Assembly (NCBI GenBank): GCA_030765605.1 | Contig: JAVCCG010000017.1 | Location: 35,582-99,581 of the forward strand | Reading direction: 5' to 3' | Length of the DNA stretch: 64,000 nucleotides | Source: Candidatus Alcyoniella australis | Lineage (GTDB): Bacteria; Lernaellota; Lernaellaia; JAVCCG01; Alcyoniellaceae | Shown: piece after piece, positions 1 through 64,000 of the stretch | Numbering within the stretch: position 1 is the stretch's first letter | Layout: each line of letters begins with the position of its first letter | Translations under genes and position numbers: made by a program | The notes under the pieces: generated by a model | Seen by the model: only the letters and a program-made list of their open reading frames with translations | What the model was told of the DNA's origin: nothing | Databases searched by the model: none

Positions 1-9
1 CTGATTACG

Positions 10-37
10 AAAATGAGCCGGTCTGGGACCGGCTCAT
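10..37 (-). terminator. Rho-independent terminator downstream of the CDS at 68..391
   Basis: Perfect 11-bp inverted repeat ATGAGCCGGTC/GACCGGCTCAT with a 3-nt loop, followed on the minus strand by a TTTT run. Confidence 0.5.
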
Positions 38-67
38 CGTGGTTGGTTGTTGGTTCCCGACTTGTAG

Positions 68-391
68 CTAAGCGCGTTTGCGGATCAGCTTGCGGAAGTG
101 CGGCACGACCTCTTTGGGGATCATCGTGATCCGGCGGTAGCGGATCGCCACGTTCTCAAGACGCAGCTCGTACTGGCGCTTGGGGTCGTGCTCGCTGGCC
201 TCGATCGTCACCTTCAACGGAACCTGTGACTCGGTGATCTCGCGTTCGAGCGACTTGTAGGTTTTGTAGTAGGCGAACATCCGGCGGCCGCGCGCCGAAT
301 CGAAGAAATCGAAGTTCTTATTGCGCGAGGGCGGCTCGGTTGCGCCCAGCAGTCGAAGGAGATCGCGGCCGAACTCTTTGTCCATGCTCAT
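68..391 (-). CDS. hypothetical protein (107 aa)
   Basis: ORF with an ATG start and a TAG stop. No motif recognised. Confidence 0.5.
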   Translation of the reverse strand: MSMDKEFGRDLLRLLGATEPPSRNKNFDFFDSARGRRMFAYYKTYKSLEREITESQVPLKVTIEASEHDPKRQYELRLENVAIRYRRITMIPKEVVPHFRKLIRKRA

Positions 392-640
392 ACTCTGCGC
401 CTCTCAAGTGCTGATTGCCTATTGCGCTGTGATGTCTGCTCAGCGGGATCGGCGATCGCAAAACGGGAAAAGGGGCGCTTTCCCCAGGTGGCTATCGTCC
501 GGGCCTGTCAGGGCCCCTCAACTTGGCTCCCTAAAGGCCCGAAGATTTTATTTGAACCACGGCCCTTAGTGCAAGCATATTTATTACTTATCTCAAACAA
601 GGCGCTTGTGTCGATGAGCCCGGATACATATCATTGAGTC

Positions 641-757
641 ATGAATGAACAGAACGGTACCCAACCCGGGGTCGAAATCCGCAACCTGCTGATCGATCTG
701 GCGATTATCCTGGCGATGATGGGCCTGCTCACCCTGCGCATTAAGGGCTATTTTTAG
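641..757 (+). CDS. candidate small hydrophobic protein (38 aa, MNEQNGTQPGVEIRNLLIDLAIILAMMGLLTLRIKGYF)
   Basis: ORF below the 60-aa cutoff of the ORF track, found by reading the sequence. It has one predicted TM helix, lies in a lower-GC intergenic stretch and has a weak SD. Confidence 0.2.
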   Translation: MNEQNGTQPGVEIRNLLIDLAIILAMMGLLTLRIKGYF

Positions 758-775
758 CAGGGGAAAACATATTCC

Positions 776-806
776 CATAAAAAAGCCGAGGGCGCAGGCC
801 CTCGGC
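776..806 (-). terminator. Rho-independent terminator downstream of tRNA-Arg
   Basis: GCCGAGGGC-gcag-GCCCTCGGC hairpin. On the minus strand a T-run follows it (A-run 776-784 on the plus strand). Confidence 0.6.
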
Positions 807-816
807 TTGGATCGTC

Positions 817-893
817 TGGCGCGCCCGGGAGGATTCGAACCCCCAACCTACGGATCCGTAGTCCGTTGCTCTATCCATTTGGGCTACAGGCGC
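817..893 (-). tRNA. tRNA-Arg (anticodon ACG), 77 nt with encoded CCA
   Basis: The reverse complement folds as a cloverleaf: acceptor GCGCCTG/CGGGCGC, anticodon loop CUACGGA, T-arm GGGGG-TTCGAAT-CCTCC. It is close to my recollection of E. coli tRNA-Arg(ACG). Confidence 0.85.
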
Positions 894-1088
894 TTCAAAT
901 GGGCGGCCTTAATAGCACGCCCGATCGATCGCTGTCAACCCTTCGACTTTCCCCGGTTTGAAGGCCGGGCTTGCTCAGGATTGACCCTTCGGCTTGTACT
1001 CCGGGCAGGCCCTGAGAGGCGCTTTCAACCCCGCCTTGAAAGGCGGGGGTTGGCGTCGTCGAATGGGTCAACTGATAATTCTACAGTA

Positions 1089-2189
1089 CTACAGCTCGCT
1101 GAGCTTGAGGTTGAACGCTTCGGCCACGCCGGGGCAGGTGACCCGGCCCTGGTGTACGTTCACGCCGAGCTTCAGCGGCTGATTCTCCGCGATCGCCCGC
1201 CCGAACCCCTTGTCGGCCAGCTCCAACGCGTAGCTCAGCGTGACGTTGGTCAGCGCGTAGGTGCTGGTGCGCGGCACGATCCCGGGCATGTTGGCTACGC
1301 AGTAGTGCACTACGCCGTACTTGACGAACGTCGGCTCGGCGTGGGTCGTGGCCCGGGTGGTTTCGATGCAGCCGCCCTGGTCTACGCTGATATCGATCAG
1401 CGCTGATCCGGGACGCATGCTTTTGACCATCTCGCGCGTCACCAGCTTGGGCGCCCTGGCCCCGGGGATCAGCACCGCGCCGATCAATAGATCCGCGCGC
1501 GCGACCTCGGTGGCGATGTTGGCGCGGTTGCTCATCAGGGTCACGACTTGGCCGCGGTGGATATCGTGGATGTAACGCAGCCGTTTGGGGCTGATGTCGA
1601 GGATCGTCACCAGCGCGCCCATGCCCACCGCGATCTCGCAGGCGCACGAGCCGGACACGCCCGCGCCGATGATCACCACCCGCGCGGGGGCCACGCCCGA
1701 TACTCCGGCGAGCAGTACTCCCGAGCCGCCGTTCTCGGTCTCGAGGCACCACGCTCCGACCTGCGCCGAGAGCTTGCCCGCGACCTCGCTCATCGGCGTG
1801 AGCAGCGGCAGGCTGCCGTCGGGCAGTTCGATGGTCTCGTAGGCCACGCCGGTGCACTTGCTGTGCATCATCCGCTGGGTCAGGTCCCTGTCGGCGGCCA
1901 AATGCAGGTAGGTGAACAGCAGCAGGTCCGGCCGCAACAGGTCGATCTCGGGCCCGATCGGCTCCTTGACCTTGATCACCATCTCCGAGCTGTTCCAGAC
2001 ATCCGCGGCCTTGGAGACCAGCTTGGCCCCGGCCTGCTGGAAATCGCGGTCGGAGATGCCGCTGCCTACGCCTGCTCCGCGCTGGATCAGCACGCTGTGC
2101 TTGTGTGCGACCATCGCTGCCACGCCCGCGGGCGTGATGGCCACGCGCCTCTCCTCGGTCTTGATCTCTTCTGGGACCCCGACGATCAT
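1089..2189 (-). CDS. ald: alanine dehydrogenase
   Basis: 366 aa. N-terminus MIVGVPEEIKTEERRVAITP, followed by a Rossmann GAGVSG motif. Length and motifs are typical of Ald. Confidence 0.8.
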   Translation of the reverse strand: MIVGVPEEIKTEERRVAITPAGVAAMVAHKHSVLIQRGAGVGSGISDRDFQQAGAKLVSKAADVWNSSEMVIKVKEPIGPEIDLLRPDLLLFTYLHLAADRDLTQRMMHSKCTGVAYETIELPDGSLPLLTPMSEVAGKLSAQVGAWCLETENGGSGVLLAGVSGVAPARVVIIGAGVSGSCACEIAVGMGALVTILDISPKRLRYIHDIHRGQVVTLMSNRANIATEVARADLLIGAVLIPGARAPKLVTREMVKSMRPGSALIDISVDQGGCIETTRATTHAEPTFVKYGVVHYCVANMPGIVPRTSTYALTNVTLSYALELADKGFGRAIAENQPLKLGVNVHQGRVTCPGVAEAFNLKLSEL

Positions 2190-2300
2190 GGCGTTACTCC
2201 AAATGTTTGTGTGTGCAGCAGGAACGGGTGCCTAGTGGTAATAAGGATTTTATCCCAGATGGGAGAATTGGCAATAGCTAAAGGATGTTGAAGGAGCGAC

Positions 2301-2717
2301 TCAGCTCAGGACCATCTCGTTTAGCCCCATCTCCTGCAACACCTCCGGATAGAGCCCGAAGGCCGGCCTGAGCAGAGGCAGCACCTTCAGCGCGCGCCCC
2401 ACGTCCCCCTCGGCCTTGATCTTGCCGCGGACCAGCTCGGCGATCACGTCTTGGCGGCCGTGCCAGAAGCGGTGAAATCCCTCTGAATCCTGGGTCAGCA
2501 CCAGGTCTGCGTTGTTCTTCTCGTCGAAGCTGTAGCTCAGGCATTTGCCCTCGGGAGCTTCGGGGTCGCCGAAGAATACGTTGAGTGTCAGGTCGTGATC
2601 CGCGCAGATGAAGCACATCTTGATCTTCATCCGTGAGATTTTCTCCGCGGCCGCGGGGTTGCCCGCCAACCTGTCCAGATACGTTCCCCACACTTTTTTA
2701 CAGAGGTTCTTATCCAT
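2301..2717 (-). CDS. SCP2 sterol-binding domain protein (start at MDKNL, strong SD GGGAGGGGG)
   Basis: C-terminal GKIKAEGD...ALKVLPLL pattern typical of SCP2. The upstream ATG (2750) has no SD. Confidence 0.45.
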   Translation of the reverse strand: MDKNLCKKVWGTYLDRLAGNPAAAEKISRMKIKMCFICADHDLTLNVFFGDPEAPEGKCLSYSFDEKNNADLVLTQDSEGFHRFWHGRQDVIAELVRGKIKAEGDVGRALKVLPLLRPAFGLYPEVLQEMGLNEMVLS

Positions 2718-2872
2718 TGCCGCCCCCTCCCGAGTGTATCGAAAGGGCATACACTGATGCCTCTCAGGTTGTCGAACTGAACCTACTTCAATGATACTAA
2801 ATCAGGGAAGTGGGCGCGTGTCAACGCAATCAATCACCGAATTTCGTGATTCTTACCCTGTATGTTGATGGT

Positions 2873-2900
2873 TTGACACAGATCGCGAGGTCTCTATAAT
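2873..2900 (+). promoter_or_regulatory. sigma70-like promoter for metK (TTGACA-16 bp-TATAAT)
   Basis: Consensus hexamers at 2873-2878 and 2895-2900. The leader to the ATG is only about 35 nt. Confidence 0.55.
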
Positions 2901-2940
2901 GAATCGCCTTTGTCAATGCCGGATACAAGGAGAAAATTCG

Positions 2941-5375
<2,435 letters not shown>

Positions 5376-5403
5376 TCGGCTGAAGCGACATTTAGAACCT
5401 TCA

Positions 5404-5433
5404 AGGCCCGGCGCTTGCCGGGCCTTTTCATTT
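5404..5433 (+). terminator. Rho-independent terminator after ahcY
   Basis: GGCCCGGC-gctt-GCCGGGCC followed by TTTTCATTTT. Confidence 0.65.
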
Positions 5434-5500
5434 TGCTGCGCATGGATAATGCGGGTTGGGGCGCTTGCCTCGAAACAGGCCTGCCGATAATCTGCGGCCG

Positions 5501-6424
5501 ATGAAAAAAATTAAACACTGGTTGCAGGCCATCGGCCTGTTCCGTGGATTTTGGCTGGTGAGCCTGATCCCGGTCTCGACCGGCGCGGCGCTGGCGTGGC
5601 ACGGAGGCGCACGGTTCAGCGCGCCGCTGTTCGCCCTGACCCTGGCCGGAGTTTGGGCGCTGCACATTGCGGCCAATCTGCTCAACGACTACTACGACCA
5701 CATCAACGGCACGGATGATCACAACCAGGTAATCACGCCGTTCAGCGGCGGCACGCGGGTGATCCAGCAGGGGCTGCTCCCGGCGCGCTCGCTGCGGCGC
5801 GCGGCAATCGGTTGCCAAGTGGCCGGGGTGCTGCTGCTGACGCTCTGCGCCGCAATCAGCGGTCGCTGGTCGATCATGATCTGGGCGCCGCTGGGCGTAC
5901 TGGGCGGACTGTTCTACTCCGGCGCCGGGCTGTGGCTGATCTCGCGCGGGCTGGGCGAGCTGACCCTGGGCGCGGTGTTCGGCCCGACGCTGGTCAGCCT
6001 GGGCTGCTATGTGCAGTCCGGATCGATTAGCAACGCCGCCTGGCTGGCCGGGATCGTCTTCGGCCTGGGCGCAAGCGCCGTGCTGACGATCAACGAGTTC
6101 CCCGACGTGCCTGCCGACGAACTGGCGGGCAAACGCACGCTGGTGGTGCGCCTGGGCCGACAACGCGGATTCGCACTCTACGCAACGATGATCGCGCTGA
6201 TGCCGGTATGCATCCTGCTCGGCGTGGGATTCAGACTGTTCCCCATCGGCTGCCTGGCCGCGCTGATCCCTGCGGCTCTGGGCGCGCTGATCGTTGCGCG
6301 CGGCGAGCGGCCGCTGCGCGAGCTGGCCAAACAGATCGCGGCCTCGCGCAACACGATCGTGCTGCACGTGTCCACCTGGGCGCTGTTTCTGGCCGGCATC
6401 GGCTCGCACCAAATCGGTCGATGA
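5501..6424 (+). CDS. menA: UbiA-superfamily prenyltransferase, MenA-like (1,4-dihydroxy-2-naphthoate polyprenyltransferase family)
   Basis: NDYYDHINGTD Asp-rich motif and a polytopic membrane profile. The N-terminal region resembles my recollection of E. coli MenA. The start is chosen at MKKIKHW. Confidence 0.6.
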   Translation: MKKIKHWLQAIGLFRGFWLVSLIPVSTGAALAWHGGARFSAPLFALTLAGVWALHIAANLLNDYYDHINGTDDHNQVITPFSGGTRVIQQGLLPARSLRRAAIGCQVAGVLLLTLCAAISGRWSIMIWAPLGVLGGLFYSGAGLWLISRGLGELTLGAVFGPTLVSLGCYVQSGSISNAAWLAGIVFGLGASAVLTINEFPDVPADELAGKRTLVVRLGRQRGFALYATMIALMPVCILLGVGFRLFPIGCLAALIPAALGALIVARGERPLRELAKQIAASRNTIVLHVSTWALFLAGIGSHQIGR

Positions 6425-8775
6425 AACCGGTCGGCCGTTCCGAGCTGCTAGGCGTCTCGGGGCTGTTGCTGCTGCTGATCGCGCTGTTCCTCTCGCCGCT
6501 GCTGATCCCCGGCGTGATGCCTTCGGCCTCGGGCATTTTGCACGTTTGGCCGACCTTTGAGATCGACGCGGACTATCGTCCCTACAACGATCTGCCCTCG
6601 GACCTGGCGGTGCAGCACGAGCCGTGGACGCATTACGCCCGGCAGCGGTTGGCCCAGGGCGAGCTGCCGCTGTGGAACCCGCACCAGGCCGCGGGCGTGC
6701 CGTTCATCGCCAACATGCAATCCGCGGTCTACTCGCCGCTGACCTGGATCGTCTACCTGCTGGGTGACCGCTGGGGGCCGGTGGCGCGCGCCGCGCTGAT
6801 TCTCTACCTCTCGGGCATGCTGGCCTTCCTGCATTTGCGCGGGCTGGGTTTGGGCCCGCGTCCGGCCCTGGTGGGAATGGTCGGCTGGACCTTTGGCGGG
6901 GCCCTGGCGCACTGGCTGTTCTGGCGCAGCTCGTTGTTCGGATTTCTGCTTCCCGGCTCGCTGTACCTTACCGACCGCGCCTTTAAACGGCCGGATAAAC
7001 TCGCCTCGTGCGCGTTGCTACTAGCGGCGCTGGTGGCCCTGGGAATCACCGCGGGCCACCCCGAGCGGGTGATGCTCTGCGCTGTGGCCGCGGCTGCCAA
7101 CCTAGTCTATCGCAGCTTGATCTGCGGCCTGCCGTGGCGCGAGCGTGGGCGCGCGATCCTGGGACTTGTGGGCGGAGGGCTCTACGGCGGGCTGCTCTCG
7201 TCAGCCGCGCTGCTGCCGTTTATCCAGTACTCGCAAAACAGCGTGGCCTGGGTCTCGCGCGCCGGGGGCTACGCCGCGGGCCTGCTGCCCAAGTCCGCGG
7301 CCGTGCTGTTGTTCGCGCCGGATCTCTACGGCAATCGCGGGCTGTGGTTCAGCATCGATTGGTCCGCGCCGTGGACCAACGATTGCGAGGCGCTCAACGC
7401 GGTTGTCGGCCTGGCGCTGCTGATGCTCGCGGCAATCGGGCTGCGCCGCGGCAGGGCGGGGCGTTGGTTTTATTTTGCGTTGGCAGTGGGCGCGGCGCTG
7501 TTGGCCTACGGCGTGTGGCCCGCCTGGCCGCTGGCCAATCAGCTACCCCTGCTCGATCGCATGGCCCTTGGCCGCTTCAGCGCGCTGTTGGCCTACGCGC
7601 TGGTGGTGCTGGCCGTCATGGCCCTGCAGGATTTGGCGCAGGGAAAGTACGACCCGCTTTCCGGGCCCTCGCTGGTGCGCATCGGCGCGCTGTTCAGCGT
7701 TGGAGCGCTGCTCGTGGCCTGGAATCTGCTCAACGTCGATCGCTTTGTGCGCTCGCCGGGGATCCAAACCTGGTGGGTCGGCTGCGCCGTGCTTGCCGCG
7801 TTGAGTGCCGTAATCTGCCTCTGGCTGCTGCGCGGCATCGGCCGCAACAGCGGCTGGGCCTGGGTCGGACTGGTAGTGTTGGTGTTCCTCGAGACCGGCG
7901 GGCGCTGGGCCGGGTTCTCACCGCAGGTGCCCGATGAACTGTATTTTCCGCGCACAGCCGCGGTCGAACAACTGCGCGCTGCTGCCGGTCGCGGACGTTT
8001 CGCGGCGGTGGGATTGGCCAACCCGTTTGCGCCCAACCTGGCTACCGAGTACGGGCTGCGCGACGTCAAGGTCTACGACAACCTGGAGATCATGGAGTAC
8101 CGCGTGCTGTTCGACGAACGGATCGAACATTTCAGCACTGGTCAGATCACCCAGCGCTTTGACCTTGACGCGCTAAGCGTGCTCGGGGTTCAGGCGGTCC
8201 TGGCGGTCAACGAGGACCCGGCGACCCTGGCGACGGCCGACGCCTCGCGCCTCGAGCCATACTACGCGGGTCGCGGCGTGTTCATCAGTCGCAATCCCGA
8301 GGCCCTGCCACGAGCGTTTTTTGTCAGCGCCGCGCGTCAAATTGCGAGCCCGGCCGACGTGTTCGAGCGCGACGCTCAGGGCCTGATCGCACGCCGCGCA
8401 GTGCTGTTGCAGCAGGCGCAGCCGCCGTTGCAGCCGATTCCACTCGAGTCCATCGATGCAGTACGCTGGCTGCGCGACACACCGGAGCTGGTGCAGCTTG
8501 AGGTCGATGCGCCACGGCGAGGCTGGCTGGTGCTGCTCGACTCGTACTTTCCAGATTGGTGCGTGCTGGTAGACGGCGAGCAAGCAACGCTGCTGCGCGC
8601 AAACCTGGCGTTCCGCGCGGTGGCGATCGAGGCCGGCCGTCACGTGGTGCGCTTCGAGTATCGGCCGCGCTGGGTTTACCTCGGGCTGCTGCTCAGCGCT
8701 CTGGCCACGCTGATTTGGCTGGCGGCGGCTGCGACCTGCGTGCTGCGCGGTCGACGGATGACAAGCGGCGACTAG
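6421..8775 (+). CDS. YfhO-like GT-C family polytopic membrane protein (putative polyprenyl-phosphate-dependent glycosyltransferase)
   Basis: About 784 aa with many N-terminal TM helices and a LPLWNPHQAAGVPFIANMQSAVYSPL motif. It has a large C-terminal extracytoplasmic domain and a final TM helix. Its ATG overlaps the menA stop (ATGA). Confidence 0.4.
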   Translation: MKPVGRSELLGVSGLLLLLIALFLSPLLIPGVMPSASGILHVWPTFEIDADYRPYNDLPSDLAVQHEPWTHYARQRLAQGELPLWNPHQAAGVPFIANMQSAVYSPLTWIVYLLGDRWGPVARAALILYLSGMLAFLHLRGLGLGPRPALVGMVGWTFGGALAHWLFWRSSLFGFLLPGSLYLTDRAFKRPDKLASCALLLAALVALGITAGHPERVMLCAVAAAANLVYRSLICGLPWRERGRAILGLVGGGLYGGLLSSAALLPFIQYSQNSVAWVSRAGGYAAGLLPKSAAVLLFAPDLYGNRGLWFSIDWSAPWTNDCEALNAVVGLALLMLAAIGLRRGRAGRWFYFALAVGAALLAYGVWPAWPLANQLPLLDRMALGRFSALLAYALVVLAVMALQDLAQGKYDPLSGPSLVRIGALFSVGALLVAWNLLNVDRFVRSPGIQTWWVGCAVLAALSAVICLWLLRGIGRNSGWAWVGLVVLVFLETGGRWAGFSPQVPDELYFPRTAAVEQLRAAAGRGRFAAVGLANPFAPNLATEYGLRDVKVYDNLEIMEYRVLFDERIEHFSTGQITQRFDLDALSVLGVQAVLAVNEDPATLATADASRLEPYYAGRGVFISRNPEALPRAFFVSAARQIASPADVFERDAQGLIARRAVLLQQAQPPLQPIPLESIDAVRWLRDTPELVQLEVDAPRRGWLVLLDSYFPDWCVLVDGEQATLLRANLAFRAVAIEAGRHVVRFEYRPRWVYLGLLLSALATLIWLAAAATCVLRGRRMTSGD

Positions 8776-8794
8776 CGCACTAACATCCACGACC

Positions 8795-9928
8795 ATGGAT
8801 GATCGAACCATCGCCGTTGTCGGCGGCGGTCCGGCGGGCGCCTACCTGGCGCATTTGCTCGGGGCTGCCGGTGCGCGCGTGGACCTCTACGAACCGCGCG
8901 GCGCGTGGGAAAAACCCTGCGGCGGCGGCGTGCCGCCCAAAGTGCGCCAGCTGATCCCCGAGGCCGCGAGCTACGGCGGACCGCGCAATGTAGTGGACAC
9001 CGGCGTGTTCATCAGCCCGCGCGGAATCGAGATGAGCTTTCGCTCCGGGCGACCGCTGTGGATCGTGCCGCGCCTTGATTTCAACAAGCATTTTCTCAAC
9101 CTGGCGCGGCAACACGCGGGCGTGGCGATCCATCGTCTGCGGGTCAGGGCGGTCCGGCGCGACGGCGATGGCTGGGTGCTGCACTGCGGCAAGGGCGAGC
9201 GGCCGCGACGCGCGGACTTCCTGGTGGCTGCCGACGGCGCGAGCTCGCTGGTGCGCAGGTCCGTGCTCGGAGCGCTGGGCCGCCGCAACCTGACGACCTG
9301 TTTTGGATTTCTCACCGATCCGCCGGACGACCCCACGCGCGCGGTCAGCCAGTTTCTCCCCGGATCGGGCTACATCTGGGCCTACCCGCGGCCGGACCGG
9401 ATGTGCGTGGGCGCGGGCACCTGGGGCTCGGCGCGTTCGCTGGATCGGGTAGTGCGGCGCTTTATCGATCAGCGTTTTCCCGGCATTAAAATTCGCTCGC
9501 GCTGGTCGGCGCTGATCCCGTTCGTGCACGAACCGGAACTCTACGACCGGCCCTGCTCAGGCGAGCGCTTCGCCGCGTTGGGCGACGCCGCGGGCTGGGT
9601 CGACGCGATCACCGGCGAGGGGATCCTCTACGCGCTGTGGGGCGCGCGGCTGCTGGCGCAACGATTAATCGAGGACCGTCCGTTGCTGTTCGACGATGAC
9701 TGGCGCGACGCCTTTGGCCGCGAGCTGCGGCGCGTATCCCAGATGGGCCTGCGCTTCTACCGGCCGGAGAACATCGAACGCGCTTTTAGCCTGGCCGCGC
9801 GCTCGCGCACGCTGGGCGAACTGGTGGCGCAGATCATGACCGATCAGCCCGAGTACAGTCGGGTGCCGATGATGTTCGCCCGCCGACTGCCGCTGGTGGC
9901 CCTGGACCTGCTGCGGGGCAGACGATGA
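8795..9928 (+). CDS. geranylgeranyl reductase family FAD-dependent oxidoreductase (MenJ/ChlP-like)
   Basis: IAVVGGGPAGAYLA dinucleotide-binding motif and a PCGGG motif; 377 aa. Confidence 0.65.
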   Translation: MDDRTIAVVGGGPAGAYLAHLLGAAGARVDLYEPRGAWEKPCGGGVPPKVRQLIPEAASYGGPRNVVDTGVFISPRGIEMSFRSGRPLWIVPRLDFNKHFLNLARQHAGVAIHRLRVRAVRRDGDGWVLHCGKGERPRRADFLVAADGASSLVRRSVLGALGRRNLTTCFGFLTDPPDDPTRAVSQFLPGSGYIWAYPRPDRMCVGAGTWGSARSLDRVVRRFIDQRFPGIKIRSRWSALIPFVHEPELYDRPCSGERFAALGDAAGWVDAITGEGILYALWGARLLAQRLIEDRPLLFDDDWRDAFGRELRRVSQMGLRFYRPENIERAFSLAARSRTLGELVAQIMTDQPEYSRVPMMFARRLPLVALDLLRGRR

Positions 9929-11043
9929 ACCGTCGCGAATGGTCGGTGGCGGCGCTGTTGGGAGCGGCGTTCTCGTTCTACGTGGTTTTCGACCAGTACG
10001 GCCTGCTGGGCTGGGCCCAAAGCGCGTTGGGTGTGGACGTGTGGGGCATGGCGCCGCTGCTTGGTTGCCTGGTGGTCTGCGGAGCGCTGAGCGCCGTGGC
10101 CGCGTCGCGGGCGATCGTCGCGCTGCGGCCGGGATTCGCGGCGCAGATCAAGCTGATTGCCACGGCCCAACTCGCCGAAGGGATCGTCGGACTGTTGTGC
10201 TTGGCCGCGGACTCGCGCGCAGAGCTGTTGTGGCCGTTGGCCGCGCTCGGAGTCGTGCAGGGCGTGCACATCGTGCTGATCCTCGGGTTGCTAAACAGTG
10301 CCACGCGTCCGGCGCGGCTGGGCTGGTCAGCGGGCGTGGCCGCGGGCATCGCCTATTTGCTTGCTAATTTGCTGACGGCGGTCTTCCCTGACGATCCGCG
10401 CGGCCTGTGCCTCGCGGCCTGCGTGCTGAGTCTGGTTGTGGGCTTGCTCGCGGCCCTGGCAGTGGAGCAATCGTTGCCGCAGGTGGAACTGCGCGAGCTC
10501 AATCGGGAGCCGGGAGGCCGCTCGCTGATCGCCGTGCTGCTGCTGGTGGTGGTACTCGACAGCGCGCTGTGGCAGGTGCTGACCTCCCTGGGCGGCGGCG
10601 TGGCCTTGGGGCCCCAATCTCCGCGCGAACTGTGGCTGCTCAATGGGTTGCTGCACCTGGCCGCGGCAATCGTTGGGGGGCTGCTCTGGCCGCTGCTCGG
10701 GTCGCGTCGCCTGGCCGCGCTCGGCGGACTGCTGATCGGCCTGAGCGCGGCGCTGGTGGCTTGGTCCCCGGACAACGCGCCGCTGTGGGGCGTGCTGCTG
10801 CTGCAAAGCGCGTCGGTCGGGATCTACTCGGTGGCGCTCTATGCCGCGTGGTCCGAGCTTGGGCTGCGGGCCGTGGGGCCGGGCATCGCCCTGGTCGGCT
10901 TTGTCGGATCTCCGTTGGGCGTGGGCCTGGGAATGTTGCTGGGACGCTTCCCGCGCCTCGGATTGTGGCTGCTGGCGCTGTGTGCGATCTGCGTCGGACT
11001 CGGTTTTCTCATACGGCCGACATCGCGCAGTACAGATCGCTGA
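9925..11043 (+). CDS. polytopic integral membrane protein (transporter-like, roughly 10-12 TM)
   Basis: Highly hydrophobic 372-aa ORF. Its start overlaps the upstream stop (ATGA). Confidence 0.45.
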   Translation: MNRREWSVAALLGAAFSFYVVFDQYGLLGWAQSALGVDVWGMAPLLGCLVVCGALSAVAASRAIVALRPGFAAQIKLIATAQLAEGIVGLLCLAADSRAELLWPLAALGVVQGVHIVLILGLLNSATRPARLGWSAGVAAGIAYLLANLLTAVFPDDPRGLCLAACVLSLVVGLLAALAVEQSLPQVELRELNREPGGRSLIAVLLLVVVLDSALWQVLTSLGGGVALGPQSPRELWLLNGLLHLAAAIVGGLLWPLLGSRRLAALGGLLIGLSAALVAWSPDNAPLWGVLLLQSASVGIYSVALYAAWSELGLRAVGPGIALVGFVGSPLGVGLGMLLGRFPRLGLWLLALCAICVGLGFLIRPTSRSTDR

Positions 11044-11067
11044 CTAAAGCTGATGGATAATTCGGGC

Positions 11068-11096
11068 TTGACTGCACGCTGCGAGGGGGTGATAAT
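11068..11096 (+). promoter_or_regulatory. sigma70-like promoter (TTGACT-17 bp-GATAAT with TG extension)
   Basis: Hexamers at 11068-11073 and 11091-11096, upstream of the small secreted-protein gene. Confidence 0.4.
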
Positions 11097-11172
11097 TTAG
11101 TCGCCTGCCTGTGTGGTCGGACAGCGAGTAAGCGGTTGACCGGCCTTTCCTCCCTATGTTAGCGTGATTTAG

Positions 11173-11189
11173 GCGTAATACGATTACGC
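11173..11189. promoter_or_regulatory. perfect palindrome GCGTAAT-acg-ATTACGC in the 5' leader (candidate operator)
   Basis: 7-bp perfect inverted repeat with a 3-bp spacer, about 25 nt upstream of the start codon. Confidence 0.3.
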
Positions 11190-11210
11190 ATTCGACGGAA
11201 GGGCAGAAAA

Positions 11211-11627
11211 ATGTATCGCAAACTCCTGTTGATATCGATCATGATGGCACTGCTGGCCGTGCCGATGAGCATCATCGCCGGACAGATTCCCTCTCCTGTG
11301 CCGCCCAAACCGCCTCCGATCCAGAGCACCTACCCCTTCGGCCCCGAGGAGACGGTCTACGGCGTGACTGTGCAGGAGGGCTGGTTTAAGAAGATGCACA
11401 TCCAGCACGATTGGCATTACGCCTACTACATGAACTGCCACACCGTGTCCAAGCACTTCCTCAATCGCTATGGTAACGGCCAGATGGTGAAGATCGATGA
11501 CGCGCTGGATGAAACCAACTCGCTGGACATCATCAACATCTCGAGCCACTACGATTGGTCGCGCATCGCGCTGAGCGCGTTCACCGGCTCCAACTACTGT
11601 TCGGTAACGATTACCGAGCGACCCTAG
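11211..11627 (+). CDS. small secreted protein (138 aa, signal peptide, lower GC than its surroundings)
   Basis: N-terminal signal peptide MYRKLLLISIMMALLAVPMSIIAGQ. The aromatic/His-rich mature part (HIQHDWHYAYYMNCH) has no recognised domain. Confidence 0.5.
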   Translation: MYRKLLLISIMMALLAVPMSIIAGQIPSPVPPKPPPIQSTYPFGPEETVYGVTVQEGWFKKMHIQHDWHYAYYMNCHTVSKHFLNRYGNGQMVKIDDALDETNSLDIINISSHYDWSRIALSAFTGSNYCSVTITERP

Positions 11628-11651
11628 AACCGCAACGCAGCTGATACACGA

Positions 11652-11683
11652 CGGGGGACCCGCTTGGGTCCCCCGTTTTTTTT
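11652..11683 (+). terminator. Rho-independent terminator
   Basis: CGGGGGACCC-gctt-GGGTCCCCCG followed by T8. Confidence 0.8.
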
Positions 11684-11704
11684 CATCGATGAAATATTGG
11701 TTGG

Positions 11705-12337
11705 CTAACAGCCGTCACCAAGCAGCATTCCCAGGTCGCCCCGGCCCTGGCGCACGACCTCCATCGGTCCGTTGACAAAGCTGATGATCGTGCTCGGCTG
11801 GGGTTCGACCAGGCCGACGTTGAGCATCAGGTCGATGGCGTTGCCGAACGCCTGCTCGATCTCGCCGACGCTGGCGAGCAGTCCGCCGTCAGGGTCGCGG
11901 GCCGAGGTAGAGAGGATCGGCTCGCCCAAAAACGCCAGCAGCCGCTGGCAGGTCGGCTCGTCGGGCACGCGGATACCGACCTCTTTGCGCTTGGTCAGCA
12001 CCTTGCGCGGCGCGGGTTTTTTAGCCTCGAGGATGAAGGTGAACGGTCCGGGCAGCAGGCACTTGATCGCGCGGTAGGCCTCGTCGTGCAGGTTGGCGTA
12101 CTCGGCGATCATCGGCAGGTTGGGCACCAAAATCGACAGCGGACGCGAGATGCTTTTACGTTTGATCTGGTAGAGCTTGTCGATGCCCTTGGAGTTGTCG
12201 ATGCTCACCGACAGCGCGTAGGTGCTGTCCGTGGGATGGACCACGATCCCTCCGCGTCTTAGCACACCCACCGCCTCGCTCAGCGCGCGATGATCAGGGT
12301 GTTCGCGGTGGTAGGTTCGGGTCGTCACTTCGCTCAT
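11705..12337 (-). CDS. tsaC: L-threonylcarbamoyladenylate synthase (YrdC/TsaC family)
   Basis: YrdC-like motifs (GGIVVHPTDSTYAL, SISRPLSILV). The start is chosen at MSEVTT. Confidence 0.65.
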   Translation of the reverse strand: MSEVTTRTYHREHPDHRALSEAVGVLRRGGIVVHPTDSTYALSVSIDNSKGIDKLYQIKRKSISRPLSILVPNLPMIAEYANLHDEAYRAIKCLLPGPFTFILEAKKPAPRKVLTKRKEVGIRVPDEPTCQRLLAFLGEPILSTSARDPDGGLLASVGEIEQAFGNAIDLMLNVGLVEPQPSTIISFVNGPMEVVRQGRGDLGMLLGDGC

Positions 12338-12423
12338 CGAGCAGCTACCTTTAAAAGGGTGAATAAACGTTGCGATTGTACCGCCGGTTTCAAAGCTGTC
12401 AAGGGAGCCGCAGTCCGCGTCGA

Positions 12424-12452
12424 TTGACAAGCCCGGGGGCGATGGCTATTTA
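12424..12452 (+). promoter_or_regulatory. sigma70-like promoter for trxB (TTGACA-17 bp-TATTTA)
   Basis: Hexamers at 12424-12429 and 12447-12452 in the divergent tsaC/trxB intergenic region. Confidence 0.4.
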
Positions 12453-12493
12453 AAAGAGCGTTCCACAACTTTCTATTCGATCGGGAGATACGG

Positions 12494-13414
12494 ATGGACT
12501 TGTATGACAGCGTAATAATCGGTGCCGGCCCCGCCGGACTGACGGCTGCGATCTACGCCGGCCGCGGCGGAATTAACGGCGTGCTGCTCGAGCGAATGAT
12601 TCCCGGCGGCCAGATCGCGGCCACCGAGTTGGTCGAGAACTACCCCGGATTTCCAGAGGGGATAATGGGCGCGGACCTCGCGGCCAAGATGCGCGAACAG
12701 GCGCTCAAATTTGGCGTGAACATCGAGAGCATCGACGTCGAGGCCGTGCAGCGGGCCGACGACGGATTTGAGATCCACGGCTCGGGCAAGACCCTGCACG
12801 CACGTAGCGTGATTCTGGCGATGGGTACCCAGCCGCGGATGCTGGGCATCAGCGGCGAGGCCGAGTTCTTCGGCCGCGGCGTCTCGACCTGCGCCACATG
12901 CGACGGCCCGCTCTACCGCGGCAAGCAGGTGGCCGTGATCGGCGGCGGCGACTCGGCGATCCAAGAGGCGCTGTTTCTGACCAAATTCTGCTCGCGGGTG
13001 CACGTGATCCATCGCCGCGACGCCCTGCGCGCAGTGCCGGCTCTGGGCGAGCGCGCCAAAGCATCGGAGAAGATCGAGATCCACTGGGACAGCGTGCCGC
13101 TGGCCGTGCTCGGCGACAACAGCGGAGTCAGCGGACTGCGCCTGCGCAACGTCAAGACCGACGAGCAGTCCGAGCTGGAGCTGCCCGGCGTGTTCATGTT
13201 CATCGGTTTGCTGCCTAACATCGCCTGCGCCCAGCCGCTGGGGCTCAAGCTGGACGAGGGGCGCTTCATTCTTACCGACCAGCAGCTCGCCACGTCGATC
13301 CCCGGCGTATTCGCTGCGGGCGACATTCGTTCCAAGACCCAACGTCAGCTGGTGACCGCAGTGGGCGACGGTGCCCAGGCGGTGTTTAGCGTCGAGAGGT
13401 ATCTCGAACCGTGA
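12494..13414 (+). CDS. trxB: thioredoxin-disulfide reductase
   Basis: VIIGAGPAG FAD motif, CATC redox-active dithiol and a second GGGDSA NADPH motif; 306 aa. Confidence 0.85.
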   Translation: MDLYDSVIIGAGPAGLTAAIYAGRGGINGVLLERMIPGGQIAATELVENYPGFPEGIMGADLAAKMREQALKFGVNIESIDVEAVQRADDGFEIHGSGKTLHARSVILAMGTQPRMLGISGEAEFFGRGVSTCATCDGPLYRGKQVAVIGGGDSAIQEALFLTKFCSRVHVIHRRDALRAVPALGERAKASEKIEIHWDSVPLAVLGDNSGVSGLRLRNVKTDEQSELELPGVFMFIGLLPNIACAQPLGLKLDEGRFILTDQQLATSIPGVFAAGDIRSKTQRQLVTAVGDGAQAVFSVERYLEP

Positions 13415-14172
13415 GCATCGAGGTCGACCTTTCCGGACAGGTCGCGCTGGTCAGCGGCGCTGGACGCGGCATCGGCGCTGCCATCGCCCTGAGCCTGGCG
13501 CGCTGCGGCGCCGACGTGGCGCTGGGCGCGCGTAGCGCGGCGCAGCTCGAGGCCGTGGCCACGCAGATCGAGGCGCTCGGACAGCGGGCGCTGGTAGTGC
13601 AGGCCGACCTGCGCGAGCCCGAGGCCGCCGAATCCATGGTGCAGCGCACCCAGGCGGGTCTGGGCGGTCCGCAGATCCTGGTGCACGCCGCGGGCGTCGA
13701 ACGCCACAAGGCCACGCTCGAGACCTCGGACGAGGACTACGCCGCGGTGCTCGACACCAACCTGGGGTCGTGCTTCCGGCTTTGCCGCGCCGCGGGTCGG
13801 ACGATGATCGAGGACAGCGGCGGCAGCATCCTGCTGATCGCCTCGGTGGGCGCGTTCGTGGCCATGCCGCGCAACGCCCCGTACCACGCGAGCAAGGCCG
13901 GGATGGTGATGCTCGCTAAGTCCCTGGCCGTGGAGTGGGCGCGCCACGGAATCAGGGTCAACGCCCTGTGCCCAGGCTACGTGCAGACCGCGATGCTCGA
14001 CTCGCTGCTGGGCGACGAGCAGCGCAAGGAGCGCTTTCGCAAGATGATTCCCCTGCGACGCTTTGCCGATCCCGATGAGATCGGCCGACTGGCGGCCGTG
14101 CTCGTCTCTCCGCTGAGCTCGTACATAACCGGCACCGCGATCGTGGCCGACGGTGGAATCAGCGCAAGCTAG
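13411..14172 (+). CDS. SDR family oxidoreductase
   Basis: VSGAGRGIG cofactor motif and YHASKAG catalytic motif. Translationally coupled to trxB (GTGA overlap). Confidence 0.75.
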   Translation: MSIEVDLSGQVALVSGAGRGIGAAIALSLARCGADVALGARSAAQLEAVATQIEALGQRALVVQADLREPEAAESMVQRTQAGLGGPQILVHAAGVERHKATLETSDEDYAAVLDTNLGSCFRLCRAAGRTMIEDSGGSILLIASVGAFVAMPRNAPYHASKAGMVMLAKSLAVEWARHGIRVNALCPGYVQTAMLDSLLGDEQRKERFRKMIPLRRFADPDEIGRLAAVLVSPLSSYITGTAIVADGGISAS

Positions 14173-14293
14173 CCCGGCTTTGAGCCGGCACAAATCTCGC
14201 GTATTACGCTGGTCGTTGACCAACGATCCACTCCGCGACGCGGAAAATATCGTGGAGCAACGTGCTTAGTCCGCTCGCGTGTTTTACCGCACT

Positions 14294-14833
14294 TCAATGG
14301 TGCTGGTTCGCCCAGATGCCGATTTCCCTATCGCGGGCCTGCTGCTCGACCTCGAGATAGTGCTGCTTGAGCTGCTGGTCGTAGTCAAAGTGACGGATGA
14401 CCTCGGCCAGTCCCTGCTCGATCATCAGTTCGGAAAAGTCACTGCCGTCGGGCAGCTCCACATGGGCCAGCAGTCGGCCGTATTTATCGCGGTGGCTGCG
14501 CTGCTCGTTGGCCCGATCCAGACGCAGCAGCACGCGCCTGCTTGAAAGCAGAGTGCGGGCCTGCTGCTTGGCCTTCTGGGCATAGGGCTGGTCCGGACTC
14601 CCGGCGCGGGCCAATTCCGGAGTGTCGATTCCGATTACGCGTACGCGCTCGATCCGTCCGTGTTCGTCAATGCGAGCGTTGAATGTATCGCCGTCTATCA
14701 CGGTTACGACCTTAGCGCTAAGCTCGTTTTTCCCTGCTGCGGCGTTGTCCTGTGCAGCGCGATGCAGGCCGACGCTGACCAGCACGGCGGCAATTATCAG
14801 CAGCGGTAGAATCCAGCGGATTTGTTTTCTCAT
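14294..14833 (-). CDS. thermonuclease (SNase-like) family protein, secreted
   Basis: VIDGDTF...IDTPE...YGRLLA motifs and an N-terminal TM/signal segment. Confidence 0.65.
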   Translation of the reverse strand: MRKQIRWILPLLIIAAVLVSVGLHRAAQDNAAAGKNELSAKVVTVIDGDTFNARIDEHGRIERVRVIGIDTPELARAGSPDQPYAQKAKQQARTLLSSRRVLLRLDRANEQRSHRDKYGRLLAHVELPDGSDFSELMIEQGLAEVIRHFDYDQQLKQHYLEVEQQARDREIGIWANQHH

Positions 14834-15072
14834 CGAAATACTCCCACGGTCGATCAACTAAAAAAGTATATCGCGGATCAGGTGCGAGACTTAGTTGTCT
14901 GGACAGGCATGCTTTGTCTAGCCTTCATCAAGAATGCGGACGAAGACACTGTTGGTGAAGAATTCGGGATAGCCTGCGGCACGACTTTGCAGTAAGATTT
15001 GACCTCAGGTTGCGCGCGAAAACCGTGCGGAGTAACCTTTGAGTCCCGCAGCCACTCAGGCGTTGAGCAACA

Positions 15073-16226
15073 ATGTCTATCAGAGCCACCAAGCAGATTG
15101 AAAACAGCCCGTTACCCGGGGGACCGGCGTTCATTCAGGGTAACGAGGCCATCGCAGATGCCGCGGTAATCGCCGGTTGCCGCTTTTTCGCCGGCTACCC
15201 GATCACTCCATCGAGCGAGATCATGCGCCGCATGATCGAGCGCTTCCACACTCTGGACGGCCGCTTCGTGCAGATGGAGGACGAGTTGGGCTCGATCGCC
15301 GCGGTGATCGGCGCGGCCTGGACCGGCGCCAAGGCGATGACCGCCACCTCGGGCCCCGGCCTGAGCCTGATGATCGAGAACCTGGGTTACGCCACGATGA
15401 CCGAAACCCCGCTGCTGCTGGTCAACGTCCAGCGCGTGGGGCCGTCCACAGGCCAGGCCACACGTCCGGCGCAGGGTGATGTGATGCAGGCGCGCTGGGG
15501 TGGGCACGGCGGTTTCCCCTGCATCGCGCTGGCTCCCTCATCGGTGCAGGAACTGATCGACTTCACCATCCGCGCCTTCAACCTGGCCGAGGCGTTTCGC
15601 ACGCCGGTGCTGCTGATGGCCGACGAGATCGTCGGGCATCTGCGCGAGAACTGCGTGTTCCCCGAACAGGTCGAGATCTGGCAGCGCTATTACGCGCCGG
15701 GCGAGCCGCCGTTCGACACCGACCACCCGAGCCTGGTGCCATCGATGCCCAAGTTCGGCGATGGCGAGGATCTGCTGATTACCGGCTCGACCCACGATGC
15801 CCGCGGCCTGCGCATGGCATCCAGCGCCGAGGTCCAAGCGCGCGTAAGCTGGCGGCTGCACGAGAAGTTCGAACGCGGTCGCGACGAGATCGTACGCACA
15901 CAGCACTTCGGCGAAGCGCAGCCCAAGCTGCTGCTGGTCTCGTACGGCGGCTCGGCGCGCGCTGCAAGGCAGGCGCTGACCCGGCTGCTCGACCAGGGAC
16001 GCGACGCGGGCCTGCTCAAACTCGACACGCTCTGGCCGTTTCCCGAGCAGCAGCTGCAAGCCGCGGCGGCCAAGGCCGATCAGGTACTGGTGGTTGAGGC
16101 CAACTGCGGACAGATCGTACTCGAGGTCGAGCGGCTGCTGCGCAACGGCCCGCGTGTGACCGCGCACCTGCGGCACGATGGCGAGGCGATAACTCCCAGC
16201 GAGGTGCTCGCCGCGGCGGAGGCGCT

Positions 16227-16230
<4 letters not shown>
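15073..16230 (+). CDS. korA: 2-oxoacid:ferredoxin oxidoreductase subunit alpha
   Basis: FIQGNEAIADAAVIAGCRFFAGYPITPSSEI N-terminal signature of POR/KOR alpha; 385 aa. Confidence 0.8.
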
Positions 16231-18415
<2,185 letters not shown>

Positions 18416-18542
18416 CGAGCCCAAACATTTCAGGCTGATCCGCGGGGCCGGGCGTTCGTCCGGCCCTGTTTGTATTCGGCCACAGGCTGCGCAGCCGCGC
18501 TGGTGTATAATCGGGGCGCATGACGAACCGCGAGAGGTTGGA

Positions 18543-19550
18543 TTGATGCGTCTACGATGCCTGCTGTTGCTGCTGCTCGTACCGGCTCTGGTACTCCTCG
18601 CGTCTTTTGCCTGCGAAGACGGCGGAGGCGACGATGAGGACGACAGCGACGATGACGATGATTCCGGCGACGACGACTCGGGCGGCGACGGTGAGCCGCC
18701 GACGATGCGTACGGTGACCGAGCTTGGAAATACCGACGACCAGACCGGCCCCTATCCGGTGGAAGCGCGGATCACGGACAACGTCAGAGTCGCGGGCGTG
18801 CGGCTTTATTACGATCTGGGCCAGGGCTTCCAGGATTTCTGGATGACCAAATTCGGCGCCGACGGCTATCGCGGACAGATCCCGGGCCAGGAAGCGGGGT
18901 CCACGATCCGCTACTTTGTCAAAGCCTGGGACGATGCGCTCAACGAATCGTACTGGCCCGCTGGCGGCCAGGACGCGCCCCAGGTGTTCCACGTGCGCGG
19001 CACCGTGGCCTTGGCTTATGATGACGACCTGCTGCCCGATTCGTATTACGGCGTGCAGCGCGCCGGCGACTGCCTGGTGGTGCGTTTCACCCCGCCGAGC
19101 TACCCGGCGCAGTTCCTGACCTTCAGCCATTACATCTGGGATTACCAGATGCCTCCCGATGATCGCTACCGGCCCATCGTGCTGTTCGACCCCAGCGCCT
19201 CGGGCATTCCGCCGATGCCCAACGTGCCCAACGTGCCCAACGACGGTATTTGGCGCGGCGAGATTGTGGAAGAGGGCACCATTGAGCGCCGTACTTGGTA
19301 CAACTTCGAGTTCGACGGCGAGCCCGAGCTGGAGCAGGCGCTGGAGTCGGGCGACGCCTACATCGGCGTGGAGTTCGTCGAGGTGGCGAACGACGAAGAG
19401 GATATCCTCACCTTCGGTCTGGACACCACCGATCCGACCCATGCACGCACCTGGTACTTCGACCAGAGTCGGCTGACCTGGATCAACATCGACGAACATC
19501 TGCACGTCAAGGGCAACCTGATGTTCCGCAGCAGCGTCCAGTTGCAATAG
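18543..19550 (+). CDS. lipoprotein with poly-acidic (Asp-rich) linker, function unknown
   Basis: Signal peptide ending LLASFAC, then CEDGGGDDEDDSDDDDDSGDDDSGGDGEPP. Confidence 0.55.
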   Translation: MMRLRCLLLLLLVPALVLLASFACEDGGGDDEDDSDDDDDSGDDDSGGDGEPPTMRTVTELGNTDDQTGPYPVEARITDNVRVAGVRLYYDLGQGFQDFWMTKFGADGYRGQIPGQEAGSTIRYFVKAWDDALNESYWPAGGQDAPQVFHVRGTVALAYDDDLLPDSYYGVQRAGDCLVVRFTPPSYPAQFLTFSHYIWDYQMPPDDRYRPIVLFDPSASGIPPMPNVPNVPNDGIWRGEIVEEGTIERRTWYNFEFDGEPELEQALESGDAYIGVEFVEVANDEEDILTFGLDTTDPTHARTWYFDQSRLTWINIDEHLHVKGNLMFRSSVQLQ

Positions 19551-19567
19551 CCGAGGCTGGCCGCCTG

Positions 19568-21259
19568 ATGTGTAAACCCACTGCCGTGGACCCAGTTCTT
19601 CGGCTGCCGCTGATCGTTCTTCTGCTGTTGTGCCTGTTTATTGCGGCTTGCGGCGACCGGCAACAACCTCCAGCTCAACGCAGTCACGAGGCGCCCGATG
19701 TGAGCTTCGGTGCAAACCGCGCAGCCGCGGTCTCGGCCACGGACTGGCCGCGGGCGTTGGTCGCGCCCGAGGTGCGTGAGCTGCCGCAATTGCGTCCCGG
19801 CCAGGCGATTGCGGGCAAGCCCGGCGGTCCATTGGTGGTGCTGGGGATCGACGGCGCGGACTGGCAGGTGCTTGGGCCGCTACTGGCGCGCGGCGAGCTG
19901 CCCAATCTGGCGCGTATTTTGGCCTGCGGAGCGTACGGGTTTTTGGAAACCGACGTGGGCTACTCGCCGATCTCCTGGTCGACCATCGCCTGCGGCGCAT
20001 CGCGTGACCGCCACGGCGTGGGCTATCAGACGGCCCTGGACCCGCAGCTCAGCTCGCGGCTCAAGGTGCCGCCGCTGTGGGAGATCGCCCTGGACCGCGG
20101 GCGCTCGGTGGGCGTGGTGCAGGCCTACTTCGGCATGGGATTGCCCGACAAGCGCGGCAGCTATTGGGGCATGCTCAAGTGGCCGCAGAACGAGATCGAG
20201 CTTTACAACGCACAGCTCCCCGAGGGCCTGTCAGCCGCGATGCCCCAAGGATTCGCCGAACTCAACCGCAGCGACGTCAAGGCCTATTTGGCCACCGAGC
20301 GGCTGCCCGATTTGTTCTTCACGATCATCGACAGTCTCGACGTAGCCTGCCATTACAACCTGCACGGGTTCGTTGCCGCGCGTCCCGGGGCCGCGCCGTC
20401 CGAGCCATCCGCCGCAATGCTGCGGGCGATGGCGCAGCGCATAGAACAGACCGCCGTCGGTATCGATGCCGTGCTGGGCTACGTCTGGGATCGTCTGCCA
20501 GAGCAGGCGACCCTGGTGCTGGTCAGCGACCACGGACAGGGGATTCTCGACCTGCGCTACGAGCTGCGGCCGGGATGGGCCATGTTGCAGGCCCTGGGTT
20601 GCGAATCCATCGAGCCCGGTCAACAGGCCTGCCGCATCGAGGCCGGGACGCTCGATGTGCGGTATGAGCGCAAAACCTTGCGGCGTCCCTGGATCGAGCT
20701 GCGCGGTGTCGAGCTGCCGCTGGAAGTCGAGTACGGCTCGATCGAGATCAGGCCCGGCAACGTCGATGCGGCGCAGTACGCAGCTTGGGCCGACGCCTTG
20801 GAGCAGAGTCTGCCGCGCCAGGGGCCCGAGGCGTTGTACTCAAAAGTGCAGCGTGATGGTGAGCGGATCGTACTGCAGCCGCTCGATCCGTGGCGCGCGG
20901 TGCTCGAGGCAAAGCCCCATGAGCAGATGGCGCAGTGGGAGCGCTACCCGCGTTTTCTTGCCAATCACGGCGAGGCAAACCCGGGGATAGTGGTTTTTGC
21001 CGGGCCGGGGATCATGCCCGGCCGCACGATCGAGGGTGCACGCCTCGAGGATGTCGCGCCCACCGCGCTCTATGCCATGGGCCTGGCTCCGGCCGACACC
21101 ATGACCGGCCGCGTGCTCAGCCAGGCGTTCAGCGAGCAGCGGCTGGCCGCTTACCCGCCCAAACCGCCGCGCAGCTATGCGCGCGTGGAGTGCCAGGCGC
21201 CGCCGGGCGCGGACGCGCAGACCCTGGAGCGCCTCAGGTCGCTGGGCTACCTGCACTAG
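19568..21259 (+). CDS. alkaline phosphatase-superfamily lipoprotein (type I phosphodiesterase/nucleotide pyrophosphatase-like)
   Basis: Lipobox LFIAAC and VVLGIDGADW metal-site motif. The start is chosen at ATG 19568 (in frame with the longer ORF 19295). Confidence 0.55.
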   Translation: MCKPTAVDPVLRLPLIVLLLLCLFIAACGDRQQPPAQRSHEAPDVSFGANRAAAVSATDWPRALVAPEVRELPQLRPGQAIAGKPGGPLVVLGIDGADWQVLGPLLARGELPNLARILACGAYGFLETDVGYSPISWSTIACGASRDRHGVGYQTALDPQLSSRLKVPPLWEIALDRGRSVGVVQAYFGMGLPDKRGSYWGMLKWPQNEIELYNAQLPEGLSAAMPQGFAELNRSDVKAYLATERLPDLFFTIIDSLDVACHYNLHGFVAARPGAAPSEPSAAMLRAMAQRIEQTAVGIDAVLGYVWDRLPEQATLVLVSDHGQGILDLRYELRPGWAMLQALGCESIEPGQQACRIEAGTLDVRYERKTLRRPWIELRGVELPLEVEYGSIEIRPGNVDAAQYAAWADALEQSLPRQGPEALYSKVQRDGERIVLQPLDPWRAVLEAKPHEQMAQWERYPRFLANHGEANPGIVVFAGPGIMPGRTIEGARLEDVAPTALYAMGLAPADTMTGRVLSQAFSEQRLAAYPPKPPRSYARVECQAPPGADAQTLERLRSLGYLH

Positions 21260-21274
21260 GCGGCTTGGCGCCGC

Positions 21275-21416
21275 GGCCAAACACGCGCAGTACGCTGGTC
21301 CTATTACAATGGGCCTCCCCGCGACGAAAGATTTTGGGGGTAGGCAAAGGTCGATAAATCGATCTTTGTGTGTAGGCTCGCCTGGGGGCACCTTTGAGGT
21401 GCCCGCAAAACTCGCG
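21275..21416 (+). repeat. palindrome-containing intergenic repeat element, copy A
   Basis: About 140 bp. Contains the TCGATaaATCGA palindrome and the GGGCACC-tttga-GGTGCCC hairpin. Near-identical to copy B, which lies 197 bp downstream. Confidence 0.8.
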
Positions 21417-21471
21417 AGCGGACCAGGGTCGTAGTGCAACGACCTTCTCCGCGACGGCAGCTTTGAGGTGC

Positions 21472-21613
21472 GGCCAAACACGCGCAGTACGCTGGTCCTA
21501 TTACAATGGGCCTCCCCGCGACGAAAGATTTTGGGGGTAGGCAAAGGTCGACAAATCGATCTTTGTGTGTAGGCTCGCCGGGGGGCACCTTGTGAGGTGC
21601 CCGCAAAACTTGC
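21472..21613 (+). repeat. palindrome-containing intergenic repeat element, copy B (tandem with A)
   Basis: Direct repeat of copy A with a few substitutions. It is flanked by CCCCGCGACG (5') and CGTCGCGG(G) (3') inverted motifs. Confidence 0.8.
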
Positions 21614-21792
21614 GCAGCACGACCCAACGCTCCGCCCCGCGTCGCGGCATGGGTCGACGCTAGACGACCAGGGAAATCTGCGAGCCATGCCCCGGCTCGA
21701 AGCCGCCCCCGCGAGCGTTTGCTCAAATATTGTAATTACAATATTTATCCCCCTTGTTCCTCGGCATATCAGGATAAAGCTGCGGATCAGCG

Positions 21793-21822
21793 TTGACAGC
21801 GCCGGGCATGCTGATTACAATC
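21793..21822 (+). promoter_or_regulatory. sigma70-like promoter (TTGACA-18 bp-TACAAT)
   Basis: Near-consensus hexamers upstream of the Lys-rich Rho_N-like gene. Confidence 0.5.
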
Positions 21823-21871
21823 TGCGCCCGGTCCTAGGGGCCGGTAAAGCTCTGAACCCACGGAGGCGCTT

Positions 21872-22180
21872 GTGCAAAAAGATCAGCTGCTCAAATTGAC
21901 CGTTCCCAAACTGCGCGAAGAGGCGCTGAAAGTCGAGACCATCTCCGGTGTCACCGGGATGAGCAAGACCGAGCTGATCCACGAGCTCGCCGCGCACTTC
22001 GGCATCGTGATTGATGTCGAAAAAAAGAAACGCGTCGACACCTCGGTGTTGAAGAAGCAGCAGAAGGCGCTACGCGAGGAGAAGGAAAAGATCCGCCCCG
22101 AGGCCGACCGCAAGCAGCTCAACATTTTGCGCAAGAAGATCAAGAAGACCAAACGCCAGACCCGCAAGGCCGTGATCTAG
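21872..22180 (+). CDS. Rho-N/SAP-like domain protein with Lys-rich tail (candidate nucleoid-associated protein)
   Basis: GTG start with GGAGG SD. N-terminal LKLTVPKLREEALKVETISGVTGMSKTELIHEL resembles the Rho N-terminal helix-hairpin. The C-terminal 55 aa are about 40% Lys/Arg. Confidence 0.45.
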   Translation: MQKDQLLKLTVPKLREEALKVETISGVTGMSKTELIHELAAHFGIVIDVEKKKRVDTSVLKKQQKALREEKEKIRPEADRKQLNILRKKIKKTKRQTRKAVI

Positions 22181-22208
22181 CCCGGACTTATTCATGCTGT
22201 AAAATAAA

Positions 22209-22237
22209 AGCCCCCGCCGATCGGCGGGGGCTTTTTT
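22209..22237. terminator. bidirectional rho-independent terminator between the Rho_N-like gene and tal
   Basis: Perfect palindrome GCCCCCGCCGA/TCGGCGGGGGC, flanked by an A-run upstream and a T-run downstream. Confidence 0.8.
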
Positions 22238-22258
22238 ATTGCGGTCTCGGATGATCGA

Positions 22259-22909
<651 letters not shown>

Positions 22910-22977
22910 TCCTTATCGAGCCTGGAAACATTTGTATTGTGCACACATTGTAGCCGCGTCGCGGCTGGGGACAAGGT

Positions 22978-24174
22978 CTATTCAACTTCCGCGCCGAGCA
23001 TTTTGCGAATGCCGCGCACAGCCTGTTTGATTCGTGGTTCGTTTTCGACCAGGGCGAAGCGCACGTAGCCCTCGCCGAACTCGCCGAAGCCGATGCCCGG
23101 GCTGGCCGCCACTTTGGCCTCGGCCACCAGCCGTTTGCAAAAGGCCAGCGAACCCTCGTCGCGGTACTGCTCGGGAATCTGAGCCCAGACGAACATCGTG
23201 CCGCGCGGCTTATCCACCGGCCAACCGGCGCGCACCAGCCCGTCGCACAGCGCGTCGCGCCGCGAGCGATAGGTCTCGACGATCCCGCGCGTCACCTCGG
23301 GGTCGGAGCGCAACGCGATCACTGCCGCGATCTGGATCGGCTGAAATACTCCGTAATCCAGGTAGCTCTTCATGCGGCCCAGGGCCGCGATCATCTGCTT
23401 GTTGCCCACGGCGAAGCCCACGCGCCAGCCGGGCATGTTGTAACTCTTGGACAGCGAGTAGAACTCCACGCCCACGTCCTTGGCCCCGGGCACCTGCATC
23501 AGGCTCGGAGCCCGGCCCTCGAACATCAGATCAGCGTAGGCGAAATCGTGGATCAGCATCACCTGGTTGCGCCGCGCCCAATCGACCAGCCGTTCGAAGA
23601 ACTCGAGGTCGACCATCGCCGCGGTCGGGTTGTGCGGGAAGCTGAAGATCAGCGCCTTGGGCTTGGGCCAGGTAGTGCGGCCGGCCTCGAGCAGGTCGGC
23701 GAAGAAGTCGCGGTCCGGGCCGATCGGCACCGAGCGGATGTTGCCGCCGGCGATGCCCACCGAGTAGATGTGGATCGGGTAGGTTGGGTTGGGCACGAAC
23801 ACTACGTCCTCGGGTCCGATGCAGGCCAGCACCAGGTGCGCCAGCCCTTCCTTGGAGCCAATGGTGACGATCGCCTCGTGCTCGGGGTCGATATCTACGT
23901 CGTAGCGCTCGGAGTAGTGCTCCGCGATTTGGTTGCGCAGGCCGGGGATCCCCTTGCTCATCGAGTAGCGGTGGTTCTTGGTTTCACGCACGGCCTCGAC
24001 CAGCCGCTCGACAATGTGCGGCGGCGTGGAGCCGTCGGGGTTGCCCATTCCGAGGTTGATGATGTCGTCGCCGGCGCGGCGTGCGGCCATCATCTGCTGC
24101 ACTACCTCGGAGAAGACGTAGGGTGGCAGACGCCGCATGCGGTGGAATCGTTCGGAGAGCCAGTTGTCGGTCAT
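22978..24174 (-). CDS. class I/II PLP-dependent aminotransferase (AlaA/AspC-like)
   Basis: 398 aa. [18 protein letters not shown]-lysine motif typical of AlaA-type aminotransferases. Confidence 0.75.
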
Positions 24175-24180
24175 CGGCGC

Positions 24181-25590
24181 TCAGCCCCGCTCGAAGAACG
24201 TGCGGTACGCCTGGTAGGTGGCGTAGAGGTCGGCCTTGCTCACCAGCTCGAACGGGCTGTGCATCGAGAGCAGCGCCGGGCCGCAGTCGAGCACCTCCGG
24301 GCCGTGCAGCGCCACGAACTTGGCGATCGTGCCGCCGCCCCCGAGGTCGACGCGTCCCATGCCCGCCGCCTGCCAGGGGACTTTGCCGGTATTGAGGATC
24401 CGCCGCACCTTGCCCAGGAACTCGGCCGAGGCGTCCGACGCGCCGGACTTGCCGCGCGAGCCGGTGTACTTGGTCAGCACCACGCCGTTGCCGATCAGCG
24501 CGGCGTTGCGCTTATCGTGGACTTCGGGCCAACCCGGATCGAGGGCTGCCGTCACATCGGCCGAGAGCACCTCGGAGGCCGCCAGCAGTCGGCGCAGTCC
24601 GCGCTCGGAATCGTCCCCGCCCTTGATCCGCAGCAGCTCGCCGAGGAACTCGAGCCAGAAACGACCCTGGGCACCGGTGTTGCCCTCGGAACCGATCTCC
24701 TCCTTGTCGAACAGCAGCGTGGCGATGTTGCGGCCCGAGCGCTTGGCGTCGATCAGTGCGCGCAGACCGGTGTAGGCGCAGCAGCGGTCGTCGTGCCCAT
24801 AGCCGCCGATCAGCTCGCCGTCGAATCCAACGTCCACGGCCTTGCCCGCGGGCACGGCCTCGAGCTCGGCGCTGATCAGGTCCTCCTCGACCATGCCGTA
24901 GCGCTCGTTGAGCAGCGCGAGCACCGCGAGCTTGATGCGGTCTTTGCCCGTGCAATCGGGGTAGGGCGCGTGGCCTACGATCAGGTTGAGTTTCTCAGCG
25001 GGGAACGCCTCGGGTACGCGCTGGCGGTTCTGGTCCTGGCTCAGGTGCGGCAGCAGATCACTGACGCACAGCACTGGTTCGCCCGGCTCGTCGCCGATGC
25101 TGACCTCGACCGCATCGCCGTTGGCCAGCAGCACCACGCCTTGCAGCGCCAGCGGTCGCGCCATCCATTGGTACTTTTTAATTCCGCCGTAGTAGTGGGT
25201 CTTGAACAGACCGAGGTTCGACTCCTCGTACAGCGGATTGCCCTTGAGATCGAGGCGCGGCGAGTCGATGTGCGCGCCGACCATCAGCATTCGATCCAGG
25301 CTCTTGCCATCGATCCGCGCGGCGAGCACGCACTTGTCGCGGTAGACCTGATAGACCTTGCCGCTCCCGGAGGATTTGTCCAGACGCGTAAATCCGGCCT
25401 GATCCAAAATCTCGGCCACCCGGCGCGCGGCCAGCCGCTCGGTCTTGGACGCGTCGAGGAACGAGACGTAATCCTTGGCAAGGCTATGGGCCTTGTCGAT
25501 TCCGGCGCGGCCCAGCAGATCCCAGGCGCTGGCGGTTTCGTGGGTGTACTTCTTCAGCAGTTCGTCGGCTTTTTGTTTGCTCTTTGCCAT
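24181..25590 (-). CDS. M18 family aminopeptidase
   Basis: 469 aa. GAHIDSP zinc-ligand motif and EEIGSEG motif, typical of aspartyl aminopeptidase / M18. Confidence 0.65.
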   Translation of the reverse strand: MAKSKQKADELLKKYTHETASAWDLLGRAGIDKAHSLAKDYVSFLDASKTERLAARRVAEILDQAGFTRLDKSSGSGKVYQVYRDKCVLAARIDGKSLDRMLMVGAHIDSPRLDLKGNPLYEESNLGLFKTHYYGGIKKYQWMARPLALQGVVLLANGDAVEVSIGDEPGEPVLCVSDLLPHLSQDQNRQRVPEAFPAEKLNLIVGHAPYPDCTGKDRIKLAVLALLNERYGMVEEDLISAELEAVPAGKAVDVGFDGELIGGYGHDDRCCAYTGLRALIDAKRSGRNIATLLFDKEEIGSEGNTGAQGRFWLEFLGELLRIKGGDDSERGLRRLLAASEVLSADVTAALDPGWPEVHDKRNAALIGNGVVLTKYTGSRGKSGASDASAEFLGKVRRILNTGKVPWQAAGMGRVDLGGGGTIAKFVALHGPEVLDCGPALLSMHSPFELVSKADLYATYQAYRTFFERG

Positions 25591-25600
25591 TTTCAGAATC

Positions 25601-26404
25601 CTATTCGCAGGCCGTAGCGCGCATCAGCAGTTCGGCCTCGAGTTGGTTGCTCACCGCTCCCAGGGCGTCGGCGACCTGTACGCTGAACTGTGACGACGAC
25701 TCCGCGGGCGCGGTTTCGGTCAGGGTTACCTCAAGCTCCAGAGTTCCCTCGGTCTGTTCCAGATCCGGGGAGATGATGAACGGATTAATGCTTCCTTCAT
25801 CGATGATGACCAGAATCATCCCACCGCCGAGATTGCCGTCGAGATCGGCGAAATCGACCAGCATCGTGCTGGTGCTGCCCACCAGATTGCACACCGGGTT
25901 GGGATCGAAGCGCAGGTTGCTGATCGAGGGTGTGCGGTTGGCCGGGGCCACCTCGAACGTCGCCTCGAGTACGTTGCTTTGGTTACCCGCGGCGTCGACG
26001 ATCCAGACGGCTAGTAGATGCTCACCAGGTTGCGCGTCCTCGGCCGGCAGCACATTGGACATCAGCTCGCCCTCGCCGCGCTCCTCGTGGATGATCGTCA
26101 CCGGCTCGCGCTCCACCGTATCCACTGCCGCGTGAATCGATCCGCCGATCAGGTCGGCATCGGGATCAACGAAATGGATCACGAAGTTCAGCGCGCCGCC
26201 CTGTGGCACCTGCTCGGGGTAGGTGATCAACTCCGAGATCTGCGGCGCACTGTAGTCGTCGTCATCGTCGTCGTCGATGTCGTCGTCCTGGTCGTCGTCA
26301 TCATCATCATCGTCGTCGCCGCTATCCGCGCAGGCTGCCAGCAGCAGCGCGGTTAGGGCGATAGCGAGCAGAATGCGCCAAAGTGTGATGCGTGTTGTTT
26401 TCAC
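25601..26404 (-). CDS. lipoprotein with poly-Asp linker, function unknown
   Basis: Lipobox LLAAC followed by ADSGDDDDDDDDDQDDDIDDDDDDD. Confidence 0.55.
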   Translation of the reverse strand: MKTTRITLWRILLAIALTALLLAACADSGDDDDDDDDDQDDDIDDDDDDDYSAPQISELITYPEQVPQGGALNFVIHFVDPDADLIGGSIHAAVDTVEREPVTIIHEERGEGELMSNVLPAEDAQPGEHLLAVWIVDAAGNQSNVLEATFEVAPANRTPSISNLRFDPNPVCNLVGSTSTMLVDFADLDGNLGGGMILVIIDEGSINPFIISPDLEQTEGTLELEVTLTETAPAESSSQFSVQVADALGAVSNQLEAELLMRATACE

Positions 26405-26664
26405 CAGATGTCCGATGGGATGTCGCCGTTGGCCGCCAGTAGCAGGTCGACCAGGGCGTCGTTAAAGAAGTTGTGCGAGTCGTTGATCGAACGCGCCGTC
26501 TGCGAGGCGTAGAACTTGCGACCCTGGGCGATCTCGTCGGCCAGCGCCTCGAACAGATTGTCGCGGCGGATGCCGCTGCGCACCCTGGGACCGTTGTAGA
26601 GCAGGATGTCCGAGACGATGCCCCGCGCCAGCTCGCGCGCCTTGGAAGGATTGTCGATGGTCAT
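26401..26664 (-). CDS. hypothetical protein (87 aa)
   Basis: ORF overlapping both neighbours by 4 nt. No motif recognised. Confidence 0.35.
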   Translation of the reverse strand: MTIDNPSKARELARGIVSDILLYNGPRVRSGIRRDNLFEALADEIAQGRKFYASQTARSINDSHNFFNDALVDLLLAANGDIPSDIW

Positions 26665-28046
26665 TTGACCTCCACCGCGACCATCCGCCGCTCGCCGTCG
26701 CGCACGCTCTCAAACAGCACGCTGGTGCCCGGCGCGCGGCTCCACAACAGCGTGGCCAGCTGCTCGGGCCGGTTGATCGGAAAGCCATCGGCCTTTTCGA
26801 TCACGTCGCCCACCTGCAGGTCCACGGCCTGCTGCACGGTGGCCGGATCGATCTTTACGACCATCACGCCGCCGCTTTGGTCCAGTCCCTCGGGCATTGC
26901 CACTACGCTGATCCCGATCAAGGCCTCGGTGCCCTGCGGCCACTGCGATTCGTAGAGCCGGTAGTCGTCCGGCGCGGGCAGCAGACGAGCATTAAGCTCG
27001 TTGGGCTGACCGTGGCGCACCAGCTCGATCTGCACCTCGGAGTAGGGCGGGATGCGCGAGATCAGCCGCTGCAGCGAATGGAAGTCGTCGATCGGCTCGG
27101 AGTTCACCGCGGTCAGCATGTCGCCGGGAATAATTCCCGCTTTAGCCGCCGGTGTTCCCGGCCGCGCCTCGGTTACCATTACCGCGCCGCCGCGCTGCTT
27201 GCCTCGCGCCCGCGCCTGGCCCGGAGTAAGGCTTGAGCCGGAGAGCCCAAGGAACGAACGGCGGACTTTACCGCCGGAGGCGAGCTGAGCCGCGACCCAC
27301 CTACACGTATCCAGCGGCACGGCGTAGCCCACACCCTGGCGCGTACCCAATCTGGTCAGCAGCCCGATCACGCGGCCGTCGAGGGTCAGCAGCGGCCCGC
27401 CGGCCAGCTCGTCGATCACCGCGATGTTGGTCTGGATAAAGGTTTCGTAACCATCGTACCCCTCGGGCAACCGGCCCGAGGCGAGCACCACGCCGTGAGC
27501 CATGCTGCGTCCGCCGGAGAGTATCCCGCCCACGCCCACCACCCAGCGTCCCGGCTGGGGCGTCACGCTTCCGGCCAAATCGGGAACGGGCAGTTCCTCT
27601 CCCGCGTCGACCTTTAGCAGCGCCAAATCGCAAAGCTCGTCGATGCCCACAAGCTCGGCGGGCAGCTCGCGGCCGTCGGGCAGCTCGACAAACGTCGCCA
27701 GGTTGCCCTCGACCTGATGCGCGGTGGTCAGGATCAGCCCCTGGGGGTCGATCGCCATGCCCGAGCCCAGGCGCAACGCCGAAGCGCTGCCGGTCTGCAA
27801 GGCCACGGATCCGGGCTGCTCGATCGCGACCTGCTGAATGTGGCGCGTGCGCACCAGCACCACGGAGGGCGCGACGAATCCGGCGACGTCGATGATCCGC
27901 GCCTCCAGGTCGTCCAGACCCGGCGCGGGCGGCATCAGCGGCTGGACCACCGGCGGCGGCGCGGGCTCGCAGCCCGCCGTCAGTGCCAGTAGCGTAATAA
28001 TCAATGCGAAAACGAGCTTGTTCACGTAATCCAGTCCTCGGATCAT
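26661..28046 (-). CDS. DegP/HtrA-like trypsin-fold serine protease with PDZ domain(s), lipoprotein
   Basis: TTAHQV (His), GGPLL (Ser region), C-terminal PDZ-like segments and a lipobox LTAGC. Confidence 0.65.
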   Translation of the reverse strand: MIRGLDYVNKLVFALIITLLALTAGCEPAPPPVVQPLMPPAPGLDDLEARIIDVAGFVAPSVVLVRTRHIQQVAIEQPGSVALQTGSASALRLGSGMAIDPQGLILTTAHQVEGNLATFVELPDGRELPAELVGIDELCDLALLKVDAGEELPVPDLAGSVTPQPGRWVVGVGGILSGGRSMAHGVVLASGRLPEGYDGYETFIQTNIAVIDELAGGPLLTLDGRVIGLLTRLGTRQGVGYAVPLDTCRWVAAQLASGGKVRRSFLGLSGSSLTPGQARARGKQRGGAVMVTEARPGTPAAKAGIIPGDMLTAVNSEPIDDFHSLQRLISRIPPYSEVQIELVRHGQPNELNARLLPAPDDYRLYESQWPQGTEALIGISVVAMPEGLDQSGGVMVVKIDPATVQQAVDLQVGDVIEKADGFPINRPEQLATLLWSRAPGTSVLFESVRDGERRMVAVEVK

Positions 28047-28073
28047 CGAAGCTATCGGATGCTCTCGGGCATG

Positions 28074-29021
28074 TCAAACAGGGGTGGGGGGGACGCCGCG
28101 TCCGCGGATTCGACCTTTGAACGGCAGTAGCAGCCGACTGCGTCGGCGCAGCTTGCGTACCTGCGCAAGGTGTAGCAGCGCCTCGCGTTCGCCGGCCTCG
28201 ATGTAGTCCTCGATCCGGCCGAAGTCGGCCCAGTGGATGCCTCCCACCTCGGGTCTGAGCACCAGGTCGGCCCTGTCCAGCTCCTGGTTGCGCAGGGCGT
28301 ACTTGGCGATCTCGTTGGCGCGATAGATCACCTCCAGCGAACGTTTGGTCGGCGCGACAGTCGAAAGATCGGCCGAGACGTCGACCGCGATCACTCTGCT
28401 GGCCCCCAGCCGCCGGGCCGCACTCACCGGGACCATCGAGGTCGTGCCGCCGTCGATCAGCTCGCGCCCATCGAGGGTTACCGGCGGAAAAAAGCCGGGA
28501 ATCGAAGAGCTGGCGGCCACTGAGTAGAACACCGAACCCTGCTCAAGCAGCGCCTCGGACCCGTTGCGCAGGTCGGTGGCCACGGCGCAAAACGGTATCC
28601 GGCAATCCTCGAACGTCGCCTGCGGATCGATGATCCCCGCCAAATAGGCCGAGAGATCCTCCCAGCTGAGGATCGAGCGGTCGGTCACCGAGCGGGTGTA
28701 GGCCAGGCCGCGTTTGAGGTAGAAGCCGATCGAATCCCAGAACCCGTCTTCATCGTCCAGCTCGCCGCCGCGCCGCATGTTGTGAATTCGCGCGTTACGG
28801 AATTCGCTCGAGGCGAAGAAGCTGCGGAACTTTTGCAGCACTTTATCCACCTGCGGGGTCAGGCTAAACGCCGCGCCGACAACGCTCCCGGCGCTGGTGC
28901 CGACAATCATGTCGACTTTGATCCCCTCCTCTTGGAGGATACGCAGCACGCCCAGGTGCGCCAGCCCCCTGGCGGCGCCGCCGCCCAATGCCAATGCCAG
29001 TCCGCGGAAACGCTGCGTCAT
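28074..29021 (-). CDS. patatin-like phospholipase
   Basis: GGGAARG oxyanion motif and GTSAGS nucleophile motif. The start is chosen at MTQRF, giving an ATGA overlap with the upstream gene. Confidence 0.75.
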   Translation of the reverse strand: MTQRFRGLALALGGGAARGLAHLGVLRILQEEGIKVDMIVGTSAGSVVGAAFSLTPQVDKVLQKFRSFFASSEFRNARIHNMRRGGELDDEDGFWDSIGFYLKRGLAYTRSVTDRSILSWEDLSAYLAGIIDPQATFEDCRIPFCAVATDLRNGSEALLEQGSVFYSVAASSSIPGFFPPVTLDGRELIDGGTTSMVPVSAARRLGASRVIAVDVSADLSTVAPTKRSLEVIYRANEIAKYALRNQELDRADLVLRPEVGGIHWADFGRIEDYIEAGEREALLHLAQVRKLRRRSRLLLPFKGRIRGRGVPPTPV

Positions 29022-29524
29022 CTGAGAAACTCCAACGCTTCCTGGGGGATGAAGTCCAGCGGCAAATGTTGGGCTCGCACCACGATCCACTGATCGTCGC
29101 GTCGTTCGAGCAGCAATCCGACGTTCGCCGTGCGTCCGGCGTCGACCTGCGGCATGCCGCCGCGCAACAGGCTGGGCACGTAGGTTCCTTGGGCCGTGGC
29201 GTTAAAGGTGATCCTCGCCTGGTCGCCGTCGATCTCGATGCGCACCGCCGAGACGTCGATCTCGATGTCGCTGTAGACCTTGAGCCCGGTGCGCACGACC
29301 CTCTCCCAATTCTCGCGCGAGATGCCGGTGTCGTCGGTGAAGTCGTCGCTGAACAACTCGGTCAGCCGGTCGAAGTCCTCGTCCTGCACAGCGTCCGCCG
29401 CGTGTTCGAGCACGCGCTTGACGCGCTGCTCCTCGCTGGGAGTTGCGAAGTAGAGCATCAGCGCCAGGAATATGCCGGCGACCACGATCAGCGCCGCCAG
29501 CTTTCTGCCTTGTTGTGGCGTCAT
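29018..29524 (-). CDS. membrane-anchored hypothetical protein (168 aa)
   Basis: Single N-terminal TM helix and an acidic soluble domain. Translationally coupled to the patatin gene. Confidence 0.45.
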   Translation of the reverse strand: MTPQQGRKLAALIVVAGIFLALMLYFATPSEEQRVKRVLEHAADAVQDEDFDRLTELFSDDFTDDTGISRENWERVVRTGLKVYSDIEIDVSAVRIEIDGDQARITFNATAQGTYVPSLLRGGMPQVDAGRTANVGLLLERRDDQWIVVRAQHLPLDFIPQEALEFLR

Positions 29525-29528
29525 CTTC

Positions 29529-29750
29529 CTACCTACAATTTGAGCAGTTGTTGGACGTGCACCCCGAGCAGCTCGATCCGGAGCCGCCCGTGGTTGCGCC
29601 GCCCGCAGTTGCGCTGTGATGGCTGCACAGGCTGGGCAGCCGTCGTGCCGGAGCCTTGCAGTGCTCGCAAGTCGGAGCCGGGTCCGAGGCGCGCAGCAGC
29701 GTCTCGAAACAATTTCCGCAGGACGTGCATTCGAAGTCGTAAATCGGCAT
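29529..29750 (-). CDS. FmdB-family zinc-ribbon protein
   Basis: MPIYDFECTSCGN...CEHC N-terminal zinc ribbon and a Cys/Ser/Gly-rich tail. Confidence 0.6.
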   Translation of the reverse strand: MPIYDFECTSCGNCFETLLRASDPAPTCEHCKAPARRLPSLCSHHSATAGGATTGGSGSSCSGCTSNNCSNCR

Positions 29751-29762
29751 CGCGCTCCAGCG

Positions 29763-30020
29763 TTATTGCGTCAGACTGCCCGGCGGGCGATGCGATTCTC
29801 CGCCGGAGCCGTAAAGCATCAATCGATCGGCCAGCTCGAGTCGGCAGCGCAGGCACAGCAGCATCTCGATGCGCTGGCAGACCTCGTTCTCGAGCTCGTG
29901 CGCGGTGCGCGGATCGTCGGCCAGCCTGCGGACCGCAGCCACGAGATCGGCCTCAGGGTCGGTCTCGGGCAGCATGCCGTCGAACCCGGAGACCAACTCT
30001 ACACGCACATGATAGAACAA
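29763..30020 (-). CDS. hypothetical protein (85 aa)
   Basis: ORF only. CxxC...CLRC pair suggests possible metal binding. Confidence 0.3.
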   Translation of the reverse strand: MFYHVRVELVSGFDGMLPETDPEADLVAAVRRLADDPRTAHELENEVCQRIEMLLCLRCRLELADRLMLYGSGGESHRPPGSLTQ

Positions 30021-30107
30021 ACGCGACGGCGGCAGCTCGGCCCCGCAATGGTCGCAGCGCCTGTCCGCCTAGTCCCTGCCCGCCTGGTCCCTGTCCGATG
30101 GTTCCAT

Positions 30108-31505
30108 CTAAGCCTCAAATCTGAGCGCCGCAATCAGCGCCAGCGCCGCGGGCTCGAGCTCGTGCGGCTCTAGGGTGCGCGGATCGAGCAGCAGCCGTTC
30201 GCGGCTGATGCGCGCGATCAACGGTGGATCGCCACGGCGCAGCCTTGCGGCCAGCTCGTCCACCGAAACCGCGAGCGGCTCGATCGCCACAGCGCGGGTC
30301 GGCAGTTCGATCAACGGCAGCGCGCCGCCCCCGGCGCGACTGGTCTCGTCGACGATCTCGAGCTTGGCCGCGCCCTGCGGCAGCGACGCCAGTAGCTCGA
30401 CCAACCGTGCGGCGCGCTGTTGCAACTGCGTTGGATCGATGGTCAGGGCAGCCAGGGTCGGCACCTCGCGTATCGCGGTTTGCGGGTCGAGCGAGAGCCG
30501 CAGGGTCGCCTCCAGAGCGGCCAGGGTCATCTTGTCCAGGCGCAGAGCGCGCGCCAGCGGATGGCGCTTGCAGCGCGCGATCAGTTCGGACTTGCCCGCC
30601 AGGATCCCGGCCTGCGGTCCGCCGAGCAGCTTGTCGCCCGAGAACGTGACCAGGTCCACGCCCTCGTCGAGCACTTGGCGCGCGGTGGGCTCGTCGCCCA
30701 ATCCCCACTGCGCGAGGTCGATCAGGCAGCCCGAGCCCAGGTCCTCGACCAGCGGCAGGCCGTGTTCGCGGCCAAGCGCTGTCAGTTCGCCGCGCGAGAC
30801 CTCTTGGGTAAAGCCGACGATGCGGTAGTTGCTGGTGTGCGCGCGCAGCAGCAGCGCAGTGTCCGGGCCGATGGCCTGTCGGTAGTCGCTCAGGTGGGTC
30901 TTGTTGGTCGAACCGACCTCGACCATCTGGGCGCCAGAGGCGGCCATCACTTCTGGAATGCGGAACGATCCGCCGATCTCGACCAGCTGCCCGCGGCTGA
31001 CGATCACCTGTTTGTCGCCGGCCAACGCAGCCAGGGCCAAAAGCACCGCGCCGGCGTTGTTGTTCACGGCGAACGCGTCCTGCGCACCCGTGGCCTCGAT
31101 CAGCAGCTCGCGCACCAGATCGTGGCGCGAACCGCGCTCGCCGCGCTCCAGGTCGTACTCCAGGGTCGAGTAGCTCACTGCGCAACGCTGCGCAGCCCGG
31201 GCCGCCTCGGCGGCCAAACGGCTGCGGCCCAGGTTGGTGTGAAGCACGATTCCCGTGGCGTTGAGCACCGGCTCGAGGCGCGGCCGCAATCTACGTTGCA
31301 GCTCGCCGGACACCAGCTGGGGCCAGCTCGCGGACTGGGGCGGCCCTGCGCCCTGGATGATAGCCTGCCGTACACGCTCCACGGCTGAGCGTGCCGCGGC
31401 CCCCACGTGGGTCCGGCCGTGTTTCTCGATCAGGCCCTTGACCGGCTCGAGTTCGAGCAGCGCTCCCACCTGGGGCAGGCTGCGCAACGCATCTTTAGCA
31501 GTCAT
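30108..31505 (-). CDS. selA: L-seryl-tRNA(Sec) selenium transferase (selenocysteine synthase)
   Basis: 465 aa. Long colinear similarity to my recollection of E. coli SelA (VLHTNLGR, SYSTLEYDL, VNNNAGAVLL, VIVSRGQLVEIGGSFRIPEVM, FSGDKLLGGPQAGI, DKMTLAALEATLRL). Confidence 0.85.
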   Translation of the reverse strand: MTAKDALRSLPQVGALLELEPVKGLIEKHGRTHVGAAARSAVERVRQAIIQGAGPPQSASWPQLVSGELQRRLRPRLEPVLNATGIVLHTNLGRSRLAAEAARAAQRCAVSYSTLEYDLERGERGSRHDLVRELLIEATGAQDAFAVNNNAGAVLLALAALAGDKQVIVSRGQLVEIGGSFRIPEVMAASGAQMVEVGSTNKTHLSDYRQAIGPDTALLLRAHTSNYRIVGFTQEVSRGELTALGREHGLPLVEDLGSGCLIDLAQWGLGDEPTARQVLDEGVDLVTFSGDKLLGGPQAGILAGKSELIARCKRHPLARALRLDKMTLAALEATLRLSLDPQTAIREVPTLAALTIDPTQLQQRAARLVELLASLPQGAAKLEIVDETSRAGGGALPLIELPTRAVAIEPLAVSVDELAARLRRGDPPLIARISRERLLLDPRTLEPHELEPAALALIAALRFEA

Positions 31506-31575
31506 TGAACACCCGTATGCATCAAATATCGCTATCTTGGATTATCGGCGAGCCGCCAGTGGAAGGCAAACGGGA

Positions 31576-34815
<3,240 letters not shown>

Positions 34816-34990
34816 CCTGCAGTTCTCCCGCCGCCCGCTGACGCGGGCCGTCATGCTTACCAATAATCCGGGTTTGCAATGGAGCGCCGGACCTGTCCGG
34901 CCCAGATTTGCCAAAGCATAGGGAAAGGGGTCGCGCCAGTCAACGCCGGTTGGTTACTGTTTCGCCGTGGACTACTAGGCTAGTGGAAAA

Positions 34991-35058
34991 GATCGAGAAA
35001 TCGATCTTTATGTGTAGGCTCGCCGGGGGCACCTTTGAGGTGCCAGCAAAACTCGCGC
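34991..35058 (+). repeat. palindrome-containing intergenic repeat element, copy C (diverged core)
   Basis: GATCGAGAAATCGATC...GTGTAGGCTCGCC...GGCACCTTTGAGGTGCC...AAAACTCGCGC matches the core of copies A/B. Confidence 0.7.
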
Positions 35059-35344
35059 ATAAAGGTTGGTTTTTAACAACGACCAATCCCGCGTCGCGGA
35101 GAGCATCGTTGGACAATGATTATGGTCGCTCGCGTGCCTTGCTGCAGCTCATAGCTGCCTCGCGGGGTGTTCGAAATTTATTTTGAGGTGGGCTGCGTGC
35201 TTTTCCACGCGTATGTCGAAGAAAACGTGCGTGGAGAACCTTGTTCGGCTGACATGCTGACTGTTGAGGGTCGCGGATACTGTCAAAGGCGGCATGCACT
35301 CCGACATTAATAAATTTCGTTCCAATGCCCCGCGAGCGCTTACT

Positions 35345-35368
35345 AATATTGTTTAAACAAACAATATT
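35345..35368. repeat. AT-only inverted repeat AATATTGTTT-aaac-AAACAATATT
   Basis: 10-bp perfect arms immediately downstream of the DegT-like gene stop. Confidence 0.3.
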
Positions 35369-35374
35369 CCCCCG

Positions 35375-36496
35375 CTACACCACCGCCCGGACCTGTTCGA
35401 TGACGTACTCGACCTGGGGCTGGGTCAGGTCGGGATAGAGCGGCAAGGCGATGGAGCGCGCGCCGATCGACTCGGCGACCAGGAAGTCACTGGGCTGATA
35501 CCCCAGCTCTTGGCGCAGGTAGGTGTGCAGATGCAGCGGTCGGAAGAACACGCCCGTGCCCACGCCGCGTTCGCCCAGTTGCTGGATGATCTCGTGACGG
35601 CGCGAGGCTTCGACCCAGATCGTGAACAGGTTGCGCGCGCTTTTCGAGCCGGGCCGAACTCGCGGAAAGTAGACGTTCTCGATCCGGTCGAACGCCTTTT
35701 CGTAGCGCTTGCAGATTTCGTCGCGCCGCGACCATAACTCCTCAATGCGCCGCAGTTGCGGCAACAGCAGCGCCGCGCGCAGGTCGTCCATCTCGCTGTC
35801 GAATCCCAAGGCGTCGATGTCGCAGGGCATGTGCAGACAGTCGCATCGATCGGCCTGCGTTTCGCTGACGCTGAGATTGCGCAGCCGCCTGAGGCGCTGG
35901 GCCAGGTCCGAATCATTTAGCACGATCGCGGCGCCTTGGCCCGCGCTGATGTTGGCAGTGGAGTGGAACCCCAGGCAGGCCGCGTCGGAAAGCTGGCCGG
36001 GACGGACCCCCTCGCGGCGGCCCTCCAGGCAATGCGAGGCGTCTTCGATAAGCAGTAGGTGCGAACGGTCGGCGATCTCGCGCAGCATGGCCATGTCGGC
36101 CATCTGACCATAGAGGTGCATCGGCACGATCGCCTTGGTCTGCGGCGTGATCGAGGCTTCGATCCGTTCGGCGTTGATGTTGCCGGTATCGGGCTCAACA
36201 TCCACGAACGCGGGTTTGGCGCCGGCGTGCATGATCGCGCTCACGGTTTCCAGCGGGCTCAGCGGCGAGAGGATCACCTCGTGGTCGCGGCCCACGTCCA
36301 GTGCGTGTAGCGCGAGCGTTATCGCATTCGTATTGTTGTTGACGGCCACACAGTGGCGCACGCCGAGCACCTGAGCCAGTCCGCTTTCCAGCCGCGTCAC
36401 GCGATCGCTGCTGCACAGCAGTGGCCGCTGCAGCGCATCCATCGCTTGCTCGATCTCGTCGTGTCCCAAACAGTGACGGTAAAGCTCGATCTTCAT
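35375..36496 (-). CDS. DegT/DnrJ/EryC1/StrS-fold PLP-enzyme homologue, apparently lacking the Schiff-base lysine
   Basis: 373 aa with family-typical architecture. The motif region reads LGFHSTANISAGQGAA, where canonical members have FSFHxxKNxxxGEGG, so the Lys position appears to be Ala. Confidence 0.5.
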   Translation of the reverse strand: MKIELYRHCLGHDEIEQAMDALQRPLLCSSDRVTRLESGLAQVLGVRHCVAVNNNTNAITLALHALDVGRDHEVILSPLSPLETVSAIMHAGAKPAFVDVEPDTGNINAERIEASITPQTKAIVPMHLYGQMADMAMLREIADRSHLLLIEDASHCLEGRREGVRPGQLSDAACLGFHSTANISAGQGAAIVLNDSDLAQRLRRLRNLSVSETQADRCDCLHMPCDIDALGFDSEMDDLRAALLLPQLRRIEELWSRRDEICKRYEKAFDRIENVYFPRVRPGSKSARNLFTIWVEASRRHEIIQQLGERGVGTGVFFRPLHLHTYLRQELGYQPSDFLVAESIGARSIALPLYPDLTQPQVEYVIEQVRAVV

Positions 36497-36499
36497 GGC

Positions 36500-38248
36500 T
36501 TAAACGGAGCCTCCACAGCAGCTTTGGTTTCGGTCATGCTCGTCCGGGGGTTGCCCGTCCGCGTCATCATCATCGTCGCCCGCAGTGTCGTCGTCATCAT
36601 TATCGTAATCGTCGTCGCCCGCCGGCTCCCAGGGGAATTCGCCGATCACCGGCAGGCGTAGGGTGGTCTGATCGCCGAAGACGATCGTGTTGGTCTGATC
36701 CAGCGGCAATCCGATTTCGCCCGGCGTGAGGCCTGGATTGATAGCGAAGAACGGCGATTCGGAGCTGGAGATCAGCACGCCGATGCGATGGCCGGTGTTG
36801 AACGCGTGGCTGGTCGACCACAGGTCGATTGTAAGCTGCGCCGCCTCGCCGGGAACCAGCGCGAGCTGTTGTTCGAATCCCTGGCGGAAGCGCGCGCGCA
36901 GGATGCCGTTGACGATCAGGATCATTCGGCCGTCGGGATAGAGGTCGACCAGGTAGGCGGTGACGTCGGTGTCCGCACGGTCGCTGATCAGCTCCACGTT
37001 GAGCAGTACTTTGCCCGTGACCTCCACCGGCTGGGGCAGCGGCTCGCTCTGGAAGTACAGCACGTCGTCGCGCTCAAGGTAGCTTGTCAGGTCGCAGGGC
37101 CCGGACAGTGCGCTCATTGAGCGGCCGCAGCGGGTGGGCAGCGGATCGTCCGGGTCGAACAGGTAGCTCAGGGTGCCCTCCGCAGGCGGATCGATCGACA
37201 GCGCGGCGTCAACGGTCGGGTAGAGCTTGACCTCGTGCTGTCCCGGCGGCGGCCAGCTCTCGCCGTACTGCCAGCTGTTGCCCGGCGCGTCGGGGTCGCT
37301 CACATCGCCCATGGTGTAGTAGCTCACCGCCGGCCAGTTGAACCCGTCCAACGTGCCCTCCAACGCCCGGTCGAGGAAGTCGTCCAGCGGATCCTTGCGC
37401 GGCGGTTTGTAGCAGCGCCGAGCGTTTTCCGGGAAGGTCAGCTCGCCTATGGTGTTCAGGCCGAAGGTGGCGTGGGTCCAGGGGCCGATCACCAGGTACT
37501 GTTGCTCGGCGCCCGCATGGCTGAAGATCTCGAATCCGCGGATCGCGCCCTCGGAGAAGAAGTCGTACCAGCCGCCAAAGTGGAACGCCGGGCTTTCCAG
37601 GTACGGTTCGCGCGTAGCCAGGTCGACCTGCTCCCAGTACTCGTCGTATGCCGGATGGGCCAGCATCTCGGGCAGGCGGAACAGGCTGCCCTGGCCCTGA
37701 AGCCAGCCGGTGATGTCGCCCTCGCGCAGCACGCCGCCCTGGAGAAAGCCGATGTGATAAAGCGTGGGCGAGGCCGCGGCCATCACCTGACCAGCCAGCT
37801 GATCCGAGGCCGCGCCGGAGAGCATGTATTGCAGAATCGCCAGGCCCGAGTAGCCCTGGCCGACGATCGTGCCGTTGTACCAGGGCATCAGCTCGACGGC
37901 GTGCACCGTGTCCAGGCCGTCGCGCAGCTCGCCCCAGCCGTCGCAGCGAAACACGCAGTCCAAGCCCTGGGATGCGCCGCGGCCGCGGGCGTCCTGAATC
38001 ACCACCGCGCGGCCCTCGTCGGCCAGCGCTCCGTAAGTGACCATCTGCAGCTTGTCGTAGGGTGTGCGCAACAACAGCGTGGGCAGGCGGTCGCCCAGTT
38101 GGTAGCCGCCGGGCAGGTAGATATCCGTGGCTAGATTGACGCTGTCGCGCATCGGCCACGAGAGGGGAAAGTAGAGGAACGCTTGGGCCGCCGCGGGCAG
38201 CAGCAGCGCCAGAGCCACGATCACCGCACACGCCGTTGACCTGCGCAT
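36500..38248 (-). CDS. CocE/NonD family (S15-like) alpha/beta hydrolase, secreted, with C-terminal poly-Asp tail
   Basis: Signal peptide, LLRTPYDK N-terminal motif and an Asp-rich C-terminus (DDDYDNDDDDTAGDDDDDADG). Confidence 0.5.
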   Translation of the reverse strand: MRRSTACAVIVALALLLPAAAQAFLYFPLSWPMRDSVNLATDIYLPGGYQLGDRLPTLLLRTPYDKLQMVTYGALADEGRAVVIQDARGRGASQGLDCVFRCDGWGELRDGLDTVHAVELMPWYNGTIVGQGYSGLAILQYMLSGAASDQLAGQVMAAASPTLYHIGFLQGGVLREGDITGWLQGQGSLFRLPEMLAHPAYDEYWEQVDLATREPYLESPAFHFGGWYDFFSEGAIRGFEIFSHAGAEQQYLVIGPWTHATFGLNTIGELTFPENARRCYKPPRKDPLDDFLDRALEGTLDGFNWPAVSYYTMGDVSDPDAPGNSWQYGESWPPPGQHEVKLYPTVDAALSIDPPAEGTLSYLFDPDDPLPTRCGRSMSALSGPCDLTSYLERDDVLYFQSEPLPQPVEVTGKVLLNVELISDRADTDVTAYLVDLYPDGRMILIVNGILRARFRQGFEQQLALVPGEAAQLTIDLWSTSHAFNTGHRIGVLISSSESPFFAINPGLTPGEIGLPLDQTNTIVFGDQTTLRLPVIGEFPWEPAGDDDYDNDDDDTAGDDDDDADGQPPDEHDRNQSCCGGSV

Positions 38249-39501
38249 CAGTCGAACCAGTAGCTCGTGCCCAGCACGATGCTGGTCGAGATGCCGTTTA
38301 CCGCGACCTTGTCCCCCGCGGGATTCACCGTGTCGCCGTTGCCCAGGTTGAGCAGCAGGCCCAAGCTGGTGTAGGTGCGGTTGGTGCGATAGCCGCCCTG
38401 CATAGTCAATCCGATCCAGTGCACCTTGAGGATTCCGGTGTCCGCGAGCTCATAGGGGTCCGGCGCCGCGGAGCGGTTGGTGTAGGCGCCCGCGGCTACG
38501 GTGTAGCGCTCACGGATTAGGAACTCCATACCCGCATTATAGTTGATCACCTGCAGCAGCGCTGCGTTTCCCGGCTGCTGAGTACCCGTGGCCAGGGTCA
38601 ACAGGTTCTGCGCCGCGAAGTAGCTCAGATCGAGGCTCAGCGTGATCCACGGCCGAGGCATCATCGCCGTACCGAGCACCACGGTGAACGGAAAGGCGGT
38701 CTCGGCCTTAAGCGAGTTGACGATTTTGGAGCGGCCGCTTCGTTGCAAATGATCGGTGTGGGTCACGACCTTGGTGAATCCCGAGCGGTAGAGCGGCAAG
38801 CCCTGGCGCAGGCAGATCCCGATCCGCCACCATTCAAAGGGCCGGAATTGTGCGCCCAGGTGCGGGACCAAGCCGTGGTTGGTGGTCTTGAGTTGGAACA
38901 CCCGGTCGTCGTAGCCGCCGGCGTCGTAGTCTACGTAGGTCGCGCTGTTGGCCTCCTTGCGGTCGTAAAAGTAGAAAAGCGACAGCCCCAGCGAGACGTG
39001 TTCGGCGACTCTGATCGAGTAGCCCGGCCCCAGCAGGTAGGTGCGCTGGGCTTGGCGCAGATCGAGGTTGACCTCGGCCGGTTCCCCCTGCCAGCTCGCG
39101 TTGGACAGGGTCAGGTCGGCGTCGATGTTCTCGTTGCTCGCCACCAGGGTCGAGAACCCGATGACTCCCGGGCCCAGGCGTCTGATCGCCGCGCCGCCGG
39201 TGGGATAGAAGTTGAGCGATCCCAGCCGCAACCGCTCGCCGCCGGAGTAGTCCGAGATCTCCACCAGCTTGCTTTCCAGCGCGCGTCCCGAGAGGCTGAA
39301 GCTGTCGTAGTCGGCCTCGATCGGCCCGGCCGGGTTGTAGTACCAACCCGAGGGATCGGCCGACAGCGCGCAATAGGCTCCGCCCAGACCGAAGGCCCGC
39401 TGCCCCTGCACCACGTTGAAGTAGTTGAATAGCTGCGCACGCGCCGGCGCGGCCCATCCCAGGACGAGCAGCGCCGAGAGCAGCAGCAGGCTTCGACGCA
39501 T
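38248..39501 (-). CDS. FadL/TodX-family outer-membrane transport protein
   Basis: Signal peptide, FGLGGAYCALSADPSGWYYNPAG (FadL N-terminal signature) and an aromatic C-terminus. TGATG stop/start overlap with the CocE gene. Confidence 0.5.
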   Translation of the reverse strand: MRRSLLLLSALLVLGWAAPARAQLFNYFNVVQGQRAFGLGGAYCALSADPSGWYYNPAGPIEADYDSFSLSGRALESKLVEISDYSGGERLRLGSLNFYPTGGAAIRRLGPGVIGFSTLVASNENIDADLTLSNASWQGEPAEVNLDLRQAQRTYLLGPGYSIRVAEHVSLGLSLFYFYDRKEANSATYVDYDAGGYDDRVFQLKTTNHGLVPHLGAQFRPFEWWRIGICLRQGLPLYRSGFTKVVTHTDHLQRSGRSKIVNSLKAETAFPFTVVLGTAMMPRPWITLSLDLSYFAAQNLLTLATGTQQPGNAALLQVINYNAGMEFLIRERYTVAAGAYTNRSAAPDPYELADTGILKVHWIGLTMQGGYRTNRTYTSLGLLLNLGNGDTVNPAGDKVAVNGISTSIVLGTSYWFD

Positions 39502-39516
39502 TGCGCCCGCCGTGCT

Positions 39517-40065
39517 CTACTCGACCGTGAATTCGGCCTGGCCCAGCAGGCCGTTTTGAGCGTCGATCACCTCGACGCGCCAACGTCCGGTCTGCGAGGG
39601 TGCGATCGTCTTGTACGAGTAGGTGCGGAACGGCGTGCTGCGGATCTCGAGTGCGATGCGCGAGACCGGCTGATCCTCGTAGTACCAGACGTGGGTCACG
39701 CTGGTGGGCTCGACGAACGGCTCGAGGGCCACGCGCGAGAGGCAGTAGACACGGCCCACATCCGCGGCAAAGACCTCGGAGGGGCTCACGGCCTCGTGAT
39801 CCTCCACGCCTAGGCAGAACACGAGCTGCACCGAACGTTCCAACAACGTTTCTTGCTGGGGTGCCGCCGCAGTCGGCAAGGCCGCGGGTGCCGGTGTGGG
39901 CGTGGGAGTAGGCGTGGGAGTGGGAGTAGGAGTAGGAGTAGGAGTAGGAGTGGGAGTAGGAGTAGGCGTGGGAGTAATCGGCCCCGGATCCTGTCCCTGT
40001 TGGGCCGCCGCGGGCAGGGCCGTGAGCAGCACGAATAGCAGGCAGATCAGCAGGCTGAGCCTCAT
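39517..40065 (-). CDS. secreted protein with (Thr-Pro)14 linker, function unknown
   Basis: Signal peptide, then TPTPTP... repeat, then a roughly 110-aa C-terminal domain. Confidence 0.5.
   Translation of the reverse strand: MRLSLLICLLFVLLTALPAAAQQGQDPGPITPTPTPTPTPTPTPTPTPTPTPTPTPTPAPAALPTAAAPQQETLLERSVQLVFCLGVEDHEAVSPSEVFAADVGRVYCLSRVALEPFVEPTSVTHVWYYEDQPVSRIALEIRSTPFRTYSYKTIAPSQTGRWRVEVIDAQNGLLGQAEFTVE
39893..39976. repeat. tandem hexanucleotide repeat (14 units, GGNGTR-like) encoding (TP)14
   Basis: 84 bp of near-perfect 6-nt units within the CDS at 39517..40065. Confidence 0.8.
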
Positions 40066-40161
40066 GACGTTATCTCCTTCATAATTTTCCGGTGTGGACA
40101 GGATCGACGGCCAATCTATAGGATGGTGCGTTTCATGTCCACGCGCTTTGGAGGTGCTTCG

Positions 40162-42114
40162 ATGTCGATATCCAGACTGACAACTCTGGTGCTGGTCGCG
40201 TTCCTTATAGCGTGTCCAACGCTGTGTGCGGCCCAGGACGACGGGTTCGCAAACTACCTGCAGATCAGCTATGCCCGGGGCGGATCGCTCTCGCCCGAGG
40301 GCTCGCGGCTCGTCTATCTGGACAACGGCGGCGGCACGTATCAGGTCTACCTGCGCGACCTGACGGCTGACCAGAGCGCGCCCCCGCGGCAGCTCACCGA
40401 CTTTGCCGAGCCGGTTGAGTTCGCCGTGTATTTGCCGACCCGGGAGCGGGTGCTGATCGGATCATCCGTAGGCGGCAACGAGCGCACCCAGTTGCTGCTG
40501 CTCGACCCGGCCACGGGCGAATACGAGGCGTTGACCAGCGCGCCGGAGGTGATCCACCGTTTCGGCTGCTTCAGCCGCGACGGCCGCTACATCGCTTACG
40601 CTGCCAATGCGCGTGATCAGGCCCACTTCGACATCTATGTGATGGACATGAACACGCGCGAGGCGCGCCGAGTTTTGACCCGCGACGGATACAACGACGC
40701 CGAGAGCTTCTCTCCCGACGGCAAACAGCTGGTCGTCAGCTCCTGGGAGAGCAACTACGACAACAATCTGTACCTACTGGATCTAGGCGACGGCGAGATG
40801 CGGCTGCTCACCAAGCACGTGGGCTGGGCGACCTACGAGTACCCGCGTTTCGACCGCAAGGGTAAGCATCTGTGGTTGACCTCCAACTACAGCCAAAACT
40901 TCAACAACCCGGCGCGAATCAAACTTCGCAACGGCAAACTGCGCTTCGAGCGGTTGATCAACCGCGAGACCGAGGCCCTGGTGCTCTCCGAGGACCCGCA
41001 ACGCCTGGCCTACGTGATCAACGACGACGGCTACTCGATGCTGATGCTTTGGGACCCCAAGGGCTGGCGCGAGCTGGAGCTGCCGCAGATCCCGCGCGGC
41101 GTGATCCGCAACCTCTCGATCAGCCCCGACGGCACCAAGCTGGCATTCTCGCTCTCGTCGCCGACCCTGCCCAGCAGCGTGTTCGTGGTCGATATCGAGG
41201 CGCGCAACCTGCGGATGGTCAGCGTGCCGAATTTCGCGGGCATCGACCCGACGGGATTCGTCGAACCTGAATTGATTAAATACCAATCGGCCGACGGCAA
41301 GAGCGTCCCGGCGTTTCTCTACGTACCTCCCGGCGTCAAGGCCGACGGCTCCAACCCGGCGTTGATCTATGCCCACGGCGGTCCCGAGGGCCAGGAGCGG
41401 CCGGACTTCGGCATCACCTTTCAGTATTTCCTCTCGCGCGGCTACCTGATCTTCGCCCCCAATCCGCGGGGCTCCGCGGGCTACGGCAAGCTCTACATTC
41501 ATGCCGACGACAAGGATAAGCGGCCGGCCGCGGTGGCCGACTACGCCTGGGGCGCCAAGTGGCTGGTCGAGAACAACTGGGCTGATCAAAGCAAGATCGG
41601 GATCTACGGCGGCTCCTACGGCGGCTACGTGGTGATGGCCATGCTCGCCCAGTTCCCGCAGACCTGCGCCGCCGGGGTGAGCTTTGTGGGCATCTCCAAC
41701 CTGGTGAGCTTTTTGCAAAACACCGGCGCCTGGCGACGGGCGATCCGCGAGGCGGAGTACGGCTCACTTGAGTTCGACCTGGAGCTGCTGCAGCGCATCA
41801 GTCCGATCAACAAAGTCGAGCTGATCAGCTCGCCGCTGATGGTGATCCAGGGCGCCAACGATCCGCGCGTGCCGCAGCAGGAGGCCGACCAGATCGTGGC
41901 CGCGTTGCGTGCGCGCAACGTGCCGGTGGAATATCTGCTCTACGCCGACGAGGGGCACGGCTTGGCCAAACGCAAGAACCGGCTCGAGGCCTATCCCAAG
42001 ATGGGCGCGTTTTTCGACCTCTATCTGCGCGGGATCCAGCCTGAGCCCGAAAAACAGACTGAGCAGAACGCAACGGACGAAGACGGGGAGCAGCCGCCTG
42101 CGACCGAGCAATAA
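40162..42114 (+). CDS. S9 family peptidase (prolyl oligopeptidase/dipeptidyl aminopeptidase-like, with N-terminal beta-propeller)
   Basis: Signal peptide and GGSYGGY nucleophile motif. C-terminal DEGHG region. GGAGG SD upstream of ATG 40162. Confidence 0.7.
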   Translation: MSISRLTTLVLVAFLIACPTLCAAQDDGFANYLQISYARGGSLSPEGSRLVYLDNGGGTYQVYLRDLTADQSAPPRQLTDFAEPVEFAVYLPTRERVLIGSSVGGNERTQLLLLDPATGEYEALTSAPEVIHRFGCFSRDGRYIAYAANARDQAHFDIYVMDMNTREARRVLTRDGYNDAESFSPDGKQLVVSSWESNYDNNLYLLDLGDGEMRLLTKHVGWATYEYPRFDRKGKHLWLTSNYSQNFNNPARIKLRNGKLRFERLINRETEALVLSEDPQRLAYVINDDGYSMLMLWDPKGWRELELPQIPRGVIRNLSISPDGTKLAFSLSSPTLPSSVFVVDIEARNLRMVSVPNFAGIDPTGFVEPELIKYQSADGKSVPAFLYVPPGVKADGSNPALIYAHGGPEGQERPDFGITFQYFLSRGYLIFAPNPRGSAGYGKLYIHADDKDKRPAAVADYAWGAKWLVENNWADQSKIGIYGGSYGGYVVMAMLAQFPQTCAAGVSFVGISNLVSFLQNTGAWRRAIREAEYGSLEFDLELLQRISPINKVELISSPLMVIQGANDPRVPQQEADQIVAALRARNVPVEYLLYADEGHGLAKRKNRLEAYPKMGAFFDLYLRGIQPEPEKQTEQNATDEDGEQPPATEQ

Positions 42115-42230
42115 CGGGTCGTGGCCGGGCTTGCACGCATTTATGCTCACAGGTAGCCTCTAGCCTGGATAATCCGGGTCGACCTTGCCCAAGAAGGTCA
42201 CGGGGATAAACAAGTAAACGGAGATCGAAG

Positions 42231-44435
42231 ATGAAGCGCTGGATATTTATGGCGATGCTGCTGGCGACCCTGGCCCTTGTGTTTACCATCGGCGGCGGTT
42301 GCAGCTGCAGCGGCGATGATGACGACGACGACGACGATGATGACGATGACGATGACAACCAAGGCGATGTGCCCGACGAGGCGTTTCAGGAGATCTGCGG
42401 CGAGCGCGACTGGCTTGATACCTTGCAGCCGACCGAGCTGGTCTACGACTCGGGCAACGAGTTCGGCAACGACGGCCGCCTGCATTACGACCTGGCCGAG
42501 GGCGACGTGGCCGCGGTGCACTTTATTCCCGAGCACTCGCTGTGGATCAAGAAGCTCCGCGTGCACTTCACCGGCGAGGGGGGGCCGATCCGGGTCCACG
42601 TCTATGAGGGGTACGGCCGCTCGCGTCCGAACACCGACGTCGACCTGACCGAACCGATCGAGCAGGATATCGAAACCGACGCCGGATGGGTCGAGATCGA
42701 CATCAGCGACCGCCAGCTGGTGGTGCTGCCCTCGAACCACTTCTGGGTCGGTTACGAGCACGTCAACGAGCAGCCCTACATCAGCATGGACAACGGCGTG
42801 GACAACGATTCGACCCACAGCCTGATCCGCATCGAGGCCGCGCAGCACGATATCAGCCCCTTCGATTGGATCGGCCTGGGCGACGTGGCGTTTATGATCC
42901 AGGTTACGGGCGACTACTTCTGCGAACTGGATATCAACGAGCGCCAGTTCACCAACGTCAGCGAGCAGGCCGGACTCTCCGAGCTCTCGGCTGTGCGCAT
43001 CAACTGGGGCGACGTCAACAACGATGGCTGGGACGACATGCTCCTGCATCGTCTGGGCTATATCGACGAAACCGCCAATCTGCTGCTCAACAATCAGGAC
43101 GGTACGTTCGAGAACGTCACCGACGATTCGGACCTCGACGGCCACTACGCGAGCTTCGGCGGCCTGGCCGATTTTGACAACGACGGCAACCTCGATGTGT
43201 ACCTCGGGGTCAACGTACCCAATGAGGACGCCGATCCGCCGGACAACGGCGCGCGTTCGCTGATCATGCTCGGCGACGGCGAGGGCGGATTCACTGAAGT
43301 CGCGGGCAACGGCGTGGACCTCGAAGCCTCGACGTCCGCGGCCTCCATCGCCGACTACGACGCCGACGGCGACCTCGACATTTACGTGGGCAACTGGCTG
43401 GTCAAGTACCCCTCTCCGGCGTGCTGGTCCGACTTCATTTTTAACGGCAAGGGCAACGGCAAGTTCGATGAGACCTCCGCCGCGACCGGCATCGCCGTCC
43501 TTGAGGCGCGTCCGAGCTACGGCGTGACTTGGGTCGACTTCGACATGGACAACGACATGGACATCTCGGTCGCCAACTACGGCCGCGTCGACAACTTCCT
43601 GCTCGAAAACAAGAACGGACACTTCACCGACGTCGCGCCCCAAGTCGAGCTCGACCGCCAGGGCGTGGGCACCGGCGGCAACACCTTCGGCACCGACTGG
43701 GGCGACGCCAACAACGACGGCTACTTCGATACCTACCAGGCCGAGATCGCCCACCCGCGCTACCAGCCCAGCTCGGACATCGGCTCGATGATGTTCGGAA
43801 TGGGCCCGGACGAGGACTGGCTGTTCCAGAATGTTACCGAAGCCGCCGGGATCTTCTACGACGAGGGGCAGGTCGACCCCAGCTGGGTCGACTACAACAA
43901 CGACGGCCGCCTCGATTTCGCGCTCAGCGTGCTCTACACGTTGCAATACTTCCGGCTCTACCGCCAGGAAGAGGACGGTACGTTCACCGACGTGACCTAC
44001 ATCACCGGCACCGAGATTCTGGACACCAACAACAACGCCTGGGCCGACTTTGACAACGACGGCGACATGGACCTGATGAACATGGACCGCCGTTCCGGCG
44101 GGCACGCCAACCTGTTCCGCAACGACATCGGCAACGAGCTGAACTGGCTCGAGATCAGCCTGCGCGGCACCGACTCCAACCGCATGGCCGTGGGCGCGCG
44201 GGTCGAGATTTCCAGCCCGAGCATCGAGTACCAGGTGCGCTACGTGCAGGCGGGCAAGGGACACGCCTGTAGCCAGCATTCGGCGCGGCTGCACTTCGGC
44301 CTGAACACCGACGATGTGGTGCAGATCCTGACCGTCTACTGGCCCTCGGGATTGGAAGAGGAGTTCGGCGAGATCCCGGCCAACAGCTGGATCAAGATCA
44401 CGGAGGGCGACGACGACTACGAGGTCGTGCAGTAA
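42231..44435 (+). CDS. CRTAC1-family lipoprotein (FG-GAP/VCBS repeats plus ASPIC/UnbV domain) with poly-Asp linker
   Basis: Lipobox GGGCSC, then D14. Repeated DxDxDGxxD calcium-loop motifs. C-terminal RMAVGARVEI...HFGL (UnbV/ASPIC-like). Confidence 0.6.
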   Translation: MKRWIFMAMLLATLALVFTIGGGCSCSGDDDDDDDDDDDDDDNQGDVPDEAFQEICGERDWLDTLQPTELVYDSGNEFGNDGRLHYDLAEGDVAAVHFIPEHSLWIKKLRVHFTGEGGPIRVHVYEGYGRSRPNTDVDLTEPIEQDIETDAGWVEIDISDRQLVVLPSNHFWVGYEHVNEQPYISMDNGVDNDSTHSLIRIEAAQHDISPFDWIGLGDVAFMIQVTGDYFCELDINERQFTNVSEQAGLSELSAVRINWGDVNNDGWDDMLLHRLGYIDETANLLLNNQDGTFENVTDDSDLDGHYASFGGLADFDNDGNLDVYLGVNVPNEDADPPDNGARSLIMLGDGEGGFTEVAGNGVDLEASTSAASIADYDADGDLDIYVGNWLVKYPSPACWSDFIFNGKGNGKFDETSAATGIAVLEARPSYGVTWVDFDMDNDMDISVANYGRVDNFLLENKNGHFTDVAPQVELDRQGVGTGGNTFGTDWGDANNDGYFDTYQAEIAHPRYQPSSDIGSMMFGMGPDEDWLFQNVTEAAGIFYDEGQVDPSWVDYNNDGRLDFALSVLYTLQYFRLYRQEEDGTFTDVTYITGTEILDTNNNAWADFDNDGDMDLMNMDRRSGGHANLFRNDIGNELNWLEISLRGTDSNRMAVGARVEISSPSIEYQVRYVQAGKGHACSQHSARLHFGLNTDDVVQILTVYWPSGLEEEFGEIPANSWIKITEGDDDYEVVQ

Positions 44436-44542
44436 CTTCGATCAGCGATACGTCAGCCACAAGGGGACGGCCCGGGCCGTCCCCTTTTTTTCATCTGCTC
44501 TCGCCCCAAGTCCCACGCCCGAGCTGTTAGAATTCGCGCACT

Positions 44543-46969
44543 GTGAAAAAAATGACGGTCCTGATTGTACTGATTGCGCTGCTGTTCTGCGGCTGCCAGG
44601 CCGTGATGCTCAACGGTGCCGAGGTACCGGCCACGCTGCGCGCGCCGCTGCTCGAGCGTCCCGCTGATCCGGCCTTGCCGCCGTGGTTGGAGCAGCGCCC
44701 CAAGCTGTTCGAGTTCTCGAGCTGGGATCAATCGTATCTGCGCAACGATCCCTACCCCGCGCGGCTGCTCGGCGGCATGGCCGTGGGCAATGGCCAGGTT
44801 TTCGCCCTTGAGGGGCTGAGCCTGCCGCTGGACACGTTGCACAATGTGGCGGGTCCGGACTACCAGCTGGAGTCGCGCTTTTTTTCGGACATCGTACTCG
44901 AGCTGCGTCGCGGACTGCGCCGCGTGCATTGGGAGCGGCAGCGCATCCGGCGCGTGGCGGGCACGGCGGTAAACGTCATCGACCGCAGTCGCGACGGCCT
45001 TTCGCTGTACAGCATCGACTTCGCGCCGCGAGGCGCCATGATCGAGGGCAGCGCTGCCCAGCGCTGTTTGGTGCGGCTGAGCGTGGTCCACAACAACGGG
45101 CCGCAGGCTGTCGACGATCTGGAACTCGAGTTGCGTAGCGTGTTGGGCAGCTCGTCCGACGAGCTGATCGTCGAACGCATTGAGGGCACGGGGCGCAACT
45201 TGGCCATCGGCACCAACGCCCACCCGTTGCGCTGTCGATCGCGCGACGGCGTGCTGCGCGTGCGCGTGGGTGATTTGCAGCCCGGCGAGCAGTTCATCTG
45301 TGCGTTCTTCATCAGTTTTGCCGACGGCTCGGACGCGCGCACCGTGCTGCGGCAAGCGCTCCAGAGCGATCCCGAGGCGCTGCTGTCCGCGACCATCGAC
45401 GATTGGCGCTCGTGGATGGCCGCTGGCGCGCAAGTACGCACCTCGGATCAACGCTTTGACGAACTGCTCGAGGCGCTGCTGGTGGCGATCCGCGTGCAGA
45501 CCGCGAGTAGCGGCGCGGTCTGCGAGATGAGCCGCTACTCGTTCACCTGGCTGCGCGACATCATGGGCCCGGCGCTACTCTATCCGCTGCTGGGGCGCAT
45601 CGATGAGTATCGCGCGATGCTTGACTACTACTGGCTGGCCGCGCTGGACAACGGCGGGACAGCCAACGCGCTGCCAATCAACGTGGCCGGATTGCCCAAG
45701 GCGCAGCCGGACTGGGAGAGCTTGCCGACCGGCAGCGGACGCGAGGCGGCGGAGAGCGTGAGCTACGCGGTGCTGCACTACCGCGAGTACGTCCAGGCCA
45801 GCGGCGACTGGGAACTGCTGCGCCAACGCTACGGCATGCTGCGCCACGCGCTGATCCACCAGGACCTGCGCCACGGCTGCCTGCTGCCGTTTTCCGACGA
45901 CGAGACCTTTCGCGGCAGCCTGGCCGCTGCCCAGGGGATCTGGGCTGGAAGCGGCCTGCGCGAGACGCACCTCTCGGCCAACTCCTCGTTCCTGTTCGTG
46001 GCCGCGGCCCAGTTCATGGAGCGCGCCGCGCTCGAGCTGGACCTGCCCGAACACGCCGCGCAATACCGTCGACTGGCTGACGATGTGCGCCAGTGCACCG
46101 AGCGCTTCTACTGGCTGTCCGACGAGCGCTGCTACTCTCCGGCGCTGAAGATCGATTCGCTGCAGCCGCTGGACGAGCCGTTCGTCGACGTGACGCTTAA
46201 GCCGCTGTGGTGCGGGTACCTCGACCGCGACGACCCGCGGGCCTATACCAACCTCGAGTCAATCATCGAGCTGCTGCCCGCGCATCGCGGCCTGGTCTAC
46301 TCGCCGCTGCATCCCTATTACCAGGCTCTGGCCGGGCTGATGGGTTTCCATCGCGGGATTTGTACCGGCATGAGCTACGGCTTTTACCTGGACAATCTGG
46401 CGCAGCTGGACCATCCGCAGGCCGAGGCGCTGTTCGCGGGCTACTCCGAGTTCTTCCATCCCACGGGTACGGTCAGCGAGTACCACGTGGTCGACGACTT
46501 CGGCCGCCTGGTCTACCGCTACGACGACCAGGGGGTCCAGACCGACCAGACCGCGGCCTACCGCTCGTGGGAGGCGGGGGTCGACGCCGCGGCCATGCTG
46601 CGTTATCTGTTCGGCCTGGAGCTCGACGCGCCCCGCGGCCGGATTGTTGTTGCCCCGCATTTGCCCGCAGGCATGGACTTCGCGCGGCTCGAGGGGACGA
46701 GCTGCGGCGCCACGCGCTTCGATCTGGCGATCGAGCGCCTGCCGCAGGGTTTGCGCGTAGTGATCAGCGGGCTCGACGGACCGCTGTCGGTGGACGCCCG
46801 GCTTTCGCTGGCCGGGCCGATCGACGAGCTGTTGGTCAACGGTCGACCGCTGCTCGCGCCCAGCGTCAATAAATGGGATCGCTGGTCAATGCGGACCGCC
46901 GGACTGTCCGCCGGGCCGGACACGCCGCTGACCATTGAGGTCCGCTCGCATCTCGATCTGAATTATTAG
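44543..46969 (+). CDS. lipoprotein, possible six-hairpin glycoside hydrolase (GH15/GH63-like)
   Basis: Lipobox LLFCGC. YSFTWLRD matches the YxxxWxRD motif of glucoamylase-like GHs. About 800 aa. Confidence 0.3.
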   Translation: MKKMTVLIVLIALLFCGCQAVMLNGAEVPATLRAPLLERPADPALPPWLEQRPKLFEFSSWDQSYLRNDPYPARLLGGMAVGNGQVFALEGLSLPLDTLHNVAGPDYQLESRFFSDIVLELRRGLRRVHWERQRIRRVAGTAVNVIDRSRDGLSLYSIDFAPRGAMIEGSAAQRCLVRLSVVHNNGPQAVDDLELELRSVLGSSSDELIVERIEGTGRNLAIGTNAHPLRCRSRDGVLRVRVGDLQPGEQFICAFFISFADGSDARTVLRQALQSDPEALLSATIDDWRSWMAAGAQVRTSDQRFDELLEALLVAIRVQTASSGAVCEMSRYSFTWLRDIMGPALLYPLLGRIDEYRAMLDYYWLAALDNGGTANALPINVAGLPKAQPDWESLPTGSGREAAESVSYAVLHYREYVQASGDWELLRQRYGMLRHALIHQDLRHGCLLPFSDDETFRGSLAAAQGIWAGSGLRETHLSANSSFLFVAAAQFMERAALELDLPEHAAQYRRLADDVRQCTERFYWLSDERCYSPALKIDSLQPLDEPFVDVTLKPLWCGYLDRDDPRAYTNLESIIELLPAHRGLVYSPLHPYYQALAGLMGFHRGICTGMSYGFYLDNLAQLDHPQAEALFAGYSEFFHPTGTVSEYHVVDDFGRLVYRYDDQGVQTDQTAAYRSWEAGVDAAAMLRYLFGLELDAPRGRIVVAPHLPAGMDFARLEGTSCGATRFDLAIERLPQGLRVVISGLDGPLSVDARLSLAGPIDELLVNGRPLLAPSVNKWDRWSMRTAGLSAGPDTPLTIEVRSHLDLNY

Positions 46970-46983
46970 CAGTCGATTAAAGT

Positions 46984-47517
46984 TTAGCCGGCCCGGAGGG
47001 TCCGTTCCTGCTCGGACATCTCGCTGCGAATGCGCATGATGTCCTGCGGGTCGTGCAAGCTGATCTTGTGAAGTCGGGCGCGCAGGCCCGCGGTGTCGTA
47101 CTCGTAGCGCCGACGGTCCACGGTGTGCACCAGGCGGATCCGGCCGTAGGGGTTGGCCGCGGTCAGGCACATCATCATCCGCGGCACGTCGCCGATCGGC
47201 GGCAGGGCGTCGCCCTGGGTGTTGAGCATGGCGCTGACTTTGGTGCCGCCGGTCTTGATGTGGGTGATGGCGCAACGGCCGTTGCACTGCTTGGCCAGGG
47301 CGTGCAACCGCTGCAAGCCCCGGGAGCGCTCGAAGTAATCCTGGTCAAAGTCAAACGACCTGGGCGCGTCCGCCTCGAATCGACCGTCGTCAATAACCGT
47401 GATCTCCACCCGTGGTTTGGACCCGTTGGTCTCGCGGATCGAGATCTCGATACTATCGGCCTGATGCGACAGCATGTTCATGCCCACGTCGAGGATTAAC
47501 TGCGAGATTTCGCTCAT
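46984..47517 (-). CDS. GHKL/HATPase_c-like ATP-binding protein (anti-sigma-kinase-like), standalone
   Basis: N-box-like NMLSH, G1-like VIDDGRF and G2-like SRGLQRL, in the order seen in RsbW/SpoIIAB-like proteins. Confidence 0.35.
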   Translation of the reverse strand: MSEISQLILDVGMNMLSHQADSIEISIRETNGSKPRVEITVIDDGRFEADAPRSFDFDQDYFERSRGLQRLHALAKQCNGRCAITHIKTGGTKVSAMLNTQGDALPPIGDVPRMMMCLTAANPYGRIRLVHTVDRRRYEYDTAGLRARLHKISLHDPQDIMRIRSEMSEQERTLRAG

Positions 47518-48157
47518 TGCGCTCTCCGGGTTTTACTAATCAGTTGCTACCCGGTTCCAGGGGCGCGGTTGAGCATCGATCTGATGGGGGGTAATGGCGG
47601 TGGTCGCCTCCCGGCAATACTCCACGGTAAGAGGATGATATGGGCTATCATTGGGAGCCTGAAAATGAAGCAGGTTGTAGCATGATGTGACGGTTTTGCT
47701 GTTTGCCGGTCGGTTAAGGAGGGAAGCGACCACCAACCAAGAAAACTGATAAGCCGGGCTTGCGCCCTTGGGTACCGGGAGTGGCAGGCTTGCCATCAGT
47801 TGTCTTTGCATTATTGTTTCCTACGCATGACTACCGGCGATGGGCCATGGCGGCGACTCATGGTGCAAATCAATGTTGTGAATGTCGCCGCCACGAACCG
47901 TGGTGAAAACAATACAAGTGTCGTGCCAAAACCAGGAGTTTTCGATAGACGTGGTAAATGGCAGCGATTACATTATTGTATAGTTATAGACTTATAGTGC
48001 GCCCCGGGCCCAAGTGTAATGATAATGTGACACTGAAAGGGCTTCATCGTGTTGAAATGCTACACAAATAGCTAACAAAACGTATATAAACAAGTACTTA
48101 ATGATTTGAGTACGATGTTTCGGGGCAGAGACAAAATGACCGAAAATCGACCAATTA
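47518..48157. other. 640-bp AT-rich intergenic island (local GC far below the window average) containing a 9-bp-stem hairpin
   Basis: Long A/T runs (for example tatagttatagacttatag and aaacgtatataaacaagtactta) and the hairpin GGCGGCGAC-26 nt loop-GTCGCCGCC at 47848-47891. No convincing ORF. Confidence 0.7.
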
Positions 48158-50500
48158 TTACTGCAAAATCTTGAAATTTTGCTCCAGGGAGCGGCTGTTG
48201 CCCGCGCGATCGGTAACTTGAAGTTTGATTGTGTGCTCGCCGGGCTCCAGATTTTGGTCCGGGATGTATTTGATCCAGCCTCGCGGACCGTTGCTCTCGC
48301 CCACCACGCGTTGGCCATCGAGGGTCAGGACCGTGTTGCCCGCCGGAATGCCCGAGCCCGCGTCGCTGACCACGAAGCTCAGAGCCGGTCGCGCATTGCG
48401 CAATTTGGCGTTGGCGCGTGGCCCGGTCCACTTGATGTACGGCCGTTGCACGTCGCGCATCAGCGCGAAAGTGCCCAGTTGCGGCGCCCGTCCGCTGATG
48501 GTGCGCGAGGCTGGGTCGTGGTTAAAACCCATCTGCCACCAGCGGCCGGAGTCGTAGTAGTAGACTCCCACGCCGTTTGGGGTCTGGCCCTCGGGCAGCT
48601 TGATGCTCACCCCGATTTTGCCGCCCAGGGGCACGCCCTTGCGCTCGATGCAATAGGCCGCTCCCACCTGTTGCAGGCCCTGTTTGGGCTCGGGGACAGT
48701 CGTCTGTTCCAGCGTGGTGTAGAACGGACGCTCCAGCGTGCCCCGGCCGAGGCGCACGGCGAACCGGCCGTCGTTCGATTTAAGCCTGGCACCCCCGCGC
48801 GCGAGCTGCAGCGGCGCTGCAATGTTTGCGCGGACCTCGCGGCCTTGGCGGTCGCGTCCGCTGGCGCTGATCGACAGCGGGGTCGAGACGATGTTGTTGT
48901 TGTCCAGGATCGCCATGTAACGGCCGTTGCCCTGCCAGACGCCGGGCAGCAGCACCTCGTCCTCGCCCCCTCCGCTGACCTTTACCGTGGGCTCGCGCAG
49001 CAGCGGCTCTGCGGTGTTGATCACGATCTCGGTGTACAGCTCGCGCAGCCGGTAGCTGATCGAGATCTGCGGCAGTGCGGCAGCCTGTTCGATGGTGGGT
49101 CGAGCGTAGAACAGCCGCCATGGGGAATGCAGCCCGTGCCCGTCCTGGGTCCGCGCTTTGATCAGCAGGCCCTCAAGCGCTCGGCCCATGGGCGGCTCGA
49201 GCTCCCAACGTCCGGCGTCAAGCGCGTGCGTTGTGGCCGCATGCCACGAGCGTCCGTGGTCGGCGGACCAGGCGCTCTCCAAGAGCAGGTTGGGCTCGCC
49301 GTCAGGGTCGCTGCCTCCCAGCAGCACGCGCGTTTGTTCAGTCTCGATGCGGAACAGCTCGGGCGCGCGGTTGGCGATCAAGGTCAGCTCGACCACCGTG
49401 CTGTTGTCCGAGACGTCCGTGGCGATCAACCGCAACGTGTGCTCGCCCTGGGGCAGATCGCGGATTACGCCATCGCCATCCAGGTCAAAGGCCGTTTGCT
49501 CGACCCACTTGCGGAACAGCCGGTGATAGCCGTGGCCGTGCCGGAAGTACAGCTCGAGGTCGTAGGCGTAGTTGATCACCTGCTTGTGCTCGTAGCAGGA
49601 GCGCTGGAACTGCGAGAGGAAAATCGTCTTGCCGTCGAGCTCGGCGCGCAGTTGGTAGGGCGCCAGGATGCGGTCCGAGCCGTCGATGCGGTCGATAACC
49701 CGCAGCCCGAATCCAACCTCGCCGCTGATCGAGATCGGCCTGCCCGAGCTGTAGTGACCGTCGCGTTTGACCAGCGGCAGCACCGGCTTGGAGCGTCCGC
49801 CGTTGACCGTGGCGTCGTGGCTCAGTGGATCGATGAAGATTTCCAGCGGCTGGGGCGGGATGCTGTCGTCGCGGAAGAAGCCGTGGGTCAACGGGTTGAG
49901 CGGGCAGTTGTCCGGGCCGCGCAGCTCGAAGTGCAAATGCGGCGAGCTGGTGCCGGTGTTGCCCGCGTAGCCGATCACCTGGCCCGCCGTGACCTTGATC
50001 TCGCCGGGCTTTAGGAACAGGTCGGCCTCGTACGAGCCGATCTGCCGGTGATAGGCGCGCATTCGAGTCCAGATTTCGTCGATCATTCCGTCGAGGTGGG
50101 CGTAGACCACGGTGTTGCCGTCCTCGAGCCGGATGTACAGCGCCTTGCCGTAACCCACGGCGCTGGTGCGCGCGCGGCAGACCCAGCCGTCGGCCACAGC
50201 CACCACCGGCGTGCCGATCACGCCGTAGGTCGACAGGTCGAGCCCCGCGTGAGGGTGGCCGATGCGGTATTCGCCGAAGTTGCCCGAGATGCGAATCGGC
50301 GTCAGCAGCGGCCAAAGATAACCGCGGTCCGAGACAAAGCTTTGGGGCTGCATCTGCGGGACCTGTTGGGCCTGGGCCAGGGTGGCGGGGACCGGATCGG
50401 CGGCCACGGCCGGAACAGCGGTCAGCAGTACGGCCAGCGTCAGCGCGGCGATGGTTCTGAGCATGTCCAGGATCCGAAATTGCGGCGCGACCGGCCTCAA
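48158..50500 (-). CDS. M23 family metallopeptidase (LytM domain) with C-terminal repeat domains
   Basis: HPHAGLD and GNTGTSSPHLHFE motifs. The start is uncertain: TTG at 50500 or ATG at 50465. Confidence 0.75.
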   Translation of the reverse strand: MRPVAPQFRILDMLRTIAALTLAVLLTAVPAVAADPVPATLAQAQQVPQMQPQSFVSDRGYLWPLLTPIRISGNFGEYRIGHPHAGLDLSTYGVIGTPVVAVADGWVCRARTSAVGYGKALYIRLEDGNTVVYAHLDGMIDEIWTRMRAYHRQIGSYEADLFLKPGEIKVTAGQVIGYAGNTGTSSPHLHFELRGPDNCPLNPLTHGFFRDDSIPPQPLEIFIDPLSHDATVNGGRSKPVLPLVKRDGHYSSGRPISISGEVGFGLRVIDRIDGSDRILAPYQLRAELDGKTIFLSQFQRSCYEHKQVINYAYDLELYFRHGHGYHRLFRKWVEQTAFDLDGDGVIRDLPQGEHTLRLIATDVSDNSTVVELTLIANRAPELFRIETEQTRVLLGGSDPDGEPNLLLESAWSADHGRSWHAATTHALDAGRWELEPPMGRALEGLLIKARTQDGHGLHSPWRLFYARPTIEQAAALPQISISYRLRELYTEIVINTAEPLLREPTVKVSGGGEDEVLLPGVWQGNGRYMAILDNNNIVSTPLSISASGRDRQGREVRANIAAPLQLARGGARLKSNDGRFAVRLGRGTLERPFYTTLEQTTVPEPKQGLQQVGAAYCIERKGVPLGGKIGVSIKLPEGQTPNGVGVYYYDSGRWWQMGFNHDPASRTISGRAPQLGTFALMRDVQRPYIKWTGPRANAKLRNARPALSFVVSDAGSGIPAGNTVLTLDGQRVVGESNGPRGWIKYIPDQNLEPGEHTIKLQVTDRAGNSRSLEQNFKILQ

Positions 50501-50505
50501 GTCGA

Positions 50506-52053
50506 CTAGTTACACGGTTGGTTGCAGTAGGGCAGCTGGTTCAGCGGTCTGAAGGAGGAGACCGGATCGGACTCGTCGTAGACCTGGGCGTCGTAGGACA
50601 GCTCGAGCGAGGCGTAGAGTTTGCGCGTTACGCGTTTGACGATCAGCACCTGGCCGATTTGCAGCTTGTCCGAGGGCTTGATCTTGTTCCAGAGGCACAG
50701 GTCGCTCATCCGGCAGTTGAAACGGCGCGAGATCGTCCACAGCGAGTCGCCGGACTCGACATTATGCACGGCCTGTTCCATCACCAGCTCGCTGTTGTCG
50801 GCGACCATCTGCTCGATGCTCGGTTCGCGTTCGGGCAGCGGCGGCACTTCGCTGGTGTAGACCACCAGCGATTGTCCGGGGTAGAGCCTCTTGGAGCGAC
50901 TCAGCCCGTTCCAGGCACGGATGTTGGACGAGGTGACCGCGGGGTCGAGAAAACGCGAGGAGATCGTGCTCAGCGAGTCGCCTTCGGCCACCACGTAAAT
51001 CAGCGAGGGCCCGTCGCGCTTAACCCTGCGCGACACGCTCGAGCTGGCCACTGCCCTGCGCGAGGGCGAGTAGCTCGCGGTCTGGCGCGGGCGCGCGCTT
51101 CCGGGCTCGTAGTCGACCTGGGAGCCGCTGCCGATCATCCGCCCTTGGCGTGCCAGCTGGAAATCGGTCTGGGTCGGCGTAAATCCGTCGGCCGCAGCCA
51201 CGGCATTCGGGCAATAGAAGCGGACGTGCAGGTGGTTGTGGTGTCCGCGCGAGTGACGGATGATCCCCTGGCGTACGCGGCGTCCGCGGGGATATTGAAA
51301 GACCGTCTCGAGGAAGGCGGCCGATTTTTTCAGGTTGTCGCGGCAGTAGGCGTAGAAGATCGATTGCAGCGAGTAGTCCAGGAAGATGTACTGGACTTTG
51401 CCGTTCTCGATCATCGCCTCGATCAACGTCCAGGTTTTGGGTACGTCGAGGTTCCCCTCGTTCATTGTGACGAAATGGCCGCGCGCGCTTCCGTCGCTGA
51501 AGTAGAGGCCGATGTCGATGTCGCGGCCGTTCTCGTGGGAGACGTGGGGCCGCAACGATCCGCCGCCCGGAGCGCTCAAATCGCCGATGTAAATGTCGTG
51601 GGTCCCGGGGTAGGTGACCTGCACGGTCTCAATGGCGTAGAGCACTGCCGAGATCAGTTCCGGCGTGGAGAAGTCGTGGTGCGAGCGGCGCACAAAGTAG
51701 CCCGGGCCGTCGGGGAACTGCACGCCGTTGATCAGCAGGCCGTTTGACGGAGCGCCCCAGGACATGCATACGCCCTCGGGCATCGGCACGCGCTGGCTGA
51801 CGTCGATCGCTTTAGGTGGCTGTTCCACGGTCGGGGGCAGCTCTTTATTTATCGATAATTCGTCGAGGGAGTCCTGGTCGGACGCGGCTTGGGCGGAGTT
51901 CTGATCCTGGTCCTCGGCCTGTTCACCCTGCTCGACAGTCTGCTCGGAGGTCGATTCGTCGGATTCGCCTTGATCGGACGCGACCTCCTCGGCCCACACC
52001 GCGGGCGCGAGCAGTAGCAAGCTTAGTAGGGCGATCAGTAGCAGTCGTCGCAA
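50506..52053 (-). CDS. MepA-like (M74) murein endopeptidase with two C-terminal LysM domains
   Basis: LRPHVSHENGRDIDIGLYF and HHNHLHVRF resemble the MepA metal-binding motifs. Two LysM-like segments (VAEGDSLSTIS, VESGDSLWTIS). The probable start is TTG 52053 with SD GGCGGGAG; the ORF extends to 52137. Confidence 0.5.
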   Translation of the reverse strand: MRRLLLIALLSLLLLAPAVWAEEVASDQGESDESTSEQTVEQGEQAEDQDQNSAQAASDQDSLDELSINKELPPTVEQPPKAIDVSQRVPMPEGVCMSWGAPSNGLLINGVQFPDGPGYFVRRSHHDFSTPELISAVLYAIETVQVTYPGTHDIYIGDLSAPGGGSLRPHVSHENGRDIDIGLYFSDGSARGHFVTMNEGNLDVPKTWTLIEAMIENGKVQYIFLDYSLQSIFYAYCRDNLKKSAAFLETVFQYPRGRRVRQGIIRHSRGHHNHLHVRFYCPNAVAAADGFTPTQTDFQLARQGRMIGSGSQVDYEPGSARPRQTASYSPSRRAVASSSVSRRVKRDGPSLIYVVAEGDSLSTISSRFLDPAVTSSNIRAWNGLSRSKRLYPGQSLVVYTSEVPPLPEREPSIEQMVADNSELVMEQAVHNVESGDSLWTISRRFNCRMSDLCLWNKIKPSDKLQIGQVLIVKRVTRKLYASLELSYDAQVYDESDPVSSFRPLNQLPYCNQPCN

Positions 52054-52147
52054 ACGTATACTCCCGCCAACCTGCCGTAGGGCAGCATCGGCAACATATA
52101 ATCGTGTGATTATCTCAGAAACGAGATGCAAAACCAAGCCCTAACGC

Positions 52148-53971
52148 TTACTTATCCAGTAGTTCTTTCACCCGTTGGCGATCGCGGCCGTAGATGTCGG
52201 TGAGGAAGATCGCCCGGCCGTCATCGTGCAGCGCCACGGTGACGTACTCGATATGGATCGGGATTTTGGTGCGCAGCTCCAGCCGCCGGTTGTTGCCCGA
52301 GCGCAACATCCGTTCGGTGTTGGCCGCCTCGGGGTGGCCGTCCTGCTCGATCAGCCATTGGGCCATCTCCAGGGCATTTTCCAGGCGCATACAGCCGTGG
52401 GAGTAGGCGCGATAGCTGCGGTTGAACAGGTATTTACTCGGAGTATCGTGCAGGTAAACGTCGTGGTGGTTGGGAAAGAGGATCTTGACCTTGCCCAAGG
52501 CATTACCCGCGCCGGGCTTCTGAGTGATGTACAGCCGTCCGCTGCTTGATTCGCGCAGCTTGTAACCGCGGACTTTGTAGTAATCGTCGATGTCCTCGGC
52601 CAGTTCGGCCTTGGCCACGATCTCCTCGACGATCCGTTCGGGCACGTTCCAGAAGGGGTTGTACTCGACGAACTCGATCTCGTCGACGAACTCCGGGGTG
52701 TTGTTGTCCTTCTTGCGGTTGCCGACCACGATGCGATGCTTGCGGAGCAGCTCGCCCTCGCGCACCACGTGGACCTCGTACTGCGGGATGTTGACCCGGA
52801 AGTAGAAGGGCTTCCAGCGGCATGGCGTTTCGCGCAGCTTTTGCGTTGCCAGGGCGATCTGCGCCGCGCGCATATCGATCGGCACGTTGAGCGCCTTGAA
52901 GGTCGATCGCGCCGCCACACCGTCGGGCGTGAGCTGATGGTGCTCCTGGTAGCTCTTGACCGCATCTTGCGTGGCCAGGTCGAAAAAGCCGCTGACCGGA
53001 CCTTGGTAGAATTCTTCCAGTCCCAGCCGCCGTTGCAGTTGTTCGACCAGCGGGCCGCGACTGTTGCGCCGAAGCTTGGTGAAACGCGAGCGCGGCTCGA
53101 TCGGCTCGATCACGTCCCGAGCGTCGAGTTTAAGATAGAACTCCATCGCGCGTTGCAATCCGGCATAGTCGAGCATTCGCGGATCGAGTGCAGCCAGCGC
53201 AGCGTCGAGATCATTGCGCGCCACAGCCAAGACCGAGCCCAGGCGCGAGCGCGGCAGGCCCATCTGCAGCGCCATGCGCTCCAGGTCGCGGGCCAGCTCC
53301 ACGTCCAGCCGGGCCGCGCGGCCCTCCAGCGCCCGAAGTTCGCGGTCCAGCCCTGAGACCTGTTCCACTGGCTTGGAATAGGCGCTGCCCGCATCAGCTT
53401 GCTGCAGTCGGTCCAGCAGCCTTGCGGCCAGCTGCTCGTGCGACAGGTCGCGAAGGTTGCCCAGCTCCAGGCACAGTCGCAGCTCCTGCCACAGCGTGAT
53501 CTCGAGGCTGAAGCGATCGATCAGATCGCGGGCGTCGCTTTGGATCGCGGCGATCCGCTCGCGGTTGTAATCCACTCCATAGGACGTGGGGTCGATGCCA
53601 TCGAAGCGCAGCCGCTCGATTCTCTTGAGCAGCGTATTAGCCGCGGGCAGCGGTTGATATCCGTCAAAGAACACCGGCCGTAGCCTGCCGTTGAAATACA
53701 GCATCCGCAGCGACAGCGCGATGCGGTCCTGGGGCAGTGCGGCGGAGATCTCGTCGGCCTGAAGCTCGAGCAGTTCGGGATCAACGGCCAGTTGCTCCGC
53801 CAGGGCCGGGCCGCAACGCGGCGCGAAGTCGCGCAGGGCGAGCTGATTGGGTTTGAGGTAGAGTAGGTATCCGGCGACCAGAGCGCAGATCGACAATGTC
53901 GCGGCCAGCAAAATATATGCCGGGCCGCGACCTCGTGTTTTTATGCTCTGCGCCTGTTCGTCCTCGGGCAT
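52148..53971 (-). CDS. L,D-transpeptidase (YcbB/LdtD-like) with peptidoglycan-binding domain
   Basis: YkuD catalytic motif HDTPSKYLFNRSYRAYSHGCMRL and a PG_binding_1-like segment. Confidence 0.75.
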   Translation of the reverse strand: MPEDEQAQSIKTRGRGPAYILLAATLSICALVAGYLLYLKPNQLALRDFAPRCGPALAEQLAVDPELLELQADEISAALPQDRIALSLRMLYFNGRLRPVFFDGYQPLPAANTLLKRIERLRFDGIDPTSYGVDYNRERIAAIQSDARDLIDRFSLEITLWQELRLCLELGNLRDLSHEQLAARLLDRLQQADAGSAYSKPVEQVSGLDRELRALEGRAARLDVELARDLERMALQMGLPRSRLGSVLAVARNDLDAALAALDPRMLDYAGLQRAMEFYLKLDARDVIEPIEPRSRFTKLRRNSRGPLVEQLQRRLGLEEFYQGPVSGFFDLATQDAVKSYQEHHQLTPDGVAARSTFKALNVPIDMRAAQIALATQKLRETPCRWKPFYFRVNIPQYEVHVVREGELLRKHRIVVGNRKKDNNTPEFVDEIEFVEYNPFWNVPERIVEEIVAKAELAEDIDDYYKVRGYKLRESSSGRLYITQKPGAGNALGKVKILFPNHHDVYLHDTPSKYLFNRSYRAYSHGCMRLENALEMAQWLIEQDGHPEAANTERMLRSGNNRRLELRTKIPIHIEYVTVALHDDGRAIFLTDIYGRDRQRVKELLDK

Positions 53972-54234
53972 CTGCGTTCCTCAGTTGATATTGTGCCCAA
54001 TTTTGCGCCTGAATATCACACGTCGCATTACCGATCAACTTAAAAGCGTTACGATTTTTACCATAGTTGTGTTGCTGCGACCCGCCAAACGGCGAGAGTG
54101 GGGTGGGGAATAATGTTGGATAACATCAAAACTTATCGTGATCCGTGCGCAGGAAGATCTCGGCGCTCAGCAGTGAGACCAGCGCCCACAGCGCGATCAG
54201 CGGCAGCAATCTGATGGAGTAGTGCGTCGCGCAA

Positions 54235-54777
54235 TTACTTTTTTTTCGGGTTTTTACGCTTGCCCTTATCCGCGGCATGCGCCGCGGGCACCGGCGGAGC
54301 CAGGCGCATATCGCCGAACAGCCCGTTGTAGAGCACGAGTAACAGCAGCAGCAGTCCGGCGAGCAGGAAGTAGCCGCCGACCACCCGGGCGTTGCGGTTG
54401 CCGATGCGTTTATCGTTGAGCAGCTCGCGCAGCAACAGCAGATCGTACGGGCTCACCTCGCCCAGTTGCTGGGCGAACATCTGCGAAAGGTGCGCGATGT
54501 TCTCTCCTCGCGGCCGCCCGTTGACGTCCTGCGAGGTCTGCAAATCGCGGTGGTACAGCTTGGTGGGCGCGAGCAGCCAATCTTGCATGGGCGCGATTTC
54601 GGACCACTCGGGGTGGTGGTTGTCGTAGAGCATTGGCCGCGCCGACTCGATCTGCGGGCCGTACCTGCCAAAGGCCAGTAACAGCACCAGCCCGGCAATC
54701 AGCGCTGCTCCGGCCAGGGGCAGCAGCGGGAACGACTCGAACTTGCTCGGGCTGAACAGGTCGGCCAGGCGGTTCAA
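54235..54777 (-). CDS. membrane protein, function unknown (180 aa)
   Basis: Two hydrophobic segments and a Lys-rich C-terminus. 4-nt overlap with the upstream gene. Confidence 0.4.
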   Translation of the reverse strand: MNRLADLFSPSKFESFPLLPLAGAALIAGLVLLLAFGRYGPQIESARPMLYDNHHPEWSEIAPMQDWLLAPTKLYHRDLQTSQDVNGRPRGENIAHLSQMFAQQLGEVSPYDLLLLRELLNDKRIGNRNARVVGGYFLLAGLLLLLLVLYNGLFGDMRLAPPVPAAHAADKGKRKNPKKK

Positions 54778-55877
54778 CGTTCGCCCTCCAAAAAGAAGTA
54801 GTGTCCCTCGAGCCCCACAGGATGCAATTTAATCAGCAGCCCACGCTCGCGCGCATAGCTGAAAAGCTCGTCCAGCCGTTGACGGGGGACCTCGACGAAC
54901 TGGCCCACAGTGTGCACGCCGTCGCCCTTGCGCACCTCGAAAGCCCGCTTGAGCTGATCGTCCCAGGATTCGACCTGCACAACGGCGGACCCCGCGTTGT
55001 CCAGATCGTCGAACAGCGCCGGCTCTCTGGTGGGTACGTTCTCCAACGATCCGTCCGAGCGGATCAGCACGCAGTGCGAGGGATAGCACAGCACCCAGGC
55101 GTTGTAATAGAAGCTGAAGGTCGCGTTGTCCGGCCTGGTGGTCACCTGCGACAGGGCCTTGCTCAGATTCGGATCGCGGCGCGCGACGGGATGGCGCACG
55201 CCAAGATCGCCGGACTTGAACAGCAGCTCTCCCAGCCGTTGGGCAGGGAAGATCACCGCCCACTGGCTGGGCGTATCAGCGGGGCTGACCGTGCGTGATT
55301 GCGCCGCCCGCAGCCGCTGCTGGGCCGGGGCGTTGATGTGCACGAAGCTCGTCGAGTCCTCGGGATCGTACTGCTCCAGCGGCTCGCCGGGCGCCGTGCT
55401 CAGCCGCTGGGGCACCCAGAACAGACGGTCGACAGCACAGGCGCAGAACTGATACCAGCGCAGCTGGAACTCCTCGCGCATTTGCAGTGGCCGGTACTTG
55501 ACCTCGACCGCGATGGTCTGGCCGGGCCAGATCAGGCCTTCGCTGAAAAAGCGTTCGGTCGTTCCGCGCGCCCCCGGGTCGTAGTTGTAGCCGCCCTGCT
55601 GATGATCGACCTCCAGCGCTCCGCGCGCCGTGCGCTGGAAGGTGTAGACGGTCCAGGGGTAGTCCTTGCGCTGTATGTCGTAGAGCACGTGCGGCTGGCT
55701 GTCCTTGTTGGTGATCTCGAACACGACCTTGACCAGCTCGCCCTCGCCCGCTGATTCGGGCACACGGGTGCTGATTTTGAACGGCGGCGAGTCCACGTGC
55801 TCAACAGGCGGCAATGCCGCCGCAGGTAGGCAGGCGATCAACAGCAGCGCGACAATCAATGCGGCTGGTTTGTACAA
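54774..55877 (-). CDS. secreted hypothetical protein (367 aa)
   Basis: Signal peptide MYKPAALIVALLLIACLPAAA. No recognised domain. Confidence 0.45.
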   Translation of the reverse strand: MYKPAALIVALLLIACLPAAALPPVEHVDSPPFKISTRVPESAGEGELVKVVFEITNKDSQPHVLYDIQRKDYPWTVYTFQRTARGALEVDHQQGGYNYDPGARGTTERFFSEGLIWPGQTIAVEVKYRPLQMREEFQLRWYQFCACAVDRLFWVPQRLSTAPGEPLEQYDPEDSTSFVHINAPAQQRLRAAQSRTVSPADTPSQWAVIFPAQRLGELLFKSGDLGVRHPVARRDPNLSKALSQVTTRPDNATFSFYYNAWVLCYPSHCVLIRSDGSLENVPTREPALFDDLDNAGSAVVQVESWDDQLKRAFEVRKGDGVHTVGQFVEVPRQRLDELFSYARERGLLIKLHPVGLEGHYFFLEGER

Positions 55878-55978
55878 GCTTCACTCCATCTGGGACCGCG
55901 CTGATCTTAGCAAGAGGGCCGCCGGGGTAGCAACGCCATTTGACAGGCACTCAACGGCTGCGGACAATGAATTGCACT

Positions 55979-57076
55979 ATGCGAACTATCCACCTGCTCG
56001 CCCTGGCCGCTATTGCGGCGCTGCTGTTGCCGACCCTGTGCTGCACTGATTACGCGGACTACTACGGGCCGGGCGGCGAGGGATTGGATTACGATTCCGG
56101 AAACGGGCCGTACGACGACAGCGACTCTTCGGGCTCGTTGCGCGGCGAGGTGAATCCTCTGGGTCCCGAGAACACGGTGGTGCGCGCGATGGCCGCGGAC
56201 GAAAAATATCTTTTCATCGGCACGGACTCGGGCGAGCTGCTGTTCAGTGCGCTGGTGGCCGACCCGCCCAAGTGGACCTCCCTGGGCAGCGTGCCCGAGG
56301 CGGTCAGTGCCTTGGCCATTTCACCCAGAGACAGCGAGCTGCTGATCGCTCTGGACCGCACGTCGGACACGTTGATCTACCGTTTCGACGACTCCCATGG
56401 ATTGATCCCCTCGGACGACGGGATTGTCGATGGCGGCCCGGTGCTGCAGATCGGGGTCGAATCGGGCAACGACGATATGTTCGTCCTGACCCCGCGCGCG
56501 CTGTACGTCAGCGCGGATAACGGCGTCACCTGGGAACGCCGCCTGCATGTGGCCGATGTGGGGTGCGCTGATTTCTACAAGATGGCGATTCATCCCCTGC
56601 TGCCGCAGTCGATCTTCATCATCGGGCTGTGCGACGATCGACCGACCGTGCTGCGCACGCTCAACGGCGGACGCCTGTTCAACAGCATCGAGCTGCCGGC
56701 CCCCGCCGGTGAGGAGGCCTGGTGCCTGGCCGCGTCGACCGATGACCCGCTGCTACTGGTGGCCGGCGGCAGGCGCGGGGTGTGGTCCAGCTCCGATTTG
56801 GGTTCGAGCTGGAGCATCGAGCGTTCATCCGCCCAGTGGGCCCTGAACTTCGACGCATCCTACAGCCGCCACAACGGCAAGCCGCTGTTCGTCGGGCTTG
56901 AGGCCGTGCACTACCGCCTGCTGCTGCTGATGGGCAATCAGGCGGGCACGGCTTGGCAGGACAAGATCGTCGATGGCTATACGGGCGGCAACGACGTGCT
57001 GTGCCCCAGCACGCAGCTCTCCAAGAGCTGCTTCGTGGGCACCGAGGGCAGCGGCGTAGTTTCGCTCATGCCCTGA
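55979..57076 (+). CDS. secreted BNR/Asp-box repeat protein (beta-propeller-like)
   Basis: Signal peptide and Asp-box motifs SADNGVTW and SSDLGSSW. The start is uncertain (55940, 55967 or 55979). Confidence 0.4.
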   Translation: MRTIHLLALAAIAALLLPTLCCTDYADYYGPGGEGLDYDSGNGPYDDSDSSGSLRGEVNPLGPENTVVRAMAADEKYLFIGTDSGELLFSALVADPPKWTSLGSVPEAVSALAISPRDSELLIALDRTSDTLIYRFDDSHGLIPSDDGIVDGGPVLQIGVESGNDDMFVLTPRALYVSADNGVTWERRLHVADVGCADFYKMAIHPLLPQSIFIIGLCDDRPTVLRTLNGGRLFNSIELPAPAGEEAWCLAASTDDPLLLVAGGRRGVWSSSDLGSSWSIERSSAQWALNFDASYSRHNGKPLFVGLEAVHYRLLLLMGNQAGTAWQDKIVDGYTGGNDVLCPSTQLSKSCFVGTEGSGVVSLMP

Positions 57077-57114
57077 GGGCCGCAGTAGAACCCTCATGAA
57101 TAATGCGGGCCAGA

Positions 57115-58015
57115 TCAGTCGGGTTTGTAGCCCAGTTCGGCCAGGGCTTGCGGGTCGCGGGTCCAGTCGCGCTTGAGTTTGACGAACAGCCGCAGCACGA
57201 CCTTACGTCCCAGCAACTGTTCGAGCTCCTCGCGCGCCTGCGTGCCGATCAGTTTGATCGTGCGTCCGGCCGCGCCGATCACCATTCCCTTCTGGCTGTC
57301 GCGTTCGACCCAGATTTCGGCCTCGATTTCGACCGGCGCATCGGACGAGCCGGGTTCCCTGTAATCGATCACGTCCACGGCCGTGGAGTAGGGGATCTCC
57401 TGGCGCATGAGCTTGAAGACTTTTTCGCGCACGATCTCCGCGGCCAGCAGGCGCTCGGTCTGATCGCTGAGCTGGTCGCGTGGGTAATAGGCCGGACCCG
57501 GGGGCAGGGCGTTGACGATCTCGAGCAGCAGATCATCGACTCCGTCGCCGCTGAGCGCGCTGATCGGGATCACCTGCGACACGCCGGGCAGGCCGCTGTA
57601 ATGCTCGATCATCGGCAGCAGCTCGAGCCGGTCGATCTTGTCGATTTTGTTCAGCGTGCAGATGCAGGCGATCTTGGCCTCGTGCAGACGATCGGCGATC
57701 TGTTCGTCGCGCCTGCGGTCGGGCTTGAGGCAGTCGACGAGCAGCACGGCCAGGTCGGCGTCCTTGATTACGCTCCAGGCCTCGCGCTGCATGTAGGCGG
57801 TCAGCCGCTTGTCGGTCCGCCCCAGGATGCCCGGTGTGTCCAGGAACAACACCTGGGCCTGGGGCAGGTTGAGGATCCCCAGAATGCGTTTGCGCGTGGT
57901 CTGGGGTTTGGCCGAGACTGCGGCGATTTTCTGGCCGAGCAGGCAGTTGAGCAGGGTGGATTTGCCCGCGTTGGGCTTGCCCAACAGCGCGACGTAGCCC
58001 GAACGCAGTTCGCTT

Positions 58016-58044
<29 letters not shown>
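57115..58044 (-). CDS. era: GTPase Era
   Basis: GKPNAGKSTLLN P-loop, DTPG motif and C-terminal KH domain; 309 aa. Confidence 0.85.
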
Positions 58045-58756
<712 letters not shown>

Positions 58757-58815
58757 TTAATCCCAGGCTAAGCTCACTGTCAACCTCGGATATTACCGTA
58801 TGGTATAAATCGACC

Positions 58816-60273
58816 GTGCCAAAGCAGCCTTTAACAGACCGCGGAGAGCGCCGCAGGGCCCAAAGCCGCGCCGAGCGCTTGGGATTGCTGCTGGCGGTTT
58901 TAGGCGGGGTCGCACTGCGGCTGCCGCTGATCGACGCTTGCGGAATCATGCCTGCCGACGGCCTGCGCCTGGCAGTCTGGTCGATCACCGTGCAGGACAA
59001 AGCGCTGCCGCTCTATCCGCTGCTGCTCCAGGCGATGCGGCCGCTGTGCGGCAACGCGCAGCTCGCCGGCGGGCTGGTCGCGGCATTGCTCGGGGCGTGG
59101 GCCGTGGTGCCGCTCTACCTTTTGTTGAGCGAGCGGGTAAGTCGCGTCGCGGGCTGGATCGGCGTGCTGATCGCCTCGAGCTCGTTGCACTGCATTGCGC
59201 TCAGCGCCGGGGTCGTGCCCAATCCGGCGTTGATCGTGCCGCTGCTTTACGCCTGGCTCTTTTGGGGCCGACTAGATCCGGACGACCGCGCGAACCTGAT
59301 TAAATTCAACCTGGCCTGCGGCCTGGCCGCTCTGGCGCGTCCCGAGGGTTGGGCGCTGATCGCACCCTGCGCCTGGGCCAACTATCGCTACATCCGGCAA
59401 CGGGGTTTCTCTCGTTGGCTGGGGCCGGGTCTGGCCGCGGCGCTGCCCTACCTGGCGCTGGTCGGCTGGATGGCGCTGCTGGGGCACAGCGGCTACGCCG
59501 GCGAGTTCTTTGGCTACTCACTATCACGGCTGAGCGTCGGGGGCGTGCTGCACGGCCTGACCGGCTATCTCGCGGCGCTGGTGGGACACGGGTTTGCCTG
59601 GTGGTGCCTCGTTGCGCTCTGCGGCTGCGTCGCGGCGCTGTGTGGAAAGGGGTTTGCGCGCAGCCTGGCGTTCGAGGCGCTGGCGATTGTGGCGGTGCTG
59701 CTCGCGGCGCTCTCGATCCAGTGGGCGCCGGACCTGCACCGGTTGCTCACGCCCGCGGTCTTTGCGGTCTACGTGAGCGCTGCGGCGGCCCTTGGCGCGC
59801 TGCTGCGCGGGCTGCGGGCACGCAGGACGTTGCAAAGCGCGGTCGCGGTGACGATCGGGTTACTGGTGTTGCTCAGCGCGGCCCTGAGCTACGGCATTCT
59901 CTCCGATGCGCGCCAGGATCTGCGCGGTGTGTTCGACGATCGACTGCGGTCCTGGCAGGTCGCGGCGGCCGCGACTCAGGGCCGATTGCACAGCGACCTG
60001 CCGCTGGAGGCCTCGTACTATTCGGGCCGCGAATTCGACCGTTACTCGATCGAGACTGCGCTGCCCGGCGATACGTTGGCGCTGCACAGCACCGAGGGCT
60101 GCCTGGAACAGCGGATCGATGAGTTGCGGGAGCGCTTCGAGCTGCGAGTGCTGCGCCGGTTGACCGCTCCCCGGGCTTTTAAGTACGGCCCGGCCAACGT
60201 AAGCTGTTTCAATGGAAGCGATCCGGGAGAGCTGCACGTCTCGATAGTGATCGCTCTGGACCAAGTGAGGTAA
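58816..60273 (+). CDS. GT-C superfamily membrane glycosyltransferase-like protein (ArnT/PMT, GT39/GT83-like)
   Basis: 485 aa, about 10 TM helices plus a roughly 130-aa C-terminal soluble domain. Topology resembles ArnT-like proteins. No decisive motif. Confidence 0.35.
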   Translation: MPKQPLTDRGERRRAQSRAERLGLLLAVLGGVALRLPLIDACGIMPADGLRLAVWSITVQDKALPLYPLLLQAMRPLCGNAQLAGGLVAALLGAWAVVPLYLLLSERVSRVAGWIGVLIASSSLHCIALSAGVVPNPALIVPLLYAWLFWGRLDPDDRANLIKFNLACGLAALARPEGWALIAPCAWANYRYIRQRGFSRWLGPGLAAALPYLALVGWMALLGHSGYAGEFFGYSLSRLSVGGVLHGLTGYLAALVGHGFAWWCLVALCGCVAALCGKGFARSLAFEALAIVAVLLAALSIQWAPDLHRLLTPAVFAVYVSAAAALGALLRGLRARRTLQSAVAVTIGLLVLLSAALSYGILSDARQDLRGVFDDRLRSWQVAAAATQGRLHSDLPLEASYYSGREFDRYSIETALPGDTLALHSTEGCLEQRIDELRERFELRVLRRLTAPRAFKYGPANVSCFNGSDPGELHVSIVIALDQVR

Positions 60274-60275
60274 AT

Positions 60276-62369
60276 ATGCGCAAAACGGCCTTGGCATTGG
60301 CCTTGGTCTGCCTGCCGCTGCTGCTCGCCTCATCCGCGCTGGCGGAAGAGCGCGGGCTGGAAAAGCTGGTCACGATCCTCCAAGCCCAGGACGCGCGGCA
60401 GGTGACCGAAGGATTGGCGCAGCTTACGCGTGATCCCGACCCGGCGATCGCTGCGCGCGCCCTGCGCGCCCTGGGACGCATCGGCGATCCGGTGGCTCTG
60501 CCGTTGCTGCTCGAGGCCCTGCACTCGGGAAACGTTCGCGACGAGGCGATTTTTGCCCTGGGCGAGTTGGAGGACCGCGAGACCCTGGCCTTAATCGGCG
60601 CCAAGCCTGATCCCATGGCGCTCGAAGCCCTGCGCGGCGTGCTTGTCGAACCGACGACGATCCTCTCCCAAGACGTGTTGTTGCGCCGCGCCCTGGCCGT
60701 GGAGGCGCTGGGCAAGCTTCGCGACCGCGAGTGGGTGGAGAAGATCGTTGAGGCGGGCACCATGGGTCTGGGCGGGATGCGCGGCTCGATGCCCGAGTTG
60801 CTGTGCCTCAACGCGATTACCGCGCTGGTGCGCATCGACGACGAGGCTGCGCTGCCGCTGCTGCTCAGCGCCCTTGAGGCCCCGAGCCCGGCGCTACGGC
60901 GCAGTGCGGCTCTCGGGCTGGGGAGGATGGGCCGCACTGAAACAGCGGACGAGCTTTCGGCGCTGTTCAATGATCCTGATCCGGAAGTGCGTTCGGCCGC
61001 GTTGTGGGCGCTGGTGCGGCTTGCGGCGTCGGATAAGGCGAACCTTGCGCTGCGGATGCTCTCCGACCCGGTGCTCGAGGTGCGGATCGAGGCGATCCGA
61101 CTGCTGGCGCTGGGTTCGGGCCCGGAGGTCAGCGGCGCGTTGTTCCATCATCTGCGGCGCAGCGGCGGCCGTCCGCCCGCGGCTTACAATAACGAGGATC
61201 TCGAGGTGCTGCGCGCCCTGGGCCGACTGGGCGGCAAGGACGAACGCAACCTGCTCTCGATGCTCGTGAGTCAGCCCGGGCCGGCCGGGTTGACTGCGCG
61301 CTGGGCCTATGCGACCTGCAAGACAGTGGAAGACCGCGACGTGCTGACCGTGGAGCGCAAGTACTATGCGAGTACGCCGCTGTCCTACGTTTCGTGGGCC
61401 GAGGCGCTGGCCCAACGCGGTGGAGAGGCGGGCCGCATCGGGCTGCGCGCGGTAATCGAAGACCCGGCGGCTCCGGCCGAAGCCAAGTGCATTGCGCTGG
61501 ACGCGCTGGCCGACAAGCTGCCCGAGCAGGTCGAGGCCTGGGCCACGGAGTTCCTCTCCCAGCCGGGCAGCCCGCCGCAGCTCAAGGCCGGTGCGGCCCA
61601 GGCCCTGAGCGCGATCCAGAGCCAGAGCGCGTTGGCCGAACTGCTCGCGGCCTGGCCCCGGGCGCATCACGAGGTTGATCCCGACGTGCGGCTCTCGCTG
61701 CTCGACGCGTTGGGCAAGCACGCGGCTCGCCTTGACCAGCGCTCCCAGCGCTGGTCAAGGGTGCGCGCGGCGATCTACTCGGGTACGCGCGATCAACAGC
61801 GGCTGGTCAGGGCGCAGGCGATCAGGTTAATGCGCGAGATCTACAACGAGGACCTGCTCTCGATGCTCGCCCAACAAATGCCCGCGTCCGACGACGGGCG
61901 CTGCGAGCGGGCCGCGCAGTTGATCGGCAAGCTGCGCATACTACGGATCGAGACGCCGCGCGGCCGGATCGACGTGCGGCTGGAGACCGACGATGCGCCG
62001 CTGACCGTGTTGCAGATCAGCGAGCTGGCGCGTTCCGGCGCGTACAACGGACTAATCTTCCACCGCGTTGTGCCCGATTTCGTTGTCCAGGGCGGCGACC
62101 CGCGCGGCACTGGTTGGGGATCGGCCGGCGAGCTGCTGCCGTGCGAAATCAGTCGGCTGCGGTTCGTCACCGGCGCGGTGGGCATGGCCACGGCGGGCAA
62201 GGACACCGGCTCGAGCCAGTTTTTCTTTACGCTCTCGCCCCAGCCGCACCTCGACGGCGGCTACACGGTGTTCGGCGAGGTGGTGCAGGGGATGGACGTG
62301 GTGCGCAGGCTGCTGCCCGGCGACAAGATCGTACGCGCCACGCTGCTCGACCTGCGGCCGCAGCAATAA
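60276..62369 (+). CDS. periplasmic HEAT-repeat protein fused to a cyclophilin-type peptidyl-prolyl isomerase domain
   Basis: Signal peptide. Repeated ALGRIGDPVALPLLL-type HEAT/PBS-lyase repeats. C-terminal FHRVVPDFVVQGGDP...GSQFFFTL cyclophilin signature. Confidence 0.65.
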   Translation: MRKTALALALVCLPLLLASSALAEERGLEKLVTILQAQDARQVTEGLAQLTRDPDPAIAARALRALGRIGDPVALPLLLEALHSGNVRDEAIFALGELEDRETLALIGAKPDPMALEALRGVLVEPTTILSQDVLLRRALAVEALGKLRDREWVEKIVEAGTMGLGGMRGSMPELLCLNAITALVRIDDEAALPLLLSALEAPSPALRRSAALGLGRMGRTETADELSALFNDPDPEVRSAALWALVRLAASDKANLALRMLSDPVLEVRIEAIRLLALGSGPEVSGALFHHLRRSGGRPPAAYNNEDLEVLRALGRLGGKDERNLLSMLVSQPGPAGLTARWAYATCKTVEDRDVLTVERKYYASTPLSYVSWAEALAQRGGEAGRIGLRAVIEDPAAPAEAKCIALDALADKLPEQVEAWATEFLSQPGSPPQLKAGAAQALSAIQSQSALAELLAAWPRAHHEVDPDVRLSLLDALGKHAARLDQRSQRWSRVRAAIYSGTRDQQRLVRAQAIRLMREIYNEDLLSMLAQQMPASDDGRCERAAQLIGKLRILRIETPRGRIDVRLETDDAPLTVLQISELARSGAYNGLIFHRVVPDFVVQGGDPRGTGWGSAGELLPCEISRLRFVTGAVGMATAGKDTGSSQFFFTLSPQPHLDGGYTVFGEVVQGMDVVRRLLPGDKIVRATLLDLRPQQ

Positions 62370-62388
62370 CAGCAACAGTTCGGCGGCG

Positions 62389-63675
62389 CTATTTCTTATT
62401 CAGTGCGCGCTTGCTGACCCTGATTGCGCAGAACTCCCCGCACATAGTGCACACGTCGTCCTCGGTCGGCGGCGTGTTGGCGCGCAGTTCCTCGGCGCGT
62501 TTTGGGTCGATGGCGGACTCGATCTGTCCCGGCCAGTCCTGGGCCACGCGACGCTCGCTCATCTTGCGGTCGAGCGCCCAGGAGTCGGCGCGGCCGCGAG
62601 CTAGGTCAGCGGCATGCGCCGCGATCTTGGAGGCGATCACTCCCTGCCGCACCTGCTCGACGTCGGGCAGCCCGAGGTGCTCGCTGGGCGTGACGTAGCA
62701 CAGGAAGTCCGCGCCGTGCCAGGCGGCCAACGCCCCACCGATGGCGCAGGCGATGTGGTCGTAGCCCGGAGCGATGTCGGTCACCAGCGGACCGAGCACG
62801 TAGAACGGCGCGCCGTCGCAGATCCGCTTCTGCAGCTCGACGTTGCTCTGCACCTGATCCAGCGGCACGTGCCCCGGCCCCTCGACCATCACCTGCACGC
62901 CCGCGGCCCGCGCGCGTTTGGTCAGTTCGCCGAGTACGAACAGCTCGGCGAGCTGGGCCGGATCCGTGGCGTCGACGATCGATCCGGGACGGAATCCGTC
63001 GCCCAAGCTGAGCACAACCTCGTGCTCGGCCGCGATCTGCAGCAATTCGTCATAGCGCTCGTAGAGCGGGTTTTCCGCCTTGTTGTGCATCATCCACTCG
63101 ACGAGGAACGAGCCGCCGCGGCTGACAATGCCCATCAGTCGCGGGTTGTCCAACAGTACCTTGAGCGAGTTGCGGTTGATGCCGCAGTGCACGGTGATGA
63201 AGTCGACTCCACCCTCGCATTGGCGGCGGATCACCTCGAACAGCAGGTCCGGGTCGAGGTCGGCCAGGCCCACGCCGCAGGCGATCGATTCGATGACCGC
63301 CTGGTAGATCGGCACGGTGCCCAGCGGGACCGGGCATTGCGCGAGGATCTCGCGGCGCACCGCGTCGATATCGCCGCCGGTGGAGAGGTCCATCACCGTG
63401 TCGGCCCCGGCGTCGAGCGCCGCCCGCAGCTTGTCCAGCTCGAATTGCAGGTCCGCGCGGTCCTTGCTGGTGCCGATGTTGGCGTTGACCTTGATCCGCG
63501 CGCCGCCGCCCACAGCCAGCGGCTCGATCTGCGGCCGGTGCAGGTTGCGCGTGATCACCGCCTTGCCCGCGGCGACCTGCTCGGCCAGGCTTTCGGGCTC
63601 GAGCCCCTCGCTGTGCGCGGCCTGAACCACGGATTGGGGAAGTGTGCCGGACTTGAGTTGTTCGAGTAGAGTCAT
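62389..63675 (-). CDS. thiC: phosphomethylpyrimidine synthase
   Basis: 428 aa. VMDLSTGGDI and the C-terminal radical-SAM-like Cys cluster region typical of ThiC. Confidence 0.8.
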   Translation of the reverse strand: MTLLEQLKSGTLPQSVVQAAHSEGLEPESLAEQVAAGKAVITRNLHRPQIEPLAVGGGARIKVNANIGTSKDRADLQFELDKLRAALDAGADTVMDLSTGGDIDAVRREILAQCPVPLGTVPIYQAVIESIACGVGLADLDPDLLFEVIRRQCEGGVDFITVHCGINRNSLKVLLDNPRLMGIVSRGGSFLVEWMMHNKAENPLYERYDELLQIAAEHEVVLSLGDGFRPGSIVDATDPAQLAELFVLGELTKRARAAGVQVMVEGPGHVPLDQVQSNVELQKRICDGAPFYVLGPLVTDIAPGYDHIACAIGGALAAWHGADFLCYVTPSEHLGLPDVEQVRQGVIASKIAAHAADLARGRADSWALDRKMSERRVAQDWPGQIESAIDPKRAEELRANTPPTEDDVCTMCGEFCAIRVSKRALNKK

Positions 63676-63919
63676 CTCTTCCCTCCAGGGCGGAGCCGTG
63701 TTTCCCGCCTGGGCGGCGGTGTCTCAATCCACTGAGACACCCCCAGCGGCGGCCCCTTTTTAAGCCCGGCCTCGCCTGCAAGTCAAGCTGCACGGCCCAG
63801 GTCGCGGACCGCGAACCGGCGACGCGGGCGGCATGACGGCAGCCTTGCTTTTACAGGGTCGGTTCACTAGATTCATCTCGAACCGCGTACCGTCGGGTTC
63901 AATCACCGGGGAGGAATGG

Positions 63920-64000
63920 GTGCCGATCTACGAGTACGAGTGCCGCCGTTGCGGCGCGACCACCAGCTTTATCGAGAAGATGTTCCAGCGGCCGCGATTG
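63920..64000 (+). CDS. FmdB-family zinc-ribbon protein (5' partial, runs off the window; GTG start)
   Basis: GTG start preceded by SD GGGGAGGA, encoding (M)PIYEYECRRCGATTSFIEKMFQ. Not in the ORF track because of the GTG start. Confidence 0.45.
   Translation, partial: MPIYEYECRRCGATTSFIEKMFQRPRL

What the first reader, a model, noticed from the sequence alone, without database searches (positions are those of the whole stretch)
47518..48157. 640-bp AT-rich island between two minus-strand genes in a high-GC genome
The local composition is strikingly different from the rest of the window, with runs such as tatagttatagacttatag and aaacgtatataaacaagtacttaatgatttgag. There is no convincing ORF. 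The island contains a strong hairpin (9-bp GC stem, 26-nt loop, 47848-47891). It lies directly upstream of a standalone GHKL/anti-sigma-kinase-like gene. Possibilities are a large regulatory region bound by an H-NS/Lsr2-like xenogeneic silencer, an unannotated ncRNA, or a remnant of foreign DNA.
Basis: seen in the sequence. Interest (0 to 1): 0.55.

Follow-up and report, generated by a model that had tools for sequence, protein, structure and literature searches.

The report
Conserved structured leader RNA, sigma-54 promoter
The "AT-rich island" holds the terminator of one operon, a promoter region and a roughly 385-base folded RNA leader of the next gene; the leader is conserved in near-identical blocks in one other, very different organism and matches no known RNA family, so it is a candidate new regulatory RNA known from only two sequences.

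Summary
47518-48157 is the intergenic gap between an M23 peptidase gene and a 177-aa GHKL-fold gene, and it contains the lowest-GC stretch of the window. It is not one uniform island. The right ~230 bp (39% GC) carries a terminator and promoter-upstream DNA. The left ~385 bp (54-58% GC) is a conserved element.

The only close homologue of the GHKL gene (45% aa identity; 1.36-kb metagenome contig, 44% GC) has the same upstream layout:
- a shared TTTTGGCACGACA-N-TTG box, which fits the sigma-54 -24/-12 consensus;
- blocks of 10-19 identical bases;
- helices P2 and P3, which carry three compensatory and three G-U-type changes.

The core is 54% GC in both genomes. Sites that would be synonymous are 42% diverged, against 82% in the adjacent gene, so selection acts on the nucleotides. 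Rfam gives no hit.

Best reading: a new structured 5' leader RNA of the GHKL mRNA, on the minus strand, driven by a sigma-54-type promoter.

Caveats: there are only two sequences, no expression platform was found, and an 85/86-codon frame is open in both (p about 0.014), so translation is not excluded. Nothing supports an H-NS-type silencer or a foreign-DNA remnant.

The parts
48158..50500 (-). Upstream gene: secreted M23 peptidase with a C-terminal Ig-like domain. It is the last gene of a peptidoglycan-remodelling operon (with the M74/LysM gene 50506-52137 and the L,D-transpeptidase gene 52148-53971).
48127..48153 (-). Intrinsic-terminator-like hairpin (UGGUCGA-UUU-UCGGUCA) followed by UUUUGUCUCU, 4 nt after the M23 stop codon.
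   Evidence: It is a consensus match only. Such matches are not more numerous in this region than in shuffles (2 found, 0.9 expected); the position right after a stop codon is what makes it plausible.
47930..48126 (.). The truly AT-rich part (about 39% GC, minimum 32-35% per 100 nt). It is promoter-upstream DNA and a candidate enhancer or bending region for the sigma-54-type promoter. It contains weak inverted repeats: AGTGT-N12-ACACT (48034-48013) and GTACT-N10-AGTAC (48113-48094).
   Evidence: sequence read. That activators bind here is inference only.
47961..47990 (-). Partly conserved block at a fixed distance (33-62 nt) upstream of the TGGCAC box.
   Evidence: ungapped identity to L002, anchored on the promoter, is 43% over -100..-1, against 27.4 +/- 4.5 (maximum 39) at shifted offsets. 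The peak is 15 of 20 identical.
47914..47928 (-). Sigma-54-type promoter box TGGCACGACACTTGT (-24 GG, -12 TTGT; one mismatch to TGGCACG-N4-TTGC). The preceding TTTT is also conserved.
   Evidence: alignments. L002 has TTTTGGCACGACAATTGC at 174-192, a perfect consensus match. In both sequences the 13-nt identical run lies at the 5' edge of the conserved element.
47518..47902 (-). Inferred 5' leader RNA of the GHKL mRNA, about 385 nt. The start near 47902 is predicted from the promoter geometry, not mapped.
   Evidence: No terminator-like site was found between the structured core and the start codon, and no sigma-70-like site on the minus strand.
47848..47893 (-). The stem sequence is identical in L002. 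The loop shares ACAAC-N-U-N-GAUU.
   Evidence: I3.
47739..47806 (-). P2: arms 47806-47793 and 47752-47739 around a 40-nt loop of identical length in both species.
   Evidence: I2; helix 1: 2 pairs changed on both sides, 2 G-C to G-U changes, 3 pairs unpaired in one of the two sequences.
47774..47783 (-). Invariant CACUCCCGGU in the P2 loop. Bases 47781-47773 are complementary (9 bp in both species) to UGCCGGGAG at 47616-47608. This gives a possible alternative pairing or pseudoknot that competes with P3 and P4.
   Evidence: Read from alignment A6. Forcing this pairing costs about 8-9 kcal/mol in both sequences. Its function is inferred.
47596..47738 (-). P3 domain. A 17-bp helix (47738-47721 with 47612-47596, one bulge) closes a roughly 108-nt multi-stem region. 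That region includes P4 (47707-47703 with 47617-47613), P5 (47670-47665 with 47625-47620) and a conserved 13-nt asymmetric loop.
   Evidence: I1; helices 2-4 (100%, 90% and 100% of cells paired; 1 compensatory U-A to C-G change, 1 U-A to U-G change). Fold z-score is -4.15 on the sense strand and -2.83 on the antisense strand.
47696..47714 (-). Longest invariant run, ACCGACCGGCAAACAGCAA (19 nt). It lies within a 46-nt stretch that differs from L002 at 3 positions.
47536..47811 (-). Open frame inside the leader: 91 codons from the AUG at 47811, or 86 from the conserved AUG at 47796. The same frame is open in L002 (85 codons from the AUG at 367, ending at 624). AGGA lies 7 nt upstream of the 47811 AUG.
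   Evidence: Openness in both has p about 0.014. There is no codon-level coding signature. AlphaFold pLDDT is 55.9.
47524..47527 (-). Shine-Dalgarno GGAG of the GHKL gene, 6 nt before the ATG at 47517.
   Evidence: Sequence read; positions located.
46984..47517 (-). Downstream gene: 177-aa GHKL-fold protein (histidine-kinase CA-like N-terminal half). Its G1 and G2 ATP-lid motifs are degenerate. Its only close relative is P0002 on L002.

Best explanation
The gap is a composite.

1. The upstream peptidoglycan operon ends at a terminator-like hairpin right after the M23 stop codon.

2. About 200 bp of AT-rich DNA then precede a sigma-54-type promoter (TGGCACGACACTTGT, 47928-47914, minus strand). 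This DNA is presumably where an activator binds and the DNA bends.

3. Transcription from about 47902 gives an mRNA with a leader of about 385 nt before the GHKL-fold gene (ATG at 47517).

4. About 300 nt of that leader (47895-47594) form a conserved structured RNA:
- hairpin P1;
- stem P2, with an invariant CACUCCCGGU in its loop;
- a 17-bp helix P3 that closes a multi-stem domain with invariant loops and junctions.

I take this to be a cis-acting sensory or regulatory leader that binds a ligand or a protein and sets translation or stability of the downstream mRNA. One possible switch is competition between P3/P4 and the conserved 9-bp pairing of CUCCCGGU(A/G) with UGCCGGGAG.

Shown: the conservation, the nucleotide-level constraint, the strand, helices P1-P3, and the absence from Rfam.

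Inferred: use of the sigma-54 promoter, the transcript ends, cis-regulation, and the switch.
For: Conservation.
- P0002 is the only close homologue of the GHKL protein among about 15 billion proteins. It lies on contig L002.
- The upstream DNA of L002 aligns with the window's minus strand in two ungapped stretches of 114 and 75 nt. These contain identical runs of 10-19 nt.

Constraint on nucleotides rather than on a protein.
- Core identity is 66%, against 52% in the adjacent gene.
- Sites that would be synonymous are 42% diverged, against 82% (saturated) in the GHKL gene.
- 74% of identical residues use identical codons, against 36% in the GHKL gene.
- Substitutions show no excess at the third codon position.
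- GC3 at variable codons is 0.43 in a genome whose genes have GC3 of 0.72-0.91.
- Core GC is 54.3% here (window 64%) and 54.5% in L002 (contig 44%). Composition independent of genome GC is typical of structured RNA.

Structure.
- In P2-P5, 95.2% of cells are paired, against 32-61% when partners are slid. Three pairs changed on both sides and three by G-U-type changes.
- P1 has an identical stem in both sequences.
- The P3 domain has fold z-scores of -4.15 (window) and -2.18 (L002) on the sense strand, against -2.83 and -0.83 on the antisense strand.
- Several G-U pairs would be A-C mismatches on the other strand.

Promoter.
- The shared TTTTGGCACGACA-N-TTG lies at the 5' edge of the conserved region and is a perfect consensus match in L002.
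- The scan found no sigma-70-like site on the minus strand, and no terminator-like site between P3 and the ATG.

Not a known family: no credible Rfam match in either sequence at E up to 10.
Against: Only two sequences exist, so covariation cannot reach significance: 76 of 500 shuffles reach the observed values. Most helix positions are invariant and therefore uninformative.

No further copy was found in metagenome, genome, viral, plasmid or phage collections.

The window's -12 element is TTGT, not TTGC. A one-mismatch match to the sigma-54 pattern is not rare by itself: 1 was found where 2.5 are expected by chance in the window. No rpoN gene and no sigma-54 activator was found among the 36 window genes scanned.

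The promoter-to-P1 distance differs: about 10 nt here and about 68 nt in L002.

No conserved expression platform was found. The alternative pairing is 8-9 kcal/mol less stable, and it does not change predicted pairing of the Shine-Dalgarno sequence.

An 85/86-codon frame is open in both sequences (p about 0.014), with an AUG inside a conserved block and an AGGA upstream. This hints at translation.

There is no transcript evidence at all.
Confidence: 0.5

Rival explanations
1. The conserved region is translated. Either it encodes a small protein of about 86 aa co-transcribed with the GHKL gene, or it holds a long regulatory upstream ORF whose translation through the structured leader matters while the peptide sequence does not. 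The RNA structure and the translation may coexist.
For: The same frame is open in both species for 85/86 codons. It starts at an AUG inside the invariant CUGAUGG block and ends 18 nt (window) or 51 nt (L002) before the GHKL start codon.

When the variable positions are permuted, this frame stays open in both in only 1.4% of trials.

The single indel within the aligned core is 6 nt.

AGGAAACAA precedes an in-frame AUG by 7 nt (window) or 12 nt (L002).

dN/dS in this frame (0.62) is slightly lower than in the two control frames (0.77 and 1.3).
Against: There is no protein-level signature.
- pS is 0.42, against 0.82 in the neighbouring gene.
- The synonymous fraction is no higher than in a control frame.
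- Substitutions are spread evenly over the codon positions.
- GC3 is 0.58 overall and 0.43 at variable codons, against 0.72-0.91 in the window's genes.
- Residues outside the nucleotide-conserved blocks are not similar (mean BLOSUM62 -0.5).
- No Pfam family matches, and no such protein is called in the collection.
- The AlphaFold single-sequence model has low confidence, pLDDT 55.9; this is weak evidence.

The compensatory and G-U changes are not explained by coding.
Confidence: 0.22
2. The element is a free-standing or processed non-coding RNA that acts in trans or as a partner of the GHKL-fold protein encoded next to it (an RNA-protein pair), not as a cis-regulator of that gene.
For: The RNA and this protein subfamily occur together in both known cases and nowhere else found.

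The protein has degenerate ATP-lid motifs, unlike family members that sit in hydrogenase/DRTGG/PHP operons without such a leader.

No expression platform was found.

The size and multi-helix build resemble large non-coding RNAs that lie next to partner genes (own knowledge).
Against: No terminator-like site lies between P3 and the start codon, and no separate promoter-like site for the gene was found.

The orientation is always co-directional with the gene, 78-116 nt upstream of its start. This is the usual layout of a leader.

Nothing indicates that the protein binds RNA.
Confidence: 0.15
3. The conservation reflects DNA-level function only: a large promoter or operator region bound by regulators or nucleoid proteins such as an H-NS/Lsr2-type silencer, with no RNA function.
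For: The 47930-48157 part is the most AT-rich DNA of the window.

It carries a partly conserved block at a fixed distance from the promoter box.

The region folds better than shuffles on both strands, so folding alone does not name a strand for the whole gap.
Against: The strongly conserved part lies downstream of the promoter box and is 54% GC, not AT-rich.

Substitutions preserve base pairing, and G-U pairs favour one strand.

About 300 bp of near-invariant blocks is far more than operator sites need.

The adjacent gene is compositionally native (GC3 0.88), so nothing here looks like a target of xenogeneic silencing.
Confidence: 0.06
4. The gap is a decaying remnant of foreign or mobile DNA or of a pseudogene.
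For: Its composition differs from the genome. It holds short ORFs without a coding signature.
Against: Neutral remnants would not keep runs of 10-19 identical bases between organisms whose neighbouring proteins are only 45% identical.

No repeats, no mobile-element genes and no second copy were found in the window.

No match was found in phage or plasmid collections.
Confidence: 0.02

Closest known systems
Orphan structured leader RNAs and riboswitch candidates found in long intergenic regions of unusual GC content (GC-IGR approach: PMC6429828, PMC8632094, PMC11109978; also the 224 candidate motifs of PMC5737381)
   Same: It lies in a long intergenic region upstream of, and co-directional with, a gene. 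It has blocks of invariant sequence separated by variable stretches, helices with compensatory changes, and a composition set by the RNA rather than by the genome. In L002 it is a 54.5% GC island in a 44% GC contig, which is the signal those searches use.
   Different: It matches none of the 4227 Rfam 15 families. Only two representatives are known, far fewer than is normally accepted for a motif. At about 300 nt the core is larger than most riboswitch aptamers. No expression platform or ligand clue was found. The associated gene is an uncharacterised degenerate GHKL-fold protein.
Large bacterial non-coding RNAs with complex folds that sit next to partner genes (OLE, GOLLD, ROOL, HEARO, raiA motif; recalled from own knowledge, all in Rfam)
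   Same: The size class is similar (over 200-300 nt) and there are multiple helices. The link to one neighbouring gene is conserved, and the distribution is narrow.
   Different: It shows no sequence or structure similarity to any of them by cmscan. Here the RNA runs directly into the downstream gene with no terminator found, which fits a leader better.
Sigma-54-dependent small RNAs such as GlmY/GlmZ and Qrr (own knowledge)
   Same: A structured RNA begins just downstream of a -24/-12 promoter box.
   Different: Those are trans-acting RNAs of roughly 100-200 nt with their own terminators and known partners. None matches here. Here the sigma-54 promoter is inferred from sequence only.
AT-rich islands silenced by H-NS, Lsr2 or MvaT
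   Same: The local AT content is well above the genome average and lies next to a promoter.
   Different: The AT-rich stretch is only about 230 bp, is non-coding, and is flanked by compositionally native genes. The conserved part is not AT-rich. No silencer gene or binding data were examined.

Membership tests
Any curated RNA family (Rfam 15) | Covariance-model score at or above the family's gathering threshold | tested here: not met
   The gathering-threshold scan of the whole window finds only tRNA at 820-893. Permissive scans of 47300-48400 and of L002 give only chance-level hits (E of 1 or more, 15-20 bits against thresholds of 37-61).
Sigma-54 (RpoN) dependent promoter | -24 TGGCAC and -12 TTGC elements with the exact 4-nt spacing of TGGCACG-N4-TTGC | tested here: met
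   The window has TGGCACGACACTTGT (one mismatch, at the C of the -12 element). L002 has TGGCACGACAATTGC, a perfect match. The box is conserved together with 4 preceding T residues. A one-mismatch match alone is not significant in the window (1 found, 2.5 expected).
Sigma-54 (RpoN) dependent promoter | The genome encodes RpoN and an AAA+ enhancer-binding activator | not testable with these tools
   Neither was found among the 36 window genes scanned with Pfam. The rest of the genome is not available here.
Riboswitch or cis-regulatory leader | A conserved structured domain supported by covariation | tested here: inconclusive
   95.2% of cells are paired, with 3 compensatory and 3 one-sided changes. 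With two sequences, 76 of 500 shuffles do as well.
Riboswitch or cis-regulatory leader | An expression platform (terminator/antiterminator or Shine-Dalgarno sequestration) coupled to the sensor domain | tested here: not met
   No terminator-like site lies between P3 and the ATG. Forcing the conserved alternative pairing does not change predicted Shine-Dalgarno pairing in either sequence.
Riboswitch or cis-regulatory leader | Binding of a specific ligand or protein | not testable with these tools
   This needs in-line probing or binding assays. The downstream gene gives no metabolic clue.
Protein-coding gene (small ORF 47811-47536) | An open frame conserved between homologues | tested here: met
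   The frame is open for 85/86 codons in both sequences. The permutation p is 0.014.
Protein-coding gene (small ORF 47811-47536) | Codon-level signature: excess third-position and synonymous change, and genome-typical GC3 | tested here: not met
   Differences by codon position are 41/33/40, against 86/62/107 in the GHKL gene. pS is 0.42 against 0.82. GC3 is 0.58 (0.43 at variable codons) against 0.72-0.91 in the window's genes.
Rho-independent terminator (end of the M23 operon) | A stem-loop followed by a U-rich tract just after a stop codon | tested here: met
   The stem has 7 pairs (3 G-C) and a 3-nt loop, followed by UUUUGUCUCU, at 48153-48127. It is a consensus match only.
GHKL ATPase / histidine-kinase CA domain (downstream gene) | The Bergerat-fold motifs: N box, G1 box (DxGxG) and G2 box (GxxGxG) | tested here: inconclusive
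   The Pfam HATPase_c score is 24.9 bits, just under the 26.4 cut-off. A family profile matches kinase CA domains in the PDB at E = 6e-15. The Asn of the N box is kept. G1 reads DDGRFE here and DNSITG in P0002. G2 reads GLQRL and GLLRL in place of GLGL. The fold is likely retained; ATP binding is doubtful.
Xenogeneic-silencer target (H-NS/Lsr2 type) | An AT-rich, horizontally acquired segment carrying foreign genes | tested here: not met
   The AT-rich part is about 230 bp of non-coding DNA. The adjacent genes have native GC3 of 0.85-0.88. No phage or plasmid similarity was found. Silencer binding itself is not testable here.

The most novel reading that the evidence does not exclude
The element is the founding pair of a new class of large (about 300 nt) complex-folded bacterial RNAs. 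The class is functionally tied to a catalytically degenerate GHKL-fold protein. The RNA would be either a sensor that controls that protein's synthesis or its RNA partner in a ribonucleoprotein. It has been kept nearly invariant in its loops and junctions across lineages whose genomes differ by about 20 points of GC.
Probability: 0.2. Interest if true: 0.7.

Novelty: new member of a known kind. Interest (0 to 1): 0.5.

Why it matters
Large, complex-folded bacterial RNAs outside the known families are rare. Each newly described one has tended to reveal new biochemistry, such as ligand sensing, ribonucleoprotein machines or ribozymes.

This candidate comes from Candidatus Lernaellota, a phylum known only from metagenomes. 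It is attached to an uncharacterised, probably ATP-dead branch of the GHKL family, whose ordinary members sit in [FeFe]-hydrogenase regulatory operons. If confirmed, it would give a handle on what that protein branch does and how it is controlled.

It also shows a practical point for genome scans. The same RNA looks like part of an AT-rich island in a 64% GC genome and like a GC-rich island in a 44% GC contig.

The value is limited for now because only two copies are known and no transcript data exist.

Tried and rejected
Searches for more copies of the RNA all failed.
- The exact-pattern scan of JGI metagenome contigs (GACCGGCAAACAGCAANACC) gave 13 hits. All lie in sequence that lacks the flanking conserved blocks and looks protein-coding by eye.
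- GTDB species genomes (CCGACCGGCAAACAGCAA) gave 59 hits, none with the flanking blocks.
- IMG/VR (GGTCGCTTCCCTCC) gave chance hits only.
- blastn against plasmids and phages found nothing.
- nhmmer with the two-sequence profile over the window and all 200 fetched loci found only the two known copies.

Other routes to relatives.
- The M23 peptidase found no relatives in GTDB genomes by protein pattern.
- I queried the protein database with a concatenated six-frame translation of the RNA, hoping to catch spurious ORFs called over homologous RNAs.
- More distant members of the GHKL family (P0004, P0005, P0009, P0014, P0126) either sit inside operons or are on contigs too short to show. None has this leader.

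Readings considered and rejected or downgraded.
- Ordinary protein-coding gene: codon tests.
- tRNA or tmRNA.
- Anti-phage defence component: PADLOC gives no hit.
- Repeat or mobile element.
- IHF site between enhancer and promoter: matches merely follow AT-richness and are not at the expected position.
- A Shine-Dalgarno-sequestering switch built from the CCUCC, GGGAGG and CUCCCGG blocks: constrained folding does not support it.

The AlphaFold model of the small ORF is uninformative (pLDDT 55.9, single sequence).
Full report
**Source and setting.** The 177-aa protein encoded at 46984-47517 is identical to a protein annotated in a MAG of Candidatus Alcyoniella australis. This organism belongs to the phylum Candidatus Lernaellota and was described from Ace Lake, Antarctica (PMC9324843). 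The window is 64.3% GC.

**Checking the observation.**
- The gap 47518-48157 lies between the ATG of the 177-aa gene and the stop codon of a 780-aa gene. Both are on the minus strand.
- The 780-aa protein is an M23 peptidase with an Ig-like C-terminal domain. It is the last gene of a peptidoglycan-remodelling operon that also holds an M74/LysM protein and an L,D-transpeptidase.
- The 177-aa protein gives a sub-threshold HATPase_c hit (24.9 bits against 26.4).
- The gap is 48.8% GC. It contains the lowest 100-nt GC value of the window (0.32) and lies in the longest run below 50%.
- The gap is not uniform: 47930-48157 is 39% GC, and 47518-47895 is 54-58%.
- Other intergenic regions also dip to 0.40-0.43. 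Several of the other large gaps from my rough gene call contain likely genes that it missed.
- The hairpin is real: 47848-47857 pairs with 47884-47893, 10/10 complementary.
- Both quoted AT-rich runs are present.
- Rfam finds nothing in the gap at the gathering threshold or at E up to 10.

**The key result: one homologous locus.**
- An exhaustive HMMER search of 1.84 billion representative proteins shows that the 177-aa protein belongs to a family of roughly 180-aa GHKL-fold proteins. It has only one close relative, P0002 (45% identity, E = 1e-38). Everything else is at most 34% identical. Word-indexed searches agree.
- P0002 lies on a 1359-bp metagenome contig, L002, of 44% GC.
- Read side by side, the DNA upstream of P0002 and the window's minus strand share a series of identical blocks in the same order:
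  - TTTTGGCACGACA-N-TTG
- CGTGGCGGCGA ...
  - CTGATGG
  - CACTCCCGGT
  - ATCAGTT
  - GGTCGCTTCCCTCC
  - ACCGACCGGCAAACAGCAA
  - ACCGTCACA
  - CTTCAT
  - TAGCCC
  - GTGGAGT
  - TGCCGGGAGGCG
- From CTGATGG to the end of the last helix, the two sequences align in ungapped stretches of 114 and 75 nt, separated by a single 6-nt length difference.

**The constraint is on nucleotides, not on a protein.**

| Measure | Conserved core | Adjacent GHKL gene |
|---|---|---|
| Nucleotide identity | 66% | 52% |
| Identical residues that use the identical codon (only open sense frame) | 74% | 36% |
| Differences by codon position | 41/33/40 | 86/62/107 |
| Nei-Gojobori pS | 0.42 | 0.82 (saturated) |

- In the two control frames pS is 0.28 and 0.36.
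- GC3 of the frame is 0.58 overall and 0.43 at variable codons, in a genome whose genes have GC3 of 0.72-0.91.
- Core GC is 54.3% here and 54.5% in L002, although the backgrounds are 64% and 44%.
- A sequence whose composition ignores the genome and whose would-be silent sites are frozen is what a structured RNA looks like.

**Structure and strand.**
Its stem is identical in the two species, and part of the loop is shared.
- P2 (47806-47793 with 47752-47739) encloses a 40-nt loop of equal length in both, with the invariant CACUCCCGGU.
- P3 (47738-47721 with 47612-47596) is a 17-bp helix with a one-base bulge at the same place in both. It closes a domain of about 108 nt containing P4, P5 and a conserved 13-nt asymmetric loop.
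- Counted on a MAFFT alignment, 95.2% of cells in P2-P5 form standard pairs, against 32-61% when partners are slid by 1-3 columns. Three pairs changed on both sides, and three changed by G-C or A-U to G-U.
- With two sequences the shuffle control cannot be significant (76 of 500). I count this as supportive, not proof.
- Several invariant or variable G-U pairs would be A-C mismatches on the plus strand.
- The P3 domain folds better than shuffles on the minus strand (z -4.15 here, -2.18 in L002) than on the plus strand (-2.83, -0.83).
- The RNA therefore reads in the direction of the GHKL gene.

**Promoter and flanks.**
- At the 5' edge of the conserved region both sequences carry TTTTGGCACGACA. 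TTGT follows in the window and TTGC in L002, with the exact spacing of the sigma-54 consensus TGGCACG-N4-TTGC.
- The window match has one mismatch and would not be significant alone. The cross-species identity at the homologous position is what makes the case.
- A simple scan finds no sigma-70-like site on the minus strand. It also finds no terminator-like site between P3 and the start codon.
- Upstream of the box, ungapped identity anchored on the promoter is 43% over 100 nt, against 27 +/- 4.5 at shifted offsets. The peak is at 47961-47990.
- This is where an activator or a bending protein would be expected, but that is inference.
- A terminator-like hairpin with a U-tract lies directly after the M23 stop codon (48153-48127).
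- No rpoN gene and no sigma-54 activator is among the 36 window genes scanned.

**How it may work.**
- The leader runs uninterrupted into a gene with a normal GGAG ribosome-binding site. The simplest reading is therefore a cis-acting leader of about 385 nt.
- I looked for a switch. The invariant loop sequence CUCCCGGU(A/G) can form 9 bp with UGCCGGGAG in both species. This pairing would compete with P4 and the base of P3.
- Block GCUUCCCUCC is anti-Shine-Dalgarno-like, and GGGAGG is Shine-Dalgarno-like.
- Constrained folding makes the alternative 8-9 kcal/mol less stable. It does not alter predicted pairing of the real Shine-Dalgarno sequence.
- The switch is therefore a hypothesis, not a finding. 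A ligand-bound or protein-bound sensor that alters translation or stability is my preferred mechanism, at modest confidence.

**The open frame.**
- One sense frame is open in both species for 85/86 codons. It starts at the AUG inside CUGAUGG and is preceded by AGGAAACAA.
- With the identical positions held fixed and the variable ones permuted, this happens in 1.4% of trials.
- Together with the codon tests above, this suggests that if the frame is translated, it is the act of translation or mere openness that matters, not the peptide.
- I keep this as the main rival (0.22). AlphaFold on the single sequence is uninformative.

**The downstream protein.**
- A profile of 32 family members matches histidine-kinase catalytic (CA) domains in the PDB (E = 6e-15).
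- More distant family members lie in [FeFe]-hydrogenase / DRTGG / PHP operons.
- The two-member subfamily with the leader has degenerate G1 and G2 ATP-lid motifs. It is probably not an active kinase or ATPase.
- It has no PADLOC hit.

**Limits.** All attempts to find a third copy failed. The two known copies come from ENA assemblies that the pattern-scan collections do not cover. Everything about transcription is inferred from sequence.

**Verdict.**
- It belongs to no known RNA family, so I file it as a new member of a known kind (an orphan structured leader or non-coding RNA motif).
- Interest is 0.5. It is a credible and fairly large new RNA candidate in a barely studied phylum, held back by having only two representatives and no expression data.

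Noticed in passing
window 34915-35374: A 460-nt gap with no convincing ORF (52% GC) lies directly upstream of the carbamoyl-phosphate synthase large-subunit gene (31576-34914, minus). It has no Rfam hit at the gathering threshold. It is the second clear long non-coding gap of the window and could hold another leader.
   Followed up: no
window 21260-21871: A 612-nt stretch (60% GC) in which no ORF shows the genome's GC3 bias. It lies between a phosphodiesterase-family gene and a 103-aa ORF.
   Followed up: no
window 62389-63763: The thiC gene (minus strand, 62389-63675) has only 88 nt upstream before a divergent ORF, and no TPP riboswitch is detected by Rfam. thiC is very often preceded by one.
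   Followed up: no
window 46984-47517 and P0002 (L002 676-1215): The two-member GHKL subfamily has lost the conserved DxGxG (G1) and GLGL (G2) ATP-lid motifs and the DPFFTT motif that the rest of the roughly 180-aa family keeps. It is probably a pseudo-ATPase.
   Followed up: partly
L201 130-600: About four tandem copies of a roughly 100-nt unit (GTGGCGCATCCGGCAGGTCC...AAGGCAGGAAGACACAAACCGTTG...GTTAGCGAATGAACACC) lie upstream of a distant GHKL family member. No gene is called in the 1270 nt upstream of that member, and there is no Rfam hit. They are unrelated to the window's element.
   Followed up: no
P0003 (search result): A 1467-aa protein matches residues 20-54 of the 177-aa protein in ten separate stretches. 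It thus contains a repeated segment that resembles part of the GHKL N-terminal region.
   Followed up: no
window 48158-53971: Three consecutive minus-strand genes form a cell-wall remodelling operon: an L,D-transpeptidase with a PG-binding domain, an M74 endopeptidase with LysM domains, and an M23 peptidase with an Ig-like domain.
   Followed up: partly
window 817-893 and 30108-31505: tRNA-Arg(ACG) on the minus strand lies inside a 697-nt gap. Separately, a selA (selenocysteine synthase) gene indicates that the organism uses selenocysteine.
   Followed up: no
window 47537-48176: Seven of the window's eleven one-mismatch matches to the IHF consensus WATCAANNNNTTR fall in or at the edge of the gap. 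This probably just reflects AT-richness.
   Followed up: partly

What the first reader, a model, noticed from the sequence alone, without database searches (positions are those of the whole stretch)
58816..62369. GT-C glycosyltransferase-like membrane protein coupled (2-nt gap) to a periplasmic HEAT-repeat/cyclophilin fusion
A polytopic ArnT/PMT-like protein is followed immediately by a secreted 697-aa protein. That protein is made of many HEAT/PBS-lyase-type repeats and a C-terminal cyclophilin PPIase domain. The pairing suggests a periplasmic glycosylation and folding module: protein O-glycosylation by a PMT-like enzyme assisted by a scaffold/PPIase, or lipid A/glycan modification. HEAT-cyclophilin fusions are unusual architectures.
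Basis: partly seen in the sequence, partly recalled or inferred. Interest (0 to 1): 0.55.

Follow-up and report, generated by a model that had tools for sequence, protein, structure and literature searches.

The report
Membrane glycosyltransferase beside exported HEAT–cyclophilin
Two tightly packed genes of an uncultured Antarctic-lake bacterium encode a membrane sugar-transferase of the GT-C fold and an exported repeat-protein/prolyl-isomerase fusion; both belong to known kinds, and they sit together only in this lineage, so a dedicated glycosylation-folding machine is possible but not shown.

Summary
ORFs 58816-60273 (485 aa) and 60276-62369 (697 aa) lie on the + strand, 2 nt apart, with a GAGG ribosome-binding site inside the end of the first gene. 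The window comes from the MAG Candidatus Alcyoniella australis (phylum Lernaellota).

Protein 2 has a Sec signal peptide, many HEAT/PBS-type repeats and a cyclophilin domain that keeps the catalytic Arg, Phe and Gln.

The HEAT-cyclophilin fusion is not rare. Full-length members occur in 69 of the 80 best genome loci, spread over about ten phyla. No paper describing the family was found.

The gene pairing is kept only in one related species (52-57% identity), which also shares the downstream thiC. It is absent from all 69 genome loci, from the nearest 30%-identity relatives, and from four relatives of the GT-C gene.

Verdict: two ordinary envelope genes that are co-expressed. A functional module remains a minority reading.

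The parts
58757..58815 (+). Intergenic region between the divergent rnc gene and the GT-C gene. It presumably holds the promoter. A TATAAA lies at 58804-58809, 6 nt before the GTG start.
   Evidence: Sequence read. The consensus scan found no full sigma-70 match, so the promoter is inferred only.
58816..60273 (+). GT-C-fold membrane glycosyltransferase, 485 aa. It belongs to an unnamed subfamily related to PMT_2 and GT22. The C-terminal roughly 100 aa form a small alpha/beta domain.
58957..58959 (+). Codon GAC for D48, the candidate catalytic or donor-binding Asp in the first periplasmic loop (family motif A-E-x-T-D-G).
   Evidence: At least 90% conserved among 20 family members that are 16-53% identical to the window protein. 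Its position after TM1 corresponds to the EL1 acidic motif of ArnT D55/E56, Pmt1 D77/E78 and TMTC1 D52/D53, as described in PMC7801869. The codon was read.
60267..60278 (+). Gene junction: GAGG (60267-60270), stop TAA (60271-60273), 2-nt gap, ATG (60276-60278).
   Evidence: The related species has the same layout, GAGAGG-TGA-ac-ATG. No promoter-like or + strand terminator-like site was found between the genes.
60276..62369 (+). Exported HEAT-repeat/cyclophilin fusion protein, 697 aa.
   Evidence: The family alignment of 19 full-length members is.
60276..60344 (+). Sec-type signal peptide (residues 1-23, with an ALA|EE cleavage-type site).
   Evidence: The only hydrophobic segment of the protein is at residues 1-25. 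N-terminal signal or lipoprotein-like leaders are present across the family. The cleavage site is inferred and was not run through a predictor.
60363..61865 (+). Alpha-solenoid region of HEAT/PBS-lyase-type repeats (about residues 30-530, roughly a dozen or more repeats).
   Evidence: Pfam HEAT_2 in five stretches, plus HEAT, HEAT_PBS and HEAT_EZ. Repeat motifs are visible in the sequence.
61941..62345 (+). Cyclophilin-type PPIase domain (about residues 556-690).
   Evidence: Pro_isomerase 1.5e-37. Best solved relative is 2mvz_A at 8.7e-39. The alignment to human CypA keeps R55, F60, Q63, F113 and L122, with N102T, W121H and H126Y.

Best explanation
This is a two-gene, probably co-transcribed and translationally coupled unit encoding two cell-envelope proteins that are each ordinary members of known superfamilies.

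Gene 1 makes an inner-membrane GT-C-fold glycosyltransferase. Its N-terminus is predicted to be cytoplasmic, and the nearly invariant Asp48 sits in the first periplasmic loop. By analogy with every characterised GT-C enzyme, it takes a sugar from a polyprenyl-phosphate-linked donor and transfers it on the periplasmic face to an acceptor that cannot be named from sequence (protein, lipid or glycan).

Gene 2 makes a Sec-exported protein in which a long HEAT/PBS-type alpha-solenoid carries a C-terminal cyclophilin that looks catalytically competent. It most likely acts as an ATP-independent periplasmic chaperone and prolyl isomerase. The solenoid would hold client polypeptides while the cyclophilin isomerises their prolyl bonds, in the manner of SurA, FkpA or PpiD (chaperone module plus PPIase) or Cyp40 (cyclophilin plus TPR solenoid).

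The adjacency of the two genes is a feature of the Alcyoniella lineage. It gives co-expression of two periplasm-facing functions, not evidence of an obligate two-part machine.

Shown here: the ORFs, the domains, the fold, the conserved residues, the distribution of the fusion family, and the lack of conserved linkage. Inferred: donor type, topology, chaperone role and co-transcription.
For: ORFs and junction.

Fusion protein: Pfam and PDB hits, active-site residues, signal peptide.

Family breadth: 596 or more pattern matches were confirmed as cyclophilin relatives. 69 of the 80 best loci encode the full-length fusion, in Acidobacteriota, Myxococcota, Gemmatimonadota, Ignavibacteriales, Calditrichota, Zixibacteria, Eisenbacteria and others. 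At least 72 of 73 keep the catalytic Arg/Gln motif.

Linkage not conserved. The one species that keeps the pair also keeps the downstream thiC. The conservation is therefore what ordinary synteny at that divergence would give.
Against: The 2-nt spacing with an internal SD is exactly kept in the one available relative at only 52-57% protein identity, which is some evidence of selection for coupled expression. Both products act on the periplasmic side. GT-C enzymes of the PMT clan are often fused to alpha-solenoid acceptor-binding domains (TMTC1-4 in PMC7801869; a PMT_2+TPR protein, P0225), so a solenoid partner encoded next door has a precedent. The sampling of Lernaellota is very thin, with one relative, so lineage-wide conservation could not be measured. 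No activity, topology or transcript data exist.
Confidence: 0.6

Rival explanations
1. A dedicated periplasmic glycosylation-folding module. The HEAT solenoid binds acceptor proteins, the cyclophilin sets the prolyl conformation near the acceptor site, and the GT-C enzyme then glycosylates them. In effect the HEAT-cyclophilin would be the detached acceptor-binding subunit of the transferase, as the TPR domain is in TMTC enzymes.
For: Translational-coupling layout kept in the related species. Both proteins face the periplasm. Solenoid fusions occur in the PMT clan (P0225; PMC7801869). A PDB entry lists a PPIase (FKBP11) in a translocon assembly that also contains the GT-C enzyme STT3A (9n9j, description line); this is a lead only.
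Against: No adjacency in 69 genomes with the fusion, nor in the nearest 30%-identity relatives. No HEAT-cyclophilin lies next to four relatives of the GT-C gene. The fusion has other tight neighbours elsewhere, such as an M1-type peptidase at about 2 nt in 18 loci. The only conserved case also shares flanking synteny. No donor-synthesis gene (a GT2 polyprenyl-phosphate glycosyltransferase) was found in the 64 kb window.
Confidence: 0.25
2. The GT-C-fold protein is not an active transferase but a structural or substrate-binding membrane subunit, as PIG-U/GAB1 are in GPI transamidase.
Confidence: 0.07
3. The HEAT/PBS region acts as a lyase or adaptor for a cofactor (like the CpcE/F or NblB bilin-lyase relatives), not as a chaperone platform.
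For: NCBIfam NblB 54 bits and CpcE/CpcF 22-27 bits. Pfam HEAT_PBS 1.4e-12.
Against: The scores lie far below the equivalog cut-offs (200-330 bits). They reflect only the shared repeat type. The protein is exported. The organism is described as an anaerobic heterotroph of an anoxic lake zone (PMC9324843).
Confidence: 0.03

Closest known systems
PMT_2 / GT-C 'PMT clan' enzymes: ArnT (GT83, 5ezm/5f15) and Pmt1/2/4 (GT39)
   Different: The window protein scores below the PMT_2 gathering threshold. It has one Asp rather than a DE/DD pair, and no MIR domain. Its close subfamily numbers only about 20 clusters at 50% identity. Donor and acceptor are unknown.
ALG12 / ALG9 (GT22, Dol-P-Man mannosyltransferases; 9s6t, 9s6u)
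   Different: Sequence identity is only 11-14%. The ALG enzymes are eukaryotic ER enzymes that act on a lipid-linked oligosaccharide. Nothing here indicates such an acceptor in this bacterium.
TMTC1-4 and bacterial PMT_2+TPR fusions
   Same: A GT-C/PMT-clan transferase is combined with an alpha-solenoid thought to bind the acceptor on the non-cytoplasmic side (PMC7801869; P0225).
   Different: In those proteins the solenoid is TPR and is fused in the same polypeptide. Here it is HEAT, lies on a separate exported protein, carries a PPIase, and its link to the transferase is unproven.
Periplasmic cyclophilin PpiA (E. coli) and small bacterial cyclophilins (2mvz)
   Same: The PPIase domain is homologous (NCBIfam PpiA 3.7e-18; 2mvz 8.7e-39). 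The catalytic Arg/Phe/Gln are kept, and bacterial-type substitutions occur at the CsA-binding Trp and at His126. It is exported by a signal peptide.
   Different: Those proteins have a single domain of about 150-190 aa. Here the cyclophilin is the last fifth of a 697-aa protein.
Two-module chaperone-PPIases: SurA, FkpA, PpiD (periplasm) and Cyp40/anaCyp40 (cyclophilin+TPR)
   Same: The logic of a client-binding helical module joined to a PPIase domain. The periplasmic location implies ATP-independent action (own knowledge; PMC13599543 and PMC8967839 were seen).
   Different: The PPIase class differs (parvulin or FKBP in SurA, FkpA and PpiD). Cyp40 has the opposite domain order and a TPR solenoid. 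No member of the HEAT-cyclophilin family was found described in the searchable literature.
Database family 'cyclophilin family peptidyl-prolyl cis-trans isomerase/HEAT repeat protein' (JGI label)
   Same: Same full-length architecture, size (about 640-760 aa) and N-terminal export signal. 26-56% identity over the alignment.
   Different: The members outside Lernaellota that were examined have no GT-C neighbour. A few have a degenerate PPIase site (P0023, P0031).

Membership tests
GT-C glycosyltransferase superfamily | Polytopic integral membrane protein with the GT-C fold | tested here: met
GT-C glycosyltransferase superfamily | Conserved acidic residue in the first extracytoplasmic loop after TM1 | tested here: met
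   D48 is at least 90% conserved in a 20-member alignment (motif AExTDG). The N-terminus is Arg-rich, which predicts that it is cytoplasmic and that the loop is periplasmic. Equivalence to ArnT D55 or Pmt1 D77 rests on position only and was not checked by structural superposition.
GT-C glycosyltransferase superfamily | Uses a polyprenyl-phosphate-linked sugar donor | not testable with these tools
   No biochemical data. No GT2 donor-synthase gene was seen in the window.
Pfam PMT_2 (PF13231) / CAZy GT39-GT83 type | Score at or above the Pfam gathering threshold (26.1 bits) | tested here: not met
   The window protein scores 22.0 bits, E 2.1e-4. Seven of ten remote relatives do pass, at 41.5-74.8 bits. 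Membership is therefore transitive, at superfamily or clan level only.
Pfam PMT_2 (PF13231) / CAZy GT39-GT83 type | Acidic pair (DE/DD) in EL1 and a conserved Arg before a late TM helix | tested here: inconclusive
   A single Asp (D48-G49) replaces the pair, and most relatives have E at position -3. R309 is invariant and immediately precedes a helix, which fits the 'Arg in front of TM10' of PMC7801869. The correspondence was not verified structurally.
Cyclophilin-type PPIase (PF00160) | Domain match above threshold | tested here: met
   129.7 bits against a cut-off of 21.7. 180 PDB cyclophilin sequences matched at E<=1e-3.
Cyclophilin-type PPIase (PF00160) | Catalytic residues (hCypA R55, F60, Q63, F113, L122, H126) | tested here: met
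   R, F, Q, F and L are kept. The H126Y, W121H and N102T changes are substitutions I recall from active bacterial cyclophilins (own knowledge). Alignment. Enzyme activity itself was not tested.
HEAT / PBS-lyase HEAT-like repeat proteins | Multiple tandem HEAT-type repeats above Pfam thresholds | tested here: met
   HEAT_2 114 bits (five stretches), HEAT 61.6, HEAT_PBS 47.2, HEAT_EZ 27.5, all at or above their cut-offs.
Phycobiliprotein lyases and NblB (CpcE/F, CpeY, NblB equivalogs) | Score at or above the NCBIfam equivalog cut-off | tested here: not met
   17.6-54 bits against cut-offs of 220-600.
Conserved GT-C + HEAT-cyclophilin operon (the proposed module) | Adjacency kept in related genomes beyond local synteny | tested here: not met
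   Kept only in one species (L001/L002/L093), which also keeps thiC. Absent from 69 genome loci, from L003, L095 and L096, and from L009, L010, L012 and L094.

The most novel reading that the evidence does not exclude
In Lernaellota the HEAT-cyclophilin protein may be a detachable acceptor-presenting subunit of a GT-C glycosyltransferase. The solenoid would capture exported, proline-containing client proteins, the cyclophilin would set the prolyl conformation, and the GT-C enzyme would then glycosylate them. That would be a bacterial periplasmic counterpart of the eukaryotic coupling between protein folding and GT-C glycosylation (TMTC/PMT/OST with lumenal partners). More broadly, the widespread and unstudied HEAT-cyclophilin family might be a general periplasmic adaptor that pairs with different envelope enzymes in different phyla: GT-C here, an M1-type peptidase in Pyrinomonadaceae.
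Probability: 0.15. Interest if true: 0.6.

Novelty: new member of a known kind. Interest (0 to 1): 0.3.

Why it matters
If the pairing were functional, it would give a simple two-gene bacterial system for studying how prolyl isomerisation and chaperoning are coupled to GT-C glycosylation outside the cytoplasm.

On present evidence, the useful results are these:
- The poorly scoring 'GT39 family' annotation is upgraded to a confident GT-C fold with a candidate catalytic Asp.
- A small unnamed GT-C subfamily is delimited.
- The exported HEAT-cyclophilin fusion is shown to be a broadly distributed periplasmic PPIase family, with no published description found. It would merit one biochemical study, whatever becomes of this locus.

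Tried and rejected
- AF2 of protein 1 with only two sequences gave an unusable model (pLDDT 40.5). It was replaced by the 20-sequence run.
- The PDB sequence search with the two-sequence profile found nothing. The 20-sequence profile found only a weak AglB TM-helix match (E 0.005).
- A pattern scan of genome contigs with the GT-C pair alignment found no relative, not even the source genome. The 20-sequence alignment was too divergent to yield patterns.
- The metagenome scan added only one new relative at 31% identity (L094), which has no HEAT-cyclophilin neighbour.
- The third word-indexed protein search, run with the family profile, returned generic PMT_2 proteins rather than the subfamily.
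- The afdb50 fold library was unavailable.
- Literature searches for a described HEAT-cyclophilin protein found none. A Myxococcus xanthus PPIase study (PMC13599543) names Cyp1-4 with N-terminal extensions and signal peptides. I could not establish which of them, if any, is the HEAT fusion, because no supplement is held.
- The bilin-lyase reading of the HEAT_PBS repeats was rejected on scores and biology.
- The faint ERAP1_C, adaptin and condensin hits were treated as generic solenoid similarity.
- My first regex count of degenerate PPIase sites was too strict. On inspection only L008 lacks the motif.
Full report
**Source and observation.** The window matches a 124.5-kb contig of the metagenome-assembled genome Candidatus Alcyoniella australis. 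Both proteins are 100% identical to NCBI entries named 'glycosyltransferase family 39 protein' and 'peptidylprolyl isomerase'. The organism belongs to the candidate phylum Lernaellota (FEN-1099). It was described from the anoxic zone of Ace Lake, Antarctica, as a probable anaerobic saccharolytic and proteolytic heterotroph (PMC9324843).

The junction reads GAGG-TAA-at-ATG, so a Shine-Dalgarno-like GAGG (60267-60270) lies inside the end of gene 1, 5 nt before the second start. No promoter-like or + strand terminator-like site was found between the genes. Both ORFs show the codon-position GC pattern of the other genes in the window.

The pair is bracketed by divergent rnc-era (58756-57115, minus strand) and convergent thiC (62389-63675, minus strand). 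It is therefore a self-contained two-gene unit.

**Gene 1 is a GT-C-fold transferase.** The protein is polytopic. It has an Arg-rich N-terminus, about eight hydrophobic stretches in the hydropathy scan (more helices in the model), and a soluble tail of about 100 residues.

Direct Pfam evidence is weak. PMT_2 scores 22 bits, below the 26.1-bit threshold, and NCBIfam gives nothing. The word-indexed search of 5.8 billion proteins found only one relative (P0002, 52% identity). A full HMMER scan of 1.84 billion cluster representatives with the two-sequence profile found 77 hits. About 20 of them are full-length proteins of 450-510 aa. Seven of the ten best pass the PMT_2 threshold, and several also pass Glyco_transf_22.

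- then Pmt2, ALG9, AftA, AftB and PglB

The family alignment shows a handful of residues conserved at 90% or more in sequences only 16-53% identical to the window protein: R35, D48, P65, Y67, P68, G169, R175, W218, Y251, R309 and D375. D48 lies in the loop right after TM1 (family motif AExTDG). This is the position at which ArnT (D55/E56), Pmt1 (D77/E78) and TMTC1 (D52/D53) carry their active-site acidic motif, according to PMC7801869. R309 immediately precedes a late helix, like the conserved Arg 'in front of TM10' noted in that paper.

The 'non-glycosyltransferase family' refutation does not apply.

What cannot be decided is the subclass. ALG12/ALG9 (GT22) score as well as or better than PMT and ArnT. 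The donor, the acceptor, and hence the choice between protein O-glycosylation and lipid A modification all remain open. No polyprenyl-phosphate sugar synthase gene lies in the 64 kb window.

**Gene 2 is an exported HEAT-cyclophilin fusion from a widespread family.** The protein begins with a typical Sec leader, MRKTALALALVCLPLLLASSALA|EE, which is its only hydrophobic segment. Residues about 30-530 are HEAT/PBS-type repeats (HEAT_2 3.5e-33 in five stretches, HEAT 2.8e-17, HEAT_PBS 1.4e-12). Residues 556-679 are a cyclophilin domain (1.5e-37). The best solved relative is the 148-aa cyclophilin 2mvz (8.7e-39).

Aligned to human CypA, the catalytic R55, F60, Q63, F113 and L122 are kept. W121 becomes H, H126 becomes Y and N102 becomes T. 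From my own knowledge, such substitutions are usual in active bacterial cyclophilins.

Matches to bilin-lyase and NblB models are far below their cut-offs. They reflect only the shared repeat type.

The architecture is not rare. The protein search returned some 35 clusters of 640-760 aa with both domain types, several already labelled 'cyclophilin family peptidyl-prolyl cis-trans isomerase/HEAT repeat protein'. Of the best 80 loci, 69 encode the full-length fusion. They come from Acidobacteriota (many Pyrinomonadaceae, Blastocatellia, Thermoanaerobaculia, Vicinamibacterales), Myxococcota (including cultured Corallococcus), Gemmatimonadales, Ignavibacteriales, Calditrichota, Zixibacteria, Eisenbacteria, Armatimonadota and others.

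Members share an export signal, a conserved 'ILxxED.R' start of the mature protein, and the cyclophilin motifs. At least 72 of 73 keep the catalytic Arg/Gln. I found no paper describing the family. A 2026 study of Myxococcus xanthus PPIases may include a member, but I could not verify this.

The pair is kept in one related organism, recovered from two independent metagenomes (L001/L093 and L002; proteins 52-57% identical to the window's). It has the same layout, GAGAGG-TGA-ac-ATG. That contig also keeps the convergent thiC. So the conservation is no more than local synteny would give.

Beyond that, the linkage disappears:
- The nearest other HEAT-cyclophilin relatives (about 30% identity, full length) have a dockerin/TSP3 protein, a divergent minus-strand gene, or a metallophosphatase upstream (L003, L095, L096).
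- More distant relatives have varied neighbours (L005, L007, L008).
- Among the 69 genome loci, a profile of the GT-C subfamily and a broader PMT_2 profile found no adjacent hit. Only two PMT_2-like ORFs turned up, about 4 kb away on the other strand.
- A hydropathy screen found no polytopic membrane protein within 860 nt of the fusion gene in any locus.
- Conversely, relatives of the GT-C gene are followed by a PrkA-like kinase gene, a sulfatase, a paralogous GT-C gene, or unannotated ORFs (L009, L010, L012, L094).

The fusion gene does have other recurrent tight neighbours. A signal-peptide-bearing M1-type peptidase lies about 2 nt downstream in 18 loci. A ddl-tgt-yajC-secDF block lies next to it in two loci.

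**Interpretation.** The best-supported reading (confidence about 0.6) is that these are two co-expressed envelope genes, each an ordinary member of a known superfamily. One is a GT-C transferase of unknown specificity. The other is a periplasmic chaperone-type PPIase, in which a solenoid client-binding platform carries a cyclophilin. This is analogous in logic to SurA, FkpA or PpiD, and to Cyp40.

The module hypothesis keeps about 0.25. The coupling layout is preserved. Both proteins act in the periplasm. PMT-clan GT-C enzymes are known to recruit alpha-solenoid acceptor-binding domains (TMTC1-4; a PMT_2+TPR protein). But these are analogies, and the comparative-genomic test did not support the hypothesis.

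A non-catalytic, PIG-U-like role for protein 1 is unlikely, given the conserved polar residues and the much higher similarity to true transferases.

**Novelty and score.** Neither protein is a new kind of thing. The GT-C subfamily is small and unnamed, and the HEAT-cyclophilin family has no published description that I could find, though source databases already label it widely. The specific pairing is new but lineage-restricted and unproven.

I rate the finding as a new member of known kinds, with interest 0.3. The most novel reading not excluded is that the HEAT-cyclophilin protein is a detachable acceptor-presenting subunit of a GT-C enzyme. I give that a probability of about 0.15, and it would merit interest of about 0.6 if true.

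Noticed in passing
window 6208-11043 (+): A second GT-C-type membrane protein (855 aa, Pfam YfhO 8.5e-11) is followed by an FAD-dependent oxidoreductase (8795-9928) and an unannotated 372-aa ORF (9925-11043). The close spacing suggests another envelope-glycosylation operon.
   Followed up: no
window 48158-53971 (-): A run of peptidoglycan-remodelling genes: an M23 peptidase (780 aa), an M74 MepA-like endopeptidase with two LysM domains, and a YkuD L,D-transpeptidase with a PG_binding_1 domain.
   Followed up: no
L031 4192-6093 and 17 other genome loci (Pyrinomonadaceae type): The HEAT-cyclophilin gene is followed at a median of 2 nt by a gene of about 630 aa for a signal-peptide-bearing protein with a Peptidase_M1 domain. 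This is a recurrent pairing, different from the one in the window.
   Followed up: partly
L005 7833-13833; L008 8160-14160: In two distant carriers the HEAT-cyclophilin gene lies beside the same block: ddl, tgt, yajC, secD, secF.
   Followed up: no
P0023 (L096 1335-3296) and P0031 (L008 6001-8160): Two family members have lost the cyclophilin FHR...QGG catalytic motif while keeping the full architecture. In some lineages binding rather than isomerisation may be what matters.
   Followed up: partly
L012 68-1970: Two paralogous genes of the GT-C subfamily lie in tandem.
   Followed up: no
window 58804-58816: A TATAAA lies 6 nt before the GTG start of the GT-C gene. This suggests a leaderless or very short-leader mRNA. 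The consensus promoter scan found no full match.
   Followed up: partly
window 36500-38248 (-) and 40123-42114 (+): Two proline-specific peptidases lie nearby: an S15 X-Pro dipeptidyl peptidase and an S9 prolyl-oligopeptidase-family protein with a beta-propeller. A DegT-type sugar aminotransferase lies at 35375-36496.
   Followed up: no
Genome-contig collection: The scan with the GT-C pair alignment did not recover the window's own genome. This MAG is apparently not among the species representatives held, or the region is not stored. That limited the within-phylum comparison.
   Followed up: no
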